Shown here: piece by piece, positions 1 through 46,713 of the stretch
Position numbering within the stretch: the stretch's first letter is position 1
How the letters are laid out: each line of letters opens with the position of its first letter
Source of the DNA: a virus
Lineage: Duplodnaviria > Caudoviricetes
Virus record (IMG/VR): IMGVR_UViG_3300048598_000496
Location: 1 to 46,713 of that record
DNA length: 46,713 nucleotides
Strand: one strand, 5' to 3'
Program-made: the position numbers and the translations under genes
The notes under the pieces: model-generated
What the model was told of the DNA's origin: nothing
Databases searched by the model: none
What the model saw: the letters and a program-made list of their open reading frames with translations, nothing else

Positions 1-612
1 TCAGTCGTGGTCTTTGCTTCGAGCAGCCCATGCTCTTACACCGCGTCCACGTTCGGGAGCTTTCAGGATTCCCAAAGCCTCGCCCAGATTCTGGGAAAGC
101 GGACGTTGTCCTTTGACCTGCTCGTCCAAAGACAGTAAGGGCGAATAGTGAAGGCAAACCGCTCTATCTCTTTCGCTGTCTCTAATGTCGATCTTGTATT
201 CGTTGAAATGCGCCGAAACCAAAACATCCATTGCCGTTAAGGCGACGTTCAACATGGTCATAACTTTCGGCGTTTGCGTAATATCGCACATATGCTGGCA
301 AAGCTTCATCTGCTGCTCGTCGAATTCCGGATAAACCGAACGCACGCCGATACGGCGTCTGGTTGGTTTTATATCGACAATATCCATCATCACATGCGGC
401 ATTTCGAAATAGAACTTGCGTTCCTGTCTGAAATTATTCCCGCTTATATAAACGCCAAATCCAGCATTATGAATCCTGAACAACGTGCTTTGAAGCTGAA
501 CGGCATCCCAACAAACATGTTGGATTCCGGGCAAAGACGAACGATCCAAAATCCGTTGGATATGTACGATAATTTCTTTTGAACTTCCAATTTTCTTTCT
601 ATCTTTTTTCAC
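1..612 (-). CDS. hypothetical protein
   Basis: 203-aa ORF with no recognised motif and a basic C-terminus; start codon uncertain. Confidence 0.55.
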   Translation of the reverse strand: MKKDRKKIGSSKEIIVHIQRILDRSSLPGIQHVCWDAVQLQSTLFRIHNAGFGVYISGNNFRQERKFYFEMPHVMMDIVDIKPTRRRIGVRSVYPEFDEQQMKLCQHMCDITQTPKVMTMLNVALTAMDVLVSAHFNEYKIDIRDSERDRAVCLHYSPLLSLDEQVKGQRPLSQNLGEALGILKAPERGRGVRAWAARSKDHD

Positions 613-698
613 TTCAAGAATCCGATTACAAATACTCCAAGGATTCAGTCATAACTTTCCGGTATGGTTAATATCAAATAGTTTCGCTGTTAACCTTG

Positions 699-962
699 TT
701 ATTTCTCCTCGCCGCGACAGGCCGCCAAAGCGGCTTCCAGCTGGATTTCATAGGCTTTTCGCGTCTCGTTCTCGGCCATCAGGGCCCGAACCTTTTCGTA
801 AAATCCGGCATCGCGCGGCAAATTATCCAAAGGCCACAAAGGCTTTGGCACAGCCGAAGCGCAGGGAACGGGCGCCGGATATTCAACCGCTACCGGTCGG
901 TAAATGCTTTCGTTTCCACAGGACGCCATGAAAAGAAGTATCAAGAATCCACAGTATTTCAT
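699..962 (-). CDS. o-spanin (Rz1-like outer-membrane lipoprotein)
   Basis: Signal peptide with lipobox (LFMAS-C), Pro-rich VPCASAVPKPLWP, KVRALMAE..AYE..LEAALAAC pattern; at distal end of lysis cassette. Confidence 0.75.
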   Translation of the reverse strand: MKYCGFLILLFMASCGNESIYRPVAVEYPAPVPCASAVPKPLWPLDNLPRDAGFYEKVRALMAENETRKAYEIQLEAALAACRGEEK

Positions 963-1027
963 AATTTCTTTGCCTCGACCGATAGTTATTTGCTTAGATG
1001 ACGTCGTAATTCGAAAGGATTTGAAAA

Positions 1028-1675
1028 ATGAAACCGCAAAAAGACTCCGCCTTTTTTAATGGCCTTGCCCGCAGCGCTATCGCCGCAGGAAAAATCGATA
1101 TCGCTTATTCGGCATTCGCCTCAGCCGCCAAAGAAGGCGATGCCGAAGCCGCGTTCGAGCTTTATCGGCTGGACAAGATAACGGGGCAAAAGAGTAAACA
1201 ATCTCTCATGTGGCTTTTGAAGGCGGCTGACAAAAAATATGCTCCAGCCTTTCATTATCTCGGGCTCGAGTCTTATGAAGACGATGGATTGTCTCCAAGG
1301 GATAACGAACTCGCGGCAGTCTATTTCCTTAAAGCCGCTAAAAATGGCTACGCACCTTCATTCGAAGTTCTGGCACGCATCCACGCCCATAGCCATATCG
1401 CCAATACGACGCTTTCACAGGCCTTCTATTGGGCCCAGAAATCTCTTGTCGCAAAACAGAAAGACATGGCCTCGCTCCCGCCTATCTCTGTGGCTTCCGC
1501 CTCTCTTTTAACCGCAATCAAAAATGAAACCCGACTCCTCAACGAAATTTGCGAAAGCTCTGGAATCCTTCCATCGGCCACAAATGCAAACGGATTCGAT
1601 CTTTGGTTTCGTGATCAATCGAGATTTCCTCTCAACCCCGGAAAATTCGTTTTACCAAAGCCCGCGCCGAGATAA
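1028..1675 (+). CDS. Sel1-like (SLR/TPR) repeat protein
   Basis: Repeated Sel1 motifs: AAKEGDAEAAFELY, WLLKAADKKYAPAFHYLG, YFLKAAKNGYAPSFEVLA, AFYWAQKS. Confidence 0.85.
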   Translation: MKPQKDSAFFNGLARSAIAAGKIDIAYSAFASAAKEGDAEAAFELYRLDKITGQKSKQSLMWLLKAADKKYAPAFHYLGLESYEDDGLSPRDNELAAVYFLKAAKNGYAPSFEVLARIHAHSHIANTTLSQAFYWAQKSLVAKQKDMASLPPISVASASLLTAIKNETRLLNEICESSGILPSATNANGFDLWFRDQSRFPLNPGKFVLPKPAPR

Positions 1676-1716
1676 CCGCTCGATTTTATCGAGGAAAGTT
1701 TTTAACGGGCCGAATC

Positions 1717-2091
1717 TTATCTTCCTGCAAATTTTTCCATCAAGTCCCGAACGGCTTGGCATTCGTCGCCACCTGAAGTCATGCGCAGTATCCGCTTGGC
1801 AAGCTGGCGATGGGCCGTGGCCTCTTTCTCGGCGCGGATCATTGCCTTATCGCGCAGTTCGATCAAGCGGGCCGCCTCGATCTTGGCCTTACGCGCAGCC
1901 TCGGCGGCGCTTTTGGTTTTCTCGGCCCAGTCGGCATTGATATTGCGGCATATGGCGACGTCGGCCTGCGTCTTGGCAAGCTCGGCCTCTAAATGCGCGC
2001 GCGACACAACAAGCCATAAAACAAAACTCGCCAAGCCCAGCGCCATGCCGCCGGCCACGATTATTTTCCAGTTATCGGGTAAGGCCATCAT
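1717..2091 (-). CDS. i-spanin (Rz-like)
   Basis: One N-terminal TM helix (IIVAGGMALGLASFVLWLVV), Ala-rich coiled coil, C-terminal Cys; follows holin. Start trimmed to MMALPD. Confidence 0.7.
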   Translation of the reverse strand: MMALPDNWKIIVAGGMALGLASFVLWLVVSRAHLEAELAKTQADVAICRNINADWAEKTKSAAEAARKAKIEAARLIELRDKAMIRAEKEATAHRQLAKRILRMTSGGDECQAVRDLMEKFAGR

Positions 2092-2326
2092 CCTTGTCCT
2101 TTGGTTCCGAATGTTCCTTGATCGCAATCCCGCCGGAGCCTCCAAACAAAAGCCCCGTCAACCCCATGCTGTAATTCAGCGCGTCGAACGGATGAGCTGA
2201 CACGAAGACATCGATCGCCGCGAACAGAATCAGACTAAAAAAGCCGATAAACAAAAGCACCCGCGCGATCTCGTAGGTTTCGTTATCCCGCCCCGTCAAG
2301 ATCATACGAAAAAACCCGCGCATCAC
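2072..2326 (-). CDS. putative holin (2 TM)
   Basis: 84 aa with two hydrophobic segments and a charged C-tail; start overlaps lysozyme stop. Confidence 0.65.
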   Translation of the reverse strand: MMRGFFRMILTGRDNETYEIARVLLFIGFFSLILFAAIDVFVSAHPFDALNYSMGLTGLLFGGSGGIAIKEHSEPKDKDDGLTR

Positions 2327-2832
2327 GCATCCCCGACGGGTTTATTCCACAGCCTTCCCTCGGCAGCGCGACGGCGGGCCAGACCGCCCAGAACCTCGTT
2401 ATTCGCGCGGTTCCAACGCATTAATTGCGCGGGAACCTGTTCGTACCATCCGCGATTCAGAAGCTTCAACAAGGTCGATTGCTCGAAATTGCCCTCGCCC
2501 ACATTGAAAACGAAACTGGCCAAGGCCGCATACTGGTTTTCGTTCAACGGCACCTTGACCAGACGCGTCACGACAAAGGCCGCGCTTTTCAAATCCTGCT
2601 GAAGCAGCGCATCGGCCTCTTCCGGCGTAATATTCATGCCCATGCGAACGCCGGACGTATGGCCATAGCCAATGCTCCAAACCTTGGCAGGACACATATA
2701 AGGGGTCAGATGAAGCCCTTCGAATTCCTTGACCAAGGCCACGCCATCGTCGTTCACGTCGCGCGTCAGCCAAAAAGCCGCCGATAGCGGCATATCTTTT
2801 TGCGAATATTCCATTTTTAAGGCGTCCTTCAT
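2323..2832 (-). CDS. endolysin, GH24 phage lysozyme
   Basis: VKEFEG..YMCPAKVWSIGYGHT, ALASFVFNVG, STLLKLLN, GLARRRAAE; ATG at 2832 overlaps upstream TGA (ATGA). Confidence 0.95.
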   Translation of the reverse strand: MKDALKMEYSQKDMPLSAAFWLTRDVNDDGVALVKEFEGLHLTPYMCPAKVWSIGYGHTSGVRMGMNITPEEADALLQQDLKSAAFVVTRLVKVPLNENQYAALASFVFNVGEGNFEQSTLLKLLNRGWYEQVPAQLMRWNRANNEVLGGLARRRAAEGRLWNKPVGDA

Positions 2833-3116
2833 CGCCGCGATTGCTTTTCGATTTGTTCCAAGAATCTCAATTGCGCTTCCTGTCTTTCTTCGATGCGCGC
2901 CAAGCGATCCGAAATCCGGTTCAAGCTTTTCGAAAAATCCGCGAGCGAGGTTTCCAATCCCCTCACCCTCTCGGACAGAAAAAAAAGGTCGCGCTCTTTT
3001 CCGGCGGCCCACCAGATCGCCGTCGCGGCCTGCAGCAAAATGGCCAAAACCAAGGCCAAAGGCACGCGTCGACCGTTCCCTTCTTCAAGGGCCAACTTCA
3101 TTGTTTTCTTGAGCAT
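2829..3116 (-). CDS. small membrane/coiled-coil phage protein of the lysis region
   Basis: RRVPLALVLAILLQAATAIWWA TM segment, then RLARIEERQ coiled coil; coupled to lysozyme. Confidence 0.7.
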   Translation of the reverse strand: MLKKTMKLALEEGNGRRVPLALVLAILLQAATAIWWAAGKERDLFFLSERVRGLETSLADFSKSLNRISDRLARIEERQEAQLRFLEQIEKQSRR

Positions 3117-3292
3117 ATTTTTACCTTGTTATGAGCAGGCCGACAGGATGGCTCGACATCGCTCGTTCTGCGCCTCGCCTTGCGCTACTGAAGGTCGAGA
3201 TTGTTCTTCAAAATTATCTTCAATGCCCAGAGCGCAAGGCTCCTCGCAACCGCTCGCGACCTCAAATGATTTATATTCATTCTATCCTAGGA

Positions 3293-3886
3293 TCAGGCTT
3301 TCGTTACCCGCACGCGCCATGTGCCAGAGGCCAAGGTCACGCTGGCCCCCGTCCCGTTTTGAACGCGAACAACGACACTGCTCGCCGCGCTGACATAGGC
3401 CGAGGCCACAACGCCTTGCAGATCATAGGGCGCGGCAACGACGGCAAAATCCCCCAAGGCCGCCCCTGTAACGGTCTGCGCCGACGAAGTAACTCCCGCC
3501 CCCATAGCGATGGCACCAGGATTCCACGTAAAGGTCGCATCCAAGGTCGGCGAGGCAATCGCGCTCCAAGCGCTGCCTGTATAATAAAGATATTTATTAT
3601 CCGCGACCGACCAGACGATCCATCCGGTCTTGGGGGTTTTGAATTTCCATCCCGAATAATAGGCCGCCAGAGAACCGCCGTATCCGCTCCACGCGCCGGT
3701 AGGGCTTGCCGCAATAATATAGGTATCGCCCGAATTGGGCGACGTTGGCGGCGTGGTCAAGCTTCGGCTGATAACGGAAGGTTGCGCCAGAAAATCGATA
3801 TCGTTCAGCGCATCGTTATGCGTGACTTCTTTCTGCGCTTGCGAGGTGGCGATATAGGCCATCGCAAGGCGTGGGCTTGTGGTCAT
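3293..3886 (-). CDS. DUF2793 tail-fibre protein
   Basis: SQAQKEVTHNDAL..D...PPTSPNSGDTYIIAASPTGAWSG..W.F..P..GW DUF2793 signature; AAGGAGG RBS before ATG 3886. Confidence 0.9.
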   Translation of the reverse strand: MTTSPRLAMAYIATSQAQKEVTHNDALNDIDFLAQPSVISRSLTTPPTSPNSGDTYIIAASPTGAWSGYGGSLAAYYSGWKFKTPKTGWIVWSVADNKYLYYTGSAWSAIASPTLDATFTWNPGAIAMGAGVTSSAQTVTGAALGDFAVVAAPYDLQGVVASAYVSAASSVVVRVQNGTGASVTLASGTWRVRVTKA

Positions 3887-3896
3887 GTTTTCCTCC

Positions 3897-6800
3897 TTAA
3901 ATAATCGCTGTTCCGGCGTTCCCGCGTCCATAGCGCGTGCCGATCTGATAGATTTTCACGGTAAAGCCCGATGGTATCGAGGCGCCGAAATCCGCCGTTT
4001 GTTGCGCGGCAGTGTAAACAACGGTGGGCGTGTTAAGACCGATAAAGCTTCGGATCAGGGTCGCGCCGTTATAAATCTCGACATCATATTGTTCGGTATC
4101 TTCGTCCAGCGGCGTATCGATATAATCGACCCAATCGGCGTTGATCCGCGCGCGGCGCACCCACGACAAGGTTAAATCGCTTCCCGTTCCGTATGTGCGG
4201 TTCCCTCGAATTTGCGAAGGGGCAAAAGGTCGCAGAGCGACGTTCGATCCTGAATAAGAAAAGGCCGCCCCCTCGCTCAAGCTTTGCCCGTGCGATAGAG
4301 CCTTGAAATAATAAGCCTTCCCGCGATCCGTCAAAAGGCACGGCATAAATTCCACAGATGATGAGTTCAATAACACAAACCGCTCGCCAACGGCGTGGGT
4401 TGAGGTGGCTGCCTCGGTTCCGCGCCGACCGCGCAGAAGCATAGATAACGTATATTGCCCAGGTGCCGTCAGGACCGCCGACTGGAATTGGATAATCTCG
4501 TCGCCGACTAGGGCGGCGTTCATGCCGTTTAAAAGATCAACCTCGGCGCAACTGGCAAGGCTTCCTTGATAAAGCTGAATGGTAAGGCTATTCCCCCGAT
4601 CCAAATATTCCGAAGGCGCAGCCGCCAAAGCCGTCGTCGCAATCCCCGCAACCGCCGCCGTGTCGAACGAGGCGACTTGCGTATAATTGGCATTATCCGG
4701 CGACCGCCACAGACTGCCGCCCTTCCACCCATCCAATCCGGAAAAGGCGACATAAAATCCGGGCTGATTATCCTCGGCACGCAACAATGGAATATCCATG
4801 ATAAACGGGATCGAAGCGACCGCCGCCGTTGTCGAATTATCGGCGGTCCGGTTGACATCCGCCTCGGCATCGCTGGTCACGGCTTGATCGGGGATCAGAC
4901 TTCCGCTTGCGGCCAAAACGCCGCTTTCCAAACTCAGGCTTTCGATCCGCATCAAGCCATCGTCGAGCGAAACGACGTCCGAAGGGTCTAGCGCCAAATG
5001 TTTTCTGGATAAAAAGATTCTGGCCTTGTCGCGTTCGCTCCACAGAGAATAAAGGCGAGCCTCCGCAATCTGTTTGGCTTTGCTGGCCGTCGCCACAATC
5101 GGAAGGGATAGTTTTGCAACCGCCTTCGCGCCGCGCGTCGCCAACCTTCTGGCGCGCTGCGTTCCGGTTTCATAATCGCGGCTGGCATCGATATAATCCA
5201 CGGTGATTTCAAGCGGCAGATCCAGTTCCTGCAATCGGGTCACGGCGACGGGAGGTTCGATTTTATCCGAGGTCGAGGCCTGAAGATCAGCGTTGTCAAT
5301 CGTAGCGCAAGCCGTATTGCCGCGCAGAACGGCGCGAAGCCGACCGGAAGTTTCGATCAAATCGAAAGGCTGATAGACCTGAAGCGGTTCGATAGCCTTG
5401 GCCGCCGTCATGGGATCGTCAAGAACATAGCCATTCAACGAAGTGTCCGAAAGCGCGCTGACGTCGAAATCGCCCGCCCCATAACCCGCGCGGGTAAGAA
5501 TGGCAGCCGTTACATGATCCAAGGTATCGCCGGTTTGGCATCTTTCGATAATGGCCAGCTGAGCAATCTCGTAATTCGGCGTCGCGACGGCCTGAAGCAG
5601 AAGCCTTGTGCCGTCCAGAAGAAAGGCGCTGAAATTCAGGCACGGATAGTCGTAACCGGGAACGATCCTGTCGTCCGTCGCCCATGAAAAACCGGCATCG
5701 TCCAACGAAATTTCGCTTAGCCTATAATAATTATCGGTCGAACGGCGCTGAACCATAATCAGTCTGTCGCCATACCTGACTGGCGAGTCGCAAGCCATGA
5801 CCTGAGCCCCGACATGGGTCAAGCTTTGCCATGGACGTACCGTCGTAACGCCAGTCGCCGTCGGCCGAAACGACATCAACTGAACATTCAGCGAAGTTGT
5901 AAAAACAATCGTCCACTCGCCCGTCGCGGTTTTTATGATCTGCGCCGTCGCGCCGGAACCTGTCGTGCTTTGCGTATAATTGGATGTAATCGAGAAAACG
6001 TCGCCAACCGCGATTGAGTTGTTTTGCCAGTATAAGGGGCGCGCCAAAAGCGATGTAAAATAGCCGAACCCGTTCGATACGATATGAAGCAGCGCTCCGT
6101 CGACCGGAATAAACTGGCTGTAAAAGAACGGATAGAGCGACGAAGCCGTTCCCGCGCCCCAAACGCCTGTGAACCCAAGATCGACAATATTCAGTCCCGA
6201 GCGCGCGAATAACCTTACCCCGCGCACGCCATTCAAAACATCGCTGATGATAAAATGAAGCGGATCGATCCAATAGACTTGCTTGAAGGTTTCGGGCGAC
6301 TGAGCATAGCTATAGATCGAGCCAAACTTCCGCGTCTCGGCATCAAAGATCACAAAGCGATAGGTTGTCGTATTGCCGTTGTCTTGACAATAGAAAGCGA
6401 CGAACCTGCCGTCGGGCGATACCGCCCACGAAGCATCGGATAGAGTCGAATAGGAAAAGGCATCGCCAATTGTTTTCGCGTTTAGGGCCGGAGCTTCGCC
6501 CGTCACATCATAGTCGGCGACGGTAAAGGCCAGGGTCGATCCGCTTTTGGTAAAACCGCCAATCAGAACACGGCTGGCGCGCGCCGAACTTCCGCCAATC
6601 ACGATGGGCGGCATGGCGTTGCTGCGGGCAATCGCCGCGTTCTGGTTGATATAGGTTCGCACATAGCCAAGCCACGCAGGGGTGGCGACGGTATTGGCCG
6701 GAAGAATTTCAAACGTCAGGCTGGGCAAACGATTGCCGAAGCTTTTCAGCTGAAGCCCCTGAAGCACCATATAGGAAAGCCCGCGATAGGCAGGAACCGC

Positions 6801-7325
6801 GCCGCTGCCGATATAGGATTCCATGATCGGATCGACCTCTTGCGTCGCCGTGCCTTTATATAGCGTCGCGCTATCCAAAAGGCCGTCGCTCCAGACGCCA
6901 TTTTGATAAATAATTTTCGTGTCGGCCCAAATGGTCAGGACGCCGCCGATTTCACCATCGGTCAAAGCAATCGCGCAATCGATGCTATAGCTATAGGTCG
7001 TGGTCGAAGATCCGCTGGAAACCAACCCGCCTTTGCCGGAAAGGGCCGAGGCTGCGTGTTTGGTTTCGACAATATCCGACGCCCAGATGAAATTGCCTTC
7101 GACCCGTGTTTGCCCAAAGGCGACGGGTATGCCCTTGCCATATTGGGAATCCGATACGCGCAGATTGGTCAGGCGCGAACCTTCGGACGAGGCCGAAAGA
7201 CCGACATAACGGTCGATATTCGTCCCGATCTTCGTTCCCAAAGTTCCGAACAAACGGCTGCCAAGTCCGGGCAACAGCGAGCTGCCTATCCCGCCGCCAA
7301 CGCTGGAGAGAATGACTGAGGCCAT
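3897..7325 (-). CDS. GTA-like baseplate/host-specificity protein (megatron, RcGTA g15-like)
   Basis: N-terminal SQYGKGIPVAFGQTRVEGNFIW, PAYRGLSY..FGNRLPSLTFE; C-terminal EIIQF..LLRGRRGTE, LSWVRRAR; 1142 aa. Confidence 0.92.
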   Translation of the reverse strand: MASVILSSVGGGIGSSLLPGLGSRLFGTLGTKIGTNIDRYVGLSASSEGSRLTNLRVSDSQYGKGIPVAFGQTRVEGNFIWASDIVETKHAASALSGKGGLVSSGSSTTTYSYSIDCAIALTDGEIGGVLTIWADTKIIYQNGVWSDGLLDSATLYKGTATQEVDPIMESYIGSGAVPAYRGLSYMVLQGLQLKSFGNRLPSLTFEILPANTVATPAWLGYVRTYINQNAAIARSNAMPPIVIGGSSARASRVLIGGFTKSGSTLAFTVADYDVTGEAPALNAKTIGDAFSYSTLSDASWAVSPDGRFVAFYCQDNGNTTTYRFVIFDAETRKFGSIYSYAQSPETFKQVYWIDPLHFIISDVLNGVRGVRLFARSGLNIVDLGFTGVWGAGTASSLYPFFYSQFIPVDGALLHIVSNGFGYFTSLLARPLYWQNNSIAVGDVFSITSNYTQSTTGSGATAQIIKTATGEWTIVFTTSLNVQLMSFRPTATGVTTVRPWQSLTHVGAQVMACDSPVRYGDRLIMVQRRSTDNYYRLSEISLDDAGFSWATDDRIVPGYDYPCLNFSAFLLDGTRLLLQAVATPNYEIAQLAIIERCQTGDTLDHVTAAILTRAGYGAGDFDVSALSDTSLNGYVLDDPMTAAKAIEPLQVYQPFDLIETSGRLRAVLRGNTACATIDNADLQASTSDKIEPPVAVTRLQELDLPLEITVDYIDASRDYETGTQRARRLATRGAKAVAKLSLPIVATASKAKQIAEARLYSLWSERDKARIFLSRKHLALDPSDVVSLDDGLMRIESLSLESGVLAASGSLIPDQAVTSDAEADVNRTADNSTTAAVASIPFIMDIPLLRAEDNQPGFYVAFSGLDGWKGGSLWRSPDNANYTQVASFDTAAVAGIATTALAAAPSEYLDRGNSLTIQLYQGSLASCAEVDLLNGMNAALVGDEIIQFQSAVLTAPGQYTLSMLLRGRRGTEAATSTHAVGERFVLLNSSSVEFMPCLLTDRGKAYYFKALSHGQSLSEGAAFSYSGSNVALRPFAPSQIRGNRTYGTGSDLTLSWVRRARINADWVDYIDTPLDEDTEQYDVEIYNGATLIRSFIGLNTPTVVYTAAQQTADFGASIPSGFTVKIYQIGTRYGRGNAGTAII

Positions 7326-7328
7326 CTT

Positions 7329-7736
7329 TTATTCCTTGATTCTGTAAACACCCAGAAGACGCCGACGCCAGTAATCGCCGATGCCGGTTTCCACCACGCG
7401 GCCCACAGGGGCAAAGGCGTGGATCATTGTTTGTTCGCCCGTCGCCAAGGCGACATGCTGGGGCTGATTGTCGTAACGAAACAGCAAAAGGTCGCCCGAT
7501 TGAATCGCATCGACCTTTTTGAAACCATGGGCCAGGATCGCCGCGACAAGCTTTTGTCCGTCGGGGCGCACGCCGTAATCGGTTTGATCGTGAACCTGAA
7601 TGCCCGCCGATCTCAATGAAACAACAACAAGACCGATACAATCCAAACCCACCCCTGCCGTCCGGCCCTGATGATGAAAGGGCGTACCAAGACATCCCCG
7701 CGCCGCGTGGATCAGGTTTAGCGATAAGTCGCTCAT
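7329..7736 (-). CDS. NlpC/P60 tail peptidase (g14-like)
   Basis: GTPFHHQGR..GLDCIGL, PQHVAL, MIHA. Confidence 0.95.
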   Translation of the reverse strand: MSDLSLNLIHAARGCLGTPFHHQGRTAGVGLDCIGLVVVSLRSAGIQVHDQTDYGVRPDGQKLVAAILAHGFKKVDAIQSGDLLLFRYDNQPQHVALATGEQTMIHAFAPVGRVVETGIGDYWRRRLLGVYRIKE

Positions 7737-8575
7737 CAGCTGCTTTCCGGATATTGCAAAATCTTCGACAGTCCCGGCAAATGCGGAAAGCCGCCAAAGT
7801 TGATCGCATTGTTGAATTTGCTTTGGCAGGTCGAGAACTTTTTATCGCACCCCGGAACGACGGAATAGGCATCGCCGACCGCGATATCGTTCGGCATCGG
7901 CAACCAAAGGGTAAAACGATACGAAGCCAGATCCCAGCTTTTGACTTCCATGGACAGGCCTTTGTTGGCGCCGGAAGTCCATGTCAAAAGGCCGTAATCG
8001 AACAAGCCATTCGTGGAAGAGTTCGATCCGTCGCAAAATTCGCTGCGGCTGGAAACAAGGCTGACCTTTCCAAGAACCGGAGAAAGACTGACGCCGCAAA
8101 GCGCGCAACCAAGATCGTGACGGCATTCCGGCGTAAAACGATTTCCGACCGTACGTTGCAACAGATCGTGAAAGCCGCGAAGTTCGGCCTTGAACGATCC
8201 GTTTTCGATCTTGACCTCTCCCAGCCATCCGCGACGAAGTTGAACCGTGCCTTGCGACGCATCGGCCCAATTGCATAGATAAACATCGATCCGCGCATGG
8301 TCGTAAAGGCCTGACCTAAGATCCTGTTCGTCGATCAAATCGCTTTGCAACAGGCCAAGGGCTTCGAAATCGTTCGTTTTCAAAGCGGCGTCGGATTCCA
8401 GCTTTTCGGTAGAAAAACTGCCGTTCGCGACATAGGTCACGCCCGCAATGACAAGATCGCGGTCATGCGTCGTAAAACCAAGTATGGTTCCGTCGGCGCG
8501 CGTAATTTTGATTAAGGTCGCAATGGTCGTATCGCCGGACAAATGGTTTTGCAAAGAGGCGGATAGGGTTTTCAT
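7736..8575 (-). CDS. DUF2163 baseplate hub (g13-like)
   Basis: GFTTHDRDL, CRHDLG..CGV, GCDKKFSTC..KFNN..NFGGFPHLPG. Confidence 0.95.
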   Translation of the reverse strand: MKTLSASLQNHLSGDTTIATLIKITRADGTILGFTTHDRDLVIAGVTYVANGSFSTEKLESDAALKTNDFEALGLLQSDLIDEQDLRSGLYDHARIDVYLCNWADASQGTVQLRRGWLGEVKIENGSFKAELRGFHDLLQRTVGNRFTPECRHDLGCALCGVSLSPVLGKVSLVSSRSEFCDGSNSSTNGLFDYGLLTWTSGANKGLSMEVKSWDLASYRFTLWLPMPNDIAVGDAYSVVPGCDKKFSTCQSKFNNAINFGGFPHLPGLSKILQYPESS

Positions 8576-9192
8576 GCGCGTATCTCGACCATGGGGACTT
8601 CGCCTTGAAACAGATTTCCGTCTTCGGATATCAGGTTCAGGATATCCGTATCGAAACGCACCGGAACGTCGAACAAGAAACCCGCCGTAACAATGGAACC
8701 CGACGCTGGTGCCAAAGCAAAAGTCACGACGCCCGATGTCGCATTCACTGTCCAGCCGCTTGTTTGAGCAACCCCGCCAAGGCCAATCAATATCGAACCA
8801 GACACAGGCTTTTGAATATTCCGCGCGAAAGAGCCGTTATTTTTGACAAGTTGAAACGAGGTTGTGCCCCCGTCGCCCGTGCCGAGAATTTGGTCGTCGA
8901 ACGAAGGCGACGAAATGCCGTCGGAAGCCGAAGAATAATCGTTCCAGTCCTTCAGACGAAAACCGCGCGCGCGACCGGCCCGTGCCTGAAAGAAGGCGGA
9001 GAGGGTCGCCGCGTCGGCAAAACTTTTGACGCCCGTGCGCGCTTCGTAGCGGCGGCGCGGTTGCGACCAAAGCTGGTTGCGACGTTCGTAGCCGCCCGCG
9101 ATTGTCACGACCTCGGTCATGAACTGGGGCCCGCCCGACGAGCCATAGCCTGCCCGAAGCGGAAACTGGATTTCATCGAAAGCGGTTGTCAT
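8572..9192 (-). CDS. DUF2460 distal tail protein (g12-like)
   Basis: FDEIQFP..SSGGPQF.TEVV..GYERRN..W, AFFQARAGRARGFRLKDW, AGFLFDVPVRFDTD; ATG 9192. Confidence 0.95.
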   Translation of the reverse strand: MTTAFDEIQFPLRAGYGSSGGPQFMTEVVTIAGGYERRNQLWSQPRRRYEARTGVKSFADAATLSAFFQARAGRARGFRLKDWNDYSSASDGISSPSFDDQILGTGDGGTTSFQLVKNNGSFARNIQKPVSGSILIGLGGVAQTSGWTVNATSGVVTFALAPASGSIVTAGFLFDVPVRFDTDILNLISEDGNLFQGEVPMVEIRA

Positions 9193-9515
9193 AGCAAGCC
9201 CCCCTCTTCCGCCCACAGATCCAGCCATTCGTTTTTCTCGTCACGATCGACGATGGCGCGGACAACAAAGCTGCGCGATCCGAAGACCAGCCTCATGCCC
9301 GTCGAAATATCCTCGCGATAACGCAAGACGATCTTGTGGGTCAGACGGCGATTGTAATTTGAGACCACGACGACCGTATCCGTCGCAATCGGGATCAGCT
9401 CGGCCCACAAGGGCGCTATATCGATCCAGCTACCTTTTTTGCCGCCTGATCCGTCGGGAACCAACGTTTCTTTTTGCAGCGTCATGCGCTTATTCAGATT
9501 TCCCGTCGCCATCAA
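9189..9515 (-). CDS. head closure/stopper protein (SPP1 gp16, g7-like)
   Basis: GNLNKRMTLQ..DGSGG...W..LWAE, THKIVLRYREDISTGMRL. Confidence 0.9.
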   Translation of the reverse strand: MMATGNLNKRMTLQKETLVPDGSGGKKGSWIDIAPLWAELIPIATDTVVVVSNYNRRLTHKIVLRYREDISTGMRLVFGSRSFVVRAIVDRDEKNEWLDLWAEEGGLL

Positions 9516-9559
9516 ACACTCCTATAAATATATTTGATAACTTCATTCCAATTTTGGGT

Positions 9560-10219
9560 TCACATCACCCTGTACGGATTCAAAAGCGCCTGAATCAAAA
9601 GCGGCACATTGATCGCGCCATAGCGTGACGAGATATCGGCATTCGCGGTGCCAGGCATCAGCTCTTCGCCACGATGCGAATACCAGTGAAGCGCGAGCTG
9701 TTTGATGGCCAGTTTAATCGGCTCGGGCACGAAAGACGCGTCCGCGCCATAGCCGACGCGATACTCGACCATAAGGCCGTTCGCTTGGCGCGAAGGGGTT
9801 GGCCAAGCCGCGCCGGATCTTAAAACAAGCCGCCCAGGTTCATGAGAGGTGTCCACATAATAATTCCTTTGATCCCAGATAGTTGAGGAATTATCTTCAC
9901 TAAATACATTAATACTTGAAACGGACAACAAGGGCGACCGCGGAAGGAAAATCGCCTGATCCAGCGCGGCCTGTATCGCCCCTTCGAAGAAGCCGTCTTG
10001 GCAGCCGTTCGTATCAAACAACGGCATGTCGATCCACAACTGCCAGGTTTGATCGATGAAGCCGCGTGCGGTCGTGCGCTCGGCCCACTGTCGCGCCGCG
10101 ACGATCAATCCCGACAACAGTTCGTCGTCATCGGTTTGATCGATGCGGGCGTGGCTTTTTAATTCCGAAAGAGAAATGGGCTCGGATGCAGGCCCCGTTT
10201 TAAGATTGAATGACGTCAT
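9560..10219 (-). CDS. head-tail adaptor (gp6-like)
   Basis: PASEPISLSELKSHARID..DDELL..LIVAARQWAE, VPEPIKLAIKQLALHWYSHR, LLNPYR. Confidence 0.93.
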   Translation of the reverse strand: MTSFNLKTGPASEPISLSELKSHARIDQTDDDELLSGLIVAARQWAERTTARGFIDQTWQLWIDMPLFDTNGCQDGFFEGAIQAALDQAIFLPRSPLLSVSSINVFSEDNSSTIWDQRNYYVDTSHEPGRLVLRSGAAWPTPSRQANGLMVEYRVGYGADASFVPEPIKLAIKQLALHWYSHRGEELMPGTANADISSRYGAINVPLLIQALLNPYRVM

Positions 10220-10225
10220 GTTCCC

Positions 10226-11419
10226 TCACTGCGTAAGCGCAACCAATTCGGTCGAAGTTTTTGCGGATGGGTAATAGGTCAGACTTTGGATATGGCCGTT
10301 GAGGCTGCGTCCACTGCCCGCAAAATCGCCCAGATTGATTTGATTGAAAGACGGCACTCCCGAAGCGCCAAAGGTACCCGCCCCGTCGCTGACCCCATTG
10401 GCGGCAAAATTATTGCTTGCCGATTGATAGGACAGGCCCGTCTTGACGACCGATCCCGCCGTCACAGCCGACAAAGATCCCGCCGATGGAGTACTGGTGC
10501 CTGAAATAATGGTTTCGGCCAAAGGCGCGCCCGTGGTTCCGATTTCTGAGGCTATCAGATTGTTGCTCGTTCCATCGGACAGCGCGGCAACGCAACTTCT
10601 TCGCGACGAATTGACGCGTGGGATATAGGCGTTGACGATGAGGCTTCCTTTATCCGACTTGAGCCACGAAGGCGAAGCCATAGTAAGGCTATCCGCCAAG
10701 CGCGTCACGGCTAACGAGGTTGTCGGAATATAGGATGTTGGATAGGAGCAGTTCATTTCAAGCTGCGCGCCCCAGACCAGCAAATCCGCCGCCGCCCCTG
10801 CCGATCCGGCGAAGATGCCGGTGATGATGCCGATGCCACCTCCGCCAAAGGTCGTTGAAAACGAAAAACGCTGCCAAGACGTCGTCGCTATCATATCGCC
10901 AGACAGATAGTCGGCAATGCTGGACTGGCATATATCGATGCGGAAGGCCTGATTTGATCCCGTATTCGATTTTACCCAAAGGCTGAAACAATGGGTTTGT
11001 CCGCTTCCCAAGGAACTGCCGGACAAGACTTGCAGCATCATCGAATAGGTTGACAAATAGGCCCCCGCCGCGATCGTCGTTCGGGCCGCCGTTGTCGTCC
11101 CATCTGGCGCGGTCGCATAGGCCGCCGTTTTCGTCGCGCCATTCAAGACTTGCCAAAGACTGTTCGAGAAGTCTTGGGAATAGAGAAGACTGTTCGTCCT
11201 CGACTCTTCGACCAGCAAGCCCAGAGGCTGGAGAGTCGAAGGGTTATAGTCGAAACGCGGCACGCCACTAGCGGCTTGAGCTATAAGGCCCGACGCATTC
11301 GTATAAGTCGCAATCGAGGCTCGGGAAAAAGTCGCGCCCGACGGCAACGAGGTTTTGAAATCGAGGCTCGTCACCGACGCGCCAGACTTTTTCTTCGTAA
11401 CAAACAGCAGCGGGTCCAT
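10226..11419 (-). CDS. head spike fibre-like protein
   Basis: FSRASIATY.NASGLI..PRFDYNP..GLLVEESRTN, WGAQLE..PTSYIPTT..VTR.AD motifs of phage/GTA head fibres. Confidence 0.8.
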   Translation of the reverse strand: MDPLLFVTKKKSGASVTSLDFKTSLPSGATFSRASIATYTNASGLIAQAASGVPRFDYNPSTLQPLGLLVEESRTNSLLYSQDFSNSLWQVLNGATKTAAYATAPDGTTTAARTTIAAGAYLSTYSMMLQVLSGSSLGSGQTHCFSLWVKSNTGSNQAFRIDICQSSIADYLSGDMIATTSWQRFSFSTTFGGGGIGIITGIFAGSAGAAADLLVWGAQLEMNCSYPTSYIPTTSLAVTRLADSLTMASPSWLKSDKGSLIVNAYIPRVNSSRRSCVAALSDGTSNNLIASEIGTTGAPLAETIISGTSTPSAGSLSAVTAGSVVKTGLSYQSASNNFAANGVSDGAGTFGASGVPSFNQINLGDFAGSGRSLNGHIQSLTYYPSAKTSTELVALTQ

Positions 11420-11422
11420 GGC

Positions 11423-11779
11423 CTACACCGAGCGCAAGACAAATTGAAGGACGCTATCCTGCGCCTGAGCAACCGCCGAGGCCGAAGCGCCCGAACGCGC
11501 CTTGACATACTGCATGGCTGGAAAGACCGTGGGATCGAGATAGATGTACCGCGACGCTGCCGCCGTGACGGTGAACTCGTTGCCGCTGGCGTCATACAGA
11601 TTGTACCAGGTGCTGCCGTCGGGCGAGATTTGGAAGGTCAGGTTTGCCGCCGTCCAGACAGACGGCATGACAATGCCAAACAAACGAAGTCCGCCGAAAT
11701 TGACGGCTGGCGTCAAAGAGGTGCCGGATGAAATCGTTGCGGGAACGACCTCGGCAATATTGGTGATGGTTTCGCGCAT
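11423..11779 (-). CDS. virion structural protein, candidate head spike base
   Basis: Beta-rich 118 aa (MPSVWTAANLTFQISPDG) between capsid and fibre genes. Confidence 0.6.
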   Translation of the reverse strand: MRETITNIAEVVPATISSGTSLTPAVNFGGLRLFGIVMPSVWTAANLTFQISPDGSTWYNLYDASGNEFTVTAAASRYIYLDPTVFPAMQYVKARSGASASAVAQAQDSVLQFVLRSV

Positions 11780-11800
11780 GATGGCCTCGAATTAAAAGAA

Positions 11801-11861
11801 GGGATCAGGGGTCAGGGATCGGGGGTCAGGAAAGTGAAAACTATTTCCACGATCCCCGACC
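11801..11861. repeat. heptamer tandem repeat GGG(A/G)TC(A/G) x4 with an inverted copy
   Basis: gggatca-ggggtca-gggatcg-ggggtca at 11801-11828; gatccccgacc at 11851-11861. Confidence 0.75.
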
Positions 11862-11870
11862 TCCAATTCT

Positions 11871-12269
11871 TTAAACCGTCGGAATATTGCGCGGATATCC
11901 GGCAATGACCGATGCCACACTGACCGCGCCCGTGGTGGCACCTGTCGTCGTCATGACGACGCGGACGTAACGCTGGGTTCCGATATAGCCGAGGCTTTGC
12001 GTCGTATTCGCGCCCGCCGACGAACTGACTGCGGAAAAACTGCCGTCCATGTCGGATGCCGCGCAGGCCGTAAAGGTCGCATTATCCATCGAATGCTGAA
12101 GCGACGGCGTATGGGTGCCGTCCGTATAGGCTCCGAAGGCGACCACGATGACGGCGGCGTCGAATCCGCGAAGATCGACGCCCGTACCCGTAAAGGTTCC
12201 CGTCACGCGCGCGGCGGGAGCCAGAGATTGCGACGTGGCAATACGCCGCAGCAAATCACGATTTGCCAT
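11871..12269 (-). CDS. capsid-associated decoration protein
   Basis: Directly after the capsid gene; GTGVDLRGFDAA..LQHSMD..GYIGTQRYVRV pattern. Confidence 0.65.
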   Translation of the reverse strand: MANRDLLRRIATSQSLAPAARVTGTFTGTGVDLRGFDAAVIVVAFGAYTDGTHTPSLQHSMDNATFTACAASDMDGSFSAVSSSAGANTTQSLGYIGTQRYVRVVMTTTGATTGAVSVASVIAGYPRNIPTV

Positions 12270-12302
12270 GTTAATGTCCTTTCAAAATAAATATGGAATT
12301 AA

Positions 12303-12366
12303 AGGTCGGGGTTCGGGGATCGGGGATTGATAATGTTTATTCTTATCCCCTGATCCCCACCCCAGA
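12303..12366. repeat. heptamer repeat hairpin downstream of the capsid gene
   Basis: ggtcggggttcggggatcggggat ... atcccctgatccccacccc; related to the 11801 element. Confidence 0.7.
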
Positions 12367-12374
12367 GCCTTTCT

Positions 12375-13604
12375 TTACGAGGCCGCGAACTTCAGAAGCT
12401 TGATGGCTTCGAAATTCACCACGTCGCCGCCGACACGCTTCGAGCAACGGAACTTGACAAAGGGCGCCGCCGTATACGGATCGCGAAGGACGCGGAGTCC
12501 GATGCGATCGACAATGGTGTAGCCTTCCTCGAAATTGCCGAAGGCGACCGAGAAGCTGCCGGAAGCAATCGATGGCATATCTTCGGCCAGAACAATCGGG
12601 TGGCCCAGCAAGGTGGAGGGAACACCTGCCTGCAATCCGGGCTGCCAGATATAGGCGTTGGTGGTGTTTTCCTTGAACTTGCGGATCAGATCGGCGACCG
12701 AACGCGGGAAAAGCCACGAAGCCTTGGGCAGATAGCCGCTGCGAAGCTTATGCATCAAATCGATCAGGCAATCCGCGCCGTTCGAAGTGGCAAAAGCCGC
12801 ATCGGCCCCTGTTGGCACATATTCCAAAGAACCCCACGCGCGGGAAGCATCGCCCGTCGCCACAGCCGTGTAGCTGAGGAAGCCTCGCGGTTGGCCGATA
12901 CCGTCGCCCGTGACAAAGGCCGTGTTTTCGCTGCGCGCGAATTTGTTCGCGACGCGGTTGGTCAGCCATTCTTCGACATTGATGATGGCATCATCCAGCA
13001 ACTTCTGGGTAGCTTTGGGCGAAGCGTAAAGTTCGTGAACCGGAATGCGGATGCGACCGATGGAACCTTGATCCGTATCGGAACGCGTGCCGAGTTCGGA
13101 AACCCACTGGGCCGCCGGTTCGTTCGTGTCGCGCAGCATTTCAACCGCTTCGGAAGAAATGCTCATCACCGTGGCCAACTGGCGCATCGGCGTGGTATCG
13201 AACTGGCGCGTCACGATGCGATCCGCCATTTCGGCCGGAACCATCACGCCGCCCTGTTGGTCGGCGATGACGTCCATATCCTTGCACTGGAACGCGGACA
13301 GGTCGGCGTCGATACCTTTGGTGACATAACGCATGAAGGCGGATTTATAGCCCGACTTTTCGTCCGAGGCGACGTACGGCGCCGTCCCTTTCGCCGGACG
13401 GCGAAGGCAGGTCTTTACCGACGTGATGTCGTCTTGCAGCTTGTTGATGGACTGATCCATGCGAGCCAGTTTTTCGCCGGTCAAGGCGTCCGAGCTACCG
13501 CGACGTTCAATTTCGGCGATGCGCTGGTCGTTGACGCTTTTGTATTCTTCGAAGGCGCGAGCCAAACCATCGGCGGCTTCGCGCACCCCTTGGGTGTCGA
13601 TCAT
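12375..13604 (-). CDS. major capsid protein, HK97 fold (g5-like)
   Basis: HELYASPKATQKLLDD, YIWQPGL, FGNF..GYTIVDR..LRDPY..RVGGDV.NFEAIKLLKF; AAGGAG RBS before ATG 13604. Confidence 0.97.
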   Translation of the reverse strand: MIDTQGVREAADGLARAFEEYKSVNDQRIAEIERRGSSDALTGEKLARMDQSINKLQDDITSVKTCLRRPAKGTAPYVASDEKSGYKSAFMRYVTKGIDADLSAFQCKDMDVIADQQGGVMVPAEMADRIVTRQFDTTPMRQLATVMSISSEAVEMLRDTNEPAAQWVSELGTRSDTDQGSIGRIRIPVHELYASPKATQKLLDDAIINVEEWLTNRVANKFARSENTAFVTGDGIGQPRGFLSYTAVATGDASRAWGSLEYVPTGADAAFATSNGADCLIDLMHKLRSGYLPKASWLFPRSVADLIRKFKENTTNAYIWQPGLQAGVPSTLLGHPIVLAEDMPSIASGSFSVAFGNFEEGYTIVDRIGLRVLRDPYTAAPFVKFRCSKRVGGDVVNFEAIKLLKFAAS

Positions 13605-13680
13605 GTTATATTCTCCTTGGTTGATAAATGGTCTTTGCAAAAACGTCGTTTTGTTTTTCAAGTTTTCCTTCAGAGTCATA

Positions 13681-13727
13681 CGCGCCGCAGACGCGGCGCG
13701 CTGGATTCCCGCTTTCGCGGGAATGAC
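13681..13727. repeat. REP/RPE-like palindromic element
   Basis: cgcgccgcagacgcggcgcg hairpin followed by ctggattcccgctttcgcgggaatgac. Confidence 0.85.
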
Positions 13728-13742
13728 AGTGGAGAGAATGTT

Positions 13743-13847
13743 TCCGTTACAAAGCGGACGAAAATTTCTGTTCCACAGTGAAAGAGTGTCTCTGTTCCGC
13801 AGTGAGACAATGCTTCTGTTCTAAGGTAAAAAGATTTACACCGTTCT
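13743..13847. repeat. degenerate 24-bp tandem repeat, 4-5 copies
   Basis: Cores tccgttac 13743, tctgttcc 13767, tctgttcc 13791, tctgttct 13815, accgttct 13840. Confidence 0.6.
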
Positions 13848-13859
13848 ACCGAAGGCTTG

Positions 13860-14420
13860 TTAAACAAAACGTCTTGGTTCTTGCAGAAAACGAGCCGCTT
13901 CGTGCAGCCGCGCGACGATGGCCCGTGTCGTATCGTCGTCGGGTTCGAGGTTGCGCTTGACATCATTGACGCGCGCAGCCTCGTTCGCGGGAAAAGTGAC
14001 CAGCGAAATTTCGAATAGATCCACATCGAGAAGCAAACGCGCCTTGCGTTTGACATCGACCTTGCTTTTAGAAACGCGGTAGCCGATGGACATGCCCGTC
14101 AGGGCCCCCATCTTGAGAAGCTCGTAAGCTTCTTGGCCCTTTTGCGTGCGGAGAGCCAGACGCCCCTGAACCGCCAAGCCATTCTGGTCTTCCGCAAGCG
14201 AAAGCCAGACTCCGATCGGTTGGGTGGGGTCGTGCATCCACAACATCGCGGGGTTGCGTCCGTCTTCGCGCCACTTGCGCAGCGTGCGGGTGAAAGCGCC
14301 CGGCTCGACAATCTCGTTCTGATAATCCAGCTTGCCAAAGACGCTGGCGTAACCCGAAAAAAGTCCGTCCGCCGCAAGCGCTTTTAGCGCCATGGGGCGT
14401 TGCATATGTTTAATGTCCAT
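13860..14420 (-). CDS. HK97-family prohead protease
   Basis: FSGYASVFG, MLWMHDP..PIGVW, GMSIGY, DLFEISLVTFPAN. Confidence 0.96.
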   Translation of the reverse strand: MDIKHMQRPMALKALAADGLFSGYASVFGKLDYQNEIVEPGAFTRTLRKWREDGRNPAMLWMHDPTQPIGVWLSLAEDQNGLAVQGRLALRTQKGQEAYELLKMGALTGMSIGYRVSKSKVDVKRKARLLLDVDLFEISLVTFPANEAARVNDVKRNLEPDDDTTRAIVARLHEAARFLQEPRRFV

Positions 14421-14430
14421 TGTTTGTTCC

Positions 14431-15627
14431 CTAATTAAGTTCATCGCCGCCTTGGATCGGCCCGTAACCGAGAGCTTCGCGCTTTTCGTTGACGGTCAAA
14501 AAGTCGGCATTCTGCACCTTGTCCCAGACCGCGTTACGGCGGACCGATAGAGCGCTGATCTCGTCCGGATCGAAATCAAGCGTGATATTTTCGGCGTACA
14601 TAGGAACCAGCCAATGATCGAATGACGCCACGACGCGCGAAAGAAGCGGCAGGATGGTTTCTTCGTAAAAAGCCAGTCGCGCTTCTTGCATGTTGGCGTA
14701 AGTCTGGCTTCCTGGAATGCCTACAAGCTGCGACGGAACGCCAAACGCCAAGGCTATATCCCGCGCGACCGCGTCGCGGCCCGAAAGCCAATCCATTTCC
14801 TTGGGACTGAGGCTCATTTCGCGCCAGTCCAATCCGCCTTCGAGGATCAACGGGCGACCTGCGTTGCGCGAGCCGCCGTAGAGGCGATCCATCTCTTCCC
14901 GCAGGCGCGCCATCTGGTCGTCGGCCAGAGTTTGTGGCCCGTCTTTCGGCGCATAGACCAAAGCGCCTGAGGGCCTTGCCCCTTGGTTTAAAAGCGCCTG
15001 ATTCCAAGCACCTGCGGCATTATGTTGATCTATCGATAGAAGCGCGGCCTCCATCGGCGACATGCCGTACCAGTCGTCCAGAGGATGAAAATTCTTGATA
15101 TGCAAAATGGCCGAAGCCCCCGTGACCGGATCGACGTTCCAACGGGTCAACTGGCCGCCTACATTATATTCATAGGCTTGCGGCAAACCCTGCGGACCCG
15201 GGACGACGCGCATGCGGTCGGGACGGAGGACGTAAAGCTCGGTCGGCTCGGATGAATCGTCGGCCATGACGGCTTCGATATAGGCATTGCCCGCAATTTC
15301 GATATTGGCAAAAATATTTTCAAGAAAGGCCGCGGCGTCCTGCAAAGGATTGGGGTGGCGCAACAGATCGGAAAGCGGGTGGTTATCGACCTCGCTTCCG
15401 CGATCGTCGTACAAAAGCCACGGCACCGCCGAACAGGCCGAGGCGATAGCCATGACGCAGCGATAGGCGACGACGTTTTTACGAAATCCTTCCTCGGCCA
15501 AGCCGTCGTAGCGACGCGGCGTCCATTTCGGACGGCCCACGTTCGACCACGCGACCAAAGGGCCCGCGCGGCTTGACTTGGTTTCGGGGCGAAGAGCTGA
15601 GAAATTGAACCAGGGCTTCAGCAGCAT
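14431..15627 (-). CDS. portal protein (HK97/GTA)
   Basis: LRPDRM, FHPLDDWYGMSP, NQGARPSGAL, LEGGLDW, TYANMQEAR, FLTVNEKREALGY. Confidence 0.97.
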   Translation of the reverse strand: MLLKPWFNFSALRPETKSSRAGPLVAWSNVGRPKWTPRRYDGLAEEGFRKNVVAYRCVMAIASACSAVPWLLYDDRGSEVDNHPLSDLLRHPNPLQDAAAFLENIFANIEIAGNAYIEAVMADDSSEPTELYVLRPDRMRVVPGPQGLPQAYEYNVGGQLTRWNVDPVTGASAILHIKNFHPLDDWYGMSPMEAALLSIDQHNAAGAWNQALLNQGARPSGALVYAPKDGPQTLADDQMARLREEMDRLYGGSRNAGRPLILEGGLDWREMSLSPKEMDWLSGRDAVARDIALAFGVPSQLVGIPGSQTYANMQEARLAFYEETILPLLSRVVASFDHWLVPMYAENITLDFDPDEISALSVRRNAVWDKVQNADFLTVNEKREALGYGPIQGGDELN

Positions 15628-15666
15628 GGGATGCCTTTCCTTCGTTGATATTAAGTGAACCTCTTA

Positions 15667-15713
15667 CGACGCGCAGACGCGCGTCGCTGGATCCCCGCCT
15701 TCGCGGGGATGAC
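15667..15713. repeat. REP/RPE-like palindromic element
   Basis: cgacgcgcagacgcgcgtcg followed by ctggatccccgccttcgcggggatgac. Confidence 0.85.
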
Positions 15714-15756
15714 TCAATTTAATTACGGACAGATCGTGGCGATGACGGTATTTTTT

Positions 15757-17094
15757 CTATAAGCTTCTGATCTTCGGATCGGCGCGGCGCATATCCGACA
15801 GGGCCGTCAGGGCCCAGACCAGCGCATCGACGCGATCCGGCGACTTTTCGGAAATCAATTCGGGCGCAAAACGCGCCATCTGGTCTTCCAGCTTTTCCAT
15901 CGGGCCGACATGCCAAACGCTTCCCTGTTCGTAGAGCGACGCGATGGGCAGAGCCCTGTCCAACTTGCTGCGAATGGCGCGAACCGCTTTGAACGGAACC
16001 CTTGGCGCGATTTGTTTCAACATCTCCTCGACCAAGTCTCCGCCCGCGTTGATCTCGGCGACGATGCAGTCGGCCTTGATATCCTCGGCCAAATGCACCG
16101 CCTGACGCGCCCAAACATCCGGCGCATAACGTCCCGAACGGTCGGCCAGAACGTAATAGAGACCGTCCTTGCCCCTGCCCGCCGCGACGATGCCGGTTTC
16201 GTCGCTTTCGGCCCCACCTGTCATAGCGGGATCGATGGCGACGACAATCGAGGCCATTTCGGGCGCTTCGGTTATATGGCACGAATCCAGATCCGTGCGA
16301 CGCCACAGCGAACCTTCGAAATCGGTCAAAAGCTCGGCTTCGAGTTCTTGGCGGCCCAATCTTGTTCCGGCATAGCGTCGCATCAACTGCTCCATCACCG
16401 CGGGCGCGATATGATCGGCGTTATCCGTCGTTCGTCCGCGCGTTAAATGCACATCGCTGCCCGACCTTGCCACCAGTTCGCGCAAGACCTCGCGGTTGCG
16501 CGGGGTCGTCGTAATCACAACGCGCGGATCGCGGCCCAGACGAAGCCCGAACCAAAGCTGGTCGAAAGCTTTGCGCGAAGGCCAAGCGCCAAGCTCGTCG
16601 CACCAGATGCGATGATGCTGGGGGCCGCGCAATCTTTCCGGCTCTTCCGCCGAAAACAGCTTGAACCGGCTTCCGTTCGTCAAGGTCAATTCGCCCATGC
16701 TGCGATGCCAGTCGTCGACGCAATCGCGCGGAAGGACGTTCATCAATCCGCTTTCGCCCTCGACACAGACATCACGCGCGTCGCTTTCCGTCGGCGCGAT
16801 GATCCCGATGCGGCAACGCGGATGCGACATAGCGTAATCCGCCGCGTCTTCGGCCCCCGTTCGGGTTTTACCCCAACCGCGTCCCGCCAAGATCAACCAG
16901 ACGCGCCAGTTACCCGGCGGCGTGATCTGGTTCGGCCTTGCCGCCTTGATCCACTTCAGCCGGGCGATCAGCGCCAGCAACTCCGGCGTCGGTAGCGCTT
17001 CCAAATTTAAGCGCAGCGAACTCAGCCAGCAGGCTTCGGGCGTCACGGATGGCTTCCATCCGGGCTTTGTCATCGGATTGACGGGCTTTGTCAT
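15757..17094 (-). CDS. terL: terminase large subunit
   Basis: AGRGWGKTR Walker A, LRGPQ..WCDE Walker B, TTTP, AIDPA, SPDRVDALVWA nuclease; true start may be about 80-100 nt downstream. Confidence 0.97.
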   Translation of the reverse strand: MTKPVNPMTKPGWKPSVTPEACWLSSLRLNLEALPTPELLALIARLKWIKAARPNQITPPGNWRVWLILAGRGWGKTRTGAEDAADYAMSHPRCRIGIIAPTESDARDVCVEGESGLMNVLPRDCVDDWHRSMGELTLTNGSRFKLFSAEEPERLRGPQHHRIWCDELGAWPSRKAFDQLWFGLRLGRDPRVVITTTPRNREVLRELVARSGSDVHLTRGRTTDNADHIAPAVMEQLMRRYAGTRLGRQELEAELLTDFEGSLWRRTDLDSCHITEAPEMASIVVAIDPAMTGGAESDETGIVAAGRGKDGLYYVLADRSGRYAPDVWARQAVHLAEDIKADCIVAEINAGGDLVEEMLKQIAPRVPFKAVRAIRSKLDRALPIASLYEQGSVWHVGPMEKLEDQMARFAPELISEKSPDRVDALVWALTALSDMRRADPKIRSL

Positions 17095-17266
17095 TTTCTC
17101 CGTTCATGTATTTCACCAAGTCCATAAGGGCGCGCGCCGCCGCGACACGCGAAGATTCGCTCTCGCCGCTTTCCATAAGCGTGGTGAGGTTCTTCTCGAT
17201 CAGGGCGGTGGCGCGTTTCAGCTTGTCCTCGCCGGAGATCGGCGGGAGTGGCGATGCGTCAGTCAT
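16910..17266 (-). CDS. putative terminase small subunit
   Basis: Helical 118 aa (SESSRVAAARALMD) upstream of and overlapping terL, as GTA g1/g2 do. Confidence 0.6.
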   Translation of the reverse strand: MTDASPLPPISGEDKLKRATALIEKNLTTLMESGESESSRVAAARALMDLVKYMNGENDKARQSDDKARMEAIRDARSLLAEFAALKFGSATDAGVAGADRPAEVDQGGKAEPDHAAG

Positions 17267-17349
17267 TTGTATCTGTTCCGTTTTGGGCCGGTAGAGGCCC
17301 CTGTTCGACCGAAAGAAATCTTGGAAACGGTTTCTTTCGGATTGTTCCC

Positions 17350-17376
17350 CTGGATCCCCGCCTTCGCGGGGATGAC
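17350..17376. repeat. REP/RPE-like palindrome
   Basis: ctggatccccgccttcgcggggatgac, identical core to 15687-15713. Confidence 0.85.
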
Positions 17377-17577
17377 ACCGGATGACTTTGGACGCAGTGC
17401 GTCGTGGTTCTGTCAATACGCCTATAGCCGACGAATGTCAAGGAATATTTTCTTATAATAGATATTTTTTCTTATCGACCGGAAGATGGCGGGAAGAATC
17501 GGCCCATTTACGGCTTAACCCTTTGGATAGGATATGGTAGAAAAAAGACAAGTCAGACCTTTTGAGGGATTCGAAAC

Positions 17578-17805
17578 ATGGGCACAGGCCCTATTTCTTC
17601 CGGTACCGCCGCTAATGCCGCCGCGATTAGCACGCTTTTGCGCGCCCAATCGATGGCCACGACGGGCATGAAGGTCAACCAGCAGGCCGGTCAGGCCATT
17701 ATCGATCAGCTGCAAACCAATGTGGCCAAGAATTCAGCCTCGGTTCAGGATTCTTCCGGAAGCGGCACCCTGCCCCGCGGCAGCTTGCTGGACATGACGG
17801 TTTAA
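17578..17805 (+). CDS. small hypothetical protein, YjfB-like
   Basis: Q-rich helix and C-terminal RGSLLDMTV. Confidence 0.55.
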   Translation: MGTGPISSGTAANAAAISTLLRAQSMATTGMKVNQQAGQAIIDQLQTNVAKNSASVQDSSGSGTLPRGSLLDMTV

Positions 17806-18146
17806 GAAACGCCGCCAAGCGCTTCTTCGTCCTTTGGATTGAACGGCGGGGACGAGATCACCAAGAAACGAAGCTTTCCCTTTATTCCATGGCGGGTGTT
17901 GGTCGGTATAAAGACCATGTCGTTGGGTTTGACCGATGTTGTTTGGCCTTCGATCAAAACCTCGCCCGAACCTTCGAGAATAAAATAGGCCTTTTCCGAA
18001 CGCCGGTTCAGAAAATATCCATGCGGCCCGTCCAGTTCCGCAATGACCGCGTCAAAGCGGGCGGATGGATCGGAGAAAAGCCCGCGAATTTCGATGAACG
18101 GATCGATGCGACGCGGATTCGATGGGGATGAGTTCAGAATGGGCAT
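17802..18146 (-). CDS. cupin domain protein
   Basis: YFILEGSG, MVFIPTNTRHGI, FLVISSPP. Confidence 0.88.
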   Translation of the reverse strand: MPILNSSPSNPRRIDPFIEIRGLFSDPSARFDAVIAELDGPHGYFLNRRSEKAYFILEGSGEVLIEGQTTSVKPNDMVFIPTNTRHGIKGKLRFLVISSPPFNPKDEEALGGVS

Positions 18147-18225
18147 AGGATTGTCCTCGCCAAATGTCGATGGACAGCATTAACGGCCAAAATGGATGTG
18201 TTTGCAAGAAGAGCCTTGGGTCAGA

Positions 18226-18957
18226 TCAAGGAGAGAGCCTCGCCTGACGGATGCGTTTCAAGGTCGCGTCGCAGGGTGAAGGAACGGCAGCGGAGGAGGC
18301 TCCGCCCATCACCGCATTGAGATTCCTTCGGCCGCGTCCCGGCACAGAGCGCAACGTCTCTTCTTGCGGCAAGATTTTCATAAGCGGATTTCCTTGGTAG
18401 GCCCAAGTCGGCTGAAAAGAATCAAAATAGCGTTTAGCCACTTCCGGAGTCAGTTCGACGACGCCGTCGCGCATCAAATCCTCGCACCAGCCTTTCGTCT
18501 GCGGATCCGACATCAATTTGTAAGCGGGCAGATCCTCCTTGCGTTCCGCGCGTCGGCAATCCGACGTATCGGGCTTATACATATCGGTATAAATTTCTTT
18601 GAAGGCCTCGTCCGTCGGCGGCATAAATTGTTGAAAGGAGGGGTCGAGAAGATAATAGCGGGACGGCCCCTTGTCTTGCCCGACCTCGACGACGGTTATA
18701 TGGTGGCGTGGATGCCCATCCGGAAAGGACAAGGCAGCTTCATGGGCTAGAACCTTCGGATCCCCCCAATCTTTGAATCCGTTGAGCGCCATGGTCTGCA
18801 TATCGCTGCAACAATCCGCGAATAAATTATGTTTGAGGCTCGCGCCAAAATAACGACGGTGCGCGTCATCTTCGCTGTTGGCCAAAAAATGCTCTTGGTC
18901 GCGCCTTTTCTCTTCGCGCAGCTCTGAGGCAATATCTTTTAAAGTCGAAAGATCCAC
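18226..18957 (-). CDS. hypothetical protein, possible papain/transglutaminase-like Cys-His-Asp enzyme
   Basis: ADCCSD ... RHHITVV ... YYLLDPSFQQF motif order. Confidence 0.5.
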   Translation of the reverse strand: MDLSTLKDIASELREEKRRDQEHFLANSEDDAHRRYFGASLKHNLFADCCSDMQTMALNGFKDWGDPKVLAHEAALSFPDGHPRHHITVVEVGQDKGPSRYYLLDPSFQQFMPPTDEAFKEIYTDMYKPDTSDCRRAERKEDLPAYKLMSDPQTKGWCEDLMRDGVVELTPEVAKRYFDSFQPTWAYQGNPLMKILPQEETLRSVPGRGRRNLNAVMGGASSAAVPSPCDATLKRIRQARLSP

Positions 18958-19161
18958 GGCACACTCTTTTCCTAATACTCTTCAAAAATAAGCCATAAGG
19001 GTTAAAAGGTAAAAAAAAATGTCTTGGATTTTATCTAAAATCCGGCCTTGCTCACACTTTGTTAATCATATGACGCAATGCGTCAGGGCCCAGCGGAAAG
19101 CTGGCGATTCCAGCCTTCCATGAAGGAGGCTCAATGGCACGAGATCCCGCTTATGAGGGAT

Positions 19162-19590
19162 TTATGGATGGGCGTTCGGAACCAAAGTTCCCTTCGCGTT
19201 AACACCGGGATGATAGCCACTGTCTGAGAGGGGGCCCGAGCAATCAACCTTTTTGCTCAGCTTCGATCCATCATCCAATGCAGCCCCCCAAAGAGAACCG
19301 GCGAGACCGGCAGAGAACGCGTTGAAAGCAAGGGCGCCAACCGTGAGAGGAAGAGCAACCTTGCGGCTTACCCCCATATCGAGAAGATCTTTTCCAAAAT
19401 CCCTTGTCGGACAACCAACTGCGGAGGCAACACCATTCGCAGATCCTGCAGCCGGATGAAGAAGAAACATCGCGCTGCCGTACGTAAGATTTGTAACCGC
19501 CATCATGGCAACGCCAAACAAAATTCCCTTAGCAGCAGACATTCTGCTGTTGTTAATCTGGGGGTTAATTTCGGCCGAAATCTCTTTCAT
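19162..19590 (-). CDS. hypothetical membrane protein
   Basis: Two hydrophobic segments; GGAG RBS. Confidence 0.55.
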   Translation of the reverse strand: MKEISAEINPQINNSRMSAAKGILFGVAMMAVTNLTYGSAMFLLHPAAGSANGVASAVGCPTRDFGKDLLDMGVSRKVALPLTVGALAFNAFSAGLAGSLWGAALDDGSKLSKKVDCSGPLSDSGYHPGVNAKGTLVPNAHP

Positions 19591-19772
19591 TGGAATTCTC
19601 CGTTTTTGTCTTTAGTTATAATATTTCATTTTGGATAAGTTTCATAATAGTTTCATCGCAGGCTTGTGGTTAATAGTTGATGCGAAGGCAATAATCGCCT
19701 TTTCGCCATCAAGTTAAGCCAAGACGTATTTGCCCCCCCTCCTCAAGAATGTTGGGTGAATCTATACCACTT

Positions 19773-21251
19773 CTAGTATGCGGAACATTTTGCAGGATCC
19801 GTTCCCGCGGCCCCCGTGCAGGTCCACGACCACCCCATGAATCCCGGATTGCAGCAATGGTACTGTTCGCACCCATAGCATCCGGGATAGCTGACGACGC
19901 ATTCCCAGCACGAGCTCCTGTTTTGGTATCCGCAAGTGCGATAACCCTGCGGAACCGTATAGATGGTGCATCCACCTGAACCTAGGCAGATCCCGCTGTA
20001 ATAGGTATAGCCCGGGCATACATCCGATAGAGCTGTCACCGGCGAAGCGGTTCCGCTGGCGCACAAATCGGCGGTGGGAGCCGAAGAAAAGCTCTTTCCG
20101 TTTGCAGCGCCGCAAGCGCCTTTATCGACGCAATTTTGATACGTAAAACTGCCGGACAGGGTGCCGTTGCTTTGGCATACTCTGGTTTCCGAATTACAGC
20201 TTCCGCCGCCAGACGCGGCGCTTGCCTCATAGGCTGTCACCTCGTCCCCGACCGAGACGCTGCCGCCCCATGGGAGATTGCAGTTCGTAGCGGTCGCGCA
20301 AGATTGGTTGGCACCGCCGTTCACCCCCTGACAGATCCAGCTCCACGAAGAGCTGCTTCCTGTCGGCGAGGTTGCGTTTCCGGTGCTGCACAAGCCGGAT
20401 GTCGGCGCGCTTGAATATTTTTCGCCATTCGCGGAACCGCAAGCTCCGTCGATCTTGGGCGCATAATTGCCCGAACAATCGGCAACAGCCGCATAGTCCC
20501 CGCCGTCCTGACTGACATAAAGCCTCGCAGAAATGCCGGGAGACGACCAACTGAAAGAGGGCGCCTTTCCGTTCGCAAGGAAGCTGAGCAATTGATCCTG
20601 AACAAACGAAACCGACCGGCATTTTTTCGTGCCTTGGTTATCGGTCGAACAATCCTGTCGCGCATAAGAAAACTCGGCCGGACTTTTGCCGCGTTCCGTC
20701 GAGCCGACCGAAGTTGTGGTCGAGCCGGGATTCGACGGATTAAGGACCAGCATATAGGAACTGACAATGACAGGAGATGTCGAACTGTTCGTCGAAGGAA
20801 CATTGATCGGGCTTGACATCGCAGGCGACCAAACGCCCGTCGAACACGAAGCGAAACCTTGGGGATATGCGATATATTGTTGTGGCGCGACGGCGTAACC
20901 GGAAGAAACGCCAAGAACTGACGCATCGAGAAATCTTTGAAACTCATTCTGGGTGGCCTGAGGCACAAAATAGTTATTGCCGCTGTCGTTGCTGACAAAG
21001 CGGGGGCCAATCGCAGGCCAGTTATTGAACAAGATATATTGCGCGCCGCTTTTGAGCCGGATTCCTTTGCTGATACTGACGGCAGGAGCCGCCGTATAGG
21101 ACAAAGGCTCGTACTGACAATCTTCGGACTTGGTGCTGGTCGTATCGCAGCCCCCCTCAACATCTTTGCCGTAAACCGTTGCGATCGGAAGAAGAGAAAG
21201 AGCAAGGGCAAAAACTGCGAATTTCAGAAAACGACAAAAGGAATTTTGCAT
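19773..21251 (-). CDS. secreted Cys-rich repeat protein
   Basis: Signal peptide; GACGSANG..P..LCS.G..WSW.C repeats; CNLPWG..VTAY..ETR.C..GTLSGS repeat. Confidence 0.8.
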   Translation of the reverse strand: MQNSFCRFLKFAVFALALSLLPIATVYGKDVEGGCDTTSTKSEDCQYEPLSYTAAPAVSISKGIRLKSGAQYILFNNWPAIGPRFVSNDSGNNYFVPQATQNEFQRFLDASVLGVSSGYAVAPQQYIAYPQGFASCSTGVWSPAMSSPINVPSTNSSTSPVIVSSYMLVLNPSNPGSTTTSVGSTERGKSPAEFSYARQDCSTDNQGTKKCRSVSFVQDQLLSFLANGKAPSFSWSSPGISARLYVSQDGGDYAAVADCSGNYAPKIDGACGSANGEKYSSAPTSGLCSTGNATSPTGSSSSWSWICQGVNGGANQSCATATNCNLPWGGSVSVGDEVTAYEASAASGGGSCNSETRVCQSNGTLSGSFTYQNCVDKGACGAANGKSFSSAPTADLCASGTASPVTALSDVCPGYTYYSGICLGSGGCTIYTVPQGYRTCGYQNRSSCWECVVSYPGCYGCEQYHCCNPGFMGWSWTCTGAAGTDPAKCSAY

Positions 21252-21507
21252 TTTTCCTCGCTCTCGGCCACAGGGGGCCTTATGGATAATCCGATTGGTT
21301 GTAAAAGCTAAGCTTTATGCAATAATCACACAATAGTAATTCAAGAAGAGAGCCGGAAAGGATGGTTTTTCTTTGCGGCGGCCAAAATCCAAGTTATTGA
21401 TATAAAAGAGAAAGGCAGGCCTATCTGTCCCAAAACCCCTTAAGACTGTTGGGCAAGCCCATAGTCATCGCCTTCGCATTGGCAATCGCACCCCAAAACA
21501 ACACGCT

Positions 21508-22368
21508 TTAGTTTTCAGACAGCGGCACAAATATTTTGGCTTCATCCGGATATTTTTTCAAAATACCATCAAGCACGCCCTTCTTTTGAAGTTGCACGAT
21601 AGCGCCATCGATCATGATCTTGAGCGAAGCGTTGCTTTTTTCGATCGGATAGCCCAAGGCCAAAATCCGTATGGGACGATCCCCCGCCTGCTTAAGAAGG
21701 TCGGGATGCAACTTGTTATAATCGTCAAACGCCGTTGGCGTTTCAATCGCCACATCCGCTTTCGACGCTGCTACAGCCGCAAAGGCGTCGTCAGGCGTGG
21801 AATCTTCGCCAAGAAGCACCTTCTCTGACTTTGGAAGGTCTTCATTCACGACATATTTCGCCGACGAACCGGGCGAAACCGCAACTTTAATATTGGACCG
21901 GTCAGCTGCACTTATATTCTGATCGAACCTTCCGTCATTTCTACGCACATATAACATATAGGGTTGCTTCAAAAGCGAAGCCGCAAATATCATTTTGTCC
22001 GATCTTTTTTTGGTTTCCAAAAACTGTAAGCAAAACACGTCATATACATCGTTTTTGAAAGCATCGGGGTCGCGGAATGGCGAGCGCCCGCCTTCAACCC
22101 AAACGATCTTTTTTCCAAGGGCCTTGCCAACCTCTTCCATCAAGTCATAGTTGAACCCGACGCGCGTCACCGCCTTGCTATCTTTTTCAAAAAGACCGCC
22201 CGCGCAACGAATTGTATCGTCACGTTTCTCATACACGAGCTGCTGGCCGGGTTCCGTAGGCCTGCCATTCGATACTGGCTTTGTTTTTTCTTGCACGCCC
22301 CAAACATCAAGAGCCGCCACGATGCTCGCCAGAACAACTAGGCTCACTATGACCTTTCGTATTCTCAT
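21508..22368 (-). CDS. amino-acid ABC-type periplasmic binding protein (SBP family 3), orphan
   Basis: GFNYDLMEEVGKALG.KI.W, AFAAVAASKAD, LQKKGVLDGILKKY; N-terminal signal. Confidence 0.8.
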   Translation of the reverse strand: MRIRKVIVSLVVLASIVAALDVWGVQEKTKPVSNGRPTEPGQQLVYEKRDDTIRCAGGLFEKDSKAVTRVGFNYDLMEEVGKALGKKIVWVEGGRSPFRDPDAFKNDVYDVFCLQFLETKKRSDKMIFAASLLKQPYMLYVRRNDGRFDQNISAADRSNIKVAVSPGSSAKYVVNEDLPKSEKVLLGEDSTPDDAFAAVAASKADVAIETPTAFDDYNKLHPDLLKQAGDRPIRILALGYPIEKSNASLKIMIDGAIVQLQKKGVLDGILKKYPDEAKIFVPLSEN

Positions 22369-22434
22369 TCCCCCCTCAATTCGCCACACCGTGGCAGTAA
22401 TCCCAGTCCATCACTTCCTTAATCAAACTAGTCC

Positions 22435-24471
22435 TTAGCAAGTAGGCGCAATTTTGTTATGAACCAAAAAGCCATCTGAATAGTAAGTCCCGTCCCCATC
22501 CATAGATGGATTGAAGACTTCCCGCTCTTTACGTCCTTCTTGCTCATCAATGGATCGAAGGATTTCCGTCTCGCCGGTTTCCAAATATAACGTATCGCCG
22601 ATCTCAAGCTTTTTCGTCTCGACATTATGGTTTTCTGTCGGCGTCAGGCTTGGCTCAATGGCCTTCCATCCATCCTGAGTCCAGAAAGGATGCCCGCCCG
22701 TTACAAAGGCCGCCCCGCCGTTGAAGCCATAGATCGGTTCGTTTGTTTTGTGGGATTGCAGACTAACCACATGGTTGATTCCGCTGTGTCCCTTCACGGC
22801 GTCGCCAATCTCAAGCGCACTGATGGGCTTTCTGCTTCCATCCGCCATTGTAACTAGAGCTTCACCAACGAAGCACGGATTGGATTTGCAGTAACACGAG
22901 TTATAGGTCGAGATTGTCCCGCTCCATGTGCCGTTGGAACAGGTCGCAGCATGTACATGATTGCCACAATCATCATCGCCGCAAAAGCAATTCATATAAA
23001 TCAAACTCTGCTTGTCATAGGTATGGCACGTGCTCCCGCTTGTCGTTGCCGCGCAGATTCCGTTCGCCGCGCATGGGTTAGCGCAACTTGTTGCGGTATA
23101 GCTGCCCGAGAAACTGCCATTCGAGCAGGTGCGCGTTTCCGTCGCTACGCTTGAGCAATTGGACCCAACGGGCGCTGCCGATGTCGAATAGGCCGTTCCG
23201 CTAAACCCACTTACCACATTGCCCCATGGGGTTCCGGTACATCCCGCCGAGCAACTGGTATAGCCATAGCTGCCTGAAAAAGAACCGTTCGAGCAAGTGC
23301 GGGTTTCGCTAGCGCAGGCTCCAGCAGGACTCGATGAAGCATAGGCCGTTCCGCTAAACCCGTTCGACACGCTACCCCACGGCGTGCCCGTGCAGCCGTT
23401 TGTGCAACTGGCGTAGCCATAGCTTCCTGACAGGCTTCCGTTCAAGCAGGTGCGAACCTGACTGGCGCACGCCCCCGCCGGACTAGACTCCGCATAGGCC
23501 GTGCAGGTGCCGCCGCTGTGGATCGTGCCGCAGGGCGACGCGCAATCCGTCGATGTGCAGCTGGCGTTTGAATAGGACCATGTCCCCGAGCTGCATGAAG
23601 CCGTTTCAGAACCTGAATAATAGGCCGCTGTATTTGTGACAGTTGCCACCGTGCCCGATACCGATGCCGCAACAGAGCCAGAACAGTTCGTGAGCCACGT
23701 TGGCGATGCTGCCGCGCATCCCGGCGAGCAGCTTGACGCTGTATAGCTGCCGGATAGGCTGCCGCGCGTGCAGGTTCTGACCTCGCTTGAGCAAGAGCCT
23801 AACGGATTCGATGACGCATAAGCCGTACAGGTTTGTCCAGTATGGATGGTACCGCAGGGCGATGAGCAGTCCGTCGTTGCACAGCTTTGGTTCGAGTAGG
23901 ACCATGTCCCCGAACTACACGAAGCTGTTTCCGACCCCGAATAATAGTCCGCCAAGTTTGGCACAGTTTCCGAAGAGCCACTGGCCAAGGCCGCTACATT
24001 ACCCGAACACCCAGATCCCCATGACGAGGATGTCGCGCCACATCCCGCCGTGCAGCTTGAGTATGCATAGCTTCCCGACAACGTCCCGCCTGAACAAGTG
24101 CGCGTTTGACTGCTACAGCCTCCGACGGGATTAGGGTCGGAATAGGCCGTTACGCTCGCCCCGTCCGCAATAAAGCCCCACGGGCTGACATTACAGCCGC
24201 AGCTTCCCAACACAACGCAACCTTGAGGGTTGTCGTTGAAGGACTTCCATGCCGTTTGGTTACTCATCGGCACCATAACTGTGGCCGAGCAATTGTTGGT
24301 GACTTTCGTGCACGTCGGCGATGGCGAAGAAAACGCCGTCGGCGTTACATTTTTCGTGGAACTGGCACCGACCACCGCGCAGGTAGCAGGGCTGTCCGTG
24401 TCGCAGGTCGCAAAAGCAAAATTTGGCGAAGCAATCAGGGCAAACGCTACGAGGAACGGAATAATCTTCAT
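22435..24471 (-). CDS. secreted Cys/Ser/Gly-rich repeat protein with C-terminal Hint (BIL) domain
   Basis: Signal MKIIPFLVAFALIA; tandem TAY..C..ETRTC.NG..SGSY..SC repeats; Hint blocks CFVGEALVTMADG, VTGGHPF, GFLVHN. Confidence 0.9.
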   Translation of the reverse strand: MKIIPFLVAFALIASPNFAFATCDTDSPATCAVVGASSTKNVTPTAFSSPSPTCTKVTNNCSATVMVPMSNQTAWKSFNDNPQGCVVLGSCGCNVSPWGFIADGASVTAYSDPNPVGGCSSQTRTCSGGTLSGSYAYSSCTAGCGATSSSWGSGCSGNVAALASGSSETVPNLADYYSGSETASCSSGTWSYSNQSCATTDCSSPCGTIHTGQTCTAYASSNPLGSCSSEVRTCTRGSLSGSYTASSCSPGCAAASPTWLTNCSGSVAASVSGTVATVTNTAAYYSGSETASCSSGTWSYSNASCTSTDCASPCGTIHSGGTCTAYAESSPAGACASQVRTCLNGSLSGSYGYASCTNGCTGTPWGSVSNGFSGTAYASSSPAGACASETRTCSNGSFSGSYGYTSCSAGCTGTPWGNVVSGFSGTAYSTSAAPVGSNCSSVATETRTCSNGSFSGSYTATSCANPCAANGICAATTSGSTCHTYDKQSLIYMNCFCGDDDCGNHVHAATCSNGTWSGTISTYNSCYCKSNPCFVGEALVTMADGSRKPISALEIGDAVKGHSGINHVVSLQSHKTNEPIYGFNGGAAFVTGGHPFWTQDGWKAIEPSLTPTENHNVETKKLEIGDTLYLETGETEILRSIDEQEGRKEREVFNPSMDGDGTYYSDGFLVHNKIAPTC

Positions 24472-25040
24472 GGAAGAGTCTCCCCTTTCGCAATCGCATG
24501 GACGAAAGCCACCGACTTCAGGCCGTTTTTGCCGTGGCAGCGCAAAACATAAGTGTTTATGCCCGCAAATGTTGGCGCGACCTCTTCTTCCCCATTCGTT
24601 GTTTTGGGGCCGGACCATCCACCCTCCGCTTCGCAAAAGACGGATTCAGGCGAGGTTCGCCAAAACAGTTTGACCTTCGCGTTCGAAGGAACAGTGACAA
24701 TTGAAACTTCATCACCCTTTGGGTCGATTGCCTTAAGCGTCAAGTCGGGCCCATAGGAGACAATCGGCGTCCAGACAGACTTTTGGTCTTTCGCTTCGGC
24801 CTTCCATTCCACCGAAGCGTAAACGCGCGTCCACTCATCGTGACATGTCATGCTGAAGGGTTGGGGGCTCTCGGATTTATCCTCTCCGGCCTTCGGAAGT
24901 GCTTTCGGTGTTGGCGATAATTGGCTTTCAGCGCAACCTGCGTAATTGGCACGAACAACAGGCCATCTTTCATCCTGTTGTATGCAAGCCGTCAGAAGCG
25001 ACGCGATTACCGTAAGTGTCAATAGACGGAGGGCATACAT
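24468..25040 (-). CDS. lipoprotein with beta-rich (Ig-like) C-terminal domain
   Basis: Lipobox LLTAC; ATGA-coupled to the Hint protein; L.W....C....GWSG..TYVLRC. Confidence 0.75.
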   Translation of the reverse strand: MYALRLLTLTVIASLLTACIQQDERWPVVRANYAGCAESQLSPTPKALPKAGEDKSESPQPFSMTCHDEWTRVYASVEWKAEAKDQKSVWTPIVSYGPDLTLKAIDPKGDEVSIVTVPSNAKVKLFWRTSPESVFCEAEGGWSGPKTTNGEEEVAPTFAGINTYVLRCHGKNGLKSVAFVHAIAKGETLP

Positions 25041-25095
25041 TCGAAATTCCCCAGCTGTAAGCCAAAGTCCACCAGAAGAATCATTTCTTCTGGTG

Positions 25096-25344
25096 GGCTG
25101 GGAGTTCGAAAATCGCGATTAGACGATTGCAATGGCCTTTGGACCGGGAGGCCCTGGACATTCGCCATTGCCTCCCAGCCCGCGGGGGATGGAGACAACG
25201 TCTTTTACGGCGACGCTCCATGCGTGTTTAGGAATGGATATTCCAAACACGCTTCGTCGCACAAAACGTAGCTCGAAAACAATATGCCTGTTCTCGGACA
25301 GGTATTATACAACGAACCGCTAATCGTGAGGTTTCGACACCCCA
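25096..25344 (-). ncRNA. C4-antisense-like structured leader RNA, copy A
   Basis: Closing stem ggctgggag/ctcccagcc 25096-25180, inner gcaatggc/gccattgc; loop segments complementary to 25320-25337; homologous to 30721-30871. Confidence 0.7.
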
Positions 25345-25591
25345 AAGGCATTTCTGCCTTCGGTAAGTATGTTGCTCGAAAATTAATAGTCGCGCAACTA
25401 TATTCATAATAATGGATATTTTCGGACATCATTAAATCAAATAATAAAAAAGGCTTGTTGGGCATCTATTGTTTAATAAATCCACCAGAGAATTTTGAAT
25501 ATTCATGTAGTATGCACTTTATTTTATTATCGATTATATTGTTTTTAGTCCATTGAGATTGTTGTTTATTCTCTATCCTGTTGATGTCGTT

Positions 25592-25878
25592 CAGGGTTCG
25601 CTTGCGCTCACCCTCGGCTACGCCTCGCGTCAAACAGTTCTGCGTCCTGTTTGATGAACCTATGATCTCCTGGAAATAAAAAAAGCCCCATTAGGGCTTT
25701 TGTGATTGGTTGCGGGGATAGGATTGGCTGAAACAGGCTTTGGCCTGTTTGCAGGGTTCGCTTGCGCTCACCCTCGGCTACGCCTCGCGTCAAACAGTCC
25801 CCCGGACTGTTTGATGAACCTATGATCTCCTGGAAATAAAAAAAGCCCCATTAGGGCTTTTGTGATTGGTTGCGGGGA
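25592..25878. repeat. 127-bp direct repeat x2 (160-bp period) containing tRNA-Met 3' fragments and terminators
   Basis: 25592-25718 matches 25752-25878; each has tgaacctatga and gattggttgcgggga. Confidence 0.92.
25838..25861 (-). terminator. intrinsic terminator downstream of the tRNA 3' end (second copy about 25678-25701)
   Basis: Minus strand aaaagccc-taat-ggggcttttttt. Confidence 0.8.
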
Positions 25879-26043
25879 CGCGATATAGCTCAAACATTAA
25901 TATCCCTATGCCTACTCTTGTAGTCCCGCTGCACAGAAAGGGCCGGTAGACTGCAGCGCAGTCATGCTTGGTATCTGTTTCTCTCTTGTATTAACAGGTG
26001 GGGCAACACCGATATTTCAACGATATCATACGTATATTTGTAT

Positions 26044-26940
26044 TCATCGCCTATATGCGAACTTTGGTTCCCAGCTTCGTTCCAGTTTTTCATCCTCATT
26101 TTCGTCTTCATCGGGATCTTGATGTAGCAGGTCACTTGATAAAATCGTTAGGGTATAGCCATACGCGCCCAAGCCTAAGGTTTCCTCGTCGAGGACAACT
26201 GACTTTTGGCCGCCGAACCAATCTTTAAGATTTGTTTCCGCGCAAGCTTTTTCTGCGGCCAGAACCCGATCAATCTTGGAATTAAATTCACGTGTCATGG
26301 ATGCAGGTAGTGGTGTGCCTTTTCGAATAAACGGAAGTTTGTCTAACCCCTTAAATCCTTCCGAAAAGAATGCGTATGCAATTGCGTTGTTTTGGCTGAC
26401 TATGACAGCTATTGGATAAGGGCTGCATTGTGCGGCTCGGATGGCAGCAGCAGTGGCTGAGCTATTTGCTTTGTCGGCCAGAGCTAGAACACCTTCTAAA
26501 CCGACTTGGCTCTCACCTAACAGATTTTCTGTTAGTGACGATGGCATTAGAAGACCGCTGGCAAAATGATCCGCTTCCAGTTCAATAGAAGAATTTTGGG
26601 TGAAATCCGCACGTGATAAATGTGTGCCGCCTGCGGCAATGATTTCTTCCGCATGGCCGGGCAGAAAATAATGGCCTAGTTCGTGTGCTTGAGAGAAATT
26701 TTCAAACCCCGAATTGTTATATTCGGTGGAATAGATTAAAGATGCTTTTGTGCCCGCTAAAATTAGCGCCCCTGATATGCCTTTAACATCTGATGGTTTG
26801 GCAAAAACTTCGATACCTTTTTGGCATGCGATGTTTTTCGGAATAATAGGGAATTGGGAAAAACCGAAATCCTTTGCGGTTTTTTCACCTAATTGCGTAG
26901 CCATTTGCAAACGGAACTTACTCTGAGTAGCCAAGGTCAC
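26044..26940 (-). CDS. capP: ImmA/IrrE-family metallopeptidase (CapP-like)
   Basis: FSQAHELGH (HExxH), ELEADHFASGLLMP; coupled to HTH gene divergent from CBASS. Confidence 0.85.
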   Translation of the reverse strand: MTLATQSKFRLQMATQLGEKTAKDFGFSQFPIIPKNIACQKGIEVFAKPSDVKGISGALILAGTKASLIYSTEYNNSGFENFSQAHELGHYFLPGHAEEIIAAGGTHLSRADFTQNSSIELEADHFASGLLMPSSLTENLLGESQVGLEGVLALADKANSSATAAAIRAAQCSPYPIAVIVSQNNAIAYAFFSEGFKGLDKLPFIRKGTPLPASMTREFNSKIDRVLAAEKACAETNLKDWFGGQKSVVLDEETLGLGAYGYTLTILSSDLLHQDPDEDENEDEKLERSWEPKFAYRR

Positions 26941-27254
26941 TCCTTTTTATCGATCATCATATCAATAATACCTTGAATGTAATCTATGTCTTTAGCTGAA
27001 AGCTTGGCTTCATCCCGAAAGGCAGTAGTTGCCGCTTCTTTGCCGCTTACAAGATAATCAACTGTTACAGTTAGGGCCTTGGCTAGCTCTCGGATGTTAT
27101 CGAAGGATGGTTTGCGTCGTTCGGCCTCGAAATGGGCAATAGCCGACGGCTGCATTCCTGCCTTGCGGGCGAGGTCTGATTGCGTTAACTCACGCTTCTC
27201 CCGTAGCTGACGCAGGCGAACGGCGAAGGAAGCGCTCTTTGTGCTTGACTCCAT
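26937..27254 (-). CDS. capH: XRE helix-turn-helix repressor (CapH-like)
   Basis: LRQLREKRELTQSDLARKAG..IAHFE..RKPS. Confidence 0.85.
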   Translation of the reverse strand: MESSTKSASFAVRLRQLREKRELTQSDLARKAGMQPSAIAHFEAERRKPSFDNIRELAKALTVTVDYLVSGKEAATTAFRDEAKLSAKDIDYIQGIIDMMIDKKE

Positions 27255-27256
27255 GG

Positions 27257-27374
27257 TATGACAATCCGTATAGTTGGCTATGACATCGCCTATTGCCCCT
27301 TTCTTGGGGCTTTTTTCGGGGGATGTCTGTTACAAAACGTAGTGCTGATTATGACATGCCATCGGTTAATGTCA
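27257..27374. promoter_or_regulatory. divergent promoter region with candidate operator repeats
   Basis: TATGACA at 27257, 27279, 27350; TGACAT-N11-ATGTCA at 27352-27374. Confidence 0.5.
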
Positions 27375-27407
27375 AATTAATGCGCCGTAAAAAAAGAGGA
27401 AACTGCC

Positions 27408-28652
27408 ATGAGCAACTTAACTTCTCCTAATCTTGATGACCTTCTTCTTGATATTGCCACAGCTATCGAGCTGAGCGACAACGACAGGCAAGTGGCAGAA
27501 AGCCGTTACCGAAAGTTGAAAGAACATCTTGAACGGCCTGACAGCCCGTTCGCCGCCTATCTGACCGACGACAGCGCCCACATCTATCCGCAAGGCTCCA
27601 TTGCCACGGGAACCACTATTGTTAGCGGAACCGAAGACGACCGCTTTGATTTGGATGCGATGGTCGAAGTAAAAGGCGCGGCGCACCTGCCGCCAAGGCA
27701 GGCATTGGATTTGTTGTACGAGTCCTTGAAGAATTTCCCCGGTGCAATTGATGTTGAACGTTGCACGCGATGCGTTCAGATTAAATTCGCCAAAATGCAC
27801 ATGGACGTGTCGATTATGCTGCCTTCTGCCGAGCCGCGTATCCAGCGCGCAGGCGAAATTTTCCATAGTCCGGATAAGGGCGAAGACAAGCTTGTGCCGA
27901 CAAATCCTTTCGGCTTTGCCTCTTGGTTTCGGGCTACTGTCCGCGAAGGCCGTGAAGAGTTTCGGAACACATTGGCGAAGCGTCGCAGTACATACGCCGT
28001 TGATCGTCTTGAGGTCGAACTAACTGCCGCGATGGACGCAAAGCAGGATAAGCTGCCAGTGATCCTGCCGAGCCGGCACGATGCCGAACAATCGGTGGCT
28101 TTGAAGCTGCTGAAACGTTACGTAAACCTTCGCTATGAAGGGCGGAACATGAAAAAACCGCCGTCTATCTATTTGGCCAAACTGGCTGCGGACGTTAATG
28201 TATCTGATCAAGGGCTGTGCGCGCAGCTTGAAGCCTTAGCACACCATGTTCATGACCAGATGGGGTTCAGTCTTGCCACCGGTAAATTTCCTGATGAACG
28301 CAATCCTTCCTACCCTCTTGACAAGTTTAATGATCGTTGGCCGAAAGAGCGCGCCGACATGGAAGCTTTGCAGGCTGACATGTCGGTACTGATTTCTGGC
28401 ATTGAACATCTTAAGACGACAGGCTTTAAGCAAATCGCAGCGACCGTCATTACGCTTTTTGGTGAACGGGTCAGCAGGCGGTCAATTGACGCCTTACTTG
28501 AAAGGGCTACCGCGCCGGTCCATAGTGCAAAGAACCTTTATGAACGTGGGACGGGTGCTCCAATAATGCCAACCGCTGCGTGGTCTGCACGCTCGCTGGC
28601 GGAGACGCCGCGCCAACATTTTCATTGCGGTACGGTTAAGAAAGGCAAGTAA
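27408..28652 (+). CDS. CBASS CD-NTase (cGAS/DncV-like cyclase)
   Basis: YPQGS..GT...FDLD, RC..I...HMDV, TNPFGF..WF, LKLLKR, PPSIYL, NPS..DKFNDRW. Confidence 0.92.
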   Translation: MSNLTSPNLDDLLLDIATAIELSDNDRQVAESRYRKLKEHLERPDSPFAAYLTDDSAHIYPQGSIATGTTIVSGTEDDRFDLDAMVEVKGAAHLPPRQALDLLYESLKNFPGAIDVERCTRCVQIKFAKMHMDVSIMLPSAEPRIQRAGEIFHSPDKGEDKLVPTNPFGFASWFRATVREGREEFRNTLAKRRSTYAVDRLEVELTAAMDAKQDKLPVILPSRHDAEQSVALKLLKRYVNLRYEGRNMKKPPSIYLAKLAADVNVSDQGLCAQLEALAHHVHDQMGFSLATGKFPDERNPSYPLDKFNDRWPKERADMEALQADMSVLISGIEHLKTTGFKQIAATVITLFGERVSRRSIDALLERATAPVHSAKNLYERGTGAPIMPTAAWSARSLAETPRQHFHCGTVKKGK

Positions 28653-28654
28653 GA

Positions 28655-29125
28655 ATGAAGGGGCTGCCCTATCATTCGCGTCCTCGTAGTATAGGGGCGC
28701 AGATCGCCCGGATGAGGCTGTGGCCTAATTTTATGATTGTTGCCCAGACTGCCAAAATTGTGGTCTGGGAGGGGCCGTTGCGGGGATTCCAGCAGTTTTA
28801 TCGCGTCCGGATAACGTGGTGTCCCAGACAAATGGACCTGCCTTATGTCCAGCTTCTTGACCCACCGTTAGAGCCTAGAGAGGCGGGTAAATACGAGAAT
28901 ATCCCGCACCTGATATTCGACGAGGCAAGCCCCTTGACATCGGGCCTATGCCTTTTTGACCCGGACGGACAAGAGTGGTCGCCAAATATGTTGATCGCCG
29001 ACACGACAGTACCATGGGCGGCAAGATGGCTGTATTTTTATGAGTTATGGCACTTTGACGGAATATGGCGTGGAGGTGGAGTTGGAGCAGAGTCAGTCGG
29101 TGCAGCGCGGGCCCAAGCTGTTTAA
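28655..29125 (+). CDS. CBASS-associated single-domain E2-like protein
   Basis: WEGPLR, IPHL, LCLFDP..EW, IADTTVPWAARWLYFYELW..G.W.GGG. Confidence 0.85.
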   Translation: MKGLPYHSRPRSIGAQIARMRLWPNFMIVAQTAKIVVWEGPLRGFQQFYRVRITWCPRQMDLPYVQLLDPPLEPREAGKYENIPHLIFDEASPLTSGLCLFDPDGQEWSPNMLIADTTVPWAARWLYFYELWHFDGIWRGGGVGAESVGAARAQAV

Positions 29126-29135
29126 GGACAGGCGG

Positions 29136-30137
29136 GTGAACACGTTACCAAAACGGCGGGAAAAACTCCCATGGCCGAAAGACCGCCCGTTTAAAATTTT
29201 ATCCCTTGATGGAGGTGGAATCCGTGGACTTTACGGCGCTACCTTGCTGGCGCGTATCGAACAAGAATTAACCCATGGTGAGCCGATATCAAATTACTTT
29301 GATATGGTCAGCGGCACTTCTACCGGCGGGATCATGGCGTTGGCTCTCGGTCTACAAATTCCTGCGGAACGAATTGAGCGCTTATATCGCGAAGATGGTG
29401 GGCGCATTTTTCCTCAAAAAAGGTCATGGAAGTACGCTCCTTGGTTAAAAAAACTAAGGCATATTTTCGGCGCGTTATATGACCATGACGTATTAGAAAA
29501 ACTTCTTTATCGAGAATTTGGCGACAAAACTTTAGGTGACGCTGTTACACGATTGGCTGTCCCCGCATTTATCACGCCAAAAACGGAAATCGCTGTTTTT
29601 AAAACAGACCATCACCCAGATTTTAAGAATGATTGGCGGTCGAAGGCATGGGAAGTAGCGCGAGCGACCTCGGCTGCACCTACATATCTAAATGGTCATG
29701 AGTATGATGATGTAATATTCCTTGATGGTGGCGTCTGGGCCAACAACCCCGTTATGGTTGCGATAGTTGATGTCCTGTCAGCTTATGATGTGTCACGTGA
29801 ACAAATTGAAGTCTTGTCTATCGGAACAGGCAATTTCCCGTTTTCGATAACTCTTTCGAGCGCCAGAAAAGGATTGTGGCGCTGGAAGGAGGTTATTAAA
29901 GGCGCAATGTTTTTAACAACAGATAATGCCCACGCCCAAGCATGTTTGCTGTTGGGACCGGACAAAGTCTTACGATTAGAACCAGGCCCCGATGCCAACA
30001 ACATAGAGCTTGATGACTGGGTTGCGGCTACTGCGCGATTACCTAATATGGCAAACAACCATTTCGAAGAAAACAAAAGCCTCATTGAGCATTTCTTCGC
30101 CAGTAAGGTGTTGCCTAGAGACAGATTTTATACCTAG
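29136..30137 (+). CDS. capV: patatin phospholipase effector (CapV-like)
   Basis: LSLDGGGIRG, GTSTG, ATSAAPTY, DGGVWANNP; GTG start after AAGGA. Confidence 0.92.
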   Translation: MNTLPKRREKLPWPKDRPFKILSLDGGGIRGLYGATLLARIEQELTHGEPISNYFDMVSGTSTGGIMALALGLQIPAERIERLYREDGGRIFPQKRSWKYAPWLKKLRHIFGALYDHDVLEKLLYREFGDKTLGDAVTRLAVPAFITPKTEIAVFKTDHHPDFKNDWRSKAWEVARATSAAPTYLNGHEYDDVIFLDGGVWANNPVMVAIVDVLSAYDVSREQIEVLSIGTGNFPFSITLSSARKGLWRWKEVIKGAMFLTTDNAHAQACLLLGPDKVLRLEPGPDANNIELDDWVAATARLPNMANNHFEENKSLIEHFFASKVLPRDRFYT

Positions 30138-30140
30138 GGA

Positions 30141-30344
30141 TTATAAGATGTTCCGGTACTTAACAAGCAAGTAAGCCGGGATTCCGCCTCCCACTAGTGC
30201 GGCCATAATCGCTGTTGTCCAAAAACCGTATAAATCATGATGGATGATTATGGTTGTTCCTAAGCCTCCACCGATGAGGCCGGTCAGGAAGATAAATATA
30301 AAATCGATTTTACGCTCGATGCGTTTTGCAGTTTCTTCGTCCAT
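30141..30344 (-). CDS. small 2-TM membrane protein
   Basis: Hydrophobic 67 aa; TAATG coupling to the upstream lipoprotein. Confidence 0.6.
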   Translation of the reverse strand: MDEETAKRIERKIDFIFIFLTGLIGGGLGTTIIIHHDLYGFWTTAIMAALVGGGIPAYLLVKYRNIL

Positions 30345-30670
30345 TACCGCACCAATTTGTAGCCTTTTGCCTCTAGGCACTCATTGATGAAGTCATAAGT
30401 GGATTTATTGTAATCGTTTGACCCCATTTTGCTGCCTACCGCACTGCCAGCGAGACCAAGCGTGCCTGTCCATAAGAAGTTACCACTTGAGACGTAGGCG
30501 TCGGCAGCTTGTTTATGTTTTTCTTTCCCCTCGGAGATGCATTGGGCAACATCTTTATCATAGGTGCTATTAGCTGGGCTAATAGAGACCTGTGGGCGAT
30601 AGGTATTCACATCACCACATGCTGACAGCGTTACTGTCGCAACAAGCAAGGCAAAGAAGCTTCGTTTCAT
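30344..30670 (-). CDS. lipoprotein with glycine-zipper-like segment
   Basis: Lipobox TLSAC; D.AQC ... GTLGLAGSAVG ... ECLEAKGY. Confidence 0.75.
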   Translation of the reverse strand: MKRSFFALLVATVTLSACGDVNTYRPQVSISPANSTYDKDVAQCISEGKEKHKQAADAYVSSGNFLWTGTLGLAGSAVGSKMGSNDYNKSTYDFINECLEAKGYKLVR

Positions 30671-30720
30671 ATTAACTCCCCTCTGTTTGGGGCACCCAAC
30701 AATAAAGGGTGCCCGCTGGT

Positions 30721-30871
30721 GGCTGGGAGTTCAAAAATCGCCTATAGACGATCGCAATGGCCTTTAGCCGCGAGGCTTGGACATACGCCACTGCCTCCCA
30801 GCCGTAAGAGCCGGAGGCAGCGTTCGTATCGGCAACGCAAAGTACCGCTATAGGTGGAGTTTTGAAGCCCC
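30721..30871 (-). ncRNA. C4-antisense-like structured leader RNA, copy B
   Basis: Stem ggctgggag/ctcccagcc 30721-30803; ttcaaaa and cctatag complementary to 30848-30866. Confidence 0.7.
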
Positions 30872-30998
30872 GAAGACAAGATTCGCCTTGTCTCTGCGGT
30901 AACTTTAGCGCGAATTATGGCAAAGACAAAGAACTATGCTAACGCCATGAATAAGCGTTATTTTGGTTAATAAATCTTCATTTGTGAAAGGCAGGCGC

Positions 30999-31643
30999 AT
31001 GGCTAGAGCATCCGCAAAATTCGCTGACAAGGAAGCTGACGCTGAACGCAAAAAATGGAACGTCCCCAATTGGCTGAACAAAGAAGAATACGCCGCTGTT
31101 GAAAATGCAAAGGGCGACCGCTTGCGCTGGGAATTTGTGCGCAGAGATACAAAGTATCGCGTGGCTTGGGTGGCCCAAGAAGCATATGGCTATCTTGACT
31201 TTGGGTTAAAGTCATGGGCTGACCCATGCATACAAACTCCACCCAAGTTTATTCGGCCGTGCGCTGTGGTTGAATTTCCTGAGCGTGATCCTGAAAAACA
31301 AGCGCGCCACTATGACGTTTTGGCGTTAAGTAAATCGGAAGGCGGCCTAATAATATCAGTAGATATTTATCATCCTCTCAAACCACAGCTGAAGTTTATC
31401 GAGGCCGTCTATAAGAAAAAGCGAAAACACTACGTCAATAATAAAGAAAAAGCCCCTCGCCCGAACAGAAAAAATAATGTGAATGGTAGGCAGCCCATTA
31501 CCCTTCTTCGAATTCTAGACGCATACAATGAGGGTGTTCCAATTCATGAGATGGCCAATATTTTTGGTGGGAAGAATGGCATAGGTGAGGCTGCCATGCG
31601 CCGAACCGTGGATTATGCAAAAACATTCTGGCGGCGCGTGTAG
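30999..31643 (+). CDS. putative mobile-element transcriptional regulator (DUF6499/DUF2285-like)
   Basis: W...EY..LRWEFVRRD..YR N-terminus; LLRILDA..G..IHEMA C-terminal HTH-like segment. Confidence 0.6.
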   Translation: MARASAKFADKEADAERKKWNVPNWLNKEEYAAVENAKGDRLRWEFVRRDTKYRVAWVAQEAYGYLDFGLKSWADPCIQTPPKFIRPCAVVEFPERDPEKQARHYDVLALSKSEGGLIISVDIYHPLKPQLKFIEAVYKKKRKHYVNNKEKAPRPNRKNNVNGRQPITLLRILDAYNEGVPIHEMANIFGGKNGIGEAAMRRTVDYAKTFWRRV

Positions 31644-31956
31644 ACCTGATGCGCAAATTATACCTCTAAGGTTTCCTTAGCGGGCGAAGACCTGCCTTTG
31701 AGGAGCGTGTATCGCTTCTGCATGGACAGCGATTTGCCAAAACTTAGTGATACTATCGCATCGCGCGCATCGAGGCAGGATTTGACTGTGTCTCCTGCGC
31801 TTGAGGCGTTCATTAAGTTCTTGGCCCGTATCGCGGTCGAAAAACACCTCGCCGCCATGCAGCAAACAGCATCCTCAGCAAGGATAGCTTCGCCACAATG
31901 CGGCGGGGAAGAAAGGCTTGCGCCTCATTTTACCCACAGCAACGAGGAGAAGAAGA

Positions 31957-32397
31957 ATGACTAAATTATCCAATGCAACTCTAAAAATATTTATGGACAG
32001 CGGCCTAACGGCAGAACATGCGGCCCAGATGGGGATTCGGGACGTAGGGACAGAAGAACTTGTTAAGTTGTTTCCTGAATATAAAAAGATTCTGCGCGAT
32101 GAACAGGTCGTTGGTCATGAGATCCCTTACTTCGGTTTAGACGGAAAACCTACAGGCTACGCTCGTTACCGACTGCACGGATGCGATAAATTACCAAAGT
32201 ATCTTCAGCCGAAAGGTACGAAGTCTCAGCTCTATTTTCCACCGTTCCCCTTTCTAGATTGGAAGAAAATTGCCGTAGATACCGCCATTCCTTTGTGCCT
32301 GACCGAAGGAGAACGTAAGGCAGCAAAAGCCTGTTTGTCCGGTATCGTGACGGCGGGGCTTGGTGGGGTTTGGAATTGGCTTAGAAAGGAAGGCTAA
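31957..32397 (+). CDS. primase N-terminal part (DUF3854/TOPRIM), split
   Basis: IPYF, ARYR, KYLQPKG, LYFPP, LCLTEGERKA..GLGGVWNW, then stop. Confidence 0.75.
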   Translation: MTKLSNATLKIFMDSGLTAEHAAQMGIRDVGTEELVKLFPEYKKILRDEQVVGHEIPYFGLDGKPTGYARYRLHGCDKLPKYLQPKGTKSQLYFPPFPFLDWKKIAVDTAIPLCLTEGERKAAKACLSGIVTAGLGGVWNWLRKEG

Positions 32398-32398
32398 G

Positions 32399-33631
32399 AT
32401 GTCTGAACTGATAAAAGATTTCCGCCGCATTGCTTGGGAAAACCGCAAAACAACAATCGTTTTCGATTCTGACATCAAGTTTAATGACAATGTTCAGTTG
32501 GCCTTGTCGAGATTGAAGGACAAGTTGGTTGAGCTTGGTGCTGACCCTTATCGCCGTGACTTGCCACATGATCCTGGCAGCGAGAAAGTTGGCCTCGACG
32601 ACTACCTAAAGAAACACGGCAAACGGGGTCAGAAAGCGTTTGAGAGGTTACCGCTCGTGCCCCTTTTTCGCCACCACATCATAACGGGTGCGGAGCTGGC
32701 ACAACAAAAATTTCCACCGTTACAGTGGGCCATTAAGGGATTGATACCTATCGGGTTAACAATACTCGCAGGGCCGCCGAAGGTAGGTAAGAGCTGGCTT
32801 ATACTGTCTATCATAATGGCGATTGCTACCCATAGTCGGGCGCTGGGGCATTATGAAACGGAGCAAATGGATTGCCTTTATATCGCGCTGGAAGACCCGC
32901 CCCGCAGATTACAGGATCGCATAAGGAAACTGACAGAAGGCCAGCAGAAGATTAACGAGCATACACATTTTGCCACGGAGTGGGAGACGGTAGAAAAGGG
33001 AGGGCTGGAGGCACTGGAACGTAAGCTTGAGAAAATGCCCGCATGCAAAATCGTCTTCATTGATACGTTAGCAAAGATACGTAAGCCCCCGACTGGCAGG
33101 GGCAGCCTTTATCAAGAGGATTATGAAGAGGTCGCCACCTTAAAGCGCATAGCTGATAAGTATGGCGTTGGCGTAGTTGTCGTTCACCACTTACGCAAGG
33201 CTTCTTCAGATGACTATCTAGAACGTGTTTCTGGTTCTACTGGCCTAACTGGTGCGGCGGACACGATCATGGTTCTCGTGCGTGATCGTAGCAACGCGGA
33301 TGGTGTTCTGCATGTAACAGGCAGAGATGTTGCAGAGCAATCCATTGCCCTCAAATTCGATAACGGGCGTTGGACATATCTTGGTGATGCTGTGGAAGTT
33401 AGCATAAGCAATGTACGCGCCGAAATCCTCAAGGTGTTGCATGACGCTGGACGACCTCTTGGTCCGAAGGAAATAGGGTCGATGATTGGCAAACGAGCGG
33501 AGTCTCTGGCGAAGACGCTGAGCCGTATGCGGCAGGCGGGGCTGATTGAATGGCACGATGGCGGGAAATATACGCCGAAGGAACAAAAACAGAAAAAATT
33601 TCATAAACAGGAAAATGGAGGGGATAGGTAG
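32399..33631 (+). CDS. TOPRIM C-terminal part fused to AAA_25/RepA helicase and wHTH
   Basis: IVFDSD, GLDDYL, GPPKVGKS Walker A, VFIDT Walker B, VHHLRK, SGSTGL. Confidence 0.88.
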   Translation: MSELIKDFRRIAWENRKTTIVFDSDIKFNDNVQLALSRLKDKLVELGADPYRRDLPHDPGSEKVGLDDYLKKHGKRGQKAFERLPLVPLFRHHIITGAELAQQKFPPLQWAIKGLIPIGLTILAGPPKVGKSWLILSIIMAIATHSRALGHYETEQMDCLYIALEDPPRRLQDRIRKLTEGQQKINEHTHFATEWETVEKGGLEALERKLEKMPACKIVFIDTLAKIRKPPTGRGSLYQEDYEEVATLKRIADKYGVGVVVVHHLRKASSDDYLERVSGSTGLTGAADTIMVLVRDRSNADGVLHVTGRDVAEQSIALKFDNGRWTYLGDAVEVSISNVRAEILKVLHDAGRPLGPKEIGSMIGKRAESLAKTLSRMRQAGLIEWHDGGKYTPKEQKQKKFHKQENGGDR

Positions 33632-33692
33632 GGTTACGGGTTAGAAGGGTTATGAAGGTTATCGGGTTAGTAACCCGTAACCCTAATAACCC
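33631..33692. repeat. GGGTTA/TAACCC convergent hexamer array, candidate origin iterons
   Basis: GGGTTA at 33631, 33638, 33647, 33664 (AGGTTA 33656); TAACCC at 33671, 33678, 33687. Confidence 0.7.
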
Positions 33693-33765
33693 TTCTTCCC
33701 TGACTAATTCTCTTTGTGATTTGCACTGTTGGAATAAAATGAGTTGGGCAATGAAAGGATTTATT

Positions 33766-35439
33766 ATGCGCGCCGCTACATATGCCCGTTTTAGTACCGA
33801 CAAGCAGTCGGATAATTCGATTGAAGATCAAGAGCGCAACTGCATCCGGTACGCCGAGCGTATGCAAATGGAGGTTTCCTCCCGCTTTGAAGATAAAGCC
33901 ATTAGCGGAGCCAGCAAAGAGCGTCCGGGCTATCAGGCCATGCTTGCGGCGGCGGGGCGTGGAGAATTTGACGTTTTACTCGTTGATGATCTTTCCCGCC
34001 TTTCTCGTGACGAGATTGAGATCAAACAGACCATCCGTCGCTTTAAGTTTCGGCGTATCCGCATCATCGGCGTTAGCGATGGCTATGATAGCGCCACAAA
34101 GGGTGAAAAGATTCAGTCCACCATGCGTGGACTTATGAACGAATTGTATCTGGACGATTTGAAGGAAAAGACGCATCGAGGACTTTATGGCAAAGCGGCG
34201 AATGGGTATAGTGCTGGAGGCAGAACATATGGCTACAAACGTTGCCCGATTGAAAATCCTACCAAGCTTGATGCCAGCGGCAGACCTGAGGTTATTGCCG
34301 TTCGTCGTGTCGTAGATGAAGACGAAGCGAAGTGGGTAAAACAGATTTTTGAATGGTTCGCAGCTGGTCAAAGCCCGAAGCGCATCGCCGCTCGCCTAAA
34401 TGAATTGGGGGTGCCTTCACCGCGTGGAAGTACATGGGCAGCCAGCGCAATCTACGGGGATATGAGCCAAGGCAATGGCCTTTTGAACAATCAGATTTAT
34501 ATCGGATCCTATGTTTGGAACCGATCTGAATGGATTAAAGACCCTGACACAGGCAGGCGGCGGCGGACTGAACGCAAAGAGTCCGATTGGGTCGTAACAC
34601 AAATGCCAGACCTTCGGATCGTGCCACAACCTTTGTGGGATACTGTAAAGGCACGGCAGACCGAGATTCGTGGTAAGTCGGTGGCTCTGCGCAAGGCGCT
34701 AAACAATCCCAATGCGCGTTCCCATACTGGAAAATACCTTTTTTCTGGGTTGCTGAAATGCGGCTGCTGTGGGGCAAATTACACGATGTGTGGCAGTACA
34801 TCTTATGCTTGCGCGACGAATATACAGAGAGGGAATGCCGCTTGTTCCAACCGTCTGCGTGTTCCTCGCCATGTCGTAGAAGACAGGCTTCTGACTTCCA
34901 TTGAGCACGATTTGTTTAGTGAGGAGGCAATCGAGGTCTTTGTACGGGAGGTTGAAACTCTGTTTCTGCAGAAAGCTGCAGAAACGCAACCCGACCGTGA
35001 TAGCCTGAAAAAGCAGCTGGATAGCGCGGAGCGCACCATCGCAAACATTATGTCCGCCATTAAGGCGGGTATTCTTACGCCATCGACTAAAGTTGAGCTG
35101 GAAAAGGCCGAAGCCGCCCGCCTGCACTTCGAAGCGGCGTTAGAAACAACTCCCGCGCCCAGCGGCGAAGCCTTGTTGACCTTTATGCCCCGTGCCAAGC
35201 ACGTATATAAAGAAATGGTAGAAAATTTAAGGGGAGCCCTTTACTGGGACGTTCCAGCGGCTCGACAGACGCTTAAAGCCTTAATTGGGCTAGTTAAGCT
35301 TCGTCCACACCGTCGAGGATACCTGGAAGCGTTGTTACAGCCCAGCGCGGACGGCCTTATGGCGCTGGCAAATGGTAAACAACTTAATGTTGGATTGGTT
35401 GCGGGGATAGGATTTGAACCTATGACCTTCAGGTTATGA
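33766..35439 (+). CDS. large serine recombinase (integrase)
   Basis: YARFST catalytic motif, DLSRLSR, YGY, LFSGLLKCGCCG zinc ribbon; C-terminus LVAGIGFEPMTFRL is read through the antisense tRNA. Confidence 0.95.
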   Translation: MRAATYARFSTDKQSDNSIEDQERNCIRYAERMQMEVSSRFEDKAISGASKERPGYQAMLAAAGRGEFDVLLVDDLSRLSRDEIEIKQTIRRFKFRRIRIIGVSDGYDSATKGEKIQSTMRGLMNELYLDDLKEKTHRGLYGKAANGYSAGGRTYGYKRCPIENPTKLDASGRPEVIAVRRVVDEDEAKWVKQIFEWFAAGQSPKRIAARLNELGVPSPRGSTWAASAIYGDMSQGNGLLNNQIYIGSYVWNRSEWIKDPDTGRRRRTERKESDWVVTQMPDLRIVPQPLWDTVKARQTEIRGKSVALRKALNNPNARSHTGKYLFSGLLKCGCCGANYTMCGSTSYACATNIQRGNAACSNRLRVPRHVVEDRLLTSIEHDLFSEEAIEVFVREVETLFLQKAAETQPDRDSLKKQLDSAERTIANIMSAIKAGILTPSTKVELEKAEAARLHFEAALETTPAPSGEALLTFMPRAKHVYKEMVENLRGALYWDVPAARQTLKALIGLVKLRPHRRGYLEALLQPSADGLMALANGKQLNVGLVAGIGFEPMTFRL

Positions 35440-35444
35440 GCCTG
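35396..35444 (-). pseudogene. tRNA-Met(CAT), initiator type, 3' 49-nt fragment (att site)
   Basis: Minus strand caggctCATaacctgaaggtcataggttcaaatcctatccccgcaacca; 5' acceptor strand and D arm absent. Confidence 0.88.
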
Positions 35445-35680
35445 CTTTTCTGTTCCCAATGCACCTTGTAACATGCTGTTCTAAAACTTATTTTATCGAT
35501 TATACGATGGCGCATAAAATATTGCCCTAAATTATGCCCTAGGTTTTTGGCGTTTCGAGCCAGAATCCGCCGAAAATGCCCTAAAACCTCTCCACGCCCA
35601 TAAACCCTCGAAACAATCCGCGTTTCTGGCCCTTTTCTGGCGAAGATCGCCACCTGAAGAGCTTCCGGCAACCACACGCC

Positions 35681-38659
35681 TCAGACCTCCTTGGCCTCTG
35701 TCACGACCGCAAAGGAGACGCCAAGCGCATCGAAATGGCGCTGGCCACAACGAACCTTGTCAGCCTCCGAGGTGCGGAGCTTGAGAAAATCCTTCGTACC
35801 TTTGGTCTCTCGCACCAAATAGACCGTCTCGTCCCCATGCTTCACTATGGCCCAGTCCGGGTTATAGGTCCCAACCGGGGTATCTACCTTGAACCATTCA
35901 GGCAGCTTCACGAAGAGGCGGACATCATCTCGCTCGTCGAGTTTCTGAGCAAACTCGCGCTCTACCTCCGAGTCATAGACAATGTGGTCGTAAATCGACT
36001 TTTTCACCTCCAAGGCGGTAAGCGCATTTACTAGCTCTTCGTTCTTGAAGAGCACCATTTCCCATTCTGCTTCGGTACCGGAGCCTTGAATGCGCTCGTA
36101 CTTAATCCCGTCAACGAGCAGCCGATGCAGCTCATATTTTAGAATCGAAGCTACCTTGTCCATAAACCGCTGCGGGTTCGCCAAAAACTCGCCCAGCCGC
36201 CCAGACTCGCGCAGAACGCGGACGAGGGTCGAGCGGGTAAGCTCGGTTTCGTTCTGCAAATAGGACAGAACGTCAGGGATGGCCAAGTTCGGCTGATCGA
36301 CGGTTTCCTCCGCCGCACTGACGGCTGAGGAAGCCACTCCACCCTTTTTTACCTCGATACGCCCCGCGATCACGCGCACCTTCGGGCTTTCGATTTTTTC
36401 CATACTCTTGATCGCTGCGACCGCGCGCGTAACAAGAGTGTCGGTTTCAAATTCAACGCGATAAGTGGTTTTCGGCTTGATCCGCTCCCACAGCGCTTCG
36501 AACTCGGGGCTAACCACCACTTCCTTCTTGAGCCTGTTGGGCTTCTCGTCCTTATCCTGACGGATATGCCTCTCGATTTGATGCGAGGCCAAAAGATCAA
36601 CCACGGCGGGCACAAGATCAGCGTATTCCTCCGGCAGGACGAGCTTGAAGTCCTTGGCTCGCGGCGTAAATGCTGGTCCAAGGCGTCCATCTGGCTCCAA
36701 CATCTTCTGATTCACGAGCGCATCACGGACTTTTTCGGCAGTCTCGCGGCCTATGGGCTCTTCTTCGCCGTCTACCGCTCTCACGATTTTTGCAATAGCG
36801 GTGAGCGGCACCTTCCCAAATGTCACGCCGCAATCTTCTTCGTATTCGGTTTGGAGCGCGCGGGCAAAATCCTCATAGGATTCATTTGCCATCACATAGA
36901 GCTTGTTGATTGAATCGTCGAAAACCCGCTTGCCATCCTGGTCCACAGGAAGCCGCAAGCCACGACCAATCTCCTGCCGCTTCTTAACGGCGCTTTTGGT
37001 TTCATTCAGAGTGCAAATCTGGAAGACGTTCGGATTATCCCAGCCTTCACGCAAAGCGGAATGGCTGAAAATGAACCGAAGCGGTTCATCAAGCGAGAGC
37101 AGTTGCTCCTTGTTTTTCATGATGAGGTTATAGACATCATCATCTGCTTGAGTGTCACCCTTGGTGTCTTTCAGAACACCCTTTTTGTCCTGCGCAAAGT
37201 AGCCATCGTGCAATTGCGCCATTGGCAGCTTTAGCCAATCCAACACTTGGTAGCGGGGTTCCTTCGCCGCTGCCGCAAGCTCTGCCTCGAACCACTGCGC
37301 AAATTTGCCTTTCTCTGGCTTTCCCGCGCTATCGTAGTCGCGATAGCTGGCAACGCGATCAATGAAGAAGAGGCTCAAAACTTTGATCCCGCGATTGCGG
37401 AGCTGCAATTCCTTTTCCAAATGCTTCTTGATGGTATGGCGTATCTGAATGCGCCAAACATCATCCCGCAATCCGCCCACTTCGTCACCGATACGCATCG
37501 TCAAGCCGTTTGAAAACCGAATATATTCCGAATCCGGTTCGGCATTGATCTCGGTGATCTCGTAGCCTTGCGCATAAGAAGCGCGCTCATTTGACCGCGC
37601 AAACAGGTCATCACCGTTCTTGACGTTGACGGACTTCTCCTTCGGTCCATCCGGCGTCTGAACGTGGAGCTTGAGCTTGGCTTTAATTGTCGGCTTGTAG
37701 GTTATCGCCTCAACCCGGACGAAGGGTTGGTTCACACCACCTTCGCTTGCGGCGCTGGCCACGACAATCTGTTTGACCAAACGAAGCTCAAAAGCCCTAA
37801 CCGGGTCCAGCCGATAAACAAGGTTGTACGGATTGCGATGGGTCGCCGAATATCGCAGGGTGCAGAGCGGATTGAGCGCCTTAATGGCTTCCTGCGCCTT
37901 GTCGGTGCTGTCCACCGACTGCGGCTCGTCGATAATGACGATAGGACGTGCGGCTTGGACGAATTCGATAGGTTGGCGGCCTGAGAGCTTATCGCTCTCC
38001 TTATAAATGACGTTACTCTTCTGCTCGGCCTTCGTACCGGTGAAGTTCTTACGGAAGGCGTCGATATTGATGATCTGAATTTGCAGCGTGTTGCCGATGG
38101 CGAACTGCCGTAATCTGTTTACTTTCTTTGCATCATAGACGAAATGCTCGAACGGCATGTTGTCGTATAACGCCTTGAAATGCTCGCCGGTGATCTCAAT
38201 ATTTTTCAATACGCCTTCGCGAATGGCGACGCTCGGCACAACGATGATGAACTTCTTAAACCCATAGCGCCGTGAAAGCTCGAATATGGTCCGCAGGTAG
38301 ACATAGGTTTTGCCTGTTCCTGTTTCCATCTCGATTGAAAAGTGTGGGCAGACGCGGGCCGCATCGGCCGCGCTATCGAATAGGTCCCACCCCTCAAGAG
38401 GCGTGGCTTCGTCGCCAACCTCAAAGTCATTGCGCGCCTGAACCGCGCGGGTGTTGGCGCGAAGCTTGTCGTCATCAAGCAGAAGCCGGTTGCCGACCCC
38501 AAGCTCGGTCCGCTCCTGACCGGCAAAGAGCGCCGCGCTCTCCACCGATTTTATGACGGAGAACTCCGGTGCATCCTGCGGCTGGCCATCAAACAGGTCC
38601 ACGACTGCCTTAATGGCGTCGAGCTGGAAGGTTTGGTTGGCGTCGAATTGAATTTTCAT
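35681..38659 (-). CDS. res: type III restriction endonuclease Res
   Basis: IEMETGTGKTY, IIDEPQ, RYSATH, SHSALREGWDNPNVFQIC, QEIGRGLR, YNPDW..ETKG. Confidence 0.96.
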   Translation of the reverse strand: MKIQFDANQTFQLDAIKAVVDLFDGQPQDAPEFSVIKSVESAALFAGQERTELGVGNRLLLDDDKLRANTRAVQARNDFEVGDEATPLEGWDLFDSAADAARVCPHFSIEMETGTGKTYVYLRTIFELSRRYGFKKFIIVVPSVAIREGVLKNIEITGEHFKALYDNMPFEHFVYDAKKVNRLRQFAIGNTLQIQIINIDAFRKNFTGTKAEQKSNVIYKESDKLSGRQPIEFVQAARPIVIIDEPQSVDSTDKAQEAIKALNPLCTLRYSATHRNPYNLVYRLDPVRAFELRLVKQIVVASAASEGGVNQPFVRVEAITYKPTIKAKLKLHVQTPDGPKEKSVNVKNGDDLFARSNERASYAQGYEITEINAEPDSEYIRFSNGLTMRIGDEVGGLRDDVWRIQIRHTIKKHLEKELQLRNRGIKVLSLFFIDRVASYRDYDSAGKPEKGKFAQWFEAELAAAAKEPRYQVLDWLKLPMAQLHDGYFAQDKKGVLKDTKGDTQADDDVYNLIMKNKEQLLSLDEPLRFIFSHSALREGWDNPNVFQICTLNETKSAVKKRQEIGRGLRLPVDQDGKRVFDDSINKLYVMANESYEDFARALQTEYEEDCGVTFGKVPLTAIAKIVRAVDGEEEPIGRETAEKVRDALVNQKMLEPDGRLGPAFTPRAKDFKLVLPEEYADLVPAVVDLLASHQIERHIRQDKDEKPNRLKKEVVVSPEFEALWERIKPKTTYRVEFETDTLVTRAVAAIKSMEKIESPKVRVIAGRIEVKKGGVASSAVSAAEETVDQPNLAIPDVLSYLQNETELTRSTLVRVLRESGRLGEFLANPQRFMDKVASILKYELHRLLVDGIKYERIQGSGTEAEWEMVLFKNEELVNALTALEVKKSIYDHIVYDSEVEREFAQKLDERDDVRLFVKLPEWFKVDTPVGTYNPDWAIVKHGDETVYLVRETKGTKDFLKLRTSEADKVRCGQRHFDALGVSFAVVTEAKEV

Positions 38660-38665
38660 AGCACG

Positions 38666-40540
38666 TTACACCGTCCGGAAGACGACGCCCTTTGTCTTGA
38701 ACGTCTGAACGGCATTGGCTTTAAGCTGATCGTTACCCGCGAAACCTTCGTCGAGACATACCACGCGCTCCGGCTTCTTGTCGGCCATAGCGCGAATAAC
38801 CTCCAACGTCAGCTCGCGCTCAAGGCAAACGAAGAGGGCTCCGCCTGAAATCGAAAACACTTCTTTCCCTTCCAGAGGAAGCGCTTCGACTTTTGCCGTC
38901 AATGGGAAGCCGCTTTTCAGAAGGATTTCGTAGAGAATGTCGGACGATGTGCGCTGTTCTTTTGTGTGTTCGATATGAAGGGCGAGTTGCTCGCCTAGTA
39001 TCCCCGCATCCTTTGGTGCGTCGGCATCCCAGGCCTTGAAGTTGGAATCCGCCAGCTTGAAAACGCGAAAACCACGGTCTTGTTTCGTGGCATCCTCCAA
39101 GTCGAGCTTATCTTCGCTTTCCTTATCCAATTTACCTATCAAACGCCGAATGCGCTCTTTAGTGATATCTGAGATAGTCAGATAATCAGACCGCCCAGTT
39201 ATTTCTGGTAACTGGACTAATACAAAATTGAGCTTACGATCATGTTGAGCGCAAAGAACTGCATGCCCTGTTGAGCCGCTACCAGCAAAGAAATCTAGTA
39301 CGATTGCCGCCTCGTCTTGAGGAACTGCGGTTTGAATCATTCTCTGAATCAATTTTGTCGGTTTCGGCGTGTCAAAAACCTTATCTTCGAATAGGTCCTT
39401 AATCTCCTGATTGGCAATGTCTGTATGTCCCGCGAACTCATGGTCCCAAAAATTAATTGGGGTCATTCCCTGCCGGACTTCGCTAAGGAACCGCTTCACA
39501 TTTGGAATGTCACTATTCCCCTCTTTTCCCCACCAGACGCGATTTTCAGATACCAACTTGTTCCAGACACTTTCTTCGGAGCGCCACGCTTTTTTTGTGG
39601 GTAGAATTTCACGTCCCGATGGATGTCGGATGGGGTAAACAAGATTTCTTCGTTCTTCTGGTGAGAGCGGGTTTAGAAATGGAATGGCCTTCCACGGTCC
39701 CCGTGGATCATTGTCTGGGTTTGAGTAGCGAGAATTTGCCTCATCATCTCGTTCCATCAAGCAGGGTTTGAATGCCTCTGATTTTCTGAAAACGATGACG
39801 TGATCTATAACCGAAGTGAAGTCGTCAGTGTTGTTGCTGCGAGTGTATCTTTTTTGCCATTCAATTTGAGCTACGAAGTTTTCTTCACCAAAAATCTCGT
39901 AGCAAGCCTTCCTTAGATTATCGACTTCCTTGTCGTCGATAGTAATAAATATGGCTCCATCATCTTTGAGCAAATTCCGCGCAAGATAGAGGCGTGGGTA
40001 CATCATATTAAGCCACTTAGAGTGAAAGCGTCCGTCGGTGTCGGTGTTAGTGCCGAACTTGCGCCCTTCGCTATCAATCTGACCGGTGTATTCCAGGTAC
40101 GTTTGGAGGCTTTCGGAATAATTATCGGGGTAGATAAAATCGTTTCCTGTGTTATAGGGCGGATCAATGTAAATCAGCTTGATCTTGCCAAGATACGACT
40201 TCTGAAGCAGCTTCAACACCTCAAGATTATCGCCTTCAATAATCAGGTTTTCGGTCGCGTCAAAATTGACGCTTTCATCTGGTGCAGGGCGCAAGGTCGC
40301 AAGGCTTGGCGACTGAATCGTCTTGAAGCATTCCGCTTTTCCAGGCCATACAAGGCCATAGCGCTCTTTGCTTGTATCGACGGTTGCCCCTAGAACTCTT
40401 TTGAGTTCATCGAAGTCGATCTTACCTCCCTCGGTGCGCACCTCTGGAAACAACCGCAATAGTTCCAATCTCTTGCCAAGCGCTATATCGAGCGACGACA
40501 AATCGAGAGGTTCCGGAATGTTCTTTGTCGAGTCTGCCAT
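38666..40540 (-). CDS. mod: type III DNA adenine methyltransferase Mod
   Basis: EGDNL, IYIDPPYNTG, FDTPKP, LDFFAGSG; GGAGG RBS. Confidence 0.96.
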   Translation of the reverse strand: MADSTKNIPEPLDLSSLDIALGKRLELLRLFPEVRTEGGKIDFDELKRVLGATVDTSKERYGLVWPGKAECFKTIQSPSLATLRPAPDESVNFDATENLIIEGDNLEVLKLLQKSYLGKIKLIYIDPPYNTGNDFIYPDNYSESLQTYLEYTGQIDSEGRKFGTNTDTDGRFHSKWLNMMYPRLYLARNLLKDDGAIFITIDDKEVDNLRKACYEIFGEENFVAQIEWQKRYTRSNNTDDFTSVIDHVIVFRKSEAFKPCLMERDDEANSRYSNPDNDPRGPWKAIPFLNPLSPEERRNLVYPIRHPSGREILPTKKAWRSEESVWNKLVSENRVWWGKEGNSDIPNVKRFLSEVRQGMTPINFWDHEFAGHTDIANQEIKDLFEDKVFDTPKPTKLIQRMIQTAVPQDEAAIVLDFFAGSGSTGHAVLCAQHDRKLNFVLVQLPEITGRSDYLTISDITKERIRRLIGKLDKESEDKLDLEDATKQDRGFRVFKLADSNFKAWDADAPKDAGILGEQLALHIEHTKEQRTSSDILYEILLKSGFPLTAKVEALPLEGKEVFSISGGALFVCLERELTLEVIRAMADKKPERVVCLDEGFAGNDQLKANAVQTFKTKGVVFRTV

Positions 40541-40595
40541 TGTATACCCCTCCAAATTATCTGGTCATCACATGAGACGCTTTAGCGTTTAGCAT

Positions 40596-41660
40596 CTAGT
40601 ACCACCCATAAAGCCGAGTCGGTGTCCGGCCCCATGTTCCCAGTCCTAAAGACCGCGCAACTACTTCAAATAGTTTTGGCCCAGGCCGAACAACACGAAA
40701 CTTAATCACCCCATCTTCATCATCTACTTCGACAACAGCGATGCCATTTTTGTGCTTCCGAGCCCAATCTACATTGGGCGTCGAATTTGGCACGTTCAAA
40801 CGGAACATCCCATTGTGTTGGTAGTATTTAAAAACGAATTGACGGGCTATCCCATCTTCGCAAAGAAGAGATGCTGCATGTCCTCCCGTTGCTAGCCCAA
40901 GCAAACGCGACAACACAGTTCCCGCATCTTTGGGAAATTCTACTTGGAGGTCGTAGTCGCCCGTGAACGATTGCAGCCCAGCCCAGGAAGTTGTTGCAAC
41001 GGTATTGGAAAGTGCTTTTTGTTCATTTGGCGGAGGAGATACGTTTTTTGGCGGACTTCCATCCTCCAATGAAATTTCTCCATCAGCGACCCCAAGGGTT
41101 ATCAAATCAACTGGTCGTCTGTTTCGATTGCGAGCTGCAAAATAGTGTTCATAATCTGACAGCTTAGAAGCTGTTAGGGGGCAGCCAGCTTCCCAGCAAT
41201 CTCGCCAAGCCTTTCCCGCTGATTTTGCGAGATTTGTTCCAATATGAAGATAAGAGCACTCCCCGTTGCGACTTAGCGCTGCCGCCGACAAGTTTGCGGA
41301 GCCGGTCAGAATCAGCGATGTGTCTAGAATACCGGCCTCGTCGGTGAACGCTGCCCCTCCGACATAGAGCTTCGGATGAAATGTCCCGGGCAGATTATCC
41401 ACAACCCGGACATGCCATCCTTTGGCTAATGCAGATCCCAGTGCTGCCGGATGGGTGACACCATCTTTAGTATCCGCAACAAGCTTAAACTGCTTGATCC
41501 CAAATTTATTGACTAGACTATCAATATATTTGAAACCAGGCACAGAAACGTAGGCTACAGCTACTCCCAGAACTGTTGGTTTTGCCTGCCGTAAACTCCG
41601 AAAAAGGATACTTTTGAAGGTAGCCTCAGTGAGACCGGTGGTCAGAATTTTTGAAGGCAT
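40596..41660 (-). CDS. PLD-family (HxK) nuclease-like protein
   Basis: VAVAYVS, FHPKLY, LTGSANLS..N.E; unrecognised C-terminal domain. Confidence 0.8.
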   Translation of the reverse strand: MPSKILTTGLTEATFKSILFRSLRQAKPTVLGVAVAYVSVPGFKYIDSLVNKFGIKQFKLVADTKDGVTHPAALGSALAKGWHVRVVDNLPGTFHPKLYVGGAAFTDEAGILDTSLILTGSANLSAAALSRNGECSYLHIGTNLAKSAGKAWRDCWEAGCPLTASKLSDYEHYFAARNRNRRPVDLITLGVADGEISLEDGSPPKNVSPPPNEQKALSNTVATTSWAGLQSFTGDYDLQVEFPKDAGTVLSRLLGLATGGHAASLLCEDGIARQFVFKYYQHNGMFRLNVPNSTPNVDWARKHKNGIAVVEVDDEDGVIKFRVVRPGPKLFEVVARSLGLGTWGRTPTRLYGWY

Positions 41661-41678
41661 CGGCTCACCTCGCAATCC

Positions 41679-44561
41679 CTATACAATTCGCCAGCGGATC
41701 GTAAACAGCTCTTCTTCTTCGATGTGCTGTTCCAGCCGCTTAGCAATGCCGTCAAGAAGCGTATCTTTTTGCCTGTCTAGCTCGCGGCTCGCTTGGTCGA
41801 ACTCTCGCCAAGCTTCGTCCCGGCGGGTTTCGAGTTTACGCACTTCGCGCTGCCGCTCCAGCTTTTGCGGAAGCGAAGGCGCGGTGCGCGCCGCCTTTCG
41901 CGCCTGTTTCAGGGCATCATCAAGTTCGTCGAGCGCCGCCTTCAATGTTGCGCGCCGGTCCTCGGCCCACCGGTCCAGCTTGTCCATCTCTATATCGAAC
42001 CACCGGCCATCCCGCGTACTCATCTCCTCCAGAGTGCTTTGGCGGTATTCCGTGGCGTATTTGTCCAAGGTTGCACGCACGGTGCTGGGCAAATCAATCG
42101 CACCCCCTTCTGCCGCAAGAAGGTCGAACATGCGCTTACACTGCGCATCGTCCAATGCAGTCCCATCATCGGTAATAGCGGAGAAAAGCAAGTGGTCTTC
42201 TGTTTCTAGCGCCACCACAGATAGGCGCGAAACACGAAGCCACCCTTTTTTGCCGAGATATGGGCTTAGGATAGCGATATTCTTTCCGCTTCCTGACAGG
42301 TCAAAGCTCACTTCTCGCGTCGGGGCATCAATCTTCTTTGCTTGGTCCAAAACACGCTGGGCCAATGGATGTCCCACGCGATAGGTATTCGCGTCCTCGA
42401 TGTTCTTGCCGATGCGGTATGGGCCTGCGTGAATAGGCTCACCAGAGAACGGATTGTCGTTCAGCATAAAACTATAAGAGGTGGTCTCGAATTTTGCGTG
42501 ATCCCTCAGGACATGCTTTGTCATTTGCCATAGATGATCGTTGAAGCGGTCGAGAATGTTCAAGCTCTGGACCTTTACTTTTTCCACGACCTCTTGGTCA
42601 AAGTTGTCCAGTAGCTTTTCCTTAGCAGCCTGTTGGCCTTCCGCTATCTCCGTTTCCAGCTCCTTTTGAAGCTGGTCGAATTCAAACTGAATTTGCTGCG
42701 GTGACCGGCATTGCTGATAGATAGCGGCGATCCGCTTTTCAAAATCGACACCGGACTCCACCGCGCCAAGAACGTCGTCGCTGGAGCCGAAGACACCATT
42801 GAACAGGCGGAATTTCTGGTCGAGCAATTGATAGACGCGTTGGTCAGCCGCATTCGTCTTATTAAGGAAGTTAACCACAACGACATCAAACTTTTGCCCG
42901 TAGCGGTGGCAACGGCCAATGCGCTGCTCAATCCGCTGGGGATTCCACGGCAGGTCGTAGTTCACGACCAGATTGCAGAATTGAAGATTGATACCTTCAG
43001 CCGCCGCTTCCGTGGCTATGAGGATCGAAGCGGTTTCTCGGAAATAATCGACTAGGGCCGCTCGCATATCTGCGCTTGGCGATCCGGTTATCTTGTCGGT
43101 GTTCGCGTGCTTATCCAGCCATTTGTGATAGATGACTTTCGACGCCGGATCGTTGTTGACGCCATTGAATATCATCACTTTGCCCTTGAACTCCGTCTGT
43201 TCAAGGATGTTGAGTAGGTATTCCTGTGTCCGCCGGGACTCGGTGAAGATGACGGCCTTCTGCTGAAAGCGTGAGGCCTGATCCTTTGAGGATTGAGCCT
43301 GCTCGGCGGCAGCAAAGCCGCGCCGCAAGGCTGTCAACAAAACCTCGCCCTTAGAATTTTTGATGATGGAGGCTGCGAGTTTGCGGAAGTCCTCAAGCTG
43401 CTGAAGTTCGGCCTTCAGCTCGTCGAGTTGCGTCGGGGTGAAGCCCTGGTTTTTTGGTTCCTCGGGGTCTTCCTCCCATTCGTCCGCCAATTCATCATAA
43501 TCCTCCAAATTGTCGGATAACTCTTCCGGAGGCGATGAAACAGCTTCAGCGGTCTTTGCAGCGTTTTCGAGTTTGCTCGCAAGTCCTGCGAGCGTTCCCG
43601 ATATAGCGTAGGTCGAGGAAGCCAAGAGCTTACGCAGTATGAGCGTCATCAATTGGCGTTGGCCCGCAGGAAGCGCGTAGAGATTAGGTTTTTGCAGGTA
43701 TTCGGTCACTAGATCATAGAGTTTTTGCTCGTCTGGCGACGGCACAAACTCCTGAACGAGTGCATGGCGATCTGTGTAGGGGACGTATTCTAGGACTTGG
43801 CGTCGAAGCGTTCTCTTGCAGATGGGCTTCAGACGTTCTTTCAGCTCCGTGAAATCGTCCTGATTTCCGAGCCGAGCAAATCGAGCCCGGAAGCTCTTGA
43901 GGTCGCCGAAGCTATAGTCATCGATGATGCTAACAAGCCCGTAAAGCTCAAGCAGGGAATTTTGCAGTGGCGTTGCGGTAAGAAGAACCTTGGGATAATC
44001 CGCGACGGCCTGCTTAATCGCTAAGGCAATTCGGCTGGATGTCTTGTAGACATTCCGCAGCCGGTGTGCCTCGTCGATAACAATTAGGTCCCATGAGACT
44101 TGCCGAAGGTATGGCTCTTTGCCTTTTGCAAACTGGTAGGAACAAAGAACAATGCTCTCTTGCACAAATGGATTCAGATTGCCCCGCCGGATTTCTTCAT
44201 TAAAGCTCTTGTTCTCCATGATAACGGACGGGAGATAGAACTTATCGAGAAGTTCCTGATTCCATTGCTTGCGAAGATTGGCTGGGACGATGATGAGCAA
44301 TTTGCGCCTACGCTCGGCCCATCGCTGGGCGAGCAAGAGCCCGGCTTCGATTGTCTTTCCTAGGCCCACCTCGTCGGCGAGAATTGCGCCTTTTGAAAAG
44401 GGGTTTCGGAAAGCAAATAGCGCGGCGTCGATTTGGTGAGGATTGAGATCGACCTGCGCATCAGACAGCACGCCTGCCAGCATTTCAACATTATCGGACG
44501 CGCTACGCTTCGTTAGCTCGTGCGCAAAGTACTTCGCATGATAGTCGGTGAGCTGCATCAC
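41679..44561 (-). CDS. SNF2-family helicase (RapA/DrmD-like)
   Basis: ILADEVGLGKT, DEAH, LTATP, EGINLQ, YDLPWNPQRIEQRIGR.HRYGQ. Confidence 0.95.
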   Translation of the reverse strand: MMQLTDYHAKYFAHELTKRSASDNVEMLAGVLSDAQVDLNPHQIDAALFAFRNPFSKGAILADEVGLGKTIEAGLLLAQRWAERRRKLLIIVPANLRKQWNQELLDKFYLPSVIMENKSFNEEIRRGNLNPFVQESIVLCSYQFAKGKEPYLRQVSWDLIVIDEAHRLRNVYKTSSRIALAIKQAVADYPKVLLTATPLQNSLLELYGLVSIIDDYSFGDLKSFRARFARLGNQDDFTELKERLKPICKRTLRRQVLEYVPYTDRHALVQEFVPSPDEQKLYDLVTEYLQKPNLYALPAGQRQLMTLILRKLLASSTYAISGTLAGLASKLENAAKTAEAVSSPPEELSDNLEDYDELADEWEEDPEEPKNQGFTPTQLDELKAELQQLEDFRKLAASIIKNSKGEVLLTALRRGFAAAEQAQSSKDQASRFQQKAVIFTESRRTQEYLLNILEQTEFKGKVMIFNGVNNDPASKVIYHKWLDKHANTDKITGSPSADMRAALVDYFRETASILIATEAAAEGINLQFCNLVVNYDLPWNPQRIEQRIGRCHRYGQKFDVVVVNFLNKTNAADQRVYQLLDQKFRLFNGVFGSSDDVLGAVESGVDFEKRIAAIYQQCRSPQQIQFEFDQLQKELETEIAEGQQAAKEKLLDNFDQEVVEKVKVQSLNILDRFNDHLWQMTKHVLRDHAKFETTSYSFMLNDNPFSGEPIHAGPYRIGKNIEDANTYRVGHPLAQRVLDQAKKIDAPTREVSFDLSGSGKNIAILSPYLGKKGWLRVSRLSVVALETEDHLLFSAITDDGTALDDAQCKRMFDLLAAEGGAIDLPSTVRATLDKYATEYRQSTLEEMSTRDGRWFDIEMDKLDRWAEDRRATLKAALDELDDALKQARKAARTAPSLPQKLERQREVRKLETRRDEAWREFDQASRELDRQKDTLLDGIAKRLEQHIEEEELFTIRWRIV

Positions 44562-46045
44562 GCATTTCCTCCCGGCAACCTAAGCCGAAGCCCTTGGTCT
44601 TCTGCCGTCTTGCTATCCATGAATGCGTTCGCAGCCTTCAATTCTGTCTCTGCCAGATTGAAATTCCGCCAATCCACCAAAGCTGTGAAGCGCTGGGCGA
44701 AGTCCAACATGCGGATCAGCGGCTCTGCGCTATTGCGGTTTGAGAGTGCTTTCAGGGCGCTGAGATAGTTCTCCCGATAGATTGTCGGGATGATAATTCT
44801 CTGCTCGCCCCTTGAGACAAGCTCTGCATTCATCATGACGCGGGAAATACGCCCATTGCCGTCCGAGAATGGATGCACTTCCGAGACGAGGAACATCATA
44901 AATACGGCGCGCTGAAATGGCGTGGCGAGTGAGGTGTAGACCTTGAAACCCTGCTCAAGGGTTCCTCGGACCATTTCCGGATCGACGAACATTGTCATAC
45001 CCGCGCGATTGGCTTCGGCTTTGTAGCTACCAGGATTTTTATCGGGGCGGGCCTGCATGATCTCGGCGTGGCGGCGCTTAAGAAGGCGCTCTAGGTCCGC
45101 AAAATTTGCCGGAGTCTTTGAAAGCTCTTCGAGATTGGTCACGAGCCTATAGGTGCCCAAAATATCATGGGCATCCTGTGGCCGGGCGTTGGGAATCTTG
45201 TTTTCAAAGACGATGGCTGCGGCTTCATCAACGGCAAATTCAGTGCCCTCGATGAAGTTTGAGAAATAGGCTTCAAAAAACGGCAAGGTGGTGCCGTCGC
45301 CCATTTGGGCGGGCCTTGTCTGTGGCGGTGTGCGGTGAAGCTCCGCCCGAAGCATCTCAAATAATTCCAAACGCCCCGGATCGTAAGGCATTCCCTTGCG
45401 GCGGGCACGAACGACCGGGGTTTGAACATGGTCGTCCTGAGTGCTCAACAGCGCCCCAATCAATTTGTTGAGGGCCGTGAATTCTTTCTCGCGCTCAAGG
45501 GTCGGAGCCAATCTTCTGGCTTCGTCGCGCAAACGGTTTAGCTCGTCTTCTCCGGATCGCCGCAAGAGCGTATCAAGATGCTGCTCTAGTTCTTTTCGGG
45601 AGAGAGTTCGCGTGACAGCTCCCCGGCTTCTGCTCGGAGCAAAGTTGTCCAGTAGCGTTCGCGCGGGCGACGCAAGACGCAATGCACCCATGAACGGTAG
45701 ATCGTTTGGCTGGGCGGGTGCGCCACGGCGAGGCCGAAGGGTAAACCCCGGAATGGCAACATCGCTTTGCCCCTCCGAAGAGATCAAAAATATAGAGCCG
45801 TCTTTTGCTGGAACACCCTCAAGAGCTGTGCGATCCGCGATGATTGCGTCCGGGAAATATCCCGCCACGATCTGCCAGAGGTTTCCACGGACGATTGCGT
45901 CTGGGAGGCTCTTCAAATCACGGCTGTAGAGGCGTGAGGCAAGCTTTCTGAGCTTCCCGGCGCGAACGGCCTTGGACGCAAGGTGCGTCGTCTCTGATGT
46001 AGAGACAAATGTCTCCGGGAGATCATCGAGTGATTTTTTGCTCAC
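44558..46045 (-). CDS. Fic-domain protein with N-terminal extension
   Basis: HPFSDGNGRISR catalytic motif; SNFIEG inhibitory motif. Confidence 0.92.
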   Translation of the reverse strand: MSKKSLDDLPETFVSTSETTHLASKAVRAGKLRKLASRLYSRDLKSLPDAIVRGNLWQIVAGYFPDAIIADRTALEGVPAKDGSIFLISSEGQSDVAIPGFTLRPRRGAPAQPNDLPFMGALRLASPARTLLDNFAPSRSRGAVTRTLSRKELEQHLDTLLRRSGEDELNRLRDEARRLAPTLEREKEFTALNKLIGALLSTQDDHVQTPVVRARRKGMPYDPGRLELFEMLRAELHRTPPQTRPAQMGDGTTLPFFEAYFSNFIEGTEFAVDEAAAIVFENKIPNARPQDAHDILGTYRLVTNLEELSKTPANFADLERLLKRRHAEIMQARPDKNPGSYKAEANRAGMTMFVDPEMVRGTLEQGFKVYTSLATPFQRAVFMMFLVSEVHPFSDGNGRISRVMMNAELVSRGEQRIIIPTIYRENYLSALKALSNRNSAEPLIRMLDFAQRFTALVDWRNFNLAETELKAANAFMDSKTAEDQGLRLRLPGGNA

Positions 46046-46173
46046 TAAGCCCCGCCTAAATGCCTAATTGGTCACTTTTCTCGCCTTAAGGCCTAACACA
46101 AGGTCATTTTTTTGACCATAAGAATAATGACTATATTCTTAGAGCCTCTTATTATTGCCGCTGCGAGATCGTT

Positions 46174-46713
46174 GTGCGGTTGCTAACTGACTGCTCTATA
46201 AGAATATTTTTAACATACTCGCGCTATAATTGTACTATGAAAATGGGTAATGCACTTCTGGGTGTGGTTTTACCGCCTCCGGCGGGCACGATCCTTCTAT
46301 ATGCAGCGGATGGGCTTTCGGTGAGACAAGGCGACCTAAGCCCCGCCGGTCGGCCACGAACGCCAAAGCGCTCGACATGGGTGCCACTCTTCCGCGAACA
46401 CCTCGACACAGACGAGGGGACCGACACTTTATATTCTCTGGCCGAAGACGGGATGCGCGCCTGGGATTGCTCTCCGGATCAAATGAATGGCCTGCGTAGA
46501 GCCTTCGAGGACATTACGTTCCGGGCTCTGTCGCTTGCAGCGCTGGAGTATTTCGCGGCAACGGCACCAACGCCGATAACTCTCAAAAGCCCGATCAAGC
46601 CACCGGAGGTGCAACAGTCGAAGCCTGAGCCGAAATCCGCTTCGCTGCCAAAGGCTGGTTCAAAGCCTTTCCGGCCCAAAGGTCGCACCCTCTTTCATCA
46701 ATTGGCGCCATAA
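46174..46713 (+). CDS. hypothetical protein
   Basis: ORF ending at the window edge with a Pro/Lys-rich C-terminus; start uncertain. Confidence 0.45.
   Translation: MRLLTDCSIRIFLTYSRYNCTMKMGNALLGVVLPPPAGTILLYAADGLSVRQGDLSPAGRPRTPKRSTWVPLFREHLDTDEGTDTLYSLAEDGMRAWDCSPDQMNGLRRAFEDITFRALSLAALEYFAATAPTPITLKSPIKPPEVQQSKPEPKSASLPKAGSKPFRPKGRTLFHQLAP

Follow-up and report, generated by a model that had tools for sequence, protein, structure and literature searches.

The question raised by this locus is whether a GTA of the Rhodobacter capsulatus type (RcGTA) can do without its tail tube. In the window, meaning the whole 46,713-nucleotide stretch that was analysed, the minus strand carries an operon in RcGTA order that runs from the large terminase (15757-17094) through to the lysis genes, and every particle gene lies on that strand. 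Homologues of g2-g7 and g12-g15 follow one another as in RcGTA; the order g1-g7 and g12-g15 described in the first-pass annotation was thus borne out by Pfam, TIGRFAM, PHROG and RcGTA matches, with g1 as a candidate only. Tube, terminator, chaperones and tape measure (g8-g11) are absent from the window. The genes of the operon, all on the minus strand, are as follows.

16913-17266, minus strand: candidate small terminase (g1), 118 aa, adjoining TerL upstream; tblastn matches in 10 other family loci, no match in a Pfam search
15757-17094, minus strand: large terminase (g2, TerL); PF03237, PF17289; Walker A (GRGWGKT) and Walker B (WCDE) both intact as read from the translation
14431-15627, minus strand: portal (g3); PF04860, TIGR01537
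13860-14444, minus strand: prohead protease (g4); PF04586
12375-13679, minus strand: HK97 major capsid protein (g5); PF05065, TIGR01554
11871-12269, minus strand: capsid decoration protein, 132 aa; PDB 8cjz (capsid decoration) E 3e-4, 3j4u (cementing protein) E 0.0096
11423-11779, minus strand: small protein without a named family, likely the head-spike base; usually adjoins the spike gene in relatives
10226-11419, minus strand: head spike fibre; NF048003 GTA_spike_fiber E 1e-32
9560-10219, minus strand: head-tail adaptor (g6); PF05135, TIGR02215
9189-9515, minus strand: stopper or head-closure protein (g7); PF05521 E 2e-22
8572-9192, minus strand: distal tail protein (g12), 206 aa; PF09343, TIGR02217; RcGTA Rcc01695 E 1e-76
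7736-8575, minus strand: baseplate hub (g13); PF09931, PF09356
7329-7736, minus strand: NlpC/P60 peptidoglycan peptidase (g14); PF00877
3897-7325, minus strand: megatron-like protein (g15), 1142 aa; RcGTA megatron match at residues 7-210 and 606-1138 only
3293-3931, minus strand: DUF2793 tail-fibre-like protein; PF10983 E 8e-27
2323-3012, minus strand: endolysin, true start probably near 2810; PF00959 and translation
2072-2326, minus strand: putative holin-like small hydrophobic protein; from the translation, no Pfam match
1717-2145, minus strand: putative inner-spanin-like protein; hydrophobic N-terminus, related sequence at the same position in relatives
699-962, minus strand: putative outer-spanin-like lipoprotein; a lipobox-like cysteine, a proline-rich stretch, and homologues that follow the endolysin in relatives

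RcGTA (Bardy 2020, PMC7296036; PDB 6TBA) and the window have the same gene order, and for terminase, portal, capsid, adaptor, stopper, distal tail, hub, peptidase, megatron, head spike and DUF2793 fibre the proteins of the two are homologous. RcGTA, however, has a terminator, a five-ring tube, chaperones and a tape measure, none of which is found in the window cluster, whereas the window has its decoration, spike, fibre and lysis genes inside the operon and a different megatron centre. Megatron residues from about 210 to 600 match neither the RcGTA nor the R4C peripheral domain, and the form of roughly 1140 aa is common to the whole order. Three head-decoration genes stand between capsid and adaptor (11871-12269, 11423-11779 and 10226-11419). 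The first gave a weak PHROG 'major tail protein' match confined to the C-terminal half of that profile; its identification as a hidden tail tube was rejected, as it resembles capsid decoration proteins (8cjz, 3j4u). Atlas neighbours of the second are unnamed viral proteins, and it shows a weak resemblance to F5/8-type domains.

At the site of g8-g11, the g7 stop codon TGA (9189-9191) overlaps the g12 start codon ATG (9190-9192) on the minus strand, giving ATGA at 9189-9192, and a purine-rich ribosome-binding site for g12 (GAGGGGG) lies inside g7. The overlap of the head-closure stop with the distal-tail start had already been reported in the first-pass annotation and agrees with the sequence; the open reading frame listed at 8572-9228 is indeed the distal tail gene, with its true start, as judged from alignment with homologues, at 9192 and not at the listed position. 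The accompanying claim that there is neither room nor remnant for g8-g11 also held, as profiles built from relatives for g8, g9, g11 and a small gene x (described below) found nothing above the inclusion threshold when run against the window in all six frames (best E 0.055).

Locus L014 gave access to the relatives; with L015 and L016 it belongs to a single family, whose 55 genomes measure 1.0-3.2 Mb and are incomplete MAGs without completeness values. The closest g12 homologues are 58-67% identical and mostly metagenomic, with others labelled Alphaproteobacteria, Rhodospirillaceae or Bdellovibrionales bacterium; the hosts are a family of uncultured alphaproteobacteria. An orthologue of the distal tail gene was found in 37 of the 55 genomes at E<1e-90, as a single copy in each. 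The gene-order survey covered 34 cluster stretches of the family, a few more that were added later, and the loci from the homologue search. Two arrangements were seen. The order g6-g7-g12, here called clade B, is shared by the window, 15 genomes and two viral contigs (18 loci), while the 21 genomes of clade A have the order g6-g7-g8-x-g12, in which x encodes a tape-measure-like protein of about 110 aa. Variants within clade A are G003, which is without x, and G007, which shows only x, at a contig start. Gene order was untypable in G040, G049 and G006, the first of which groups with clade B in the tree; the cluster of G006 (L361, G006:C45) is rearranged, with the distal tail followed by the decoration gene and then the peptidase. 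A g10 chaperone-like open reading frame is kept in the clade-A genome G045 (L300, G045:C45:9632-9799), and no tube gene was found in the cluster of that genome.

The direct g7-g12 adjacency thus recurs in 17 loci besides the window (15 genomes and two viral contigs). Conservation of this junction had been proposed as a check, and it is the layout that is conserved, the exact ATGA overlap being confined to the window. Spacing between g7 and g12 is -11 to about +28 bp in 14 of the 18 clade-B loci; in the other four, about 150-350 bp of palindromic repeats intervene without any tube-module open reading frame. These longer gaps (L290, L315, L287 and L316) hold palindromic and short tandem repeats, and similar palindromes stand between genes in other clusters of the host family. 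Clade-B proteins are about 21-50% (g7) and 56-67% (g12) identical to those of the window, and the open reading frames are near full length, with the exception of a split g7 in G051, a split g12 in G057 and a missing g14 in G008. In this last genome (L296:10982-14878), g13 and g15 form a single in-frame fusion of hub and megatron, 1298 aa long, and g14 is absent from the cluster.

Among 253 loci, 70 have a neck gene upstream of g12, and these comprise 62 with g9, seven of the host family and one with a 4.7-kb gap. A six-gene tree (49 rows, three skipped) gave support of 100 for clade B, 100 for clade A and 99 for the two together. A stricter tree of capsid and hub, built without g7 and g12 (34 rows, with three of 37 skipped for a missing gene), recovered clade B at 100/99 and clade A at 100/98, although the monophyly of A and B together reached only 89/73 there. 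The g7-g12 junction has one origin and is old and monophyletic. The tube persists in relatives outside the family; clade A retains the terminator and x, both of which clade B lacks. The simplest history is a stepwise loss, the tube having been lost in the family ancestor and the terminator and x later in clade B. The match of gene x to g11 covers only the C-terminal 25 columns, a helix (hhalign E 0.004, probability 7.8), and comparison with the g11 HMM gave E values of 2e-4 to 0.2 over 11 sequences, which weakly suggests that x may be a tape-measure remnant. Other rearrangements were seen in tube-bearing clusters. In G063 (L342:9478-11566), outside the family, the adaptor gene is followed by the tube gene, g7 and g8 being gone and the tube kept, and the same adaptor-then-tube pattern appeared for L216 in a profile search. 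The tape-measure gene g11 sits between hub g13 and peptidase g14 in L339:13087-13707, L340, L341, L343 and L346.

A tube module could, however, also reside elsewhere on the chromosome, and the family genomes were therefore searched as well. The PF06199 tube was found in none of the 55 genomes, and neither PF08813 tubes nor the g10 chaperone (PF11836) exceeded the cut-off in any of them. With a tube profile from the nearest tube-bearing relatives, the same 55 genomes gave just two faint matches, both inside unrelated long open reading frames. As a positive control, the 16 other genomes of the order were searched, and 10 have a tube (E 1e-17 to 1e-23); in all nine of the tube-bearing relatives that were fetched it lies in an orthologous cluster, after the neck genes and before the distal tail. 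Gene x was found in 20 of the 55 genomes, all of clade A and none of clade B. The terminator was found in 21, namely in 20 clade-A clusters and in one clade-B genome, G029; the latter was rejected as a clade-B g8, being on a separate phage-like contig. In the clade-B genomes tested, g10.1 was absent from five of five, and of four searched for g11 one gave matches, solely to prophage tape measures. A tube-like open reading frame noticed by eye on the G029 phage contig was missed by all three tube families searched, so that very divergent tubes can escape. Since the genomes are incomplete and one tube-like open reading frame escaped, the case for absence of the GTA tail tube from the host family appears strong, though short of proof. 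The first-pass annotation had named homologues of g8-g11 elsewhere as the finding that would make this an ordinary split GTA; no GTA tube turned up in the 55 family genomes, and the window's own chromosome was searched within 46.7 kb. As between the tube-less particle and the split GTA that it had offered, the former is supported (no tube in 55 genomes, an old monophyletic layout) and the latter disfavoured.

Selection on the remaining genes was estimated from dN/dS values that are approximate, dS being near or above 1 and a third clade-B pair mostly saturated. In two clade-B pairs these were 0.05-0.08 for the capsid, 0.10-0.12 for the distal tail and 0.11-0.15 for the adaptor, and in one clade-B pair 0.06 for g14 and 0.15 for g15. 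The stopper gave 0.32-0.38 in clade B as against 0.20 in a clade-A pair and 0.09 in a tube-bearing pair. Head and baseplate genes are therefore under purifying selection and the stopper is relaxed; the relaxed selection that the first-pass annotation had listed as speaking against its reading is seen in the stopper, but not in the head and baseplate genes of clade B (0.05-0.15). As in a GTA, the cluster is single-copy and lineage-wide (37 of 55 genomes) and under purifying selection (dN/dS 0.05-0.38, rough values). It is real, old and selected, and resembles an RcGTA-type GTA apart from the lack of g8-g11.

The proteins that would have to meet in the absence of a tube were compared between clades. 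According to the available text of Bardy 2020 (PMC7296036), the RcGTA stopper contacts the terminator through its long loop, the tube long loop contacts the distal-tail short loop, and the DNA is held by the tape measure and the iris. Identity in the stopper long loop is 0.17 in clade B versus 0.59 in clade A, the loop being nearly deleted in 3 of 17, whereas other clade-B genes retain 79-100% of the clade-A identity level. The model of the window stopper (pLDDT 85, with loop 42-58 less confident) gave SPP1 gp16 as its best fold match and the RcGTA stopper at rank 4, and as modelled the clade-B stopper keeps its core fold while its distal long loop has diverged. All 17 clade-A and all 8 tube-bearing distal-tail sequences have an aromatic residue close to the C-terminus (F in RcGTA), which none of the 16 from clade B has. 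Position and the RcGTA alignment suggest that this C-terminal loop corresponds to the RcGTA-type 'short loop'; the single-chain distal-tail model does not place it, since 83 of 206 residues, the loop included, have pLDDT <50. The ring-stacking loops of both clade-B proteins thus appear to have changed.

Further differences were found in the hub and the megatron. Within the order, every one of the 23 loci that belong to clade A or carry a tube has hub residues D68/N69; among 32 canonical GTAs, 28 have D68 and 27 have N69. In clade B the numbers drop to 2 and 1 of 14 hubs, and K66 has been gained in 12 of the 14. Within clade A, G003 lost x independently, and N69 and its neighbours are also lost there. 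Megatron R24 is found in 12 of 14 clade-B sequences versus none of 20 others of the order. The mean number of K/R residues in the megatron iris segment is 3.1 in clade B, 0.36 in clade A and 0.33 in tube-bearing relatives; at 1.6 in canonical tubed GTAs (24 loci), a basic iris is not peculiar to tube-less clusters. The structural positions given to the hub, iris and loop residues are those that the alignments would imply, and the changes in clade B are a single evolutionary event and not independent cases.

Taken with moderate confidence, the reading favoured here is that an RcGTA-type chromosomal cluster minus g8-g11 would encode a stub-tailed GTA particle with its baseplate docked on the neck. 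Intact terminase would package host DNA into a decorated HK97 head that is closed by adaptor and stopper, and the distal-tail ring with the baseplate would attach directly beneath the stopper ring. Release would be by lysis, binding via head spikes and fibres, and ejection into the periplasm in an RcGTA-like manner. Since stopper, terminator, tube and distal tail share one fold and form homologous hexameric rings (Bardy 2020, PMC7296036, available text), the stack could shed rings; a series would then run from tube-bearing relatives, through a terminator with a mini tape measure in clade A, to a stopper on the distal tail in clade B. The tail would be shortened by about six rings of 38.3 Å each, or about 23 nm of the 49 nm of RcGTA. 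The sequence patterns suggest that clade A has its terminator on the distal tail with a mini plug and clade B no plug, in which case the megatron iris, perhaps with the g14 peptidase, would keep the DNA end in place. The fuller version, in which a siphovirus-type tail was cut ring by ring to a podovirus-like stub, the clade-B stopper hexamer rests on the distal-tail hexamer with nothing in between and a more basic iris replaces the tape measure, is put forward only tentatively. To our knowledge, no solved virion has a stopper-on-distal-tail interface, and a search of the open-access literature found no description of such a GTA particle.

It was also possible that clade B still makes both head and baseplate under selection without joining them directly, so that the head would be a stopper-closed capsid and the baseplate would serve a separate role, or that the particle has been repurposed for something other than gene transfer. 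The surfaces presumed to dock are where clade B is least conserved (long-loop identity 0.17, aromatic 0 of 16), which counts against docking; both facing loops have lost conserved residues, the stopper is relaxed, and the loop losses would fit a lost contact equally well as a remodelled one. Repurposing of reduced GTAs is raised in the available part of George 2022 (PMC9254644). However, 18 loci keep head, baseplate, fibre and lysis genes together in a single operon, the terminase retains its motifs, and hub and iris have changed in step with the loss of the tape measure, suggesting, if the channel lies where it is presumed to, that the baseplate still faces the DNA channel. Such uncoupling is considered unlikely, though of the alternatives it survives best.

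Alternatively, a helper phage might lend tube, chaperones, tape measure and terminator, as for capsid-forming PICIs. Lambda-like prophages with their own tubes (PF18906) occur in 14 of the 55 genomes, including 8 of 16 in clade B and 5 of 21 in clade A (Fisher p 0.16, not an independent test); those at L322-L327, often several per genome, have a 313-aa tube and a tape measure of about 840 aa, and their distal tail, hub and megatron are related to those of the GTA. A second DUF2460 family was likewise considered as the missing module and rejected, as the four of six fetched loci that were read gene by gene were lambda-like prophages. The related distal tails would suit a borrowed tail, and the variable stopper loop could mirror changing partners. 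Against this, half of the clade-B genomes are without such a prophage, the cluster's own baseplate is kept under strong selection, the tape-measure-associated hub motif is lost, and the distal-tail loop of clade B is no closer to four prophage proteins than that of clade A (0.20-0.25 versus 0.21-0.27). Borrowing is accordingly rated improbable. The cluster itself is no intact or recent prophage, being single-copy in 37 genomes, whereas the prophages of the same family are patchy, multi-copy and tubed.

RcGTA-type GTA systems are multi-locus, so a tube module beyond detection elsewhere on the chromosome would have precedent, tube families being divergent, one tube-like open reading frame having been missed and the window's chromosome being seen over 46.7 kb. 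The tubes of the nearest relatives are nevertheless easily found and their profile gave nothing credible in 55 genomes, clade-B searches for g10.1 and g11 yielded prophage tape measures at most, and the tube-interface residues are lost; a split GTA is therefore thought quite improbable. That the GTA is dead or decaying, or the junction misassembled, could be argued from a few broken genes in MAGs and the relaxed stopper, but is hardly credible and largely refuted, because the same layout stands in 17 other loci on long branches, with open reading frames near full length and dN/dS far below 1, which effectively excludes the recent decay and misassembly against which the coupled junction had already been taken to argue.

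Tube-less GTA gene sets have already been published for Rickettsiales. In its available part, Table S3 of George 2022 (PMC9254644) gives g6, g7, g8, g12 and g13 without g9-g11 in Orientia tsutsugamushi, Phycorickettsia and Rickettsia bellii, sets that resemble clade A, and g6, g7, g12 and g13 without g8-g11 in Deianiraea, Sarmatiella and Sneabacter, which resemble clade B; the authors allow there for reduction or undetected genes, and in Sneabacter and Sarmatiella the accession numbering leaves one unassigned number between g7 and g12. The reduced GTAs of Rickettsiales and Holosporaceae are described in the same available text as scattered and divergent, with tail dN/dS of 0.2-0.9. The window, in contrast, has a whole operon, a junction too tight for a hidden gene, baseplate dN/dS of 0.06-0.15, and surviving intermediates. 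What is new in the window and its family is the gap-free junction, the stepwise series with surviving intermediates and the matching residue changes.

Two other systems invite comparison. The cf-PICIs (He et al., bioRxiv 10.1101/2025.02.11.637232, as far as its available text shows) likewise have their own capsid and packaging genes and no tail tube, but they rely entirely on the tails of phages, and the DNA they package is their own island, whereas the window cluster keeps baseplate, fibre and lysis genes; a cf-PICI would have no tail genes whatever, and here g12-g15 and the fibre are both retained and under selection. With podovirus-type phages, P22 for example, the likeness is in the predicted shape, a head bearing a stub, with receptor-binding parts near the neck. 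Unlike these, the window encodes siphovirus-type stopper, distal-tail and hub proteins, and a nozzle or needle gene is absent; the needle comparison with short-tailed phages is drawn in the available text of Bardy 2020 (PMC7296036).

If the particle works, tube, chaperones, terminator and tape measure would be dispensable in a siphovirus-derived DNA-delivery device, and the cluster would be a GTA reduced to its minimum and would illustrate, in a natural series, the exchange of tail rings and the origin of short from long tails. The Rickettsiales GTAs with a 'missing tail' may then be complete stub-tailed particles and not decaying ones, and the intermediates (tube; terminator and mini tape measure; bare stopper; the adaptor and tube of G063) would make the long-to-short-tail transition testable. 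As the genes are small and close kin of solved RcGTA proteins, the docking claim is open to testing in laboratory strains.

The surroundings of the cluster vary. Upstream in the window, 19773-24636 holds a pair of cysteine-rich repeat proteins, one with a terminal Hint domain, and 26044-46045 is a defence island with an HTH and M78 peptidase pair, a SMODS cyclase with patatin (CBASS-like), DUF3854 over two open reading frames ahead of an AAA_25 helicase, a serine recombinase, type III restriction-modification, an SNF2 helicase and a Fic protein. The serine recombinase and primase-helicase of this island lie 15 kb upstream of the cluster. Flanks of four clade-B loci, read by eye, differ and showed no integrase or replication module. 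The DUF6456 gene, which we take to be GafA/GafZ-related (GTA activator type), was not found in the window; it is present as one copy in 56 of 71 genomes of the order, often directly upstream of the terminase, and in 17 genomes lies on the cluster's own contig, no more than about 16 kb from g12 or g9. A plus-strand open reading frame of 75 aa (17578-17805) lies immediately upstream of the terminase in the window, and in L317 and L296 similar-looking short open reading frames separate the DUF6456 gene from the terminase.
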